Shown here piece after piece: positions 1-64,000 of a stretch of DNA of 64,000 bases. Source of the stretch: Podarcis pityusensis. Taxonomy: Eukaryota. Each line of letters starts with the position of its first letter. Position 1 is the stretch's first letter. The stretch lies in assembly GCA_964106645.2 (NCBI GenBank), contig OZ067039.1; one strand, 5' to 3'. Made by a program: the position numbers and the translations under genes. The notes under the pieces were generated by a model. That model saw only the letters and a list, made by a program, of their open reading frames with translations, made no database searches and had not been told where the DNA came from.

Positions 1-180
1 GCTGCCCCGGAGCTGGTCAACGAAGAAGTGAAGAGGACTGTGGACCTCGGCACTCACCTGGCCAAAGTGACGACCGAGTTGAGCCTGGCCAACCCCGCGG
101 GGGGCTCCGGGTCGGCCGCCTCCTTCCTGCTGGCTCTGGACCCTGGCCTGGAGAGCCACCTGGCCTACCTGGGGGTGCAG
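1..180 (+). CDS. RPN1: Ribophorin I (OST complex subunit), exon 1, 5'-partial (start codon/signal peptide upstream of window)
   Basis: Frame 1 reads [23 protein letters not shown]...HLAYLGVQ, matching the RPN1 N-terminus; ends at donor CAG|gtgagc (phase 0). Confidence 0.96.
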
Positions 181-480
181 GTGAGCGAGCTACTGGCGGG
201 ACGCGCAGCCTCCGCGGCCTTCCGCTTCCGGAGCCCTTCCCGCTGCCGCCGCGCCTCATGTCTCGGAGCCCCGTGAGCCTCGCTCGCCCTCTCCCTCCGG
301 CCTCTCGCAGAGACGGCGCCCTCGGCCAGCCCTGGCGCCTCCCCGCTCGCGCTTCTCCTTTTCCTTCTGCGCGCGGGGCAAGTGTTTCTAGGAGTTGTGC
401 TTCTGCCTTTCTTTCGCCTTCCCTCGCCGCGCCCAGGCTTCGAAAATCATCTTCCCCCCTCCAACCCACTTTGCCTTCGC
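1..480. promoter_or_regulatory. CpG island over RPN1 exon 1 and start of intron 1
   Basis: Very GC- and CpG-rich relative to the CpG-depleted rest of the window; typical of a housekeeping gene 5' end. Confidence 0.85.
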
Positions 481-1490
481 CTCTTGGTTTTTCCTGGGCA
501 TCTGCCTCCATTCCCTGCAGCTTTTCATTCCCTAATAAGTTCGCTTATTGGCATTTGAGCGGATATCATTTCCAAAGCATCCCCTCCCCTCGCCTCAACA
601 ACGCTATGGCATTGCATTTCAGGGGTTTGTCTTTCTTAACTGTACTGACTGTGGTGTGTTTGGCTCCTTTCCCCGTATAGTTAGCAGGGATGGAGGCTAA
701 ACTGCAAATTTGGGGTGGCTATCTCCTTCTTCCCGTAGAGGAGGCCGTGCTGCAGAGATATATGGGCCACGAAGAAAACCCTACCAATTTTTTGTCCACC
801 CGAAATAAAAGTCTGGGATCTTCTGGGCAGCACACATAGTGGATTGTGATCTGGGAATTCAGTGTTAGTAGAATATGTGATCCACATTGGCGTGGGGGTG
901 GAAAGAGAGGTCTTTTCTAAAGTTACACGTAAGCTGCCCTTTGGGGGTTTGCCAGCTTTTTGACCCAGATAATGTCATGGAAAGGGTTGTCACTTTGCAG
1001 CAGTGCTCACCACGTATTTGTTTTATTTCTCCTCTTCCTGACTGCTGACTCCCTTCAGAGCTGCCGCTGTAGTAAATGGCCTGGCATATACTGACACGTA
1101 AGCGCAAGTGCTGCAATTGGAGAGCAACCAGTGGCAACCTAGAGGGAAGGAGGCGTGGATCTCAAGGCATGTCTATAAAACCGCATAACGCATGCGTTTG
1201 CAGGGCCTGTGGCTAGCTGAACAGCAGAGTGCTGGCATCAGAACATTTTAAGTGGCTTATTATTATTCATTGCTGCCTGTGTTTCCTGCCTGCCTGCAAT
1301 AATTGGAGGTGTTCGTAAATGTGAGCTTAGGAGAAAGCCTTTCTAGAAGGTGTGTTTTAGCTGCTTCTATCTGTGTGGCAATGTGTTAATGAAAACGGTT
1401 AGTTGAAGCTCTGTCCTGAACCATGAATGGCTGCAGATATCATAGTGGAGTGCGCTCTGTTACTAGAAAGTGAGCAGTCACAGCTATTTG

Positions 1491-1671
1491 GGAAGGACTG
1501 TAGCTTGGTGGTAGAGCATCTGATTTGAATATAGAAAGTCCTATGTTCAATCCCTAGTATTCCTAGAGAGGACCAGGAGAAAGCCCAGTCTGAAATCCCG
1601 GATAGTGGCTTCCAGTCAGTGAGCTGGATGGACCAGTGGCCTGACTTGATAAAAGGTAGCTTCCTATGTTC
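1491..1671 (+). mobile_element. Old tRNA-derived squamate SINE (related copies ~25705-25890 -, 30440-30575 -, 33735-33880 -, 34636-34965 +, 38370-38530 -, 61830-62755 -)
   Basis: A-box/B-box-like head (tagcttggtggtagagcat...gttcaatccc) and tail ...aaggtagcttcctatgttc, recurring across the window. Confidence 0.7.
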
Positions 1672-3380
1672 CCATTTGCTGCAGAGTATTCATTCCGCAA
1701 GGCAACTTGATTTTAAGGAATGTAATAGCAGCTAGAAAGCTGAGCTAAGCTTATTTTGTCTTTGGAAGAAAGGGTTGTAAGTAAGTACAATAAAGTGAAG
1801 GCAGTAAGGGTAGTGGACTGAGTCTTTGGCACTGTATCTGATGGCCAAAAGTGAGCTCATTGGAACTTAGACCCTGCTCCCTATGCAATCACAGTTTCTA
1901 TAGGGGTCTTCCCCAACCTGGTGCCCTTCAGCTGGTTCCCAGTCAACCTGGGTGGTGGTGTCAAAAACAATGGGAGGACACCAGGTTAGGCAAAGCTACC
2001 CCCAAGTATGATTTCTCATGTTATTTACAGTCCCATTCTAAATAATGGAACTTGCTTCCTTGTAACTATATGCATAGGATAACTGCCGTTGTCTTCTATT
2101 TCATCATTTTGCAAAATGGGAATACTTGCTGGCCTATTGGATAGTGGATAATGCTGAATATGGATAGGCATTGCTCTCTCATACATGAATTTCTTTATAG
2201 TCCTTGGACAATCAGATACTGGTTGCTGTATCTGGTAGTTTTGATCCATCTTAGAGTTACCGTGAGAGGCCTGTGAAGCCCTTTGTGGATTAAAAATGGA
2301 ACTAAATTATTTTTGACCTGGGGGTAGGTGTACATATATATTTGGGTCTGAAAATATGAATTATCAGTAAAATAATTCTACATCCTAGCCATGCCTTTAC
2401 TTTCTAGTGAACCCCTTCCCAAGGACCTGAAAGAATCACATGTATCTTTTTTAATTTTGGCCAGTTTACTCTCAAATTAAGAAGAAAAGTGCTGTCAGGT
2501 GCATTGTCTGTCCTTGTAACATTGGGGAGGCTGTTGGAGAAAGTAAAATCAGGACTGTTTTCAACAAATCATGTCATCCAACACTTGTCTGTCTAGTTGT
2601 GGCTATTCAGTGAGTTCTCACAAAAGACTTCTGGTAGAAGAACAGTAAGTCTTTGATCAGAACTTGCATCCCATAAATCACTATTGTATGTCTCTTGTTC
2701 TGAAGCTAACACAGTAACAGGGTTCCAGAACTTGCCTACCTGCTTGCCAGCAGTGTGTGTACTCCCTGTCCAGTAAGCAGAAGAAAAATGTGCGTTATCT
2801 TTGTAGTGTTGGCTTCTGCAGAAAGCACCAGTAGTGCCTCACTGTTGCTTTAGAATTACAGAAGCCAAATTCAGAGGGAAAGGATTTGCCTCTTCAAAAT
2901 CACCACAGAGAAAAGGGAGGAATGCTTTCTCATAGTTTGAAATTTGCAGGAGACAGCAGCACATTGTTGCTTGCTCCTTCTGCAGGATCCCTTCAGAAAG
3001 GCAAACACCCCTCCATTCTCCAGGTTCTTCAAAATGCCGCAGGACTCCAGGAAGGAAGGGGTGAATGACAGCTGCAGACAATGGGCTTGGCTAGTAATCC
3101 AAGCCAGCATTTACGTGTTCTTGTATAAGAGTCTCAAGGGTTTAACAGACCTCTGTGTATGTTGCTTTTAGATAATGCTGCAGGGTTTGTGGAGTTAGCC
3201 AACAACTTGTTCATGATTGGATGGCTAATTATTGGTGTGTGTGTGTCAAATTGAAGTGTGTCTTTGCTGACTTGCAGACCCCTGGGAGTAGGAATTAGCA
3301 CTTGTGATGAATTCAGCTGTCTCAGATGGAAACTGTAAATGGTAACAATGACCAAACTTGAATTTAATCTTTTGTTATAG

Positions 3381-3445
3381 GTGAAAGGCGAGGAAGAAGA
3401 AGAGAGTACTCTTGAGTTGAAGGAGACAAAGGTAAAAGGTAAAAG
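3381..3445 (+). CDS. RPN1: RPN1 exon 2
   Basis: ttgttatag|GTGAAAGGC...AAAAG|gtgagt; VKGEEEEESTLELKETKVKGK(S); 65 nt, phase 0->2. Confidence 0.95.
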
Positions 3446-4529
3446 GTGAGTTTTGCCAAGGGAAACTATATCATATCCAGGTTTGCCACAAAATATACAC
3501 TGAAGAATTTGCGCCCAGTCTGTATGACGCATATACTTAGCACATTCAGACTTTATATTTTTGTAATTTCCAAAGTGTTTCTTAAAAAATAAATATTGTA
3601 CTAGGTCAGAGACGTTTGCTTGTAGCCCTGCAGAATCATAGAAAATCTAAGACTTCAGATACTATTTTAATAGTGGCTTTCTTTTTGATTATTGGATTAA
3701 AAAATTAAGAAAAACAAATCTAATCTGACAATTCTGATGACATGCAGTTATCACTTGAAATTGGGAGGCATAGTAATTCACAGAGTTGCATTATAATCTG
3801 CTTGCTTCTTAGAAGCCTAAACCTGTCTATTGGAAACAAAAATTATCATTATCATTATTTACCTGCCCGCAGAATGGGTTACAACATTACAACACCATAC
3901 TAGTAAAACAACTTACAATTACAGAAATAAGGTGGGTTCTATCAATGTACACCTCAAGTGTCAAAAGCCAGGGCAAAGAGGTGTGTCTTCAGCGTTCACC
4001 ATAATGAAAGTGCCAGATGCACCTCTGTGGGGAGGGAGTTCAGAACTTAGGGGCGGCCACAGAAAATACCCTCTCCTAGGCCACCACCACGTAAGCTTTT
4101 GAATGCAGAGGAACAACCAAGTGTGCCCGCTCTGGCAATCTTAGCACCGAAGAGAGTGGGGTGGGAAATATAGTCTCCATGTATTGAAGAGCTGTTACAG
4201 AGTTGTGAAAAGAATGCTGTTGAAAGAAAGAAAGGATGTCTTTGAATATGTTGCAAAGGAATGTGCTGGCCTTGATAGATGAGCTTTTTAGCCTTGTACT
4301 GTCTCTCCTGATAAGACTTCAGTTGCTTAGTTACCTGATAAGACCCATGCTATGTACGGTACTTGGGTATTGTGCATGTGTTAGGAGCTTAGAAACCTTA
4401 TAAAAAACTCAGGTATTCCTAGGGATGCTGGAATTCACCCTGGTGACTTCCCCCAAATGTTACATTTGACCAAATAAAGCTGCCTTAAACTTTCCTTGAT
4501 GTACTGCTTGAAGAAATCCACAACAAGGG

Positions 4530-5040
4530 TCTGTAAGGAAGGAGGTGGCCTTTTAGGTATTTGGGGCCTGAGTCGTTTAGGGCTTTGAACATTAATGTGA
4601 GTGGCTTGAACTGGGCCCAGAAATGAACTGGCAACCAGTGCAGCTGTTTTAGCACAGGAGGTTATGTGAGATCTGAACTAAACTGCAACCAGTAATCTAG
4701 CTGCTGCATTTTGGACCAATCAAAGTTTCCAAGTCATCTTCAAGGGCAGCCCTGTATAGAGTGCATTGCTGTAATCCAGTCTGGAAGTTACCAGATCAAG
4801 GAGTGGCCAAGTGATCTGTATCCAAAATGGGCTGTAGCTGGCGAACCGGCTGGAACTGAAAAAAGGCATTCCTAGCCACCTGATCCTCCAGTGATGCTTT
4901 AAATCCAGGAAAACACCTTCCCCAGCTACAAACCTGCTCCTTTCATGGGAGTGCAAGGCAGACTGCCTCCCCACCTCCCAGGTGTGACAATGGGGCACAC
5001 AACACCTCTGTCTTTTCAGGATTCAGCTTCAGTTTTATTA
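4530..5040 (-). mobile_element. L2-type LINE RT C-terminal fragment, degenerate
   Basis: Minus strand reads LVTSRLDYSNALYTGLPLKMTWKL*LVQNAAARLL...PVLKQLHWLPV...FKALN, typical of the L2 ORF2 end. Confidence 0.85.
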
Positions 5041-5587
5041 GCTCGCATCCAACCTATCTGTTGTCAGTCGTTACTGACCAGTCTTTAAAAGCTATTGCAA
5101 TATATCTTTTGACATTTAAATCAAACTGTTAGCTGTTATAACATTAGTCAATTGAGATCAGGGTTCTCTGAAATAACAAACGTTCCCAAGAGTCCATGTT
5201 CTGATTGCTGACAGCAGTGGGCCACATTACTGCCATTTTGATTAAACCCAGGCTAGTATAACTGAGCTAGGAATACAAAGATGGTTTTGGTATCCACAGC
5301 ATTACATTTATTATTACATTTATATTTCATCTTTTATCCTCACAACAACCTTGTGAAATAGATTAGGTTGAGAAACTCTCACTAGTCCAAGATCATCCAG
5401 TGAGTGGGGATTTGAACTTTAGTCTACACTCAAACCACTACGTGGCCCAAAACTGCAGCAGACAAATGAAGGTGGAGATGATATATTCTTCAGTGAGAAT
5501 CTTTGTTGAGCTTCTTTCCATGCTTATGGGTGTCTGTAAAGCCAGCAGAGCCAGATTGATTTTTCTATCTTTTTTTCTCCTTTACAG

Positions 5588-5894
5588 TGGCAGATTCTTC
5601 ACTGTAAAACTGCCATCTCCTTTGGCTCCAGGTGGAAAGATTCGCTTATCTGTTGAAACGGTTTTTACACATGTCCTGCAGCCGTACCCAACTCATATCA
5701 CCCAAGCAGAGAAACAGTTTGTGGTTTTTGAGGGCAATCATTATTTTTACTCTCCGTATCCAACCAAGACCCAAACTACTCGGATTAAGCTGGCCTCAAG
5801 GAACGTGGAAAGCTACACCAAACTAGGCAATCCTAGTCGGTCAGAGGACATGATTGAATATGGACCCTTCAGGGATGTTCCACCATACAGTGAG
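5588..5894 (+). CDS. RPN1: RPN1 exon 3
   Basis: tttacag|T GGC AGA...GAG|gtaaac; GRFFTVKLP...[11 protein letters not shown]; 307 nt. Confidence 0.97.
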
Positions 5895-6456
5895 GTAAAC
5901 TCTTAATCCCAGTTAACATTCCTAGGGGAGAAGCTGTTTAAAAGGAATTTGTCACTCATGTAGAATTAAAATACATGCATGCCATTCTGCTGTGTCAAAT
6001 GATTAATATAAATCCAAAAACCAGGAATGTAAGGGGCTTAAAAGGAACTAAAGTAAACTAAATCTGCCTTGTATGTAACAACTCCACCTGTTCATCATGG
6101 GTGGACAAAAAATACCACACAGGTGAGTACATGAGGTTATATGCAGGCCAGTGAGTGGACTAGCGAAGAAGAGAGAGATTGCTGTGTTCCTTTGCCTGCC
6201 AGCCTTTGGCACAAGACAGTTTTTTTGCAGGCCTGCCAAGAGGCATCTTCTCCTCCCTGGCCAGCACAGAAACATGCTAGTATTTACAAGATTCAGCCAA
6301 AGGGCACCAAGCCTTTAATTTTTGAAAACAGACAAGGCACTTTTTGTGTGTGCGCTATTACAGATTTCTAATGGGCTCAGAAAAAGTAATGCAGCCACTG
6401 TCTATGGACATTGCTCACATTATTCCACATGTGGTTTCTCAGCATAGACACCTTCC

Positions 6457-6606
6457 GACTGGGATAGCTCAGTCAGTAGAGCATGAGACTCTTAATCTCA
6501 GGGTCATGGGTTCAAGCCCCATGATGGGCAAAATATTCTGGCATTGCAGAGGGTTGGATGAGATGACCCTCATGGTCCCTTTCATCACTCCAGTTCCATG
6601 ATTCTA
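6457..6606 (+). mobile_element. SINE with tRNA-Lys(CTT)-derived head and CR1-like tail
   Basis: TAGCTCAGTCAGTAGAGCATGAGACTCTTAATCTCAGGGTCATGGGTTCAAGCCCC with CpG decay, then gggttgga..gatgaccctc..ggtccctt...atgattcta. Confidence 0.8.
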
Positions 6607-6914
6607 AGTGGATATTGGGGGTAGGCAAGGAAATACTGTTTCCTTAATGCACTGTTTATGAGCTTCTCAGAAGCTTACTTGTGTCGGAGGCTGAATGCTG
6701 GCCAAGATGGATCCTTGCTAGATCTAGCCAACATTTCTTAATGAGTATTGTGCAATATTTCAATCAATACATAGATTGTGTAATACATCAACAAAATTAT
6801 TGAGAGTCTGATTTGCAAGTAGGTCTTCTTAATAGGCGTTGCTGTAAATGACGTGGCTTTTTCTACAACACACTCGAGCACAGAAAGTCTTCAGTTTCTA
6901 CTTTTTCTCCTTAG

Positions 6915-7124
6915 GATAACCTTAAAGTGCACTATGAAAACAACAGTCCATTCCTGACGATCACTACCATGACACGTGTCATTGAAGTTTCTCACTGGGG
7001 CAATATTGCTGTAGAAGAGACGGTTGACTTGAAGCACACAGGAGCTGTGCTCAAAGGGCCTTTCTCCAGATATGACTACCAAAGACAGCCGGACAGTGGA
7101 ATATCCTCTGTGAAGTCTTTCAAG
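6915..7124 (+). CDS. RPN1: RPN1 exon 4
   Basis: ccttag|GAT...AAG|gtctgc; [15 protein letters not shown]...SSVKSFK; 210 nt. Confidence 0.97.
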
Positions 7125-7632
7125 GTCTGCCCTTGCATATTTCTCTTTGTCTTAAAAGGAGCCTCGGAGGGGGTGTATAAGTAAACAGTTCCTCTTCCCC
7201 TTGCCAGAAGGACCAGGCTTTGGGGGTAGGGAAGGGGACAGCAAGGAAGCATTGCTACTGATCTGCTTTTGAGGAGATGGTGCCTTACTGGAAACTTTCT
7301 TTCTGTCCCTTTTTTATGTTGCTTCTTGTTTCTGATATGGAAGTACAGGCTTAGGGCGCAATCCTAGCCCTACTTGTCTGAGAACAAGCCCCACTGAAAT
7401 CAGTAAGACTTAGGTCTGTTTAAATATGGTTAGGATTGCAGCCTTAGGTCGCTTGCCTTCCCCACCATTCTTCTGTTTTGGAACAAAGCTAAAGGAGGCA
7501 GTGGGTGAGAAGATTCCCATACTAACTTTTGGAAGAATTGCTCAGACGGCAATTTAAAACTAAAAGGTGTTAAATATTAAAATAATTACAGTGATTGCCT
7601 TAGGAAACGCAGTAATAAAAAAAAGGTACATA

Positions 7633-7864
7633 TAGTGGTATCTCGGGTTACAAACTTAATCCGTTCTGGAGGTCTGTTCTTTGACCAAAGCATTCTTAAC
7701 CCGAGCTGCGTGCTTCCCCTAATGAGGCCTCCCACCCCCAGTGTTCGTCTTCCATTCATCTTCCGGGGCAAAGTGTGCTAACTGGAATACCTATGTCCGG
7801 TTTTGCAGAGTCCGTTGTTCAAAGTGTTCGTTAACAGGACTGTTCGTTGACCAAGGTAGCATTG
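7633..7864. mobile_element. Tc1/mariner-type MITE, degenerate
   Basis: Imperfect TIRs (c/t)agtggtatctcggg ... ccaaggtagcattg flanked by TA. Confidence 0.6.
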
Positions 7865-8152
7865 TATTGTACTCTTTAGAAATGTAGGCACTACATTTAG
7901 AACCTGAGGACTTTGAAGGAAAGATCAGGCAAGCATTGGTTGGCAATACTTTAGGGCAGAGGGTTGGACTGTATGACCAGAATCTCTTCCAATGTGATTT
8001 TTAAAATTCAGTCTGCTGTATATGATTTGCTTATACTGTGGTTGCAACTGCTGTGAGCATGGAGATAACTGTTTGCTTTTAGTGAAAATGCACTCTTAAA
8101 AACAGTGACTAACAAGTGCCCCAGTTATCGGTACTGGTGAATTTGACATTAA

Positions 8153-8407
<255 letters not shown>

Positions 8408-8606
8408 TGAGCAACTGGAATACAAAGCTATTCACTGTCTGCAGTTCTATGCAGAATGGCATATTTGGAATTCCAAAGATTCTTAGTTTTATTATTTGTG
8501 CATGTGTGCTCAGAAACCAGGTGCTGTACTGTTAAAGTGCATCTCAGTACTTGATTATATGAATTTAAATGATCCAGGCATCTCCTGAAAAATGCCATGC
8601 ATGGTT

Positions 8607-8862
8607 AGAAGAAGAAGAAGAAGAAGAGTTTGGATTTGATATCCCGCCTTTCACTCCCTTTAAGGAGTCTCAAAGCGGCTAACATTCTCCTTTCCCTTCC
8701 TCCCCCACAACAAACACTCTGTGAGGTGAGCGGGGCTGAGAGACTTCAGAGAAGTGTGACTGGCCCAAGGTCACCCAGCAGCTGCATGTGGAGGAGCGGA
8801 GACGCGAACCCGGTTCCCCAGATTACGTGACTACCGCTCTTAACCACTACACCATACTGGCT
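8607..8862 (-). mobile_element. tRNA-derived SINE with (TTC)n tail
   Basis: Minus strand head tggtgtagtggttaagagcggt...gggttcgcgtctcc, CORE-like ctgggtgaccttgggccagtcac, (GAA)n on + strand; many CpGs retained, so probably young. Confidence 0.8.
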
Positions 8863-9216
8863 CCTTCAGGTTTGCTCTCAGGCACACCTCCCCCCACTTC
8901 CTACTCTCCTGACACCATTCTGTTCCTTTCCCAAAACATACAAAATGATATACAGTGTGGTCAATGGGGGATATCCAGCTAAGCTGTACTAAGCTTTGTG
9001 CTCTGCACAGCTTATGCTGGGTGCACAATTCAGTGTGTTATCACAGTAATAGTGTGGATATTGCCTAACCTTACTGCAAGTAAGCAACCTGCAGCTAAAA
9101 CAAGTTGTTGTGGAGCTTAATTGGGGGGGGGGGGTTAAGCTCACCTTTAAACTTGTGACTGTTTTACCCAACAGGGCTTTCATAGCTGGTATCCTGATGC
9201 ATAGAAAAAATCATAG

Positions 9217-9342
<126 letters not shown>

Positions 9343-9791
9343 TAAGTAATAATATGGTTGAGATCAAGGCACTTAGGTGTCAGCCATAAAACATAAGGCC
9401 TGCTTTGTGTATTATTCCCCTTATGGTGAAGCAAGAATGGGCAGCATTTATGTCCCTGTCGCAATTCCACATACCCCTGCCCTGTATTATGACAGTGTGT
9501 GGAGCATGGTTGTCTGCAAAGGAACTCTTATGTTTGAGCAGCTGCTTGTGCACGGGGACACCACTCAATCAGGATACCAACACCGCCAGGCATCCCAATT
9601 ACATGCAGCCTCTGTGTGTGAGCGGCAGCTCATGTGTACACCTTTACTTGCAAAGGACCATGCCCAAGCCATGGACATCTGAGGGCGGGGACTAATCCAG
9701 GGCTAATTTCTCTCCCCCCCCAACCCCCCAACAACAACCAGGTTAGGTTTTTCCTGGGACAGCTAACAGTATTGCATACACCTGTTTGCAG

Positions 9792-9930
9792 GAATATCCA
9801 TGTGGATAGTCCATATGACATCAGCCGGGCACCTGATGAACTTCACTACACCTATTTGGACACCTTTGGCCGTCCAGTCATAGTTGCGCACAAGAACAAC
9901 CTAGTTGAGCAGCACATCCAGGATATTGTG
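9792..9930 (+). CDS. RPN1: RPN1 exon 7
   Basis: tttgcag|G AAT...GTG|gtaagc; [29 protein letters not shown]...QDIV. Confidence 0.97.
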
Positions 9931-10208
9931 GTAAGCATAAGCCCTTTGCTTAGATAGCTTAAATAATGAGAAGTACCACACTCATCTTTGCAGCCCAGAT
10001 TGCTCTACAGCAAGTGACATGGCTGCATAAGCAACAGACCACGTTCATAGATCAGTGAAAAGGTGGAGCTTCACTCTTGAGTTCTGATCTGCATCTTAAA
10101 TGTGCAAGTATCTCATTGTTCTTACGTATAGGAATGTAAGGTGGGTAGCATGTCATCTTGACTAATGGAAGTTTATGCTCTTCTCACTGCTTGCCCTGCT
10201 CTTCCTAG

Positions 10209-10337
<129 letters not shown>

Positions 10338-10960
10338 TAGAGGCACGATGAAACAGGGAGGATGTGGCAGGAATACATTACTTGAAATACATTAATTCTT
10401 TGAGTCAATAAATGAGCATGTTGTGTTAGGGCTTACCTTTTTCAAAGCACTGCTAAGATCCAAACTGGCCAAAATTCTTCATCTATTAATTTTCACGGAA
10501 TGAAGTAGATTTTTAAAATGGCGTTTTGGTCCATGTTTTAATTAATTTTGATTCAGTCACGATGGCTTGCACAGTGGATAACATTGTTTTCTTATCGCAT
10601 ACAAGTCTATGCTATGAAGCAAATGGAACTCCTCAGTGTTTCTTGTTTTTGCACTTTGCTGCAAACAATTATTTTGGTAAAGTCTGTCTGATGAATTTAG
10701 CCAGTGTAGTGAATAAGCGACAGAATTGTGAACTAGGAACGCCTTTGGTTTAGATCTTGTCTTCTCCCTTTCAACTCTCTAGATAGACTTTAGGTATGCC
10801 AGTCTCTCTGCCTCAGTCTTTTATTTCCAAGGTGGAGGTTATGCTGACAGATCTTATAGGGTTGTTGTAAGGACTACTGAGAGAGCACACAAAACACTTT
10901 CTGGACACTTAGAATGCACCGTATACTGTAACAAGTATTTAAGCCATTGTGCTTTTGCAG

Positions 10961-11206
10961 GACCCAGCAGCAGAAGCTAGGATGAAAGTTGCCTGCATCA
11001 CAGAGCAAGTTCTCACCCTGGTGAATAAGAGACTACGTCTGTACCGCCATTTTGATGAAGCTGTGAATAAATATAAGCAGTCACGGGATATTTCAAACCT
11101 AAACAGTGGCAAAAAATCACTGGAGACTGAACATAAGGCCTTAACCAACGAAATAGCTTCATTGCAGTCCAAGCTGAAGACAGAAGGCTCTGACTTGTGT
11201 GACAAA
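10961..11206 (+). CDS. RPN1: RPN1 exon 9
   Basis: ttttgcag|GAC...AAA|gtaaga; [17 protein letters not shown]...TEGSDLCDK. Confidence 0.97.
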
Positions 11207-12334
11207 GTAAGAATCCGTTGTCCTCCTTAGTGTGTATTGTTACTGTACTGCCTTTATTCTAAACTGCCTTTTCTCTTGTCATTCCCAAGGCAGATATTTT
11301 CCGCACACTAAATAAATTCTTTTTTGTTGCCTTCGTTCTGTGTTTACAGTGTATCATGATGATTCCAGAATAATACTGCTAAAGTTGAGATTTCTAGGTT
11401 CCTTGATAGTTTTATTTCCAAGCATTCCTCCATAAGGCTGGAGAGCCTTGGGGGAATTTCCCCGTTTTCATTCTGCCATGGCTTTAAATATTGCGCTACC
11501 TGTATAAAATATCTAAACCAGGACTGTCGACTATCCCCGCTTGATGAGATGCATTGGCCAGGGTCCTCCACCACATTCAGCCAAGCCCTTCTCTCAGTGA
11601 GTAGGCCCTGAAGGTAGCAAGTTTGCTCCAAATGTTTTAACGTTGTGTGGGGAATACATCAAGCCCCTCTGGGTGCATTAAGCCTTCTGGCTACCACTTA
11701 CCTAACATGCCTACTGCTTTGAAATGGAATGTTTTTTGAAAGCTGCTGCTCAACATTGGTGAGCGAAGCCTAAGGCATCCTGACCTCCCGATTTTAAGTT
11801 GTATTAATCCTTAGGCACAAATGTGGTCCACGTGTCATTCTCTTAGCAGACTGCTTCTACTCTGCTTTGAGTGAAACTTTCACCCACAATAGGAGATGCA
11901 TTCAGTGGATCTCCCTGGAACTGTTGGTGAATATATCTGTCTTGAAGATGGTCACTTTTGCCAGGATGTCAATGCATAATTTGCAACGGAAGGGCTGTTA
12001 ATGCATTCTGTTCATTAATACTCAGCTGCAGTTAGCTGAAAGCTCCCTTGGTAACTGGGAGGAGGGCTGAGTGGAGGGACTGTGCACACACACTGTAGCT
12101 GTTATCTCTACATATTCCACTGCTGATGTTTTGCTATAAAATGGAAGGAAGGTTAGAAGGCATTTCATTTCTCAAAAACAAAGTATGAATGAAATGTAGC
12201 ATAATCAAGTGCTCTTACTATCATGGAACCAGCACTGACATGTTTGTTGCAGTAAGTGTCCATATTCAGAACCATTAAATGTAAAGTTTAAATGGGTGTA
12301 GCTTCTAACATATCATTGTATAGTTTGCCATATA

Positions 12335-12532
12335 CAGTCGTACCTTCGTTTTCGAACAGCTTAGTTCTCGAGCCCTGCAAAAACCTGGAAGTGACCATTC
12401 CTGTTTGCAAACTATTTTTGGAAGCCAAACATCTGACGGGGTTTCTGCGGCTTCCACGCATTGGTTTTCAAATGTTTTGAAAGTCAAATGGACTTCCAGA
12501 ATGGATTCTGTTCAACTTCAAAAGTACGACTG
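12335..12532. mobile_element. Tc1/mariner-type MITE
   Basis: TA|CAGTCGTAC...GTACGACTG|TA. Confidence 0.8.
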
Positions 12533-12671
12533 TAATTGTTTGCTTAGACCCTGTAAATCTACTACTTCTAGGGTGACCGTAAAAATAAAATGAAAGCACC
12601 CTATTACTGTTGCTTTGTATGGCTATGGTGTTGTCCAGTCACCTAACGTTTTGTCCCAAATTTCTTCCAAG

Positions 12672-12854
12672 GTTAGCGAAATTCAGAAACTGGACAGCCA
12701 AGTAAAGGAGCTGGTCCTGAAATCTTCTGTGGAGGCTGAGCGGCTGGTTGTCGGCAAGCTTAAGAAGGATACATACATCGAGAATGAGAAGATGCATTCT
12801 AACAAGCGTCAGGAGCTGATCACCAAAATCGACAACATCCTTGATGCGCTATAA
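12672..12854 (+). CDS. RPN1: RPN1 exon 10 (last coding exon)
   Basis: ttccaag|GTT...; [18 protein letters not shown]...KIDNILDAL*; TAA at 12852-12854. Confidence 0.97.
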
Positions 12855-13222
12855 GTTAGAAGTAAAAAGTTTGGGAAAGAGCTAAAAGGGGTGGAAGAAG
12901 GTTCAATGAGCATACTGAGCCACACCAAGTTGGGGAATGGGGGGGGGGGGAGAGGTGTGTCTAGCCTACAAAACTGCGGCAAGGAAAAAGTTTTTGGAAA
13001 TCACCTCCAAAATGTGGTATTAGTCACTTTTAGGACCTGTTTGCTCTGTGATACACCTGCTATACAGAAGAGGTGTATTTATACCATGCCTTGGACTTAA
13101 ATGAAACCATAGTCCTCAAAGTGTTACTAGCACGACTTCAAAGTCTGCTGAGAGGCCCCCTAATTTTCAGTAGGGAAGCATGCACACAGGTCCTGTACTG
13201 GCACTGAATGTCTCAGTCAGAG

Positions 13223-13228
13223 AATAAA
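13223..13228 (+). terminator. Candidate proximal RPN1 polyadenylation signal AATAAA
   Basis: AATAAA ~370 nt after the stop codon, followed by T/GT-rich sequence. Confidence 0.5.
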
Positions 13229-13539
13229 TACAACTGTTTTATTCAAAGGTTTGGTAGCAAATCTTTCCTTCTGTCCTCCACCTTTGAATTTATACTTTTT
13301 TATATTTTGGAGATGGGGATACAGATAAGTAACTTGAACAAAGGATTTTTTTTTAAACTATTTGTCGCACTAAATGAGATTCTTGTCCCTGAACTTTCTG
13401 AGCCTCTTTTGAAATTCAGTGTTGGGGTAGAGTCCAGGGAAAGAGAAGGGAGCGGGTGAGGTTCATTTGCTTAGAAGCCTGTGCTTTTCCTCAGACGGTT
13501 TGTTTCTTTAAAAAAAAATTGTAGGGAAGATCAAACTGA

Positions 13540-13545
13540 AATAAA
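13540..13545 (+). terminator. Candidate distal RPN1 polyadenylation signal AATAAA
   Basis: AATAAA followed by U-rich and GU-rich downstream elements (tctattttcttctt...gtgtcctgtg). Confidence 0.6.
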
Positions 13546-14349
13546 GATGTATGGATCTTCTGCCTCTATTTTCTTCTTCTTATTATTAGAGTGTCCTGTG
13601 CCTTTTGGATTCCTGTAATGAGCACCACATTATGTTTGATCGGCTATCTTTATCTCATGCTTCATCTTGTGTAAGAATTATGAACCTCTAAGCTGTTAAG
13701 AGCTTTTAGAATGAGTACTGCAGTCAGTAACAAACTGACTTGCATTAATGCTGATTGTAGCAATAGTTGAATCTTTCTATGAATGTGTGTGATTTTTAGG
13801 TGTTGTTTGACCTGGTCAAAACCCTGTAGAATATACTTCAAGATGTAATGCTGAATCACCTAATAATCAACCAGTGCAAAATAGCAGGGAACTAGCAGTT
13901 TCTGATGCAGGATGCTATCACTTGGAAGTTTCATAGGCAGAACCATTTTTGTCAAACTATATGACTCCTTTTCCAGAGAGTTTAACACACATTCCCCTGT
14001 TCCTTCTCGCTTTTTAGATGGGGAGGAGAGTGCATTTCCCAGGTAAATTATTTCTGAGGTTTTCCCCCCCCCTTCATTTAGCCTTGAACAGCTTCAGTTT
14101 TTATTTCATTTTTTAATATAGCATGTAAGTTGCTGCAGGTGAACAAAAATTCCTAAGATTTCTCTTGCCACTGCGCACAACATAGATAAAATCACAGGAC
14201 AAAACTGGGGGATCTTCTTGTCATTGTAATGCATTGGTTCACAAAAAGTGTGTTATGAGAGGAATGAGCCTTGTGTGAAAAGCCAGTTCCCCCTTGAGGG
14301 AGTATCCATTGACTATAAATAGCTTGTGATTTGGTTTGACTTAGTTTAC

Positions 14350-14363
14350 GCACCAGATGGCGC
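14350..14363 (+). promoter_or_regulatory. CTCF motif (forward)
   Basis: GCACCAGATGGCGC vs consensus CCASYAGRKGGCRS; CpG retained. Confidence 0.6.
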
Positions 14364-14729
14364 CAAGCTCACTGGAAAGCACGAAGTCAATATTCTGTTA
14401 ATTTCTTAAGATGAGAAGGTAACTTCCACCACTGATTTTTTTTAATACATGTAGGTAAACACATGTTTATCTTGTAGCGTTGATTCCCCAACCCACATAT
14501 CTTCATACCATGCAATTAAGCAATCACTTTTAAGTGTCAGCCTCATTCATGTACACTAACTCTTCTTCACACAGTATCTGCATTTGCCCTACAATGAGAA
14601 TTACAGCAGTAGCCACTGAGTTAACATGATAATAGCTACAAGACTCTGCATAGTGAAGTTCTCTCGGGGTTAAAACTGTCTAGCAATGTGAAAGGGCTCA
14701 CAAATAATCTGACTGCCAAATACCTAAGC

Positions 14730-14844
14730 CAGGGATGAGGATCCTGTGGCAGCACTCCCAAAAGTTGAATTCTAACTCCATGATTGGGGATTGTAGGAGT
14801 TGTAGTCAAGCAATATTTGCAGGACTGCAGGTTTCTCATCCCTG
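14730..14844. mobile_element. hAT-type MITE
   Basis: TIR CAGGGATGAG...CTCATCCCTG; imperfect 8-bp TSD acctaagc/acctaaag. Confidence 0.65.
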
Positions 14845-16836
14845 ACCTAAAGCTTAAAATTTAAAAGTGACTTCTGCCTTAAGAACCTTGTTTAGGGAGA
14901 TACCCTTCTTGCCATCTCTGTGTGGCCTTGTAAGTGAATGTGTCCATCATTTGAATTGTAAGGCTAAATTGAAATATTTGTCCAGTTTATAGAGGATCTT
15001 AATATCTTAAGTTTCCATTCATGTACCACTTCCATTGAATGACATTTATGAGATAAGGAGCTTGAAAGCAAGGCACTATTTAGCTTTTAAGGTAAGGAAA
15101 GGGTACCCTGGGCTGCGTTACAAGATAGGCAACTCTTAAATGCACAGCTGTCCATCTCTGCTTCCTTACCGTTTGCTTTGCCATAAGGGTACTTTAGTTT
15201 TTGTAGCTTCTTTACTCTTTCGGTGCCTGAGGTACAGTGCTCTTATAGTTCTGAATTATCACAGTGCTAATTAGTATGATGCTGTTGCCAGAATGAGGAA
15301 GATATGATGGCCTGATTTGACTCAAGCTAGTCTTGAAGTGTCAGCTCCCATCTGCCCTATATCATTCTGGCTCTGAAGTCTTTGTTGATTGACTATAATT
15401 ACAGCATATTGGTTACTCATGGAACACCGATTTTGTGCCAGAGAATTATCAAGCATAAGCTTCAGGCATCCTAAACTATGAAAGTGCCCCTCAAAGGGAC
15501 AGGTGTAGTCATGGTATTTGAACCACCTGATGTCTCTAATTTGTTTAACTCGAGCCAATTCTATAGCTGTTGACATTTAATAGTGGGAGGAGTTAGAAGC
15601 CGGAGTCTTAAAAACTGAGGGAACAGAATGAAGCAAATCTGGTTCTCATGCTCTTGCAGGTAATCGAGGAAACTGCTCCTACTACTAGTTAACCCCCCTG
15701 ACTTTGTACCTCTCTGGATTTTAGGCTCGGGTTTACTTACAAATGCAAATATTTTTAATCAAGGCACTTGGTGGGCTATCACTAACACTATTTCATGCCT
15801 TTAGAAGCATGTCTAAAGCAGTGATTCCCAAATTGGTTTGGAGCACACTAGGGTGTGCCACTGAAGAACCACAATGTGTCTTGAAGACATTCTGTTGGAG
15901 GCAAACACTCCTGCATTTCTTTTAGAGTGCAGTGGCCTTGGACATCACTCATTCCCTAGCCTGCTCCAGGATAACACCCAAAAGGAGTAAGGATGTTGCT
16001 GCAGCCCAAACTACAGGTCTTTGCACAAAGGTTATCTGAGTACCTGCTTGGCCTAGATCTGACAACCTTGGGCAGAAAATACAAGAGAACTTTTAACTGC
16101 TTGCCAGTGCTCAGGAAAAGCATATTAATCTTCTGGAAGTCACTATATAATTCAAAATGCTGCTTCGGATTTCCTGCAATTTAGCACATCCCCTTTAACT
16201 TCTGGCTACCTCTTTAGAAATAGAGCATCGGAAATAACCAGATTATTCAACAAGGCTTTCAGTCCTTTCTGTAGAAATCTGAATGAGGGGTTGAGCTGAA
16301 GTAGAATACTTTGGATACATTATTAAGACCTGTTCCCTTTATATGATTCCTCTCCAGATAACTTGCTCACGTGCCCACCGTAAGCCAAAAGAGCAAGCCA
16401 TGAAACAGGGTGAGGCAAATGTGATGTGTGTCCAAGCTACAAAAGGAAGTTTGTAGCCACTTGCAAAACAAGTTCCCTTGCGGGTGTGTTCTGACCCAAA
16501 CATGAATTTCACTGTGGAGTAGGAAGAATGGCAGATATAACTCAACACTGCCCAGGAACATGAGATGGGAAAGGAAGGGCAGTGACTGAAGTTGAATGTA
16601 GAATCGGGCATTTGTGATTGTTACAAGAGCTGTGGGCAACTTGGTGACTCTGCTCCTATTTATCCTTTGTTTTCAGTGTATTAAGATTCTCCACCCCAAA
16701 GTAGGACTTTGTCCTGTTTTGAACTTGCTTTTCCCAAGTCAAATCTCAGTAGCAGGTTATTTTCTTTTAACTTATCTCTGTAATGTCTCCCTGCCGCAAG
16801 TCCACATGCATCAGGCATTCTGGTTGTAGGCTCCTC

Positions 16837-17430
16837 TTAAAAGCCGACGGGCCTTGTTTTCATCTCTGCTTTCTTGAAGGAGTACTTCTGATTGGTCCTT
16901 TTGTCAACCAGAATGTACCATGTTCCCCAGTAGATGCCGCTGGTCACCCCCGTGTAGCGTCCGTGGTGGTACTTCCCATTGAGGTTGGCTGCCAGGCAGG
17001 AGTCGAACCACCAGCCGGCCCCATAGTACGCACCGCAGTTGCCCATGGGGTAGTTGTCGTTGTCGCTGTCCCAAGTTGTGAAGCACTTGTGATCGTGGTT
17101 GTAGTTGCGGCTGTAGCTCAGGGCATTGCCTGCACTGCCTTGATACTCCCGGGCTGTCAGGCGATACTTGTGGGCCTCGCTGGCCACTTTGAATTTGCGG
17201 TAAACAGCATGGCGCTTGACGCCATGCCAGTCCTCCAACTCTATGCGCACAACATGCTGGCCCAGGCGGGTTAAGCTGTGGAGGTGCTCATTTCCCAGCC
17301 AGTGCTCCCCTTGCAGGCTCCCAAATCCCTGCCTGTACTCCTGCCAAGTGCGGTTGAAATCCACAGAGCCATCCTGCCGGCGCTGGAACACGGTCCACCC
17401 GCCACCATCCGTGACCATGTCGCAGTAAGC
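16837..17430 (-). CDS. FGL2-like gene, last exon: fibrinogen C-terminal (FReD) domain
   Basis: attgccag|GCT TAC TGC; AYCDMVTDGGGWTVFQRRQDGSVDFNRTW...YNHDHKCFTTWDSDNDNYPMGNCGAYYGAGWWFDSCLAANLNGKY...GIYWGTW...KTRPVGF*; the NHD..FTT.D.DND.YP.GNCG.YY..GWWFD.CL.ANLNGKY signature matches recalled FGL2 sequence. Confidence 0.95.
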   Translation of the reverse strand, partial: AYCDMVTDGGGWTVFQRRQDGSVDFNRTWQEYRQGFGSLQGEHWLGNEHLHSLTRLGQHVVRIELEDWHGVKRHAVYRKFKVASEAHKYRLTAREYQGSAGNALSYSRNYNHDHKCFTTWDSDNDNYPMGNCGAYYGAGWWFDSCLAANLNGKYHHGRYTGVTSGIYWGTWYILVDKRTNQKYSFKKAEMKTRPVGF

Positions 17431-18099
17431 CTGGCAATACACAAGACGAAGGTTAATCGGCAGAAGCACTGGAGCACCTGAAAAAGAGCCCTTGCTCCAG
17501 CCCACGGAATCAGGCTGTGACATCATGCTCTCCTAGGAAATTTTCCACTCTGCAGGCAACATCAAGTGCTTAAACAGGTTTAATGGCCTTTGGCTGCTCT
17601 AAGGAACTATTTTCATCAGTGGGGAACAGGGCTAAGGAGCTCCAGAAGTGAATTCTCATTACTCTCACTAAATAACATTTGAAAACCATTCAGATATGAT
17701 TAATGGTAAGTGGCAGAAACTCACCGCCTGCCTGTTCATGCGCCATTTTGGAAATTTTATTTTCAGCAGTTTAGATTTACTTATTTTTGATTCTGTGGTG
17801 TCTGTTCTGTGCAGCATTAGTGCAGGAGTGTCCCATCTGGGCATGTATTTATTTTACTAATTAATCAACTGAGTAGTGGATGTTCCCGTTTTAAGAACCA
17901 CACACTTAGCATTAGGTTTTTGAATTTTCACTGGCTGCACATAATCTTTCTTGCCATGGGGAACATATCTAACCAGGTTTTTTTTTCTTGATAGGGGACT
18001 TTGCAAAGTCCAAGTCTAAAAGGAACTTGGGGACACACTTTGCTCATGGGGAGAGAGGGCCATAAATGCAATGTTAAAAAGGATAATTCTCACCTACTA

Positions 18100-18325
18100 C
18101 AGTGGTACATTGGTTCTCGAATGTCTCCGTTGACAAATGCCGAAAACCCCCGAAGTAAATGCTTCCATTTTCAAATGTGCCTCGGAAGTCAAATGGCTTC
18201 CGCTGTGTGTTTTTCAATTTTCTCAATTGAATTGAGGCTTCTGTATTGAGTTTTTAGTTCTTGAACATTTTGGAACTTGAACGGTCTTCCAGAACGGATT
18301 ACGTTCGAGAACCGAGGTCCCACTG
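18100..18325. mobile_element. Tc1/mariner-type MITE in the FGL2-like last intron
   Basis: TA|CAGTGG..ggttctcgaa ... ttcgagaacc..CCACTG|TA. Confidence 0.8.
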
Positions 18326-18755
18326 TACCACCCTTTCAATATATTTTGATGAGCAGGTGTATGAAGGTTCTAATCTGCATCAATGATGGCAAGGCAGGAT
18401 ATTTACTCCAGATTCATTAATGCAAAGTAAAAGCTGTATGATCTTAACAAGGGAAGCAATCTACAGTGAGTGAGTGGGACTTACTTCTGAGTAAGAATAC
18501 ACAGGATTGCATAGCAGATTATCATTCACAATAGCAATGCAGAGGAGGATGAATAGAGAATGCCCACTTTAGGAGCAAACCAGTGCAAAGTTTATGTATG
18601 GATACAACTTTTACATGCAGTAACACAAACCAGTGGAGCAAGGAGCTGAATGCATATTGCAATTGTGCTACCTTTGGCCGAACAGAGACCCAGTTGGCTG
18701 CATGCATATCTTATTTACTCCATTAGATAAGACACCTCAAACCTACCTACCTTAC

Positions 18756-18877
18756 CTCAAAGTGTTGACGGAGGGGAATGGGTTGGATGGTGTATATCCC
18801 ATTGTCTCGGATGCCCTGTTTATGGATCTCTGCACAATCCCGAGGATACGTGTGCTCAGATTTTTCAGAGGGTTCCA
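18756..18877 (-). CDS. FGL2-like gene, exon 3 (start of fibrinogen domain)
   Basis: tactttcag|TG GAA...TTT GAG|gtaagg; (V)EPSEKSEHTYPRDCAEIHKQGIRDNGIYTIQPIPLRQHFE with the classic PRDC...GIYTI motif; phase 1->0. Confidence 0.92.
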
Positions 18878-20192
18878 CTGAAAGTACATGGGAACATAGA
18901 AAGCTGACTTAGACTGAATTGGACCATAGGTCCATCTGGAAGGCACAGAAAGATGTAATAAACCACAGGGTCCTGGCAATGGAAACAACAGGTCCTGGAC
19001 ATATGACCTGTCTTGCAGGGATCTTTCTGTGATATGGCACCTAGAAACTGTTACACTTATGCTAAAAAGGGGACAAAGAGTATCCTGCAATATGAAGGCA
19101 GGGGCAAGACATACATACTTCTATGAGAGTAGACTTAGATGTTTGGTTGGAAAGCAGAATTGCACCTCCAGAGCAATCTTGGGGCACTGCTGCCTGCTTC
19201 AACATGCTATTGGATATGGCAATCAAGGGAGGTCTCCCCAAAGAGTTAAGAAATTATCATGTTGTTCTGGCCAATGTGTATTGGGCTTCACACACTCAGA
19301 CTGCCTTCAAACATAATGTACAATAGGTGGGTCCTAGGCAGAGGTGGGGAGTTGCATTTGCACACCTGGAGATCCATGTGTGTAAGGCATCATTTTCCTC
19401 CTGTGACTTGACCAATTTGAAGTGCGAAGCCATTTCCTGGCTTCCCCCAAAGCCCATATTTTCTCCTCCTTGTTTTGGCTTCATTTTAAATTGTAACCTT
19501 CTGCACTAAAGCACCATGTATATTGATGGTGTTATATAAAAAATGTGTCATCTTAAGGAATGAGAGACATTGTATATTTAATTAATCTTCAGCTGTTGTG
19601 GTCTAGCATAATTTAATTTGGGTTGCAAGTTGTTTATGTTTATGCTGCCTCTGTTGCAAAGAATATATATATATATATAATCTGTCTTTGTTGTTAAATA
19701 TTAAAAATTAATTATTATATATTTTATTTGTTTGTAAGCCGCTCAGGGAATGTTTATTGAGTGGCTATATAAATACTAAAGGCACTGGAAGCGGTGAGGA
19801 ATATCCAAAGGCTCTTTTGCTGGGTGCAAGTGAGGGCATCCCTTTGCCTTTTTTTTCTTTGAAAAGGTCAGTTTATTTTTTAAAATTGTATTTCTCTCTC
19901 AATAAATGGGATCAATTTACACCAGTTCTTGGGCTGGAGTAAATTTATTCAAAGTTTTGGCGTGCATCTAGGGTACCAAGAAGGATTCAAATCTTTCAGA
20001 CCTAAGCCTTGCTGTCACACTCCTTTGGGGTACACACTGCTCTGACACACACCCTTTGTGGCCTTACTGATGATGGAGTCCCAACACCATCAGGGACACA
20101 AGATTATGGACCATGATGGAGAGAGGGGACCTGGTCTCCCTCTCAGGTTTCATACGATTGTAGTCTAAGTTACATAATAGATTTATACTAAC

Positions 20193-20237
20193 CTGTAAGT
20201 GCTGGTGTCTCCTCAATCTTGTGCTCTTTCCCTATAT
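20193..20237 (-). CDS. FGL2-like gene, 45-nt micro-exon 2 (linker)
   Basis: tatctcccag|ATATAGGG...CTTACAG|gttagt; phase 1-1, open: (D)IGKEHKIEETPALT. Confidence 0.6.
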
Positions 20238-21921
20238 CTGGGAGATAATTTGGAGTCTGTGAGTGAGATTGCTGCAAAGCTCTTGAGAAAAGCCACTGCC
20301 CACTCTATTCTCAATAGTCTGTGACTGAGCTAGTTCAATGCAGTGTTATTATACAGATTTGCTAAGTGTTTGGATAACTTCCCCCAGGCATTAAGGGGGC
20401 TTCGACACAAGGGGGCTCTACATTCCAAGTGGAACATTCAGGTCCATTTTTTTCTTGTGAGTGTCATTGGCGCATGGCCCCCTGCAACACACACCATTCT
20501 TGTTTTTGTTTCTCTTAGGGTGCCTTGGGACTCCCATTATTTTGTGGGATGGATTCAAGCACATACCAGAACCTGAGGTTTGCACAGTTAAGGTGAACTA
20601 AAGGGCTCTGTCACCTTAGGGCAACAAATCTGCTTTTTTTAAAAAAAGAACCAGACTTATAGCAGTTTGAAAAGTGGCAGGGAAGTGCATTGAAAAATAT
20701 GGGATGAACAAACACCTAACAGGAAACACCCCACAAACAAATCAAGATGAATGCAGGCCCAGTGCTCACAAATGTCATCGATAACCACCCCACAAACCAT
20801 GCTCAATAAAGACCTGGATATGAGACAGGGATGGGGAACCTGTGGCTTTCTTGGATTCCAACTTCCATCAGCCCCAGCCACCTTGGCCAATGCCCAGGAA
20901 TGGTGAGAGTTAAAGTCCAATAACACCTGGAGGCCTACAGTAGTTTAAAGTGGGAAACACTGAAAAACACGTTCCTGCATTTCACATCTGAGGACCCAAA
21001 TGTAAGCCCTAGGCATCTAAGGCTGGGAAGTGGATATTTTCTGTCATCAGCAGCCTTCCCTAAGATTTCACCAGCTCTCCTCCCCTGCCACTAGATAGAT
21101 CCAGGAGCCACAGAGTTCCCTGTGTGCAGGCGACGAGATGCCCTGATTTCACAGCATCTGGTGCTACCACTAGCTCTGCCTTTTTGACTCTGCTTCTGGC
21201 AGCAAAATAACTTGGGCAGGCATTGTGCCGTCTGCTCCCATAACAGCGTCTTTGCATCACTGTCCCTCTTGTTCTTCTCTTGCTCTGGTATAATCAGGGA
21301 GGATGTGGAGTGGGAGAGGGCACTATCTGAAGGAAATGATGAACAGGGGGGGGATTGTGTCCAACAGAAAGAATTGCATCATCGGTCAGCCTGATAGCCA
21401 TAAATGTCAGCCGCAAACTCTTCAAACATATTGCTCATCAATATGCTCATCCATCTGTCCGGAAATTCCTGGCGGAACACGGACTGTTGAGATGTCAGAC
21501 ATCAAAAGAGAAAACGAGTGGAACATCTCAAGCAGAAGAAGTGGGGAGGGGGAAGGAAATAATGAAAAATGGTGGAGGAAAAAGCCAGGCAGAGGCGGAA
21601 TGAGGACTCTGAGGGTTTGAAGGCTTTGCCTGTCCTCATTGAACCAAAGTGGGAGACAAGACACATTCACAGGACCACTTGAGTGCATGGTGACTTTGAT
21701 TCAGCAGTGTGGAGCTGGTTAGGTGACTGCTTTGGTGCAAAGCAAGCACTGGAATTTTCTCCATGGTTTATTCTGGCCAGGATGTAGGTTCATGACAATG
21801 CCAAGCTCAGCTCACTTGGTATGTGTGCTAAGTTGACCTTGTGAGACTTCAGCATGGGCTTAAATAGGAATATGACCAAGGGTGGAACAAAGGAGCCACA
21901 GGAAAACACCCTGGAAGCAAA

Positions 21922-22218
21922 ATAAATTAAAACAATTCTTTTAAAAGATAGTTAAAAAGACTCTTCTTAAAAGCCTAAAAACTCCCTTAAAAGAATCAAA
22001 TCTTCAAAAAAGTTATATGATCTAAGAAAGTCTTTAAAAGAATCCTTCCGAAAGAATTAAAAACTTACAATGTAGCACCTTAGAGACCAACTGAGCAGTT
22101 TTAGGTATAAGCTTTCTTGTGTGTGCATGCTTTTTAAGAAGAGCCTTTTTAACTATCTTTTAAAATAATTGTTTTAATTTATTTTGACTATGGCAGACCA
22201 ACGCGGCTACCTCCTTGA
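21922..22218. mobile_element. Penelope-like element fragment with inverted arms and 14-bp TSD
   Basis: accctggaagcaaa at 21908-21921 and 22219-22232; contains gtagcaccttagagaccaac and gcagaccaacgcggctacc, recalled as squamate Penelope terminal motifs. Confidence 0.65.
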
Positions 22219-22531
22219 ACCCTGGAAGCAAATCAAGATGAAGAATAAATGTTCATTGTCATAATAACCGCCTCATAAACAGAATGAGCATTCAGAATGA
22301 ATGCTCAGTAAAGACCCGACATGGTCCAGCCACATCATAAGATTTGCGCAAGGAACCCTGTCTCTTTTTGCCTACCTGAACTCCAGGTGCAGCATGACCA
22401 AAGCAAGGCAAGAGGACTGCCTTGGCGGGGCATGGCCTCCTTCCCTCCCTGCTCAGCACTCCAAGCTCTGTGTAGGGGGCTGTATCCCAGCAGACTGCTG
22501 TGAACTATTTACAAGGCTTTATTTAGAACTT

Positions 22532-22671
22532 CATAGAATTGTAGAGTTGGAAGGGACCACGAGGATCATCTAGTCCAACCCTCTGAAATGCAGGAATCTT
22601 TTGTCCAATGTGGTGCTCGAACCCACAACCCTGAGATTAGGAGTCTTGTGCTCTACTGACTGAGCTATCCC
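22532..22671 (-). mobile_element. tRNA-Lys-head SINE with CR1-like tail (same family as 6457)
   Basis: Reverse complement: ggatagctcagtcagtagagcacaagactcctaatctcagggttgtgggttcgag...gggttggactagatgatcctcgtggtcccttccaactctacaattctatga. Confidence 0.8.
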
Positions 22672-22689
22672 TCTTTTCTCCCAACGAAA

Positions 22690-22925
22690 AATAGTAAAAA
22701 CACAATACAACATCACACACTAAAAACTTCCCTGAACAGGGCTGCCTTCAGATGTCTGTTAAAAATCACACAGCTGATTATGTTTTTGACATCTGCTGGG
22801 AGGGCATTCCACAGGGTGGGCACCACTACCGAAAAGGCCCTCTGCCTGGTTCCCTGTAACCTCACCTCTCACAACGAGGGAACTACCAGAAGGCCCTCGG
22901 AGCTGGATCTCAGTGTCAGGGTGGG
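22690..22925 (-). mobile_element. L2 LINE 3' fragment
   Basis: Encodes RAFSVVVPTLWNALP-type L2 C-terminus on the - strand; same family as 24420, 51025, 52385. Confidence 0.75.
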
Positions 22926-23128
22926 ACTATGGGAATACATAGGATTCCCAGGAGATCTCCCCTCCAGGCACTTGCCAGACAGATCTGCTTAGCTTCAGCA
23001 AGGCTGCTGCACCATGAACCTTCGGATCACACCCCAGCCCAACCTGGACTGTTTGTGAAGAGAGAGAAGAATCTCACTCTTCACAGTCAGGCAGAATGGG
23101 AAGTGGATAACCCCCCCGCTGTACTCAC

Positions 23129-23663
23129 CAAGAATGGATGCCTTCAGGACTGATTCGCTGCAAGGCAGCTTGCAGCCAGAGAGGATCCCCAGCAGCAGGG
23201 CCACCAAGGAGCTGAGCTGCTCCTCTAAGCGGTGCAGATTAAGCCGGCTCTCCTCCTGCAACTTCTGTAGGCCCGATGCCATGGAAACCACTCTGGTTTC
23301 CACCAAGCTGAGTCGGTCCATCAGGGTCCTGGTCCTGGAAGAGCTTTGTTTGTTGAGCTCTCCAGTGTGCTTCAGGATCTGCTTGAACTCCATCCGCTGC
23401 TCGCCAGCAGGGACATCCTGCACCTCCTCAGGTACTGCTGGCTCCTCAGGCCCCAGGACGTGGAGCTTGCAGCTCCCCAACCCATCACAGCCACCTTCCG
23501 GAGAAGGGAGAGGCATGGCCACCAGGGACCCTGCGCATGCTGGGTTGTCATCTCTTTGGCTGCACTCGGGGCTGTCTGAGTTCAGGCTTCCTGACTCTCG
23601 CAGAACCATAAAGAGGAAGCCAAGGCAACAAAAGCACTTGCTGAAGCGGGGGAAGAGTTTCAT
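23129..23663 (-). CDS. Fibroleukin (FGL2)-like gene, exon 1: signal peptide, Cys motif, coiled coil
   Basis: ATG in gaaaATG context; MKLFPRFSKCFCCLGFLFMVL signal-like; GGCDGLGSCKLHVLGP resembles FGL2 GKCEEAGECPYQVSLP; heptad-rich LMDRLSLVETRV...LEEQLSSL; donor CTTG|gtgagt, phase 1. Confidence 0.85.
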
Positions 23664-24419
23664 TTTCTCTCCTTAATGCCTCCCGAGGGGGTGGGAAAGG
23701 CACACGCGACATGCAAGAAGGCACAGGCTGGAAGCTACTGCAACAGAGCTTCTTCTGTCTCCACAGGCAAGCTGCCTCTCTAGGCCGGGAAGGCCACTCC
23801 CAGGCTGGGTCAGGGCAAACTGCCTCGCTGAAGAAAAAGTGTGGAGATTGGGGAGCTGCGAGGGAAAGGAGGAGGGAAAGTAGAGCGGCACACAGATAAA
23901 GGAGCATTTGAGACTGTCCAGCAGATTAGCATGTCATGGGCAATTAAAGCTAGGCCCCTTGTGGGAGGCAGTGATTAGAGTCTGGCTTGAGTGAGCTTTG
24001 CTCTCCAGCAAGAGGGCTTTGACTTGAAAGGCCTGTAATTTGCCTTGACATTAAAGGCACGGAGGAAATCGCCCAAATGCTAGCAAGGGAGCTGAGTAAA
24101 AAGAGCGGTAATCTCTCGCAGTGCTTGCTGGCCTTTGGCACGGCGTGGCCACCCACCCACCACCCATTAAGCAAGGCATGTGCTCAGAGGCCTCTTCACG
24201 CTCCAAGGCCAGAAGGCGTCATGTGCACAGACCTCCCATGCCAGACTTGACAGGCCACTTCACCACTCCCCAGCTTTCCGCAGTTGCACCAACCAACTCT
24301 CCCTCCTTTGGGAACAGCCTGGACCTCAGATCTCTAAGGCCTCAGATCTTTAGAGCGCTTTGATACCACTTTAAACAGTCATGGCTTTTCTCCAAAGAAC
24401 TTTGGGTGCTGTGGTTTGT

Positions 24420-24740
24420 TAAAGTGTAAAGGCCCTCACTCGGTCTCCACCCTCATCGTTCAGCCCCGTCACTGAGGTCCAGCTCCTAGGGCCTTCTGGC
24501 AGTTTCCTCATTATGAGAAGCAAAGTTGCAGGGAAGCAGGCAGAGGGCCTTCTCGGTAGTGGCACCCTCTCTGTGGAACACCCTTCAGATGTCAAGGAGA
24601 TAAACAATCATACGAATTTTTGCAGACATCTGAAGGCAGCCCTGTTCTGGGAAGCTTTCACTGTTTGGTGTTTTGTTGTGTTCCTTTATACTTTGTTGGA
24701 TAAACCCAGTCAGATGTGTGGGGTACAAAAAAATAAAAGC
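24420..24740 (+). mobile_element. L2 LINE 3' fragment
   Basis: cagagggccttctcggtagtggcaccc..ctgtggaac..cagatgtcaagga..agacatctgaaggcagccctgtt. Confidence 0.75.
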
Positions 24741-25647
24741 TATCATCATCCTCACCAGTGTGCAGGGGTTCTGGGAAGCAGTTCTGAGCAACCCATCTCC
24801 AAAGAAAGTAAGCTACTGCTTTCTGATACCCTCTCATACAATTATCAGTGATATAGTCCACTCTTGGAAGTTACAAAGCAATGAGCTTTGGTTGATGTCT
24901 CTTATCGCCTCCCCTTAAGTGGACGACTATGAATCTGAGGACACTAAACAAAAGTAGGATACTGTTTCTCATTTTAATTAGGTTTTACTGAAATCCTTTA
25001 CATCTCTACTTAGAAGAAATCCCCATTCAATGGAGCTTATCCCCAGGTAAGAGGTTATATAGGATAACAGCTTTAAAACTCTGATGGTGTCTAAAAGAAT
25101 TAAGCAAATGACTGGTCCACCCCACTCTTTAAAAACGGAGCAGGAAGAACATACCAGGTGTTGGGATGTAGTCTTAGCATCTTCTTAGTTGTGTACCTTA
25201 AGAGCTCTGTATAGTTGCCATATTTCAAACAGTGAAAATCTGGACAGAAAAATTGTTGAGTTTTTTGGGAAAAGTTGTGGAGCTTTCATTGACAAAATCA
25301 CCATTTGTTAAGCTATTTTTATGGAAAATCGGCAAAAACAGCACTGCTGGCATGGGCTGCCATATGTCCAGATTTTCCAATTTCCACCCGGGCTGCAGTA
25401 TTTAGACTGCAGTATTCTGTATATCCCCTGCAACCCTACTTTTAGGCTTGTGAATCACATAATCCGTGCTCTGAGCTAATGTACAGTCTATATCCTGACT
25501 TCTTGCACAAAGCTTTCGGGTTTCCTTGAGCTGAGAGTCCGAGTACTGTGTCCGAGAGTGGGAGCCAGGACACCCACAAGGCTGCAAACGGCATCACCTT
25601 TGGGGGTTCGCTTTCTAGCTGCCAAACTAGTGAAGAGAAGTAGTTCT

Positions 25648-25664
25648 GTGCCATCTAGTGGCCA
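25648..25664 (-). promoter_or_regulatory. CTCF motif (reverse)
   Basis: Minus strand TGGCCACTAGATGGCAC, full consensus match. Confidence 0.7.
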
Positions 25665-26920
25665 GAATGCTGCACTGTTCCCCCAGTTTATCTTCAACAA
25701 GCTGTTTAATGTACAGAGATTGGAACATGGTCCTCGTGGACCATTTGGCCCACTTAGCTCTGTGTTGTCTAAACACTCTGGCAGTGGCTGTCCAGGGTTT
25801 TGAGACAGGGAAATTCCCAGGTCTACCTGGAGATTGAAGCTGGGACTTTCTGCAGACAAAGCACGTCCTCTGTCACTGAGCTACGGCCCTTTCAAAAAGG
25901 AATGGATTGAATTATAATGATTATCATGCTTGATTCTTCCATCCAGCTCTCATGTACAGTCTGGCTTTCACGACAACGCCAGTTTCTTTATCACACTCCC
26001 AACACGGAAGACCATTTCACGTGTCCATTTCCCCCAACCATGTGCGGTTGGGAAAAGCGTGCATTTTCCTGGGAACCATTAAAATGATGAAGTACCTGGT
26101 CTTCCCATTGCAGTAAGATGCAGGCCCCAGAAAGGAAGGAAATGAGCAGAGACGGCAGCAAGAGGTGCTACTGTGTGCACACTCCCATTTACTCCACATC
26201 CAGTGTGCTCCCACCTCTGGGTGTATACACCACATTTACTGTGATCCGTTTTTATTCTGTACCTATCCTGTTGTTTCTTATGAAGTTTAGTGCATTGATA
26301 TGTTTTCCCCCAAACCAGCTTTGATCCGAATTGAGTAGAAGAGCAACCCAGCTGTGTTTTAAGCTAGCAACTTGTGCACAGCCTACAGCTGCCTATTAGC
26401 CCGGACCCTTGGCTGTGTGGGCTGGGGCTGATTGTTGTCAGATTGCAATGGCATCTGGAAGTGCCCCATGCCAGCCACCTCTGATTTAACCCAAACAGGT
26501 ATAGCAGTGAGAGAGCAGGGACATCTTGGGGATAGTCCATCATCTAGTTAGGAAGAGGAACCTAAGAAAAGGAAAAGGGTATAGGAGGTACTATGCAACT
26601 CATGCAAACATATGCCAAAGGCTGCTTTACGACTTACAAGCAACAATCTTTTTTATTTATTTATTTAGACAAGAATACATTCACCCAGAAAGGTTCGATT
26701 CTAGGCTAGACGAAAAATCCACAGAACAGATCCAAGAAGGGGAGAGGGAAGACCCAAGCTGCAGCTTCTTATTCATTGCTTAAGGAAAAGGATCTAAGCC
26801 AGTCTTTATGCTGGGGGGCTTAAAAATTACTCTCTTTTTTGGGGTCTAGTCTCACTACAAAGGTTTTGGCTTGTTCTTCAAAAATGTTGAGATTCACAAG
26901 GTGTAGTGGCTTCTGTTTTA

Positions 26921-26934
26921 CCACTAGGGGGACG
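26921..26934 (+). promoter_or_regulatory. CTCF-like motif (forward)
   Basis: CCACTAGGGGGACG, with mismatches at the 3' end of the core. Confidence 0.45.
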
Positions 26935-27912
26935 CACAAATGATCCAATATGGTCATACCAAGTTGGGAAAACATCTAGCCCCCTCTTAGCCAACTTGAT
27001 CAGATTTCTCCCAAATTTCAGCCCTTGACATAAAGCCGCCTGGGGGACTCGTTGCTTCTTTCCTGCACATACAATAGAAAAACAAGAGTGAATAATGGGC
27101 AGTGACAAGGCAGGACATCTTTTTTTTCTCTCTCTCTCCCCACCCCGCCGTCCAATTTGTCTTCGAGGCTGACATAGGAAAAAACCCCAAATTGCCGCTC
27201 TCGCCTTGCACAGTTTTACCACAGTATCCTGAGAAGCATCTGGTGTGGAGCTGATAGCACAGGGGGGGTTCAGGCAGGAGCCCCAGCCGGAAGCCGAAGA
27301 GTTAGCAGCGGTTGGGGACCCACTGCTTCTGCCAGGACGTCAGACAGGAAACCTTACAATGGCTCTGAAGTGAAGGCTCTCTGGATCCCTGCCACTGTCT
27401 GTTCAGAGAGAGGCAGACACACCAGCCTCCCTGCCAGGGACAGCAGAAACCACTCAGAACCATTCCCCGAGGGCCATTTTGTGTGGCTCAACCAGCAAAC
27501 CATTGCGGCCATAGGAAGGCACTTTGGGTAGCTAGAATAGTAAGAATTACCCTCATTATTCCAGCCCATAATCCTTACCCTTATGTGCATAGTGACAGCC
27601 ATGTGCCAAGAACCCAAGAGCATCATGTAGCCTCTTCTCCACATGCCTAGGATATGCTCCTAAGCAGCTGCAGGCATGCGTAGCCTCCCGGGAGGCCTTC
27701 ATCCCATTACGAAAGTCTGTCCAAGTGAAACTTTGAGGAAACAGATCGTTGAAGCAAAATTGCATTCCCTTGAGTTCACCCACCCGCCTCCACTTATTTC
27801 TGAGACCAAGCTCCAATGTGCACCAGAGCCTTGAATGAGAGCACCAAATATGTGCCAGCAGAGCTCAGTGGGATACCCCTGTGTTGCCCACATATCTGTG
27901 TGGAGGAGGAAC

Positions 27913-27968
<56 letters not shown>
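27913..27968. repeat. (ATAG)n/(ACAG)n microsatellite
   Basis: Seen directly. Confidence 0.95.
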
Positions 27969-27969
<1 letters not shown>

Positions 27970-28294
27970 AAGAAAGGATCTCTGAATGGTTTCCTCTTTT
28001 TTTTAAAAAAAATGTTAAGGTGGTGCAGAATCCAAAATATCATGATGATGGCAGAGCACCATTGTGATGGATGGAGCCATTGCAATGGTTATTCCAACCT
28101 TCAGATCAAAGCACTTCGATGAACATTGTATTCACTTTTATGGAATGGGGCGAGTGTCTAAAACACTGAGAAGAACTGTTCCTTAAAAAGGCTGAAGGCA
28201 GGCATCTTGCTGTAGTGTTGCTTTAAGGCACTTACCTTGAATAAACCATTTTGTCAGAATGTCATCCAGGATTCCTACATGGCAAGCTTGCTGT

Positions 28295-28334
<40 letters not shown>
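28295..28334. repeat. (AGC)13 trinucleotide repeat, non-coding
   Basis: Seen directly. Confidence 0.95.
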
Positions 28335-28335
<1 letters not shown>

Positions 28336-29662
28336 AACAGACCATATTATGTTGTGAAGTCTAATACTGGAAAATGTATGAATGATCACCTGTCTCCTAA
28401 GTGTCTGTATGCATTTTCATCCATTTCCACCAGAAGTATTTGTCCTCTATTCTGTAAGCCTGAAACTCTATGTTAGGGGGTGTCAATATGGTCTCCTCCA
28501 GATGTTGTTGGACTACAGCTGCCATAAGCATACATGACCAACAATCTGAGATAATGGGAGTTGTAACTGAACAACTTCTGGACGGTATCATATTGTCTAT
28601 CACTGCTCTATATGACAGGGTAGATAGATACAAATCACTAAAAAACATGGGAAGTCAGTTTTTCCAGAGATACCTTTAACTGGTGCTAATCATGTCAAAA
28701 AGATTTCCATTAAAACATGTACAACTAAAAAGAACACATACCCCATTTCAGGATTGTTTCTTTTATATCATTTTTAAAGATAACTTTCTTTAAAGTCATT
28801 TTAGAAAATGGTTGCATAATTCACAACTTCTTTAATGGCTGATTTTGCTTATTTCCTGTGCATTAGGAATGTTAACTAGAAGTACAACACACACAAAATG
28901 GCACATATATTCTTTGCTTTCTTTTTAAAGATGACTAAGGGTTCAGAACTGCCCAGAAGAAAGAGCTGGGATTGTCTGGGTAAAATAATGTATTCCAATG
29001 AAATTATAAAGAAATGCCCACATCTAGGTTGAAGGTGAATATTCATAATATGACAAAAGCAAATTGATTCTGAATTTTCACAGAAAAGTAGCCTAGTAGT
29101 TCTACAGTTCGACAAGCCCCACTTTCACTGCAAGCAACTGGCTTTAAATTAACCATAGTGGGGCTGCCTCCTAGATTTCAGTGCAACCTATGCCACAACT
29201 AACATTAGCTGGGCTGTAGGCAATGTATACAGAGCCATGGTCTCAGTTTGAGAATTTGAATGATAGAATAAACATGCTTTAATTTTAACCAAATTACTTT
29301 TCTAAAGAGCCCTGCATTTAAAGGCAGAGAGAGAGAGGGTGGGATCGGTCATGTATCCTGATCATGTAAAAAATTCAGGAGGCAATCAGAAGTCAGAATC
29401 ATCATCATTTCAGCAGAATAAGTAACATTCATGTAAACAAAGAGTTGCTAGACTAGGCCAACAGTTGTCAACCTTTCTGGGCCTGTGGGCACATTCACAA
29501 ACTGGAGAAACTGTTGTGAGCACACACATCACAACAACCAAGCACACCGCACAACCTATTCTGTTGACTACAATAAAACGCTTCTTTCAAGCCGAATTTC
29601 AGAGGAGGAGACCCTCCTGAAAGACACCAGGGAAGGCTTCTGTGCCACACTGGCAACCCCAG

Positions 29663-29979
29663 CAGACCCCCCCCCCCCCAAGTGTCCCTATTCTCCAGGG
29701 ACAGTCACAGATTTACAGAATCCATCCTGGTATCTGATTTGATCCTGGAATTTCCCACTTTTCCTAGGACATCCTTATTTTCATTGGAGAAATATAGGAG
29801 GGTATGGAGTTATGCAACTCCTGAGCCAAGGACATAATAAGTAACTATACAACCTTTAGAAGACATTTGAAGGCAGCCCTGTTTTTTAAATGTTTAATTA
29901 TGTTTTTTGGGCAGGGTATTAATAATAATAAGGCATATGATGTCCTTATTTTCATCAGAGATGAACGTGTTAGTGTATG
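29663..29979. mobile_element. Non-autonomous DNA transposon with 6-bp TSD
   Basis: ccccag at 29657-29662 and 29980-29985; homologous (inverted) to element 61911-62660. Confidence 0.7.
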
Positions 29980-30816
29980 CCCCAGGCCTAGGAAGTCCAC
30001 AACAGTAAAGAAATTCAAAGCTTAGCATCGGAACCCTGCTCCTATTTCTGCTCTGATTTCAGAGATCCCTAAAACTACAAGCGCCCACTTGTCCCTTCTC
30101 ACCACAGTCAGGCGTCTGTGGTGAAAGAAGCCGAAGGGTCTTTCTCCATTTTCTCAGCCAGTGAACCAACTCTGCAGTTCTATGCACATGTACCTTGGGA
30201 GCAAGCCCCATTGGACATGGGGACTTTAAAGGTGAAACCTGGATCCAGGAGGGTTTATTTCAGTCATGGATGCACAGGGAGGGCACCTGTCTCTTATCCA
30301 CATATTCCTCAACTGTCACAAGAAAGCCAAAGTGGAATGGTTACAAAGAGAAGCAACCTAAATGTTCTACGAATCTCCATTTCACACATTCCTCCCTTCC
30401 CAGCTAATGGGAAGCTGCATTATAGCAGGTCAACCATTTTGTCCACTCACCACAGTATTGTCTAAATGGTCTGGCTTTCCATGGTCTCAGGCATCACCTA
30501 CTATCTGAGATCCTTTTAGCTGGAGATGCCAGGGGTTGAACCCAGGACATTCTGCATGCAAAGCAGGCGTCCTACACTCTCTCTTTCACCCTTCCATCTC
30601 CTCCATCGAGGCAAGCAAGAGGCATTATCAGAATCGAAGGTCACATTCTACTTAGTCAGTGAGAGTGCATAGCAGGGCTGATGAGGGGCGTGGCCTAGGG
30701 AGAGAGGGTGTGGCTTGGGGAAAGATGTGGCCTGAGGGCCAGACAGAGGCCTGGAGGACTGCATCTCCCCTAAATTATTCTATCCTCCTTGGGCTCTTCT
30801 CTTTCTTGGACTTTTG

Positions 30817-30870
<54 letters not shown>
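30817..30870. repeat. (CTTT)n microsatellite
   Basis: Seen directly. Confidence 0.95.
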
Positions 30871-30871
<1 letters not shown>

Positions 30872-30958
30872 CTCTCTATCTCCCACTGACATTAAGCAGG
30901 CTTCAGCTTTTGTTTTTTTTCCAGAGGTGAATCCCAAAACTAAATTCAGTATCCTGAC

Positions 30959-31370
30959 TAGTGATGGAAGGATCTGTCAGTTTCAATTCTCTTAGTTTCT
31001 CTTTTTCCCAATCTTAAATTCAGTTCTCCACATTTTGCAGCAATTTGGCATAAAAAAATCCCCATGAAAAAGTCAGCAGCATTTTAGTGCAAATTTCTCC
31101 CAATAAGCACATTTTTAAATGCAATTTTGACTAAAGTCCTTTTTTTTTTTTTGCAAGGAATTTCCACTAATACAATGCAATTTTGTAGGTTATTTTCACT
31201 AGTATCTTCATTTTAGGCACACTTCCCCCCAATACATGTATGGTTTAGAGAACGGAGACACAAAATTCAGAAGGATAGCTGTATTTTGGTTTGCACGTTG
31301 TCTTAAAAAGTGTGGATTTGATAGATTCAGCTTTAAATGCATACTGAATGAAAATTCTCTTCCATCCCTA
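30959..31370. mobile_element. AT-rich non-autonomous hAT element (degenerate relatives ~31970-32334, 33230-33672, 45360-45720, 60690-61120)
   Basis: TIR tagtgatggaag/cttccatcccta; 8-bp TSD atcctgac/gtcctgac. Confidence 0.75.
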
Positions 31371-33557
31371 GTCCTGACTTCTCACCTTCTTTGCAAAACC
31401 CCATCTCAAACCCTCTTTTCTTGTGTTTGTTTCCCCTGTGTGCCCCACAAATATCTCGCTCTGAAAATGGTAAAGGCAGAGCTCTTAATTGCCCAAACCT
31501 GCCGACTCCCACATTTCTGTCACCTTCAGAAACAGAAATAGTTATTTCTCCACAACAAGGAACCTTTGTCAATCTTTCAAGGTTGGAGACATATCTAGAA
31601 AACTGATACTTTCAATAATGGGAAAGCAACCATTGTACACTACTTCATTCCAGCATCCTTTGTTGTAACCTGAATACATAGAACTAGGAGAGGCTTCATA
31701 GTTTAATACCAACAAGCCAGCTCCCCCCCTCTCTGTCTCCTCACCCTGCTTTGCTTACCATCTAACTTTGGATCCACAAACTTTTGTCTGGGAGTAGAGA
31801 GAAGAATGATTGGGTTCCAATGCTGCCCTCATAGCTACAGAATCAAACCGAATTTTTGTACTTTGTTTCTCCCTCGCCTGCTTTGTCCTCAGATCCTTGA
31901 TGGAGAGTTCTGGAAAACCTGAAAACTAGTAGAAACATCTCACTGAGTGAGGCAATGGGGAGGCCAGCATAGTTTGCCACATTTCAGCTTGCATTAAAAA
32001 AGAAAGGAAGGAAGGAATGTTATCAGCATTTTAGTGTGAATTTTTCATAATATACACATTTTTTTAATGCAGTTTTGCCCAACCAATAGTTGGTTGCAAA
32101 GCAATTTTCCTGACTGTAATGCATTTTTGTATGCTACTTTCACTAAAGCATTTTTTCACCCTAGCCTGTGCATTTTTGTACACATAACATGGCGGGAGGA
32201 CTGCATCGCAAACTTTGGAGAAGTGGGGATTTCGAAGGGTGGCTGCCTTTTGGTTCACGTATCATTTCAGAAAGTGTTGATTTGGTGAAATTGCCTTTAA
32301 ATGTGAACTGACTCAAATTTCTCCCCCATCCCTAAGAGATTTCCTTCCCTTTCCTTTATTGTATTTCAATGCCACTTTTCATTCACGTGAGTCACAAAGC
32401 TGCTTACATAAAATAAATAACAACACAGTAGATCATCAATTACAACATAAATAATATAAAATAATTAACAAATCATCAGTAAAACAAATCCTTAATAAAA
32501 CAACCACCTTCTATAAAACACTGTTTTTTTAAAAACATAACATTAAAAAGAGTTTAAACAGCACAACCACAAGAAAAGTCATGTTATAAAATTCACAAAG
32601 CACTCATAATCCACAAAAAAATATTAACAACATTAATAAGCTAACGACTAAAAACAAACTAACTACAAATATGTCTTAACATATCTGCATTTTTAGTCTG
32701 CATGCTATTTTTTATGGAAGTGTGGTTTATCAGTATTTAAATAAGCAAACAAAAACGTATTCTCTAGGAACTATCTTCACGGAGGAAAAAGAAACCAACC
32801 CAATAACAGGAGAAACAAAGTACTAGAAGACATTAATTATCCTGGGTGTCTTGCTGGGACTTCTGGCTTACATGCAGCCCTGGCTGATAGAGCCAAGATG
32901 AAATTTACAATGTTTCATGTTTAAAGACACATATTCCGACACCCCCAATTCCCAAATACAGTAAATGTTTCTATACAGTGTGTTCTTACAGAGCCTCATT
33001 GTGAAGGAAAGAAGAATCATAGCCAGGATGTGTTAAATACACTTTCAAAAGCACCATCAGCCTCCTGCAGTGAGCCTTCACCTGCCCCCATTGCCATTAC
33101 ACCTTCAGTGAACTCTTCCCTTAACTTGGCGGCTCTGACTTGTGTTTCCAGCCTATGTTCTAAACCCTTCAGGTTCTGTAGAATGCTTACTACATCACTG
33201 CCACTGCATTTCACCATCTCTATAGTGATAACTAGGGAGGGGGAGAAATTTGGTTCAGATTGCATCAAGAAGTGAACCTACCTAATTCATGCATTCCAAA
33301 ACAATACAAGAGCCAAAAGGCAGCACCATCCTTAGACATTCGCACTGCTCTGAATGTTGCAATGTGGCCTTCCGGCCATGTATTGCGTGGATTGGGCAAA
33401 GTGTGCATAAAGATGCATGTATTAGTGGAATGATAACTTACACAGATGCACTATTCAGTGAAAATTGCTTTTTAGAAGTGCATCTATGAATCAAAACTGT
33501 ATATAAATGTGAAGAGGATTACTAATTCGCAATAAGATGTTGCTGAATTTTTGGGAA

Positions 33558-33560
<3 letters not shown>

Positions 33561-33601
<41 letters not shown>
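33561..33601. repeat. (TA)n microsatellite
   Basis: Seen directly. Confidence 0.95.
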
Positions 33602-33603
<2 letters not shown>

Positions 33604-34249
33604 TATCACAAACTGATATGGAGCTGTGGAGAACTGAACTGAAGAAAGAGACACTGACAGATCCACCCATCCCTTGTAATGACTTCACAAGGGGGAGCTG
33701 CAACAAAATGTTATGGCATGGAGGGCTTCAGGAACATAGGAAGTTGCCATTGGTCAGTACTGTCTACACTGGCAGTGGCTCTTCAGGGTTTCAGACAAAG
33801 GACATTCCTAGCCCTGCCTGAAAATGAAAGGGGTTGCATCTGACCTTCTACATGCTAGGCAGATGTTCTGCCACTGAGTTTCCATTTGGCCAGCCATGTT
33901 CTTTTTGTGGATACTTCATCCCCCTGTTTCCTACCCCATGTCAGTTAACATTCCATGCCCACTGTCCTTAGTGGGGTGTTTTTGGGTTGTCCTCCTGCTC
34001 CAAATGCCTCTTAATCTCATTTTCTGGGACTCACAAGCAGGGAGAGGGTTGTTGCTCTAAGGTCCCTCTTGCAGGCTTCCTATAGGTAGCTGGTTTGTCA
34101 CTTTGAGAAATGGATGCTGAAATAGACATGCCTCTGGCCTGATCTAGCAGGGCTTTTCTTATGTTCTTATGCCCCCTTAGGGATTATTCTTTCTCCTAAA
34201 GTCGGTGTGTGCACGCGCTTCTGCACATCTACGCTCTCACACCAAGCCT

Positions 34250-34510
34250 GCTGATACTTCCCTCTGATATGTGGATGTTTCTGTTTTGACTCAGTGAACG
34301 AGTTTTCTATATAGCTTCTCCCTTGGATTGTGGTTTGAACTTGGGTATCACACAGATCCTCGCATCTGGATAATTATCAGAACAGTTGCTGATGCTTCGT
34401 TTGTTGCATCTGGCGAACTAGGCTCCAGCCTACGAAATCTCATGTTGCAATAAACTCTCTATTCTTTAAGGATAACACCTTGCCCCAAAGTGTGCCTGCT
34501 ATTTCCTACT
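34250..34510. promoter_or_regulatory. Candidate haematopoietic enhancer (possible GATA2 distal enhancer orthologue)
   Basis: TGACTCA 34287, TGTGGTTT 34329, CATCTG 34363, palindromic GATAATTATC 34369, CAGTTG 34383, CATCTG 34407, ATGTTGCAAT 34442 and further GATA cores; non-repetitive; ~21 kb 3' of RPN1. Confidence 0.55.
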
Positions 34511-34806
34511 CGGTTGGTGTGTCTGCCCTACTCCCAATGTGTCTTGCTGCCCACATGGGGCTGCGGCATTACAATACAGCCTATATGCATAAAAGACGGC
34601 TGTGTGCAGGGCAGTTGCTTGCGGGGTCAACGCAAGGCCTGCAGCTCAATGGTAGAGCATCTGCTTTGCACACAGAAGCCCCCAAGTTAAACCCCTGGCA
34701 TCTCCAGCTAGGGCTGGGAAAGAATTCTGCCATGAAGCCCTGGAGAGCTGGTGGCATTCAGGGTAGGCAATACTGAAGAAGGTAGATCAATGTTCTGCTT
34801 TGGTAT

Positions 34807-34943
34807 CATGGGCGTAGTCAAGGGGGGCAGGAAGGGGCAGCTGTCCCTATCAATAAAAATCAATAACAAATACATAGCTAACTGAGGTTCTGCCCCCCCC
34901 AACAAAAGGCCTGCCCCCCCCCCAAATACTGGTTATGGCCATG
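34807..34943. mobile_element. hAT MITE inserted in a tRNA-SINE
   Basis: TIR catgggcgtag/ttatggccatg; TSD tttggtat/cttggtat; SINE tail resumes afterwards (cagcttcctat). Confidence 0.7.
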
Positions 34944-35345
34944 CTTGGTATGTCAGCTTCCTATTAAATCCAGTAACTGGCTCTGCAGTTTGGTCCTGTT
35001 TCAGTTGGATTTTATGCGTGTAGGCTGCATTCCAATGCTACGTCCCTTGCATGGACTTTGAGACACATTGGAAGTGGCACAAGCATATCAGGTGGGAATG
35101 GGAGACAGGTGTTCTCTTGGCTACCTCACATGTACGGGCTGAACCTGGGGAGAGGAATCATCTGATCTACCTTTTAAAAATGCATGGAATCGATCCTAAT
35201 GAATACCCTGCTTACTCCTTCCTCCCTCCCCCCCCAAAAAAGCCTTATGGGCAGATGTTTTGTATTAAGTAAATTCTGCCTCACTGTCCTGTTTCTGCGA
35301 TTTCACTCTCATAAGAAGGCTAGCTTTTGCCGTGAGGCCTGGCAG

Positions 35346-35359
35346 CCACTAGATGGCCA
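35346..35359 (+). promoter_or_regulatory. CTCF motif (forward)
   Basis: cagCCACTAGATGGCCA. Confidence 0.6.
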
Positions 35360-37839
35360 TCTAAGACAGTCGGTGGGAAAGGCAGAGCTGCACAGAGTTG
35401 TCTGTTTCACTGGAGTAAAAGTGTGAACGTGCAAGTGATTCAAACTACTGCAACAAATGTGGGTGGCTCATTAAAATGGATTGGCTGAGGGCTGAGAATG
35501 GAAAGTGTTTGTTCACCCGCCCCATTATTAACTTGCAGAACTCCTTGCCGTGGTGGTGATGGCCAATGGCTTAGGCAGCTTCGAAAGGGAATTGGACAAT
35601 TCAGTGGGGCCTTCATGGTCAGAAGCAGTGTTTCTCTGAATATCAGATGTTGGAAATAACAGAGCCCTGTTCGTAAATGTCGCACCATCTTCAGCTCTGG
35701 AAAAGGCAGTTTCTAGATAACAGCTGGCCAAGAAAATGTGATGACAGACTTAGCATGGCAGCCAGTTGTAAATCTGGTCTCTCCTTGATCCTCCACTAGA
35801 TCATCAGACTAAGCTGCTACTGGAACTGTACTTGTGTGCCCTGAACGAGGAAGAGGGAGAGTTTAGAGACAAAATAACCTTCCAGGCAAGTACATGCAGA
35901 TGGGGAAAAGTGCAGGAGTGCTCCTGCTTTTTTTTTTTTTTAAAGGGAGGAGGATGAAACCCAACTGTTATCCAAGGACTGCTGCCTATTCCAGAACCAC
36001 TCAGCAAGTGTGGATATAGGATGCAGCTTTGGAACATGGAACAACAACAACAAAAAAAGGTTATATGTAACCGATGCATTAGACGCAAATGCTGTTCAGT
36101 GTGAAAGCCCACTGGCAATTGATGCTTCCACTGGTTGTGTGAACACTTGAATGATGCAGTTGCTGAAGGTTTCGCCAACCTAGCACCCACCAGGCCCCAT
36201 GGCTGATGGGAGTTGTAGTCTCAAAACATATGGAGGGTAGCAAGTTAGTGAAGGCTGAGCTATGTCAAGTTACTGAAGGCTGCCATGACTTTAGGCCTGC
36301 CTTACGAGTTGAGATAGCTCTCCTCTTCTTGTTTCATACTCATTTCTGTGACGATTGAAAAGACCTCACTTTTGGCCTAATTTCCTGCAGGCTTTGAACA
36401 CATGCTTTATTTTTATGCTGCTGTAACACTGCGTAGTGCCCTTTGTTTGCCTGGAGGCCTCCCACTTCTGCGATTTGTGTTTCCCCGTCTCCTTTGCCCT
36501 TACTGTCCTTGGCCTCTCTCACCTACATTGTTTTCCTTTCTTTGTTTGCTTGCTTGCTTGCTTGTGCGTGCCTATGCTGCTGCTGTTTTATCTGATTTGA
36601 TATTAATTGTATTATTTGATCACTGCTGTATGGGACTAGGCTAATCGGTGACGAATACATGCAAATAATAGACCATGACATCATGGGAGCAGCATTCTTA
36701 TTCAATCTTTTCTTAATTAGAAGAGAGGCTGCTGAGGCCTGGATAGTCTTATGTGGGTGGAAAACTTCTCAGCCAGTATCATGGAAGAGGTACAATCAGA
36801 AAATTGGCGAGAGAGGCTATCACAAAGCTCAGAACGAGAGCAGTGGGGGGTGGTGGCGGCAGTTGCTGAGATGTATCACTGAAACACCAGCGTTTGGTGG
36901 GATTACAGATGAGAAAACCCACGGAGAGACTTGAGTGAGATTGATCTGGTAGCCAGGAGATCAAAAACGAGCAGAAGCAGATATTTAGCAGGCAAGGAGG
37001 GTGGGTGAAGCAAATCTCCCTGAGGAGATTCCAGATTCTTCCACTCTCTTCCTTCAGGCAACTGACAGAGCCCAGGGATACTGTGGAGTTAGATCTGTGG
37101 TCTCCGTTGGACGGTTCACATCCTTCTCCAAGTGTCTGTTTGAGTCCCACCACTCCTTTGTTTCCTTCATTTTGTGACATCCCCTCCACACACCCACACC
37201 CCACCACCACTCTCTCCTTTGTTGACAATTTGGACATTAATCTTTCTGGTTCCAGTGTCAGGTTCATTTTTATCACAGTTCCGTTAGGGTCAGGTCGCTC
37301 CTTCCGGAGCTTCGGAGGCCCTCAGAGCAAAAGCCTCCCCTCGGGTTCCTTGGCAGAGGCCTTTCTCAGCCTCTTTGCTGCCTCTCACAGCCTTGGTTAT
37401 TCCCCCACCTCAGCCTCCTGCATATGGGCCTGAGCTTTCTTACCACATCAGGATACAGAGCAGTGCATGAATTCCGGCCTCAGACTCTGGTCAACCGCAA
37501 GCTCAGTGTATTTCACAAACTGTACCTCCTCGTCGTGGGGGGAGGGCTGTGCCCTAAGCACCGGCACATAACAGACTCTCAGAGGCACTAACTACCAACT
37601 GGATTTCCAACCAAAGGAAACAAAACACAGATAGCCAGCCTCCTCCTCCTGCACCAACCCAAACCCACCTGATTTCACCATGGGAAGGGTCTTCCTGCTT
37701 CTCCTAGCCCAGGGACTCCTGAGGGCTTCTAACAAAAAATGGAGGTGGGTGCATCGGCTCTCCTGCTCAGGCACCTAGCATTTGTGACCTCTCTCCCCTC
37801 CCAACTCAGATTTGAGGATGTGCTGCATAAACATGGACA

Positions 37840-37840
<1 letters not shown>

Positions 37841-37883
<43 letters not shown>
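37841..37883. repeat. (TA)n microsatellite
   Basis: Seen directly. Confidence 0.95.
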
Positions 37884-37885
<2 letters not shown>

Positions 37886-37988
37886 AGAATCTAACCACAT
37901 GTTCCTCATCCTGAAGACTTCCTGTGCTCCCAGGTATAGTGTTTGGTACAGCTAGTGAAGAACGGAGGACTGCTTGCCAAATGACAAC

Positions 37989-38139
37989 CAGTGCTTTCCC
38001 CCCTAAAAAAATGTTTAGGGGTACTCTCATTTTCCTACTCATATTGAAATACTTCCCCCCAATGAGGCCAAACTTAGATTCACAAAATGTTTAGTGGTAT
38101 GTGTACCCCTGCGTCCCCCCCCCCAGAAAAAAAGCACTG
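37989..38139. mobile_element. hAT MITE
   Basis: TIR CAGTGCTTT/AAAGCACTG; perfect 8-bp TSD atgacaac. Confidence 0.88.
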
Positions 38140-41100
38140 ATGACAACACCTGGCTTTGCCAAGATATGCTCTTTGTGCAGTGGATTTAATCAAATAAGCA
38201 CCTGAAAGGAGTTGTGCCTTAGTCCTTCCTGATCTCTTCTGCGGCTCCAGACCAGCAGCAGCAGATTGGCTTTGGTACTTTGCTTTCCTTTTGAAACAAA
38301 TGCTGGACCACACTGTGCTCCGTCACGTCATTTGATATGCCCATAAGCAACAGCCTATACTTATAGGCCTAACATAGGAAGCAGTCTGGCCCATCTAACT
38401 TAGTATCGACTACACTGTGACTGGCAGCAGTTCCCTGGGGCTTCAGAACAGGGTCATTCAGATTCCGGGGTTGGAACCTTGGAACTTCCGGGTGCACACC
38501 AGATGTTCTGCTACTGCTGAGCTATGGCCTTCACATAACCCAGATTAGTTCTGCCTTAACTGTTAAGAGAACCCTTATATTTAGAATACATTGGTGGGCA
38601 ATGAGAAATCTAGTTTTTGTTTTTAAAGTGGACCAGGCAAGACTAGAGTCAGCCTGATCCTGTTGTGCAGGAGCCACATAGCACCGTTTGGGCTTTAGCC
38701 CATCGCAACCTCACTTGTGTATAGATTGAGCTAGGAGACAGAATCAGAACTCTTTTTGGCTTTAAATTGGGAGCTCCTGAGGCAGAATCACATACATATG
38801 GTATGTAAATAGTGCCTCTGGATGGCCGACGGAGCAAACAGCCATTTCACCATTTTGCAGGGGACGTTCTAGTCATAACACAAAGGAATGGATGGCTTGA
38901 TTAACCATAAAGTGGGTGGAATTACCCTTTCTTTTATACCAAGTATCTGCATTGTGGATAGACTAAGTCAGTGGTGGGCAGAAGTTAGATCAGGGCCGAC
39001 TGCATAATTTGCAGTAGATCAGCAATTTTTTTTTAATCTCCTGGCTGCTTTACAATAGCAGTGACAACGAAAGGTTCTCCTAAATTACACTGCTGAAATG
39101 AAGGAAGCTTATGGTAGTGGGGGTTTGTAAGGAAGGGCCTTGTGCTCCATTTTGTTCTGGTACCCAAACCAATTTCCTGGGCTGAAAATTACTTAACTCT
39201 AAATGTATTTCTTTCACACCAGGCATTGGTTGCCATACCTCAGGGTTCTAGCAAAAAATGAAGTAGACCCCCCCCCCAACAAGCCTGAGGTTTGCCTAGT
39301 CCTGGACACATTAGGCTGCGACCCCAAACAAATGGCTAGGATTGAACACGCCTAGGATCACACTATTAGGATCCTACTTGCAGGCAAGAACTAAAGCACT
39401 CAGATTTCATGGAGACCACTTTGCTGCCATTACCGCAAGGCTGTATTCTTCCTCTTCTTCAGTGAGATGCAGATTTTGCAAGTTGAGTAAGAAGAGGCCA
39501 TGTTTGCACAACTGCTCTCAATGTTATAGCAGCCTACCATCACAGCGAGCAAACTCTTAACCACTTTGGTGCCCTCAATGACTGTAGCCGCGCCCCAGAT
39601 GTGCAGCTAAGGATGCACTGCGTTTTTTCCTTATGGAGGCATGCGCAACTTGGAGCCTGCAAACTTAAGGGAGAGAGGGGGCAAAGAGGTTGATGAAGGA
39701 GGCCTACTCTTCTGGGACACGTCCTGTCTGTCATCGCTGCAGCTTCTCCTCTTTGAGGTCCTACTGTCTCTGTCAGGAGAGCACAATGAAAGGGGCAGGG
39801 GAGAGAGACTCCACCTGCCTAATCCGGCCAAGTATTCCTCTTCCTAGGATCTTGCAAATGACAATAAAAGCCATTAATCACTTAATCTCCAAAGCTGTGG
39901 AGGGGAGACCCTTGCTTTGATATCATCTCTGTCTCAGCTCATCAGAGAATCTCTCTGGGAGCCAAGCTAAGAGCCTTCATCTTCCTGTTGTCATGTTCAT
40001 CTCCTGGGAACCTTTGTCTCTACCCATCTCTCATCTGCAGAGAGTTCTACTGGAGGTTAAATTGCATTTATTTATTTCCACCCCATTTTTAGTAGTCTTT
40101 TTGCCTGGCTCCCTTGGATAAGACTTGGACCATGTCCGAGAGTCAGGAAAGATGGTCAGAGAGGCCCATTCCCAAATCAAAAGATGATATAGGTAAGGCT
40201 CAGGTCTCATGATGTGTGGCTGCATAATAACTATGATTCTCTGGAAAGAAGAAAGTGGCTTCAACATGGAAAGCAGACCCAGTGCACACACTTCAGGAGT
40301 TATGGGTTGTTCATTTCCCCCCTGTGTGTTTGTTTATTACCACATAGATTTATATCCCGCTTTTCAGTTCACAACATTTATAATATGTATGGCTACATGA
40401 AAAACCATATCCTTACACCAAACAAAGCCATCTGGGCCATGGGTCCAATGTTAGCTTCACCTGATTCCTTCTTTCTCTCAATTTTCTTCCATAAGGCTGT
40501 CAGTGTTAGATGGCAAAGTTTCAATATGCTGATTTCCGGATGGACTGAGCCAACGTGTGTTCTCAACATGCCAACAGGATCAATCACCAGTTCTCCCCTG
40601 CAACTCTGCACTCCCAGGCCATTTCAATAACCTCACTACGCTAGAGGACTTATGCCTGGTCTCTGAATAGTGGAAAGCCATCAGGAAAGAGAGAGGGAGA
40701 GAATCATCAGGGAGGAAGAGGATTAAGCAACCCTTTCTTGCCCACTGATTTCCCCCTGCAAATTCCAACCTGGTTTAGAATTAGCGTTATGAGGTAAACA
40801 TGGATATGGGAAGCCCACAAATACTTAGCAACACATAGTTCCACCCTCGGAAGGAAACTTTTGAGGCTGGTTATAACAGTAATACTGTATATGATGTCGT
40901 AACCTATGTCAGCTCCCCACCCAAAAGTTGGTTAAGGACCCATACATTGCATTGCTAAGAATTTTACACGTAATCTGTAGAACCTCAACTGGAACCTTCT
41001 TGGCAATTGTAATCATGACCCTTCTTCCAACTGCAGTAAGCAGGGAGTCTTCCAGATATCACCCATAGCTTTCGGTATTCCTGGGCAGGTCATCCTCACT

Positions 41101-43348
41101 GGAGAGAGACTTTTCGTTTTGGAATTTGTTTCTCCTTTGGTTTGATGGAGCTCAAATTTGCAGAGTTCAAAGGAATGGAACAACAAGGCTTTTGATGTTT
41201 GCATGGAACAAAGCTTTGGGGTGTGGAGGGGAATGATTGTTAGCCTTGGATCATCTTGGTGAATTGACTCCATGTTCAGAAGAACAGGGCATTCTTCTGG
41301 GATTGACTTAATCCAGGCTTCATTGTTGCCATTGTCCCCTGGGGGAACAATATCACCCAAAGGACGCCATCCATCTAGAATGCATTTTGGCAAAGTCAAG
41401 CAATGAGCCTGACAGCACACGTCTCTCATGTGCAGGCGTTGCATTATTGCACGTCTGACCTGGATCTGTGTGACCTAATAGCAAGGCCATTGTGGAGACA
41501 ATATTCAGGAGCAAGGAGAGAGAAGCAGGTGGAACAGAACCAACGTTCAACGCCCCTTGATGCTTCCAAGAGAGAAAGCCTGGCAACAAAAGGAACTTCC
41601 TCTTCATACACTACTCTTTTGGTATGTAGGTTGAAGATGGTGGGAACAATTAAGACAAGGAAACCTCAGTGTCCTAGAAATAGCACCCTTGCATATTATG
41701 ATGGCATCAAAAGCCTATTTTCCCAGTTCAGTCTGTCTGATAACACATTCCTTTCGCACATTAAGCCAGAGGAGAATGCCACTGTGTGCTCTGAAAATAC
41801 GCGCCTTTATAGCATTTTGAGATTCCTCCTATCGCTCCATAAGTAGTGGTCATGTTATAGGGGAAGGGGGGCAGCTTAGTGAAGCTCGCAAGCCCTGTCC
41901 TGTTCTTTCCTCCCAACTTAGCCAAATCATGCCCACCATAGGCATCTTAAAATAACAGCTAGGGGACATTTCAGAAGGTAAGAGGGATGGGTCTCCTTTG
42001 CCCCTTCCCCCCTAATTTGAGAAGTGCAAAAATGCTCCCACACAAAGTAGAGGGGCATGCAGCAGAGTGAAGAATGAAGAGGTGATGACAACGACAACAA
42101 TGATACCAAGATGCCAGAGATCGCCAGATCTGCCCAGAACAGTGTCAAAGTTTCATAGCTAAACCACTCAGATTCTCATTAAGCAGGTCTTCAAGGTCAC
42201 TGGAAAAAGAAGCATTGCTATGGGTATGGGAGCATGTGGGTATTAGAAGTTAGATAAAACAGCTTTTATTATGTGGCAGAGGGAAGGCTAGCTTCATTGG
42301 CTCTTAGCGCTTGACACGGTGCATTGCGTGTACTTTTCAGCATAACAGCATGCTAGGAGTCTATTGTAGTGGGTCAGAGGGCCAACTTCTAAAGCCTGGA
42401 GTCCTCCTTTATTATGGTTCTTATGCATTTAATTCATGTTTATAGCACTAGACATGAGAAATGCAAGGTGAAATCTTTTCAAGAAAGCCCAAAATACCTA
42501 TCCGTTTCCTTAATAAGTTTACAGTCTCAGAGAAGGATCCGGAAACAACTGGGATTCCAGAAGTAAGTAAACAAGATTGACTGAGAACGGGTTTGCACAG
42601 TTGAAGTGGAAAGCACTTTTTGAGAACAGTCTGTCTTTTGCTGGTGCAGACACTGTGATTTACCACATGGGGGTGCAATTGCCTAAATTATTTTGGCTTT
42701 CTTAGCCGACCAGGCTCATGGACAGATGTTCTTGAATGTTTGTCCTGTTGAAGGGGAGGCAGTGTTGCAAGCAGCTTCCCTCCATCATCTTCACTTCAAA
42801 GGCGTTTTAATGAGCAAGAAAAAATAAGTGTATTAGGTGATCTCATAAACAGCATGTCTGGGGGGTGATCCACAAAGCAGCTCTAAAGTATTTAGATGAA
42901 GATAAAGTGGTTTCTGGGACTTTGCTTGGAAGAGATTCCTAGCATCCTTACAACAAAAGTGATCCTCAAAGGGTGGCAGGGAAACATGAAGGGCACTGGT
43001 GCAACATGAAGATTCCTTTTAAGCCATTCCAGGGATGTGTTGATGGGCTCAGCACCAACTGAGCACCACACACGGTTGCATCTCCCACTTAGTGCAACTC
43101 AGGAGATGATGGGACCCTGCAGACACCCTTTTTTGAATTATGTGACTCACAAGAATTTGTGCTCATGACGATATTGGGGTGGTTATGTGTGATTCTGCTT
43201 TCAAAATGGTTCACGCCTTGAGATGCTTCAGGACGAACATACTGTTTCAGTGCCAATCAGCGCATGTCCTGTAACTTCCTGCTGAAATCCTGTAGCTTTT
43301 CATACCACAAATGTTCTGTGTTACTTTCTGCTCTGCTTTCATTGCACT

Positions 43349-43976
43349 CAGGGCCGGATTTAGGTTTGATGAGGCTCTAAGCTACTGAAGGTAATGGGGC
43401 CTTTTATATGTCCAGCTGTCCTCTGTCAATAACAAATTGTTGCTGTTTTTTTGTTGAATATATGCTATATGGTAATTTATGGACCTAATAGGTATCTAAA
43501 GCCATTTGCACATAACAAAATAAGTATTTTATCAAAGTAATTGTTGAACTGAAATACAATTAAGAAGAAGTATATTAATAGTGAAATAATTATTAAACTC
43601 TAACTTAAAATGATTTTTTATTCATAACAAACTTAATAATGCAAACACATTGGCATTTGGCAATAACAAAAGTTCCTTTAGAAACACAGTTTACAAAGAT
43701 TCATAATCTAGTCTCTAGAAACTTGCTATAACATGAAATAATAATAGCAAACCAGTGATATTTTAGGGAGCAGGCTAGCAGGCGTGGCCCATTACTTACA
43801 TCATAGGAGCCTACACAAAACAAAACACTGTTGCTGTATGTAGGTTTTATTTGTTTTTTATCTTATATTTTGGAAATGTACATCCAGTTGTTTTTTTATT
43901 TAATTTTTTTTGGGGGCCCCAAGAGAGTGGGGCCCTAAGCTATAGCTTGTTTAGCTTATACATAAATCTGGCACTG
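43349..43976. mobile_element. Non-autonomous hAT element (~630 bp)
   Basis: TIR cagggccggattta/taaatctggcactg; TSD attgcact/gttgcact. Confidence 0.85.
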
Positions 43977-45734
43977 GTTGCACTGTAGTGCAAGCTTTTG
44001 CCTGCACATGGCAGTAATGCAGCGACACTGGGGAAACATTGCAGAACAGCTAATAATTTGGAATGAGGTGTGGATAGTCCAGTATAAATCCAGCACTAAT
44101 GTACTGTCTGACACATGTGGCAGAATATACACACACGCACCAGTCTCAAGGGGACCCTCTATATGCCTTCTTCTGTGTTGACCACCAGTGCTGAGGTTAG
44201 TGAGGCAGCCATCTATTTTGTTTGCTTCCATAGACCCCACCAGAAGAACAAAGAGATACGTTGGGTTCATTGTGGCTTCACTTTCTTTTTGCTGTGTCAC
44301 CTGGTGGTCTACGAACACCAGTGAATGTTGTAAGGCCGGTGGTACAGAGAAATGGGGTAGAATGGTGCTAGTCTGTACTGATTTCATTCTATAACACCGT
44401 GAGGAGAAGGGGACATAGATTTTTTCAAAGAAAACTGAATTATCAGCAAATTAGTCTGGAATATTCCTGTCTGGGCCAGGAGTTGAATGGCTTTAAATGC
44501 ATCAGCTTTCTTTTTTAAAAAAAATAAAAAATAAACATTACACTTTACAGCACCATAGCATGGATTACTGGCGACTCTCCTAGCATTTTGGGGGGTTTTA
44601 AAAAGAAATTGTTTGAAATCTAGAGACAAGCTTCAGAATGACAGCACTGCAAACTGAACCCAGCTCACCCTTGTCGTCACTTCCAAACAGGAAATCCTGA
44701 GGAAAGTTCTTATGTTCCCACCACCACTACCTAAAAAACCCAAAACACTCTGGGAAAAGAAGTTTTGCAAGGTGTTAGTTCAGATTTCATGGAGAATTTT
44801 CAGCCTGGGTTCCTTGAGAGATCCATTAAAAAAACCAAAAAATTGTGTATATGTATGACGATGGTATCTATGTGGTCACAGTGTGCATAATAGACAAGCC
44901 TTGTCCAACCAGTGCAGTCTTTGGGAAAGCATCCAGGACAGATACTTGTGGTTTATGACAGCTTGCAGAGTCTTGCACTCTGGATTAGACTCCCTTGTGA
45001 TGTCAGGCTTCACCAGCATAAGAACAGTACTGTCTTCCCTCCATGCTCACTCTGTACTTTGGCCCACGACCGTCCACCCACCCCCAGGGTGAAGAACTTT
45101 CCCAATGCCAAAAATGAGGACACCCCCAGAGGTCTCTGTGTGAGGATGCAAAAGCCTCTAGGGCATCCTTGCATTTAATTTCACATTTGCCATCACTAAT
45201 GTGGGTTCACCATGCTGAACAGAAACATGTGATATTGTGTGAGTTAGGGAAATACTCACTCCCCCCCCCCTTCATACTCATTTACACTGAGGGCTACTTT
45301 GGGGAAGGACTGCAGCTCAGATGTAGAGCATTGCATGAAGAAGGTCAAACCCTGGCATACCCAGGTAGGGTTGGAAATGCCCCCTGTCATTTTCAGTTTT
45401 GCTCAGTACCTTACCCCCACCCCAGTCTTAAGTTGCGTTCTCTACATTTCCACATCGATTTACAATTTTACAAAAAAAACACCTCATGAAAATTTGTCAT
45501 CCTTTTAGTGCAATATTCTCCTAATATACATGCATTTTTGCCTGATATACACATTTTATAAGCAACTCTCCCTAAGACAATGCATTTTATATTATTTTCA
45601 CTAATATATGCAGTACAGCTTGATGCAATTTCTTCAGCAATGAAACAATTTTTGTTGGAGAACTGCACTGTAAAATTTGCAGAAGTGTGAATTTTGAAGG
45701 GTGACTGGGTTCACATGCTTATTTATTTATGGTA

Positions 45735-45939
45735 CAGTCAAACCTTGGCTGTCAAACATAATCCGTTCCAGAAGACTGTTCGACTTCCAAAATGTTCAAC
45801 AACTGAAAACTGAAAGCGGAAGTCTCAATGCAATAGGGAAACTCAAAACAGAAGCCTCATAGCAATTACTTCCGGGTTTTCGACATTCAGGAGCCGAAAC
45901 ATTCCAAAATGGAGGCATTTGGGAACCAAGGTTTGACTG
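45735..45939. mobile_element. Tc1/mariner-type MITE
   Basis: TA|CAGTCAAACCTTGG...CCAAGGTTTGACTG|TA. Confidence 0.85.
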
Positions 45940-46128
45940 TATGATATACTGCTTAATCATTAGCATTTCCAAGTGGTATACAAAGGACAAAACAAGAAAA
46001 AATAACCCAAAAATCAACCAGAAACATGAAACCACCTTAAAACACCTGCTGGAATAAGAAAGCCTATGCCATCTGTATGAAACTCAGCAAAGGGGCTGCC
46101 TGTCTAATCTCAGCTGGGTGGGAGTTAT

Positions 46129-46287
46129 GCCTGGATAGCTCAGTTAGAGCGAGCATGGTGCTGATAACGCCAAAGTTGCAGGTTAGAGCCCCATATGGGA
46201 CAGCTGCATAATCCCGCATTGGAGGGGGTTGGACTACATGATCCTCAGGGTCCCTTCCAACTCTACAGTTTTATGATTTCATGACTC
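46129..46287 (+). mobile_element. SINE with tRNA-Ile-like head and CR1-like tail
   Basis: tagctcagttag..agcatggtgctgataacgccaaagttgcaggtt, then gggttggactacatgatcctcagggtcccttccaactctaca. Confidence 0.75.
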
Positions 46288-46703
46288 CACAGGCGTGGGC
46301 CCACAATGCTGACTATTCCTTTGGAAAGTGTATACTGAGGATCCATACATGTATGGAAGTGGCTTCCTTAACTCTAATGGGAATTATTCGTGGAAATAGT
46401 CCTTGGGCATGTGATTCCTAAACCCATTCCATTAGCTGGATCTGCACATACGTAGCCCCAATTAGAAGGTCCTTCAGCTGTTGTGGAATAAGAAAGCCCA
46501 TCATTCCCAACAATTGGCCATGGTGGTTTGGCTGGATTTAGTCCCTGCCATTCTCCCTTCCTTGCCAAATAGCCGATAGGCACATTCAGCTACATAAATT
46601 CCCAAATGCATCCAAGCATCATGAAGAGGAGCCTGAACTGGGAATCTCCATGTTTATAAACAAGGGCTGCAATGTACAGGCCTTTCCTCAATGCAATTTG
46701 AAG

Positions 46704-46705
46704 GT

Positions 46706-46773
<68 letters not shown>
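46704..46773. repeat. (GT)n(GA)n compound microsatellite
   Basis: Seen directly. Confidence 0.95.
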
Positions 46774-46774
<1 letters not shown>

Positions 46775-48829
46775 GAATGGGATGTGCTTATGTGTGAATA
46801 GACTGAAGGAGGGGAGGTGTGGGGGAAAGGGAAGGGATGGGGGTGGAGAGGGTGGTCTCCACCCACTTTTGGTTCTGGCCCAGCCCACAACTGGCATGTG
46901 ACCCCCTGAGGGAATGTGGCCATTTTGGATGGAGAAAGCTTTCCCACTTCTGATGTGTGCACACCTACTGCATGTAAATCTCATCAGACATAACAGGACT
47001 CACTTCCAAGTATAGGATTGTGCTGCAGTTGATATGATGACTTGGCCACTGCTGAATCTCTAAAAAGCAGGGGTGGAGGTGGTAAGGGAAGGAGAAGAGT
47101 TAAATATACCATATCTCCTAACCTTGTAGGAGAGGGGAGTGAATCCTTTCCTTCCCCACATTAATCTTTACAGGCATGGTCCCCCTGGTAGGACCCCGTG
47201 AATAGAAATAACTTATCTTCAAAGGGTGGTGATGGAGAATTCAGCTCCCCATCCCATCCACTCTGCTGCACTTTAAAAGTACATACACACACACACAAAA
47301 CTTGGTCTTGCCCTGCTGAGTTGCACTGCATGTGCTGAGTGTGGTGTTGTGCTTGGAGTCCTGGACCTGGGGGGACCCATTTTCGAATCCCCACCCCACT
47401 GGGTGACGTTGGGTCACTCGCTATCTCCCTCGGCCTACTTCACGGGGTCGTTGTGAGGAGAAAAACAAAAGGCGGCAGAACTTTTGGGTTTGTTAGACTT
47501 GTGCTTGAAAGGCTGGACTAATGGAACTTAAGAAGGGGAACGTAGCGCTGGCCTCACGCCTCCAGATGCCCTGGCCTGCCTTCATGAGAAGGAAGCATGC
47601 CCAGCTCCCGGCCTGCTTGTTTTTGCCCAGTGTTGGGAAAGCGGAGAGCGAAGTGACTGGGCCAATCAAAGAACAAAGCGTCCCGTGCCAAGCCGGCTTT
47701 CAGGCCGGCTATCGTTGCACAAGGGCTTTCAACTGCGTGTCACTGGGAGTCGCCTTTGATGCGACTCAAATAGCCTTCTCTCTCTCTCTCTCTCTGCTCT
47801 CCATCCCCCCGCATGCCGTCGCCCCCGGCCCCTCCCCGATGTCTCTCTGGCACTCACAGCCCTGCAGCACATTTGAGGCAAAGAATGTATCCTGTCACCA
47901 CGGCTGCTTCCCTTTATTTGAAGTGTCTCACGGAGCTATCTCCCAATGACATGCTTCTTTCAGTGAGAATTATTTCCCCCCTGCTTCTATCTGTCAGTGT
48001 GGGTGCGTGTCCCCCCCTCCCCACAACTGTACGCCTTGGGCCTCCGTGCTCCCTGGATGTCCGAGCAGGTGTGAAGACAGGCTGGCCCTTTGTGCAGAAG
48101 ACTCTTCCTCAAACCTCCCCCCCCCTTCCACTGGACTCCTTCCAAGGCTGTCACTTTTCTCTCTCTCTCGCCTCCGTCTTGTTTTTCAACGGAGCGCGGG
48201 GCTCGCTTCTCCTGTCACCTGGGCCGAGGCTGTGCAGCCGTGTGCTGCCTCTAATCTTGCCTTCCACAAAGGGCATTCCTGTCACTCCAGGGAATTGGAG
48301 GCATACCTGAGCCCAGGCCTTGGCAGATAGCGCAGTGCCCTCGGCCGCAGCTAGGGGGACCCTGCCAATAGCCTGGGGAAGAGGCTGGAATTCGGAACCA
48401 TGTCAAACCCAAGAGGAGTCTCCGGTCTGGGTGGTGGTGGGACATCTTCAGTGAGCAGAGAACAGATACTTTTCTTTTCCCCCCTTTTTAATCTTTGGCT
48501 TCTGATTGCTTTATGAGCCTGTGGGAGGTTTGCGGTTTCTTTTTGGGGCCTACAAAATTCATTCATGTGAATCTATTGGCTTCTGTGCATGTACATGCTT
48601 TACATGCAGAAGATTGCTGGCTCCACCTTCGGCATCTCCAAGAAGGGCTGTCAAAGGCCCCTATCTGAAACCCTGGAGAGCCGCAGTCAATTGGGGTGCA
48701 GACTAGGGGTGGGGGACTCAGTAGAGCAGGTGATAATGCCCGTTCCCCTTCTCTCACTCTACTGCATCCTGATAGACCGACTGCTGTGAGATGGCACTTG
48801 AGGGAGAAGGAAATGTACATTGCATAGAG

Positions 48830-49153
48830 CAGAGTTACTCAAACTTGGGTCACCAGCTGTTGTTAGACTACAACTCCCATCATCCCTGACCACTGGTCCT
48901 GCTAGCTAACGATGATGGGAGTCAGGGGTGCCAACTTGAATAAAATATTGGGGGATCCCAGGTAAGCCCTACCTTGCATTATCAATCACAAGACACAGCA
49001 CATGCACACTATTTGAACGGCAATGCCCATCAACTGGGGGGCCCCTCAAATGTTTTATTGAGGGGACTGAAGGCACCTCGGCCCCTGGGGTTGGCTCCTA
49101 TGATGAGAGTTTTGTTCCTAAAACAGCTGGAGACCCAAGTTTGAGAAACACTG
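48830..49153. mobile_element. hAT MITE hosting a second hAT MITE (48923-49102)
   Basis: Outer TSD gcatagag/acatagag; inner TSD atgggagt/atgagagt; inner TIR caggggtgccaac/gttggctcctatg. Confidence 0.8.
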
Positions 49154-50687
49154 ACATAGAGGATATGCAAGCCTTTGAACTACACAGTGTGGTATTCAAC
49201 TAAGTTTTAATCAGAGTAGACCCATTGAACACAATGGACATGACTAAGTTAGGGCCATGAATTCCAATAACTTTGTTGCCCACCACCCAGAACCCCCTGT
49301 TCTCCTCAATGAACAATCCAATATAACTCAGAACTTGCTGTACCCTTACCACAACAGAAGTTGGTCCAGTACATCACTTCATATTTATGTTTTATGGATT
49401 TATACTCTGCCGCTAAAACGACAACAACAAATCATATATTTTGTATTTCCTCCTGTCTTGGACCAGTGCAGCAAAACAAACGGCTTTCTTTGCCCATTTC
49501 ATGTTACAGCAGAAGAGTTGAAAGGAGTAGCTCACCCACACAATCTCTGTTTGTGCCTCGTCTTGAGAACAGGGGATCTATTTGCCAGGTAGAAGACTGG
49601 TACCAGACAGCTCTCCCCACTGAGAGCCCTGTCGATGTCAATGAGCTCAGGAAGGAGATTCTCTCAGTTAAAAGGCTGGGATATTGTCAATGGATCCTCT
49701 CATTACCTTCAAGTCAGGACCCAGGATGTCCCCTCTAGCAATCTGCTTTTAACAGCCTGCATACTTGGCACAGGAAAAATAACAGGCCAGGAGATGCCAA
49801 CTGCGAGCGCTAGTGGCATTTTGAGGACAGCTTCTTTATCAGAATTCCCTTTGTGGCTTGTCTTTTCGTCTGCCCAGGATGGGATTATTTGAAAGTGTTG
49901 ATCTTGCTTGATGAGTTCTTCTGATGTCTCTTCTCCGCTAGTGGTGGTTTCATCCCTCCTTGGCGAAGGCTTCTCACCCGCAACCCTGGCACTGGAGAAG
50001 GTTCTCAGTCTGGCAACTTCACTTGCAGGGGCCTAGCTGCTTATATCCTGAAAGGTTAGCGATCTGAGAATGTCACAGATGCAACACAGAAACACGACTC
50101 TCAGCTTAAGACTAAGCAACAAAGTGCACACCTGTTGAGAGTAAGGCGGCAACACTTGTAATAAGTTACCTGAACCAACGAGGGGAGGCAACAGACAGAA
50201 AGCATACCCTCCAAGTGCCCCAATTTTACAGGGACAGTCTCAGAATTATGAAAGGCATCCAGGTTTCTGATTTGATCTCAGAATGTCCCAATTTCTCCCC
50301 GCCCCTGAGCTCAGGGAGGAGGGTGAGCCGGCACTTGTCCTGAGGAGCGGTGGCAGCAGCAGCAGCAGCGAGGGAGCATCCCATGGCCTCTCCATGGCCG
50401 CTGCTGCCAGCCTCCTCCCTTGAGCAGCTCATAGCAGCTGCTGGAGAAAGGGTGAATAGGAAGAGACTGCTGCCACCAAGGCCCAGCCCTACGTGATGCA
50501 CCAGCTCTGAGGGGCAGGCAGAGGACCACCCTGTGCAGGAAGAAAGGGGGAGCAGAGCAGAGCACAAGGAGTCTTGATGTTTTTTAAAATGCTTTTTGAG
50601 CCCACGTGTAACCTTGCCTCTTTGCGTTTTTCTTTTTGCAAATCTACCAAAGAATAAAATAAAATGGGGAGAAAGGGTGGTGTAAAA

Positions 50688-50823
50688 CAGGCATAGGCAA
50701 ACTCGGCCCTCCAGATGTTTTGGGACTACAACTCCCATCATCCCTGACCACTGGTCCTGTTAGCTAGGGATGACGGGAGTTGTAGTCCCAAAACACCTGG
50801 AGGGCCGAGTTTGCCTATGCCTG
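50688..50823. mobile_element. Near-perfect palindromic hAT MITE (136 bp)
   Basis: caggcataggcaaactcggccctccag...ctggagggccgagtttgcctatgcctg; TSD gtgtaaaa/gtataaaa. Confidence 0.9.
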
Positions 50824-51024
50824 GTATAAAACCTACACTTAGAATGGCTTTGTTTGCCATTCTGATAGTCTTACTGGAGGGTTGCAGTATATTTACCAAA
50901 CTCCAACAACGCCAACAGTGACTCCAGTTTCACAAACTATACAACAAGGGTGGAGAACCCTTTTCAGCTTGAGGGCCGCATTATCTTTTGGCAACCCTCT
51001 GTGGACCAGATTCCAGTGGTGGGC

Positions 51025-51239
51025 TGAGCAGAGGGCTTTCTCGGTAGTTGCACCCGCCCTGTGGAACGCCCTCCCACCAGATGTCAAAGAGAAAAACAGC
51101 TACCAGACTTTTAGAAGACATCTGAAGGCAGCCCTGTTTAGGGAAGCTTTTAATGTTTAATAGACTATTGTATTTTAATATTTTGTTGGAAGCCACCCAG
51201 AGTGGCTGGGGAAACCCAGCCAGATGTGCGAGGTATGTA

Positions 51240-51282
<43 letters not shown>

Positions 51283-51285
51283 ATA
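51025..51285 (+). mobile_element. L2 LINE 3' end with (AAAT)n tail
   Basis: QRAFSVVAPALWNALPPDVKE...FRRHLKAALFREAF; 3'UTR then (TAAA)n. Confidence 0.85.
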
Positions 51286-52384
51286 GAATTGTGCATTTGA
51301 ACAATAGGCTAGTTTCTGCATGCATACTCCTCTCTGGCCTCCATTCAGACAAGCAAGAGGCATTATCAGTCAGGCAAGAACATGCAAGGAAGGTGTAAAG
51401 CAGGGCCACTGAGGGGTGTGGCTGAGGAAGGGGACTCTCCCCAGGCCAGATAGAAGGCCCTGAGAGCCACATTTGACCCCTAGACCTCACATTCCCAATG
51501 CATGTCATGTAGTCAGTTCTCACAGAAAGAGGACCAAAGGTGAGAAACAAGCAGAGGTACCATTATTATTACAATTTATTGTTGTCTTTTGTTATTGTAA
51601 AAAGAGACCTATCTCCCTGCTCCTGAGCTGTTGCTCGTGCAAATGCCACCATTCCTCCTGAGCCACTTCTTCTGCTCTGAAGAAGAGCTAACCATACTAG
51701 GCCAGCCTTTCTAGGAGGGATGGTCAACCACAACCTCAGTTTCCTGTATGACTTCCAAACACCCATCAGGACGACAAGGACTTGACTCCTCAGCAGCCCG
51801 AGAGCTTCCCCTCCTTGACCACTGAATCTTCTTTGCTTCTTTGTCTGTCCCCAGTGGCCATTCACCCCCCCCCCCACTTCCACTTTTTGGCCTTTCTCAG
51901 TCACTGCAGGCCTGCTTCTGGCCAGCAACCTTGCCTCCAGACCCATCAGAGAATTAGAGAGCATCCTTTCCCTTCTTTTAAATGCTTTAAGTGGCTTCTT
52001 ATTTGCATAGATGGGACTCCTCAGCTGCCAGTGCCTGATTCCCTACACAGACCCACTTCATGCCTTTCTGCAGTCCCTCTGAACCCCACCGAGAGATGCT
52101 CGCTTGAGGTCCATGCTAGCTTATTAGCGTGCATGTGCGGACACAGAGTGAGAACATTTTGCCAGGTGACAGAGACTTGGTTCCGGGCTTTTAATGAAAC
52201 TTCTCACCACAGATGTACAGAACAGTAAGTGCCCCAAAGATGACAAAAAGCCAGATGTTTCCTCTTAATGGCTTTGGCTTCAGTTTCTCAAAAGGTTCAT
52301 GTACCACTTGGGAGTCTGTCCCCTTAAACCAAAATGGTGGGTTGAAGGATGAGGTGAAGGAGTAGGTGAGGAGGCTGACAGCTT

Positions 52385-52788
52385 CTGAGCACAATGCAAA
52401 GTGTTGGTGCTGACCTTTAAAGCCCTAAATGGCCTTGGCCCTGTAAACCTGAAGGAGCGTCTCCATCCCCATCGTTCAGCCTGGACACTGTGGTCCAGCT
52501 CCGAGGGCCTTCTGGTGTTTCCCTCACTGCAAAAGTGAGGTTACAGGAAACCAGGCAGAGGGCCTTCTCGGTAGTGGTGCCAGCCCTGTGGAACGCCCTT
52601 CCATCAGATGTCAAGGAAATAAACAACAACCTGACTTTTAGAAGGGTGGCACCCCTGTTTAGGGAAGTTTTTAATGTGTGATCTTTTGTCATGTTTTTAA
52701 TATTCTGTTGGGAGCCGCCCAGAGTCGCTGAGGAAACCCAGCCAGATGGGTGGGGTATAAATAATATATTATTATAATATTATTATTA
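52385..52788 (+). mobile_element. L2 LINE 3' end
   Basis: KVLVLTFKALNGLGP..LKERL...RQRAFSVVVPALWNALP; (TAT)n tail. Confidence 0.85.
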
Positions 52789-53299
52789 AGGGCTGTCAGC
52801 TGGGTCTCATATGGGCTGCAGTGACAAGAGAAGCCTGAGTAAAGCCCTAAGTGGAAGGAAGAAACAAACACCTCCTAAGCAATTGTCAGCATAAAAACAT
52901 GCGCTGTCCGTTACCATATGCTCAACTCTGCAATGTACTTCACTGGAAAAGGCCAGAAGCTGACCATCCTGGCTGGTAAGTAGAAGTCAGAAGTGCTGCT
53001 CCAACCAAAGCTATCTGCCCTGAGATGTGATGAAGAGGGGGCACACCAAGCCTTTACAAAATGACTGCTGAACGCTGCCAGTCAGCTAATCTGATTCTGA
53101 GTGGGGAGGAAATGGAGGCAAGGCAAGTGTCTGCTGAATTGTCTTCCAGCTTCTTGTCTCCCTCTGGATTCTCTGGGAAAATATCTCAGAGCAAATCCTC
53201 ATGACCCAAGCTAGTGCCAGTTGATCTGTGCTGGATTTGATGTGCCGCTGTTTGTCTTTGGAAGCTGTTTGCAGTGCTTCCGGAAGTACATCAGGAGCA

Positions 53300-53663
53300 G
53301 GGACGCGGGTGGTGCTGTGGTCTAAACCACAGAGCCTAGGGCTTGCCGATCAGAAGGTCGGCAGTTCTAATCCCTGTGACGGGGTGAGCTCCCGTTGTTC
53401 GGTCCCAGCTCCTGCCAACCTAGTAGTTCAAAAGCACGTCAAAGTGCAAGTAGATAAATAGGTACTGCTCCGGCGGGAAGGTAAACGGCATTTCCATGCG
53501 CTGCTCTGGTTTGCCAGAAGCGGCTTAGTCATGCTGGCCACATGACCCGGGAGCTGTACGCTGGCTCCCTTGGCCAATAAAGCGAGATGAGCGCTGCAAC
53601 CCTAGAGTCGTCTGCGACTAGACCTAACAGTCAGGGGCACCTTTACCTTTTACCTTTACCTTT
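53300..53663 (+). mobile_element. Sauria SINE (Squam1/POM type), full length
   Basis: gggacgcgggtgg..aaaccacagagcctagg..cagaaggtcggc...(ACCTTT)n tail; TSD gtacatcagga at 53286 and 53664. Confidence 0.93.
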
Positions 53664-54440
53664 GTACATCAGGAAAGGGGAGACTGTGCCCCCCCCCCAA
53701 ATGTCAGACTCCAACTCTCAGGAGCCCCAGCCAGCTTGCTCAGTGATCAACGATGATGAGAGTTTTCGCCCAGCTCCTCATCCTGTGTCACATAGACACT
53801 GAAACTGTTCTGTGATTTCTACCTGTTTCAGATTATGGGTTAGTTTACAGTTAGTTTTTTTTTGACATCCCTTTCTTCCCAGGCAAATTAAATATTTCTG
53901 AGGCCCAGCAAAACTGTGATTGTCATTATAAATATTATAACATTGTTATCAGCTAGAATGTGGGGAAAATCTGACTTTGCAAGTTGCATTCTACAGGCAT
54001 GCAGATAACAAAGTTGTAAGTCAGGGATGACTCAGCTGTAGTCATTATCATAAAAAGGTTTGATTAGTGAATTAAAATGTAGGCTCACTCCGCCCTAAGA
54101 AGTCACAACTTCCTCACAAAGAGCCCTAGGAATTGTAGGTCTACATCTTCAGGGAAGCTATGATTGTTAAACCAGTTTGAAAACTTGTTTATATTTGTGC
54201 ATTACACAATTTTTAAATTGTGGTTCCTGTTTTCAAAAGGAAACATTTCCTCTAATTCCCATTCTGTCTCCTCAGATGGTCTGATGCAGAATTGTCTTTC
54301 AGTACATGATGCACACATCCTAACCTCTCTATGTATCTAGACGATAACTGCATTCCTTTTAAATATCTTCGCAATAGATTCTCCCAAAGCAAAATGAGAG
54401 CCCGGGATGGGTTAGATCAATTTCATGACAAGCAAACATG

Positions 54441-54454
54441 TCCACAGGGGGCGC
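54441..54454 (+). promoter_or_regulatory. CTCF-like motif (forward)
   Basis: TCCACAGGGGGCGC; strong 3' half, weaker 5' half. Confidence 0.4.
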
Positions 54455-54936
54455 CAGTACCTAAACTGAGGATCTGTAGGAAAGGGGAAATGCCAGGATT
54501 TTGCATGCATGGAAGCAGAAGAAAAGGGATGATGTACAATAAATTTACTGAGAGATTTCCTGCATTTTTCATACCGCTAGAGAAAAATGCTCCTTGAGCC
54601 ACGTCTTGGCAAGAGGACAACTGGAGGATTTCTGCAACAGCCTTGGGAAATTGTAGATGGTGCATGAGATCCAGGAGGCTAGATGGCGGTTAAAAAATGG
54701 GCAGCCATCAGTGGGGGAAAGGTATTCCAACCTCTCTGTCATGTTCCAATATGGGGATTTCTGAAGACTGAGAAGCGCCATCTCTTTGTGAGGAAAGCTG
54801 TAGGCAGGTATTAACCAGCATAGAGTCTCTCGCTCTTGTCTTGGCATCTAAGCCACATTCATTTGAGCTATTCAACTCGATGTAGAAAAAGCACTTCCTG
54901 CTCCAGTGACGACAATGGGTAATAAAGTGGGCCAAA

Positions 54937-55136
54937 NNNNNNNNNNNNNNNNNNNNNNNNNNNNNNNNNNNNNNNNNNNNNNNNNNNNNNNNNNNNNNNN
55001 NNNNNNNNNNNNNNNNNNNNNNNNNNNNNNNNNNNNNNNNNNNNNNNNNNNNNNNNNNNNNNNNNNNNNNNNNNNNNNNNNNNNNNNNNNNNNNNNNNNN
55101 NNNNNNNNNNNNNNNNNNNNNNNNNNNNNNNNNNNN
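54937..55136. other. Assembly gap (200 N)
   Basis: Run of N; true length unknown. Confidence 0.99.
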
Positions 55137-57070
55137 AGACCAGTAGCTGCACCACTGCATCCAAAGACCAGCCAGGTTGGTGCAGTTGGTGGTTTTGGGA
55201 ACTGGGCCTCTCACCGGATCCGCAGGTGATCCAGAGCCTCTGGGGCCCATCCCTAAATACCTTCCTATTTGGTTTTCCACTGCCCACTTCTGGCAGGAGG
55301 AACCTTGGCAGTAGCTTACTGCACACTTGGGAAGAGGCAGGGCCTCTCTGCCACATTGAACTTCTCCCCAACAGTGTACTCTTCTCTTCCGACCGAGCCA
55401 GGCAGAGAAGTAACTGCACCACGACCTAACCACTCCTCCTCTCCCCAGCCACCAATGTGGTGAGTCGGGAGTGGCAGCAATACAGCCTAAGCTACCTAAG
55501 GAGGTTGTGGAAACTTGTTTTTGGGAGGTTAAAGCACAGACTTCTGGATTAGATCATCCACTGGGTTGTTTCCCATTCTATGACTCCATGATTCTTAACA
55601 AAATATTGGCATAATAGTAGTGCACTCCTATACATGGACCATGTAGGTGTCAGTCCTGCAAGACCATATTCCTACTCTGGGTCTGACTCATTTCCAGGTT
55701 GACTTAGGGCAGGAGAGGCTAATCTTCAGCTGTCTAGATGTCGCTGGACTACAACTCCCAACATCCCTGCCAACTGGTCATGCTGGCTGGGTGTGATGAG
55801 AGTTGTAGTTCAACAGCACCTGATGGGCAGCAGGTTTCCACCCGACTTTTATTTTTTTATAAGCCGTACTAAATTGCTATTTGGGTTATAACTCTGTATA
55901 CTCTTTTAGGTAGTAGCATGAGTTTTTAGTGAACTGTTCGATCTTACTGTAGAATTACTAATATGAGATGTTTGCCCTGTTCATATGTATGTGTGTTTAT
56001 TTTAAGCTCTTATATTGTGTAATTGCTGGTGGATCACCCTCAAATGTTGCAGGATCTTTCAAGGAAACTTTTCTGATGTCATTGTGAGCCACATTCGACA
56101 TGTTTGCCATGGGAAAGCAGCACACAAAATGTAGAGAATTACAACTGAAATATATAATTTCACTCTGTGCCTTTCCATACAATGAAACACAGGCACATCT
56201 CGTTGCTGAGGTGTTGCGGGGAAGTATCCATTGTTGAGAAATTGCATTTCCCCCAGTAGACTGCAATGTTGAATTTCTAGGAAAATGTAACCCTTTCCTG
56301 AGCGAGTGCTTGAAGGCAGTTTATTACACTGTCAGCAGAGTCAAGTGGTATAGGTTCTCAGATTGCAAAGTATATATGAATGCTCCTCTTTTTAAAAAGA
56401 AAGACTCCTCGCACATGGAAACATAGCATGACAGGAAGAAGGCAAGGATGAACCTTTCTCTCTGACATGCACAATTTTTAAAAAATGGCAAAAAGTTTAT
56501 CAAAACAAAACAAAAGAGAAAGGAATAAAAAGTAACTGAAGACTAGAGAATCCAACTCATATATTTTATATTATACGCCCACCCCCTACCCCTCCAGTTA
56601 GACAGCAGTTTAACATATTTAAGAATGTTTTAGAGCAGCAGAAACTAGTTATAATAAACTCTTCAATTTTCTCACCCCAGAAACTTGCAGTGTCCATGTC
56701 TCCATAAATTTGTTTTCTTGGGGGCTTATTCCATTTTTGATTTGATACGTTACTTGAAATAACAAGACTGATCCCCACATTTTCGTTATTCAGTCTGATA
56801 TAGGAAGAGTGGTTTCCCCCCAGTAATGACTGAGGCAAAGCCTCATATGAGAAGGCATATGAGAAGTCATATGATTAATTGTATGTGCACTTTTTCTACT
56901 TATTTTTGAATTATGCACAAAAGAATCATTTTGGAACATTCCAACATCCTGTTCCACAATTTCTTTTTGCTCTGACACATGACCAGAAAATGTGTACAAA
57001 GTACATGGTAGCTACTTGGGACTTTGGCAAATTTAGTTCTGTAAATTTTGCCTGTTTTGTAGGGTATTAA

Positions 57071-57422
57071 AGGTAAAGGTAAAGGGACCCCTGACCATTA
57101 GGTCCAGTCGTGGCTGACTCTGGGGTTGTGGCGCTCATCTCGTTCTATAGGCCAAGGGAGCCAGCGTACAGCTTCTGGGTCATGTGGCCAGCATGACTAA
57201 GCCGCTTCTGGCGAACCAGAGCAGTGCACGGAAATGCCGTTTACCTTCCCGCCGGACCAGTACCTATTTATCTACATGTACTTTGTGCTTTCGAACTGCT
57301 AGTTTGGCAGGAGCAGGGACCGAGCAACGGGAGCTCACCCCGTCGCGGGGATTCAAACCCCCAACCTTCTGATTGGCAAGTCCTAGGCTCTGTGGTTTAA
57401 CCCACAGTGCCACCCGCGCCCC
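57071..57422 (-). mobile_element. Sauria SINE, full length
   Basis: 15-bp TSD tttgtagggtattaa at 57056 and 57423. Confidence 0.93.
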
Positions 57423-57731
57423 TTTGTAGGGTATTAACTGACACTAATGTATGAATTTTGAAAAGTTTTCCTTAGGGTGAAAACTTACTAATAATAATGG
57501 TATTGTGTTGAATAACCAAGTCCATTGTTCATATGTAACTTATCAACTGGTAATCTCTCTTTTTAATTGATGGAGATAACTGATTCAGCTTAATATCTAA
57601 TAACATTATATTCCAGTTATAAAACTTTTTAAAAATCTAAATCGATCAGAAGCTTTTCAAATGAAATTTATTATTGTGGGAGTCCATGTAATTTTGGCTA
57701 TTTTATTACTTGTTCATCATATAAGATTAAA

Positions 57732-58067
57732 AAAGGTAAAGGGACCCCTGACCATTAGGTCCAGTCGTGACCGACTCATCTCGCTTTATTGGCCGAGGGA
57801 GCTGGCATACAGCTTCCGGGTCATGTGGCTAGCATGACTAAGTCGCTTCTGGCAAAACCAGAGCAGTGCACGGAAACGCCGTTTACCTTCCCGCCGGAGT
57901 GGTACCTATTTATCTACTTGCACTTTGACGTGCTTTCGAACTGCTAGGTGGGCAGGAGCAGGGACCGAACAACGGGAGCTCACCCCGTCGCAGGGATTCG
58001 AACTGCCGACCTTCCAATTGGCAAGCCCTAGGCTCTGTGGTTTAGACCACAGTGCTGCCCGCATCCC
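57732..58067 (-). mobile_element. Sauria SINE with small internal deletion
   Basis: Homologous to the other copies; lacks the ggggttgcggcg segment near the 3' end. Confidence 0.9.
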
Positions 58068-59057
58068 TGTGTGCACCTGTTATAGCTCTCTGAAAAAACA
58101 GACAGTCTGCAAATGCAAATCTCCACATAACATTTTATGCATATTAAACTTATTCCTTTAACACTATTCACATCAGCACAGCTTCCATTTGTTTCTGTTT
58201 GTGTACACATCAGGAGGCATTGACCAGGTGGGTTTCAATGTCTTTCCCCTATTTAAAGGTGTCTTTAGCATGGCTAGGGACATGTTAGCAATAAGGACTC
58301 CAACTGATGTGAAGCTGATTTGGAAAACAATGCACCAAACAGCAGTGCCTTCTAACAAAGTACAGGTTGTAAGCATTTTGTATAATTTTGTGTGAACACA
58401 GGTTGAAAACCCAGCACTGGAAATGCAGTGAGAGCATAGTAAATAGGAATGTCAACACAGCTTTAGTATTCCTCTCATGTAAGCTTTGCTGCATCCCATA
58501 TTACAGGCCAAATTATTGCAGATGTTGCATTTTGCTTAAAAAAATCTATATGTGCTTGGATATTAATTACTAGGTCTTTATTTTGTAGAATATAATTGCT
58601 TAGTCTTCAGGGTTTACCTTGGGGCACATTTTGTACTTTTAGGACCAGAACTATTGGCGCATGGTCAGCATAGGTCATTGGTTGGATGCAAATATGTTCG
58701 ATTAAAGATTCTTGATTAGGTGAAGTTATCAATATATCTATCTCATATTAAAATATTTTTAATGGAAAAGTTATCAATGAATATGAATCATGAGAGAAAA
58801 AGATACAGTTTTTAGTTTTGGGGTGGTAGAAGATGCATCTATTAAGATAGTTATTATTTAGCGCTATTATAAAATGCTTTTGTAATGTTCCTTTGAAGGC
58901 AGATCTATTTTGGTTTTATTGTATGCTTTTTTGCTGTGAACTTTTTTGAGATATATATATATTTACAACACAGCGGCATACCAGTATTTTTTATAAATAT
59001 ATATAATGAAATAATAATAATAATAATTTAGTTTATATAGTTCTGTGATTAGTATTA

Positions 59058-59170
59058 AAAGGTAAAGGGACCCCTGACCATTAGGTACAGTCGTGTCCGA
59101 CTCTGGCGTTGCGGTGCTCATCTTGCTTTATTGGCCGAGGGAGCCAGCGTGCAGCTTCCGGGTCATGTGA
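59058..59170 (-). mobile_element. Sauria SINE, 5'-truncated
   Basis: aaaggtaaagggacccctgaccattagg...cagcttccgggtcatgtg. Confidence 0.88.
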
Positions 59171-60128
59171 CTCACCAGAGTGACTCAGGTGTTTGTGGCA
59201 CAACACCCACCTAATCCAAAAAATGAAATATTTTTCCAAAAAGCAAAATTGCTTCCTCAGACAAATAAATTTATCTTGAGTTAAATCAGATAAGTAGGAA
59301 ATCAAAAAAGCAATTAGTATTTTTTTCAAATTGAAAATATACTGATCCGTTTATCATTCAGTGTTCAAAATGGATGCATGTTTTTGACATATATAGCTTT
59401 CAATCTCGGTTCCTTGATGAGATAGAAATTCAGGGAGCGCACAGAATGCGGACTCAGCCCCACTTCCTCAGAATCTTGTCTTGCCACATCTCTGCCTCCG
59501 GCCACTGCTGCTGACGTTACCGGCCGTTGGCAATGACACTGCCTCCTCTCCCAGGTGTGCCTAGTTACCCACAGCTCCCTCCTGGTTTCTTGGGCTTACT
59601 GTTATATGCTGGAGCGGAGACTGAAACAGAAGAGATGAAGCTCTTCACCTCTTCCTTGCATCTCGCATCAGTGTCTCATTTTCCATAGGCACACACGTTT
59701 GGAAGCCACTGCGGGCTAGAGGCTTCCAAAAACGAGTATCCAAGGCAAAACGTGTGCTTGCTTGTCACACATTATGGCAGGGATAGCCAACCCGGTGCCT
59801 TGCATTATGGGGTGCACGGTGTAAATATCTTTCCCTACACTCTGTGTAGATGAAATGTCATCTGTGAAGTAATTCTACAGCTCATGGACAGAGGGGCAGG
59901 AGATGACTGCCTTATATTAGATTATTTCAAGGAAGCCATAATTACTGTAGTGTAGTATTAATGCCAATTCTTTTCACATCAGAATAAATGGAGGGAAATT
60001 CTCCCTGACTTCAAACAGCAGCTAGGGCTGCGTTATCACTTGAAATTTCTCTGTCCTGCTGCCATTGAAGCAGGCTGTACTGCATTCTTCTTTCCTTGCT
60101 CGCCACAATATTGTCTGATTCTTGGTGA

Positions 60129-60231
60129 TATTGCATTGTATTGAATTACATGGCACTCTGCAGTATTGTATTGCATTTTTATTGTATTGCATTGCATTGT
60201 CTTGCATTGTGCTGAATTGCAGGGCATTGCA
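60129..60231. repeat. Degenerate (ATTGY)n pentamer repeat
   Basis: attgcattgtattgaattac...attgtattgcattgcattgt. Confidence 0.85.
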
Positions 60232-61910
60232 ATCTATCATGCTCCCATTACATACTGACAAAAGCCTCGTTAATATATGCCCGTATTTATGGCCTTTATG
60301 CCAAGTTGTTACGTGACATGAAAATGAGTCACACTGTAGCTGCTAGCTCATCTCCTGTGGGATCACAGCAAAGTTGAAGTCAATGGGTCAATTTCACTTT
60401 TGGTGTAAGCATGCGTGTTTTTAACAGACTCTGGTGTGGTGTGGGATTTTCGCCCCACATTATACATACTTTTGAAGGGGTGTACACATAAACTGCTTCA
60501 AAATGTGCACACCTAAAAATTGTTAATATAACTGAATATAACTGTTTTATTTAAATATTTAAATTGTTAATATAACTGAAATAAAACTGTGAATATAACA
60601 AATAGGCTTTTCCAAGCATGTACTATACTTGTTAGGCCACTGGAATTTTAGATGAGTGTATTCTCAGCGATAAAACAGATTTGTTTAGGGCTAGATTAAT
60701 CTTTCAGTTCTGGTTTCTCTCAATTCCTCATCCATCTCCCCCCCCCCCACTCCATGTCTTAAGTTAGGTTTGCCACATGTCTGCATCAGTTTACGATTTT
60801 TTAAAAATGAAACAAATCATCAGCATTGTAGTGCAAGTTTCTCCTAATATTTTTTTCCAAATCATTTTCATAATATAATGCATTTTTGCATGTTGTTATC
60901 ATATTATATATATTATTATATAGAGAGAGAGAGAGAAAGAGAGAGAGGGTGTGTACATTTCCCACCACCTCAACCGTGTGCATTTTTAGGCACGCTTCTT
61001 TGGCTTGGAGAGCTACCTCACGAAATTTGGAGAATTGCAAATTCCGGAGGCTAGCTGCATTTCGTGTATTGCTTTGGGAATGCAAATGATGTAGGTTCAC
61101 TTTAAAATGCAACCTCTCAACCCTAGGTTGTTCCTGTGTTTACTATGTGAAGAGACCCAAACTGCAAATACCCTCCAAAATAACTGCTTTTCAGTTCTCC
61201 AGCCTGCTGTTTGCTCCCTAGTTTTTCTCTAGAATCCATACTGTATCCCTTTCCTTTCCTGTCTTGTCAGATCGGACTATTAGCTGGCTGCTTTGTCTGT
61301 CTGTCTCTCTCTCCCCCCCCCTCCTCTCCCCCCCCCCCCATCCTTTTGAAGGTATCAGACTACTGGAATCAAAGAGGCATTTCAGTGACTCAGGCGTTTC
61401 CCATTGCCCTATTCCCGCATCCTCTACTCTTAACGCTGAGAGCTTTTCACGTCCTATTTGGAACTGATAGGAAGCCCTTTCATTGTTTCACTACATGGAT
61501 ATTAACACTGATGAAGGAAATGCTCCATCTGATAACAGAACCGTTGAAAAGAGCACCACTTCCAAACGAGAAAACTCAGAGACAGAGGATTCCTGCCGGA
61601 CTCTCACCAACTTAGCTCTACTGGTCTGCAGCAAGGGCCCTCGTGGCACAGCACTGGCAACGTTTTCCTCTACCTTGCTCTGCCGTGTTTGGACCTCTAC
61701 ATCCCACACCTCTGCTACAGGCTAATCTGAGGCAGGAAAGGCTGCTGCTTATCTTAGGATGTGGAATAGAGCAATTTCTTGTTTCGTGTCACGGGATCCA
61801 CCCCTTGTAGTAGGAGGAGGCAGGAAAGTGCCGTACAAGAAGTCAGATCATTGCTCCATCTCACTCAGCATTTACACTGACTGGCAGCATCTCTCCAGGG
61901 TGTCAGGCAG

Positions 61911-62660
61911 CATACCCTCCAACGTTTCTCTGATGAAAATAGGGACGTCCCATTCCATAATGGTAAGTTTACTATTTATGCCCCACACATCTTACTGGGT
62001 TGCCCCAGCCACTCTAGGCAGCTTCCAACATATATAAAAACATAACAAAACATTAAACATTAAAAAAAAAACTTCCCTGTACAGGATTGCCTTCATATAG
62101 TTTGGGAGTCAACTCCATATCCTCCATTATTTCTCCAGTGAAAATAGGGATGTCCTATCATACGCTCCGGGACGCGGGTGGCGCTGTGGGTTAAACCACA
62201 GAGCCTAGGACTTGCCGATCAGAAGGTCGGCAGTTCGAATCCCTGTGACAGGGTGAGCTCACGTTGCTTAGTCCCTGCTCCTGCCAACCTAGCAGTTTGA
62301 AAGCAAGCCAGTGCAAGTAGATCAATAGGTATCGCTCCGGCGGGGAAGGTAAACGGCGTTTCCGTGCGCTGCTCTGGTTTGCCAGAAGCGGCTTAGTCAT
62401 GCTGGCCACAAGACCCGGAAGCTGTACGCCGGCTCCCTCGGCCATTAAAGCAAGATGAGCGCCGCAACCCCAGAGTCGTCCGGAACTGGACCTAATGGTC
62501 AGGGGTCCCTTTACCTTTACTACCATACCCTCCAACATTTCTCCAATGAAAATTGGGATGTCCTAAGGAAAAGCGGGATATTCCAGGATCAAATAAGAAA
62601 CCAGGACAGCTTCTCTAAATCAGGGGTGTTCCTCAAAAATAGGGACACTTGGAGGGTCTG
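61911..62660. mobile_element. Non-autonomous DNA transposon with 6-bp TSD, interrupted by a Sauria SINE
   Basis: TIR cataccctccaa/ttggagggtctg; TSD aggcag at 61905 and 62661. Confidence 0.8.
62169..62520 (+). mobile_element. Sauria SINE, full length
   Basis: Canonical head and tail; imperfect TSD tatcatacgctcc/taccataccctcc. Confidence 0.92.
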
Positions 62661-64000
62661 AGGCAGGGGCCTTTTCCGATCCTACTTTGAAATGCCTGGA
62701 AATGATCCTGGGACCTTCTCCATGCCAAGCATGAGTTCTACCACTGAGCTAGACCCTCTCAGTGGCCCTCCATGAGGACCAAGTACTTGGCAAGCAGACG
62801 TTTGAGTCTCATTCTGGGTTTGTGGACACGTTCTGCAGTCAATGCAGATCAGAGTCTTTGTTTTCTCTGGAAGGGAGGTGTTTATTTGTTCTTGTGCTGG
62901 GAGATAAAGAAACTGTAGTCAGCCCTGGACATTTCTAACTCTACTGTCAGCAACTGCTAGGCCCAGGGCATCCTAGTGGCAGATACATACAGTTCTCCAT
63001 GCCTAGGAACATGAACAGTCAGGTTAGCTTAAAGCAGCGCCTTATAAGGGATGCTTCCTGTGAACGGCATTGAGAAAACTTCAGCTGGTTAAAATATCCC
63101 AGCTCGATTATTTACAGAGACCCACTATACTGAATACATTTGAGCAGTACTTCACTGTGCTTCAGGGTCCGTCCGTCCCCAGCACTAGTGCTGCCTGCAA
63201 GATTCTGGGTAGCTCTCAGACATGGCACCCTCAAGGTTAGGCTAAGAGGCAGTGAGTGGCCTAATGTCACCTCGTGAGCTTCATGGCCGAGTGGGGATTT
63301 GAACCCTGGTCTCCCAGGTCCTAGTCCGACTCTCTAACCACTACCCCACACTGGTTTAGAGTGCTTGTTTTGACCAATAAAGCCCTATAACCAGGGACCA
63401 AGTTATCATAAAGACTCATTTTCCCCCAATACGGACCTTCCAGTTTTCTGAGATCATCAACTGAGGTTCTGTTCCAGGTGTCTCCACCTTTAGAGGCCAG
63501 GTGGGTGGTTACCTGGGGCAGGATCTTTTCTGTTGTGGCTCCCAGATTTTGTCCTCGCTGTTTGCCTCAAACATACTACATATTCCAGTACATTTTCCCA
63601 TCACTTTTCTTATCAAAAAAGTCTGGGTTTTTTTTGGGGGGGGGGAAGCAGTTTTGTTACACAAGAGCTCCAAACCCGCTCCAACTGCACAACTGGAACT
63701 TGCTGGGATGTGACTGAATCCCCAAATATTGACAACCTGGATGTGCCCTGTGTGGCCACATCCAATCTACTCAGTTGTAAATGTGACCTGAACTACTTGG
63801 TTCTGGGTTCTGGGAGCCAAAAGATTGTGGCTAGAGGGCAATGTCACTTTAGTTTCTTGTTTACTGTAAGCCACAGCAAACTAGGTGTCTGTTCTTAACC
63901 ATTGGATGGACTTCCTTTATCATTAGAAGTCCTCAAAGGGATCACCTTTTATTCTTTTTTATTTTGCATGTAGCAAGGTAAGGATGGGTGGTGTGGTGAG

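Follow-up and report, generated by a model that had tools for sequence, protein, structure and literature searches.

An FGL2-like gene beside RPN1 in Podarcis pityusensis as a separate branch of the vertebrate FGL2 family

Is the FGL2-like gene beside RPN1 in Podarcis pityusensis FGL2 itself, a member of another FReD family or a separate gene, and what might its product do? The window, a stretch of 64,000 nucleotides (GenBank assembly GCA_964106645.2, contig OZ067039.1), contains RPN1 on the plus strand (Pfam Ribophorin_I; stop near 12.86 kb) and, tail-to-tail with it on the minus strand, a gene of four coding exons (Table 1), here called the sister gene. GATA2 is absent from the window, and the RPN1–GATA2 context is drawn from orthologous loci and the literature.

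Table 1. Features of the sister gene (positions in the window)
Feature	Position	Strand	Description
Exon 1, coding part	23129..23663	(-)	535 nt; phase-1 donor; from exon frame and spliced contigs
Exon 1, content	23129..23663	(-)	signal-like N-terminus, Cys34/43/59/65 region, coiled coil, C164-x3-C168
Exon 2	20193..20237	(-)	45 nt; frame-preserving cassette exon, short linker; alternatively spliced
Exon 3	18756..18877	(-)	122 nt; FReD start with C208; phase-0 donor
Exon 4, coding part	16837..17430	(-)	594 nt; remainder of FReD and stop
Exon 4, residues	16837..17430	(-)	C237, C366, C379, DxDND calcium loop, N260 sequon, extra C350
Probable 3' UTR, ~2.7 kb	14105..16836	(-)	inferred from length of contig 7 (run X5) and signal positions
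Upstream promoter-proximal block, conserved	23860..24045	(-)	alignment to alligator and turtle

A preliminary description of this DNA had proposed four phase-compatible exons (535 + 45 + 122 + 594 nt) encoding an uninterrupted protein of 431 amino acids. Coordinates, splice sites and frames bear this out: the coding parts sum to 1296 nt (431 codons plus stop), the introns have GT donors and AG acceptors with phases 1, 1 and 0, and none of the four exon frames contains an in-frame stop. Junction evidence is also at hand, as all three junctions (3/3) occur at exactly the predicted positions in single spliced public contigs from two studies. Runs X1 and X5 yielded contigs that include exon 2, and run X7 (a third study) one that skips it; the RefSeq isoforms X1 and X2 of the gene differ by 15 amino acids. 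This exon has a counterpart in alligator, and the phase-0 donor of exon 3 is common to the alligator, Astyanax and lamprey orthologues. The sister gene is a real, spliced and expressed gene in which exon 2 is optional. We did not adopt an 81-residue N-terminal extension found in lacertid RefSeq models, which is out of frame in the window; the contig of run X1, which would start about 18 nt upstream of the adopted ATG, also speaks against it. No remnant of the 27-residue linker exon of alligator and amphibians was found in lizard intron 1. The gene model was searched exon by exon, and full-length comparisons used database proteins.

The protein elements first noticed (signal-like start, Cys motif, coiled coil, CKLPC and complete FReD) are all present in the sequence. 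In Pfam, Fibrinogen_C matches exon 4 (E 1.5e-70) and the domain begins within exon 3, and the disulfide cysteines C208/C237 and C366/C379 are invariant in 20 orthologues. With this complete domain, the predicted product is a member of the FReD superfamily. A hydrophobic, putatively signal-like stretch at about residues 7–23 is followed by the N-terminal Cys motif (C59/C65), a heptad stretch at about 111–163 (69% hydrophobic at a/d) and CKLPC at 164–168, of which C164 and C168 are invariant in 17 orthologues. Exon 1 has no match in Pfam or the ESM Atlas and, by Pfam, contains no collagen repeat. An AlphaFold model (20 orthologues) gave one long helix at 114–161 with low confidence; this model was poor (pLDDT 47) and was set aside as a basis for fold searching.

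Exon 4 scores 248–261 bits against FGL2 versus at most 173 bits against other FReD families with solved structure, and lizard FGL2 reaches at most 180 bits against those families. In an exhaustive protein search with exon 4, single-domain FGL2 and tunicate matches rank directly after the orthologues. Judged by this closeness of the FReD sequences, the sister gene belongs to a broad FGL2 family that comprises FGL2, the sister gene and the tunicate members. Both vertebrate genes encode a signal-like start, an N-terminal three-Cys motif, a coiled coil and a CxxxC pair followed by a phase-1 intron; both have a largely intron-free FReD with YNHD and GI(Y/F)WGTW and identical disulfide spacings (29 and 13 residues). 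Exon 4 identity is 58%, and FGL2 shares 78 of the 106 FReD positions that are nearly invariant in the sister gene. In contrast, the sister gene lies on another chromosome among other neighbours, has an additional phase-0 intron at the FReD start and the cassette linker exon, carries 1–2 sequons in lizards (FGL2: 4–6) and shows the diagnostic residues W302, R307, T397 and K425. It also has neither the first coil with its CxxC (mouse Cys94/97) nor the Ser89 segment, so that of the inter-chain Cys pairs of mouse FGL2, 94/97 and 184/187, only the second is matched, by C164/C168. BLASTP gave no significant match between the N-terminal half and FGL2; in a global profile alignment the motifs of the two halves align, but weakly, with a probability of only 6–10% and E values of 0.0008–0.006.

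That the gene is a sister of FGL2 and not its 1:1 orthologue, as first proposed, is upheld by a separate FGL2 locus and by trees. Podarcis lilfordi, from the same genus, has a two-exon FGL2 (613 + 707 nt) nested in an antisense gene of 973 amino acids, which we take to be CCDC146 from its size and position, not its name; confirming a CCDC146-nested FGL2 had been proposed as a check. This FGL2 lies on a 72 Mb chromosome and the sister-gene orthologue on one of 123 Mb. Three separate loci (L009, L002 and L006) show the FGL2-type setting (two exons, nested antisense in the host gene, vicinity of FAM185A/FBXL13/LRRC17), which is not that of the sister gene, with its four exons beside RPN1.

Trees were built from FGL2 and sister-gene sequences and tunicates with invertebrate FReDs as the only outgroups; P0023 (labelled Lampetra planeri) was kept out as probable teleost contamination. 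With these outgroups, the sister gene and FGL2 form separate clades (100/95 and 100/98), the former falling outside the latter, and together with the tunicate members they form one clade (100/95) against invertebrate FReDs. Lamprey genes sit inside the sister-gene clade; on the FGL2 side, lamprey yielded no sequence. Among tunicates there is a single family member (Ciona savignyi H2ZEJ6, Clavelina, Styela), which shares the N-terminal Cys motif and, like the sister gene, has GIYWGTWY and W302/K425; its stalk is far longer (590–920 aa). In the unconstrained tree tunicates adjoin FGL2 (94/62, unsupported), a position by which the split would predate vertebrates. A vertebrate-only duplication is not rejected (p-AU 0.386), and the branching order of tunicates relative to both vertebrate genes is unsupported. 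The blocks on human 3 and 7 (chicken 12/1) belong to one 2R paralogon (PMC3826523). The FGL2 family would have split into two vertebrate branches ahead of the divergence of lampreys and jawed vertebrates, the simplest cause being the first whole-genome duplication. Almost certainly, the sister gene is by identity and ancestry an ancient branch of this family.

Ficolins, FIBCD1, angiopoietins, FGL1, ANGPTL2/6 and fibrinogen chains share the FReD fold and calcium loop, but score 120–173 bits, have other stalks and contain several more FReD introns. We can rule out an ANGPT or ANGPTL, raised earlier as a possible identity, since scores of 147–157 and 141–149 bits, respectively, fall far below those of FGL2. 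Angptl9, a FReD gene of non-mammalian vertebrates that was lost in mammals (PMC5237311), is rejected because its locus differs: it is present in chicken on chromosome 3, and its neighbours have their human counterparts on chromosomes 2 and 6. The architecture of the sister gene is that of FGL2, and Angptl9 is a precedent for a FReD paralogue lost in mammals; the gene represents no novel type of system.

Orthologues occur in lamprey, teleosts, sturgeon, coelacanth, lungfish, amphibians, lizards and alligator, with exon 4 identities of 68–92% from lamprey to lizards; exon 1 is 97–99% identical (aa) to Podarcis models. As to synteny, the gene lies beside RPN1 in alligator and turtle and between Rab7-like and GATA genes in Astyanax. 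The Xenopus and lamprey loci had no informative neighbours within 10 kb. The zebrafish orthologue, si:ch211-157b11.8 (ENSDARG00000060413), and RefSeq models including XP_028575001, XP_034960874, XP_008103499 and XP_019355099 agree with the sister gene in clade, intron positions and neighbourhood. Their machine-given names read 'fibroleukin-like', 'fibrinogen-like protein 1' or 'ficolin-2-like', the last assigned automatically to some sturgeon models. The gene had been called probably uncharacterised. This holds for the literature, where we found no paper on the function or evolution of the gene or its orthologues; as a prediction it already exists in RefSeq and Ensembl under generic names. Thus the gene is annotated by machine under misleading names and has apparently never been studied. 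The frog 'fibroleukin' of PMC13696840 is a true FGL2 by its neighbourhood and was rejected as an orthologue.

Rather than being a gene of reptiles, as had been supposed, it is pan-vertebrate from lamprey to alligator, and reptiles themselves lose it. Unlike FGL2, it was not found as a protein in mammals, birds or snakes in protein databases, in line with the predicted absence from mammals, and in four sea turtles it survives as a common frameshifted remnant. A single exhaustive protein search with exon 4 was run because absence is the basis of the loss claim; it brought up the tunicate relatives but no clade member beyond the known orthologues. Separate losses appear to have occurred in mammals, birds, snakes and sea turtles.

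Where it persists, the gene is constrained. Against alligator, dN/dS is 0.066 for exon 4 and 0.30 for exon 1, far from the value near 1 that had been named as evidence against a functional gene. By these codon comparisons, purifying selection on the FReD is strong. Within tetrapods it is also more conserved than that of FGL2, as estimated from lizard-to-frog identities of 87% versus 78%.

From this architecture, the product is very probably a secreted multivalent FReD ligand. The coiled coil of the secreted protein would assemble several chains. The C164-x3-C168 pair at its end would lock them by inter-chain disulfides, as the matching pair of FGL2 does (oligomer chemistry: PMC5356913), and the N-terminal Cys motif possibly clusters the bundles further. 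Such a bundle would display several calcium-binding FReD heads, which would engage a single conserved partner at the cell surface or in the matrix and cluster it. Since the head evolves very slowly, this partner would be fixed and endogenous, not a pathogen. The likeliest setting would be developmental or epithelial signalling in endoderm-type cells downstream of retinoic acid. In zebrafish, sox17:GFP+ cells show enrichment of the orthologue (log2FC 7.4 and 8.9), and retinoic acid induces it 7.65-fold; the sox17:GFP fraction also includes dand5-positive cells, which makes the cell type uncertain, and these values come from one dataset in one fish species (PMC8608873). These zebrafish embryonic data, the only ones on expression, point to development over immunity. 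We give a developmental or tissue role, as opposed to an immune one, an even chance; an ancient FGL2-family branch encoding a secreted multivalent FReD ligand in a developmental or epithelial setting is the best overall explanation, which we hold with slightly better than even confidence.

An immune-regulatory ligand, which like soluble FGL2 would damp antigen-presenting or T cells via an inhibitory receptor, had been suggested; it found no direct support, the expression evidence being confined to embryonic endoderm-type cells, and we consider it rather unlikely. FGL2 immunoregulation maps to the FReD (PMC5356913), in which the shared near-invariant positions lie, and a conserved element 3.4 kb upstream contains E-box/GATA/ETS/RUNX-type motifs. 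However, a conserved CTCF-like site separates this element from the promoter, the FReD evolves more slowly than that of FGL2 in tetrapods, unlike most immune ligands, and the family, with tunicate and lamprey members, is older than Fc receptors. A soluble pattern-recognition lectin for acetylated microbial sugars, like ficolins or FIBCD1, is improbable. Ficolins are the top matches among solved structures, the calcium loop is intact and the sturgeon name fits, but FGL2, which has no entry among solved-structure matches, beats ficolin by about 85 bits. Exon 1 provides no collagen stalk, and the Cys-His pair of ficolins, the His of which serves the acetyl site, aligns to Cys-Leu, so that membership of the ficolin/FIBCD1 group is rejected; strong purifying selection and a single copy also speak against a lectin. 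The suggested coagulation role, as a prothrombinase like membrane FGL2 or as a clot component, fares worse and is very improbable. Fibrinogen chains likewise have a coiled coil closed by a CxxxC pair before the FReD, but score only 120–147 bits against exon 4. Prothrombin cleavage is reported for membrane FGL2 (PMC5356913), but the sister gene has nothing that corresponds to the segment with Ser89 and Cys94/Cys97 in mouse FGL2, and a Ser five residues before CxxC occurs in only 1 of 14 non-mammalian FGL2s. Finally, a relocated lizard FGL2 or a decaying or unexpressed copy, to which the many 'fibroleukin' database entries, the lack of exon reads in one raw-read RNA run (X23) and the decay in turtles might point, is refuted almost beyond doubt by an FGL2 that exists apart from it in the same genus and the same species sets, by the two distinct clades, by the spliced contigs of three studies and by dN/dS of 0.06–0.30.

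Returning to the developmental ligand, a bolder version, which we regard as unlikely in its entirety, would make the FGL2 family ancestrally developmental. The sister gene would have kept this role as a retinoic-acid-induced early-endoderm signal acting via a highly conserved receptor, with at least four independent amniote losses (mammals, birds, snakes, sea turtles) that left the neighbouring enhancer and CTCF site in place. If this is true, comparing keepers with losers would lead to the receptor and the trait. The apparent repeated loss in amniotes and the dated sea-turtle remnant constitute a natural experiment, and the gene is tractable in zebrafish and Xenopus. It adds to the vertebrate FReD repertoire an overlooked branch that is older than jaws and, within tetrapods, more conserved than FGL2. 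For annotation, fish and amphibian transcriptome matches called 'fibroleukin', 'fibrinogen-like protein 1' or 'ficolin-2' frequently represent this gene, with the result that FGL2 and FGL1 functions are wrongly transferred.

The sister gene is located in the RPN1–GATA2 interval, the enhancer of which is a subject of blood-development research. Its promoter-proximal block is 86% identical to alligator over 58 nt and 75% to turtle over 186 nt. At the other end, the probable 3' UTR stops close to the AATAAA at 14105, within a few hundred bases of the poly(A) signals of RPN1.

The preliminary description assigned four exons to the FGL2-like gene beside RPN1 (the RPN1-side gene), and all four are borne out by splice signals (GT donors, AG acceptors), phases (1, 1 and 0) and a coding sum of 1296 nt, equivalent to 431 codons and a stop. 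Homology searches of the window gene were run exon by exon, while full-length analyses used database proteins. Protein identity to Podarcis models is 97.5–100% for exons 2–4 and 97–99% for exon 1, which marks the host as a Podarcis-type lacertid. RPN1 is read from the plus strand, with its end near 12.86 kb, so the two genes stand tail to tail. The poly(A) signals of RPN1 at 13223 and 13540 (plus) and the inferred 3' end of the RPN1-side gene at about 14105 (minus) approach each other to within about 600 bases. Positions 54937–55136 of the window are a run of 200 N.

Coding exons of the RPN1-side gene and nearby non-coding elements
Feature	Position in window	Strand	Remarks
Exon 1, coding part	23663-23129	minus	
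Exon 2	20237-20193	minus	
Exon 3	18877-18756	minus	carries start of Fibrinogen_C domain
Exon 4, coding part	17430-16837	minus	Pfam Fibrinogen_C, E 1.5e-70
Conserved non-coding element	27035-27446		74-77% identity to alligator and turtle
CTCF-like CCACTAGGGGG site	about 26915-26935		kept in alligator and turtle

A lack of junction reads together with a dN/dS near 1 would have spoken against the proposal; we found neither. When four public sequencing runs were compared with window 17300–23290, two studies yielded single contigs across every one of the three predicted junctions (CT..AC ends), and in a third study, on another species, a contig lacked exon 2. The occurrence of intron-free contigs in two splice forms points to transcript origin, though the RNA nature of three runs is only guessed. 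One raw-read RNA run gave no signal on the exons of this gene. The comparison with alligator gives a dN/dS of 0.30 in exon 1, against 0.063 in exon 3 and 0.066 in exon 4.

The gene had been proposed to be a sister of FGL2 rather than its 1:1 orthologue. Podarcis lilfordi carries the two genes on different chromosomes: the orthologue of the RPN1-side gene (CAI5767365) on one of 123 Mb, and a 439-aa "Fibrinogen like 2" on one of 72 Mb, where its two exons (613 + 707 nt) lie antisense within a gene for a protein of 973 aa. This nesting matches the known location of FGL2 within CCDC146. Teleost FGL2 copies adjoin FAM185A-, FBXL13- and LRRC17-like genes. Maximum-likelihood trees built on the exon 4 region, with invertebrate fibrinogen-related domains (FReDs) as the only outgroups, separate the RPN1-side gene plus orthologues (100/95) from FGL2 (100/98); lizard, crocodilian, frog, lungfish and ray-finned sequences occur in both clades. 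Because of the separate FGL2 on another chromosome and the separate clades, we can reject FGL2 orthology; the sister-gene proposal is supported.

Exon 4 scores 248–261 bits with FGL2 proteins and at most 173 bits with other FReD families of solved structure (ficolin 173, angiopoietin-2 157, FIBCD1 156, FGL1 156, ANGPTL6 149, fibrinogens ≤147); lizard FGL2 reaches at most 180 bits with the same families. Both genes share 78 of 106 near-invariant positions and a phase-1 intron shortly after a CxxxC pair. Unlike FGL2, the RPN1-side gene has an additional phase-0 intron before the second FReD cysteine, present in the lizard, alligator, Astyanax and lamprey orthologues. Judged from these scores and shared features, FGL2 appears to be the nearest relative; the trees contained invertebrate outgroups only. 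The N-terminal halves of the two proteins can be aligned motif by motif, with weak statistics. Angptl9, a published FReD gene lost from mammals, was rejected as the identity of this gene because it occupies a different locus.

The gene was described as kept in reptiles. Lizards (all major groups) and alligator do retain it, but it also occurs in frogs, salamander, caecilians, lungfish, coelacanth, reedfish, sturgeons, many teleosts (Ensembl name si:ch211-157b11.8), elephant shark (low-quality model) and lamprey, and sea turtles contain a decayed remnant. The alligator orthologue is tail to tail with RPN1, and that of Astyanax lies between a Rab7-like gene and a GATA gene; RPN1–GATA2 linkage is kept from fish to human (PMC1988811). 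Lamprey contains two orthologues (L012:10001-27814 and L005:10001-20800), the second flanked by a 7tm_1 receptor gene and an AAA_18 gene; no lamprey member of the FGL2 clade was retrieved. A further protein labelled Lampetra planeri (P0023) shares 81% identity with a percomorph orthologue and 54% with that of lamprey, and is probably teleost contamination of a public assembly. An exhaustive protein search with exon 4 returned no further member of the clade. A single 2R paralogon takes in blocks of human chromosomes 3 and 7 and of chicken 12 and 1 (PMC3826523). Since the lamprey genes fall inside the RPN1-side clade, origin in the first genome duplication would be the simplest reading. Tunicate proteins found by the exhaustive search (Ciona, Clavelina, Styela) share a single clade with the two vertebrate genes (100/95); their placement in the tree lacks firm support, and the AU test does not reject a duplication confined to vertebrates (p-AU 0.386).

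As to the claimed loss in mammals, no mammal, bird or snake orthologue was among the matches in the protein collections, where an intact tetrapod copy is expected among the first thirty and where bird and snake FGL2 are plentiful. Crocodile, gharial and tuatara orthologues are likewise absent, so annotation gaps may lie behind these absences. In loggerhead turtle, what remains of the gene at the same RPN1-adjoining site shows frame changes in exons 1 and 4, stops and lost cysteines. In each of four sea turtle species the predicted protein breaks at codon 128 of exon 4, which argues for an inherited lesion rather than an assembly slip. The turtle branch carries 27.5 nonsynonymous to 18.5 synonymous changes, versus 8 to 20 for lizard.

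Existing annotations call the gene "fibroleukin-like", "fibrinogen-like protein 1", "fibroleukin" or "ficolin-2-like". The literature searched, which covered a minority of subscription papers, contained no study recognizing it as a distinct paralogue; this agrees with "probably uncharacterised", although many annotations already predict the gene. We regard it as an ancient, unstudied retained paralogue with apparent repeated amniote loss, an ordinary kind of finding that is open to testing.

The protein has a hydrophobic N-terminus, four conserved cysteines, a predicted coiled coil of about 50 residues and an invariant C164-x3-C168 pair. A linker of variable length leads to the FReD, in which both disulfides are present, together with a calcium loop (DxDND) and a single invariant sequon. 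A 27-codon linker exon is common to alligator, amphibians, lungfish and coelacanth and absent in lizards; a 15-codon one is common to alligator and lizards and absent in amphibians. The alligator locus contains both (L001:13750-14615). An extra, apparently unpaired cysteine beside the calcium loop (codon 350 of the 431-aa form, exon 4) occurs in lizards, alligator and the turtle remnant and is missing in amphibians and fish. FGL2 chains are joined into oligomers through cysteines 94/97 and 184/187; prothrombinase activity has been linked to Ser89, and the immunoregulatory function resides in the FReD (PMC5356913). The RPN1-side protein has the second cysteine pair only and lacks anything corresponding to the Ser89 segment, which makes secretion as a disulfide-locked bundle of FReD heads likely and prothrombinase activity unlikely. 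Its FReD is 87–88% identical across tetrapods, versus 76–82% for FGL2; this conservation fits a slowly evolving head that would bind a fixed endogenous partner. Many teleost FGL2, lungfish FGL2 and tunicate relatives have very long stalks (about 800–2800 aa) between N-terminal motif and FReD (P0464-P0521, P0466, FGL2 locus L006:10001-17728), in contrast to the 440-aa amniote form.

Expression data were found for zebrafish only. At 3 and 8 somites the orthologue ranks with the most strongly enriched genes of sox17:GFP-positive cells (log2FC 7.4 and 8.9); retinoic acid raises its expression and an RAR inverse agonist lowers it (PMC8608873). The orthologous protein is listed in grass carp skin gelatin (PMC10456007). 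As to function, a developmental or tissue-signalling ligand ranks first, with slightly better than even chances. Of the proposed "secreted immune-regulatory or coagulation protein", secretion is likely, an FGL2-like immune regulator comes second as a possible but distinctly less probable role, and coagulation, for want of the Ser89 segment, ranks last as very improbable, behind an improbable lectin function.

The conserved non-coding element lies about 14 kb beyond RPN1 and 3.4 kb upstream of the RPN1-side gene. It contains a CATCTG E-box followed by TGATAG (spacer 9 in lizard, 6 in alligator and turtle), ETS-type CCGGAAG and CAGGAAA, and RUNX-type ACCACA. Its position and motifs make it a candidate for the GATA2 distal haematopoietic enhancer. 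The element persists in turtle, where the RPN1-side gene decayed. The CTCF-like CCACTAGGGGG site sits between this element and the promoter of the RPN1-side gene.

Follow-up and report, generated by a model that had tools for sequence, protein, structure and literature searches.

A candidate lizard orthologue of the GATA2 distal haematopoietic enhancer behind RPN1 in Podarcis pityusensis

The stretch of Podarcis pityusensis DNA analyzed here (64,000 nucleotides of contig OZ067039.1, termed the window herein) begins inside exon 1 of RPN1 (ribophorin I), which is located on the plus strand (positions 1 to 12,854) with its 5' end cut by the window start. RPN1 was recognized by its Pfam family (PF04597, with an exon in 5,367 to 5,903), and the other exons were found from translations; the stop codon lies at 12,852 to 12,854, and AATAAA polyadenylation signals are present at 13,223 and 13,540. 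Behind RPN1, on the minus strand, lies a fibroleukin-like fibrinogen-domain gene (16,840 to 23,853; Pfam PF00147) with coding exons at 23,853 to 23,124, 18,887 to 18,753, and 17,481 to 16,840. The candidate enhancer body, a repeat-free island of ∼310 bp (34,180 to 34,492), begins 21 kb downstream of the poly(A) signal of RPN1, a distance that shrinks to ∼14 kb when the intervening gene (7 kb) is subtracted. The corresponding distance in mammals is 12 to 16 kb, and the position of the island 3' of RPN1 agrees with an expected distance of roughly 10 to 20 kb. GATA2 coding sequence was absent from the window (best tblastn E value of 4; no zinc-finger pattern), and by analogy, GATA2 would be expected 77 to 117 kb away, i.e., outside the window. 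Mouse and human share the order Rab7-Rpn1-Gata2 (Paliwal et al., PMC3757050), and the RPN1-GATA2 linkage reaches zebrafish and fugu (Yang et al., PMC1988811).

Further features were observed along the window. Some 1 kb after the poly(A) signals of RPN1, there is a one-mismatch forward CTCF motif (14,350 to 14,361); a strong CTCF site is also described directly behind human RPN1 (PMC3757050). The stretch from 26,919 to 27,362 is CpG-richer and contains a one-mismatch forward CTCF motif (26,921), an E-box-GATA composite (27,237), a RUNX site, a MYB-type site, and four ETS sites; it may serve the fibroleukin-like gene, as its promoter or an enhancer, or may be another enhancer active in blood. 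At 53,930 to 54,242, an AP-1/NF-E2-like site overlaps an E-box and RUNX and ETS sites are adjacent, and this could possibly be an erythroid-type enhancer. A GC- and CpG-rich unique stretch without a recognized gene (47,500 to 48,450; 38 CpGs, observed/expected ratio [o/e] of 0.48) may be a weak CpG island or have a regulatory role, and several more unmasked tiles with raised CpG o/e (0.53 to 0.72) lie in 58,800 to 61,700, together with two stretches of four WGATAR sites each (58,726 and 59,271). A 200-base run of N (54,937 to 55,136) marks an assembly gap, which makes order and distance beyond it less certain. Rfam searches of the window returned three tRNA-like repeats only.

The first-pass annotation, made from the letters alone, had described the intervening gene as an extra gene after RPN1. 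The gene is real (95 to 98% identical in tblastn to the Podarcis raffonei protein P0001, named "fibroleukin-like"), but it is an old vertebrate gene rather than a lizard insertion. It is the orthologue of fish si:ch211-157b11.8, and the best 120 of 380 matches include relatives from lizards, alligator, amphibians, lungfish, coelacanth, ray-finned fish, and lampreys. Among the named matches (best 120 of 380 and best 120 of 280), mammals, birds, snakes, and turtles were absent, in a search whose sensitivity is limited by its word index. Judged by these relatives, the gene appears to be of ancient vertebrate origin and to be missing from this locus in mammals. In the catfish Bagarius yarrelli, one gene model (P0117, named "GATA-binding factor 2") joins the fibroleukin-like orthologue to a GATA protein. 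This is most simply read as an annotation fusion of neighbouring genes and, as one record, would support an old linkage of the fibroleukin-like gene with gata2. In this model, the fibroleukin-like part precedes gata2 in the same orientation, whereas the lizard gene would be antisense, which suggests that one lineage or more has undergone an inversion or rearrangement. The RPN1-GATA2 block may have lost a bystander gene more than once.

The island is bordered by repeats on both sides. On the left is a tandem 8-mer on the plus strand (34,156 to 34,171), presumably the 3' tail of a retroelement. On the right is an old element (34,493 to 35,107; nhmmer E value of 1e-6) with inverted arms at 34,493 to 34,601 and 35,003 to 35,107, whose local score was 60, compared to a maximum of 29 among 300 shuffles, and with a tRNA-derived SINE inside it (34,635 to 34,706). 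Self-blastn and nhmmer found no second copy of 34,190 to 34,530 in the window, save for the arm starting at 34,493, so that the description of the candidate as unique sequence stands within the 64-kb window. Other identities for the island were rejected. All six frames are closed in 34,100 to 34,700 except for one 127-codon stop-to-stop frame, which starts at 34,393 and runs on through repeats, and a coding exon was therefore discarded. A structured RNA was discarded on the basis of the island having no Rfam match and a fold z score of 0.68, and a tandem repeat was likewise dismissed as the identity of the island. With no in-window copy, no Rfam match, and no stable fold, the island has the marks of neither a transposable element nor a noncoding RNA.

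String matching placed all the motifs of the first-pass annotation in 34,250 to 34,510 where it had put them. From left to right, the island contains two weak GATA-like sites on the plus strand that are not WGATAR (TGATAC at 34,252 and TGATAT at 34,265; 34,252 to 34,270), an AP-1 consensus TGACTCA (34,287 to 34,293), a RUNX consensus TGTGGTTT on the plus strand (34,329 to 34,336), and a weak GATA-like site GTATCA (34,345 to 34,350; TGATAC on the minus strand). An E-box CATCTG (34,363 to 34,368) then directly abuts, with 0 bases between them and thus in non-canonical spacing, a 10-bp GATA palindrome, GATAATTATC (34,369 to 34,379), which occurs once in 64 kb. The minus-strand half of this palindrome, TGATAA (34,374 to 34,379), is the sole strict WGATAR of the island, and the plus-strand site reads GGATAA. 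There follow a MYB consensus CAACTG on the minus strand (34,383 to 34,388; CAGTTG on the plus strand), which is also a CANNTG, and a near-E-box CATCAG on the minus strand (34,389 to 34,394), which is located 9 bases ahead of TGATAA, with the MYB site within the spacer, and which differs from CATCTG by the base at 34,390. A second E-box CATCTG (34,407 to 34,412), a C/EBP-type site ATGTTGCAAT (34,442 to 34,451), and a weak GATA site GGATAA on the plus strand (34,470 to 34,475) complete the series. Two of the motif assignments were weakened upon closer inspection. The C/EBP-type site is present, but a stricter pattern misses it, and it counts only as the half-site TTGCAA (34,445); likewise, the six GATA-containing sites are all there, but only one of the six, that at 34,374 on the minus strand, is a strict WGATAR (three are GATAA, and all six contain the GATA 4-mer).

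Counted to the G of GATAA, the E-box-GATA spacers are 0 and 4 bases, and a pattern search found no canonical CANNTG-N8/9-WGATAR composite in the island, the window's only one being located at 27,237. No ETS pattern (MGGAAR) was found inside the island. An ETS site at 34,502 and a MYB-type site at 34,610 fall in the inverted-arm element; they were rejected as enhancer parts because this repeat-like element holds both. A further observation concerns 34,353 to 34,394, where the GATA palindrome is flanked symmetrically by two one-mismatch E-boxes (CAGATC on the plus strand and CATCAG on the minus strand), both 10 bases from the G of GATAA, an arrangement that may be due to chance.

The clustering of motifs was compared with chance using textbook IUPAC consensus strings, not database matrices. 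GATA 4-mers were more frequent than expected (6 versus 2.2; P = 0.017 in 5,000 shuffles of the stretch). With the first seven patterns used, the stretch contained six of the seven motif classes and tied with another at 53,991; once the C/EBP pattern was relaxed, it was the sole 260-bp interval with all seven classes, which none of 100 shuffles of the region from 24 to 54.9 kb matched. The latter result leans on the post hoc relaxation and on the ETS site at 34,502 in the repeat arm, and the seven-of-seven score was rejected as main evidence for these reasons. Across 15 combinations of motif set and width, P values ranged from 0.05 to 1.00 (60 shuffles each), with values up to 1.0 for wide windows or the strict C/EBP pattern. 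When the 50 kb behind RPN1 was ranked by tightest span, the island came first in five of six motif sets, with P values per set of 0.04, 0.06, 0.08, 0.495, 0.10, and 0.295 (200 shuffles). Its core of RUNX, E-box, WGATAR, and MYB sites is packed into 60 bp (34,329 to 34,388), compared to 97 to 155 bp for the next tightest groups. At least three strict WGATAR sites were found in 10 other 257-bp stretches of the window. Given the range of P values and the first rank in five of six sets, the cluster is real and the best of the window, and on motifs alone, it is only moderately beyond chance.

Three further signals coincide with the cluster. The CpG o/e (∼0.6 for the island) was 0.61 at 34,200 to 34,520, an interval picked around the finding, compared to 0.24 for the intergenic region (24.5 to 54.8 kb), and there is no CpG across the 600 bp directly upstream of the island; among 300-bp tiles, values this high were found in 1.0% of the 579 that are mostly unmasked and in 4.4% of all 774. 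The near-composite CATCAG-N9-TGATAA (34,394 to 34,374) is the only CANNAG-N8/9-WGATAA in 64 kb on both strands, with an expectation of 0.0017 per 260 bp on one strand; a looser pattern, expected 0.013 times per 260 bp on one strand, has three further matches in the window. Given the strand of human RPN1, the orientation of the near-composite would be equivalent to the plus strand in human. Finally, the CTCF motif that had been reported ∼0.9 kb downstream was confirmed as a CTCF-type consensus 12-mer on the plus strand (35,346 to 35,357), 0.87 kb beyond the last motif, which points away from RPN1 and towards the presumed GATA2. An identical 12-mer on the minus strand (25,650 to 25,661) points to the fibroleukin-like gene and RPN1. 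Two exact 12-mers compare with 0.085 expected per 31 kb, and at least two were found in 1.5% of 200 shuffles (P = 0.015). In the human genome, a strong CTCF site is described just behind RPN1 with a sequence that is not conserved even in mouse (PMC3757050), and we therefore do not equate it with either exact lizard site. The reverse and forward sites (25,650 and 35,346) diverge around the candidate, which, following the CTCF orientation rule, would be the arrangement expected at a loop boundary. CpG retention, the CTCF pair, and the near-composite are separate signals at one place and add weight to the cluster.

The mammalian GATA2 distal enhancer is known for being hijacked in one leukaemia. 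The mouse −77 element is located close to Rpn1, and its region, which is conserved across vertebrates, contains conserved GATA motifs; its core of 257 bp (mm10 chr6:88,116,954-88,117,210) was deleted together with several WGATAR sites, and its E-boxes are in non-canonical spacing to GATA without a canonical composite (Johnson et al., PMC4643771). The lizard island is of similar size, is near RPN1, and also has E-boxes beside GATA in non-canonical spacing and orientation with no canonical composite. It differs in having one strict WGATAR and five weaker sites, compared to several WGATAR sites in mouse; the function of the mouse element was shown by deletion, and that of the island is putative. 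The human element (G2DHE) is described as a 755-bp bimodular core, with GATA2, TAL1, PU.1, and IKZF1 motifs on the telomeric (RPN1) side and MYB, RUNX1, and CEBPA mainly on the other, and with reported PU.1, IKZF1, and FLI1 sites (Kiehlmeier et al., PMC8550965). Its core has been given as hg38 chr3:128,603,426-128,604,425, and the hijacked allele is MYB dependent (Vriend et al., PMC12628035). The human element is described as lacking a composite, and one A-to-T change makes a CANNTG 8 bp before (W)GATAA (West et al., PMC10587712); a blood-trait variant has been published at chr3:128,322,617, given with no motif detail. Passages of PMC8550965, PMC10587712, PMC4643771, and PMC10550934 give motif descriptions and coordinates of the element and no sequence, and no element sequence appears in those of PMC10635615, PMC8479123, PMC2936534, PMC10553128, PMC6484780, PMC12932927, and bioRxiv 10.1101/2025.09.11.675740.

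Compared with this published description, the lizard island shares with the human G2DHE (−110/−117 kb) the location behind RPN1, the set of GATA, TAL1-type E-box, RUNX, MYB, and C/EBP motifs (MYB, RUNX, and C/EBP at 34,383, 34,329, and 34,445, the last as a half-site only), and the lack of a canonical composite. It resembles the human element further in a near-E-box that a single A-to-T change would complete, albeit with a spacer longer by one base. The human element, too, is said to hold a GATA palindrome, reportedly mentioned by Smeenk in 2021 in the paper on the MYB site, which is not used as evidence here. There are also differences. The lizard spacer is 9 bases and the human spacer, in the published description, 8; the island has no ETS site, unlike the human element, and an extra gene lies between it and RPN1; the RUNX site is on the RPN1 side, whereas human RUNX1 is mainly on the GATA2 side; and a single island of ∼310 bp stands against a bimodular core of 755 bp, the place of the second module being taken by repeats in the lizard. 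By analogy, the island would correspond to the RPN1-side module of the human core, and the human-type second module may have been lost, displaced, or be mammal specific. Two other Gata2 elements, +9.5 and −1.8, also resemble the island in GATA and E-box content, and −1.8 has a palindromic double GATA (PMC2936534). However, +9.5 is intronic with a canonical E-box-N8-GATA composite, neither of which applies to the island, and −1.8 is promoter proximal with another palindrome spacing; identity with either is impossible, since RPN1 ends 21 kb before the island and the 30 kb that follow contain no GATA2 exon.

Taken together, we consider it fairly likely that the GATA/TAL1 module of the distal haematopoietic enhancer of GATA2 (mouse −77, human −110/G2DHE) has its lizard orthologue in the island (34,180 to 34,492). 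Orthology is probable because the island fits the mammalian element in where it lies, how long it is, which factors its motifs suggest, and how its E-boxes are spaced (non-canonically), and because it has the near-composite; motifs, CpG content, and CTCF sites were read from the window. The orthologue reading of the first-pass annotation thus agrees with the enhancer-like anatomy, the position behind RPN1, and several published mammalian features, and agrees less well with the single strict WGATAR, the lack of an ETS site in the island, and the spacer that is one base longer than in human.

The island could instead be a blood enhancer of the lizard GATA2 domain other than the −77 orthologue, which would then be the cluster at 27,050 to 27,362, the cluster at 53,930 to 54,242, or a sequence outside the window, or would be mammal specific; we regard this as unlikely. 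The 27.2-kb cluster has RUNX, E-box, WGATAR, MYB, and ETS sites within 97 bp, ranks first in the ETS-containing set, has a CpG o/e of 0.47, and is separated from the poly(A) signal of RPN1 by 14 kb, which is comparable to the distance in mammals. However, it contains a canonical CANNTG-N9-WGATAR composite, which is stated to be absent from the mammalian element, along with a single GATA site, and it lacks a C/EBP site. With three strict WGATAR sites, an E-box, an AP-1 site, a C/EBP half-site, and RUNX and ETS sites, the 54.0-kb cluster fits the description of several GATA motifs, but it is 41 kb away, at 35% GC (where GATA sites are cheap) and a CpG o/e of 0.10, and has no MYB site within the stretch. 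The near-composite is absent from both clusters, and the island beats them on most features.

That the island is neutral unique DNA, or an old unrecognized repeat, in which short motifs cluster by chance seems quite unlikely. An equally tight cluster arose in 4 to 50% of the shuffles of 31 to 50 kb, a share that varied with the motif set, most of the GATA sites deviate from the consensus, and repeat status was judged within the window only; against this, CpG retention, the CTCF pair, and the near-composite coincide at a place preceded by 600 bp with no CpG. It is very unlikely, in our view, that the island acts as an upstream enhancer not on GATA2 but on RPN1 or on the fibroleukin-like gene, from 10 kb 5' of the latter's coding start. 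No gene is closer to the element than the fibroleukin-like gene, whose 5' end is turned towards it, and C/EBP and AP-1 sites would suit a secreted fibrinogen-domain protein, but the reverse CTCF consensus at 25,650 stands between this gene and the element, and the 27.2-kb cluster is a nearer candidate for it. As for RPN1, mouse Rpn1 is reported to be indifferent to GATA factors and to relocation of −77 (PMC4643771).

From the motifs, the island, its CpG retention, the CTCF consensus sites with their orientation, and the flanking genes, all directly observed, we infer orthology, factor binding, looping, and the target gene. The orthologous enhancer would work as a GATA-switch-type progenitor enhancer. 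In blood progenitors, GATA2 would bind the palindrome, and E-box, RUNX, MYB, and C/EBP factors the sites around it; a loop to GATA2 past the 3' end of the window would start from the forward CTCF site, 0.9 kb further downstream, and the reverse site at 25.65 kb would seal off the fibroleukin-like gene and RPN1. A broader reading that joins these parts is tentative and, on balance, doubtful: ever since mammals and reptiles parted, the enhancer would have stayed one base short of an E-box-GATA composite, the base whose change leads to GATA2 overexpression disease in a human family would correspond to 34,390, with MYB in the spacer, and the divergent CTCF boundary would let the enhancer ignore the ancient fibroleukin-like bystander gene, later lost in mammals (and perhaps in birds, snakes, and turtles).

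In the portions of the open-access literature available, no description of a lizard or chicken orthologue was found, and public genome alignments may already show one. The accepted working model of the enhancer is unchanged, and its conservation "among vertebrates" is already in print (PMC4643771). If the joint reading is true, the enhancer would be deliberately submaximal and dose tuned, and the lizard island would be a natural minimal version for testing the motifs in normal and hijacked use. If the orthology is confirmed, the GATA palindrome, the flanking E-boxes, the spacer MYB site, and the near-composite would have survived since the amniote split, and the ETS sites and the second module would not have. 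The lizard sequence would then be a phylogenetic footprint of a disease enhancer that would aid the reading of human variants.
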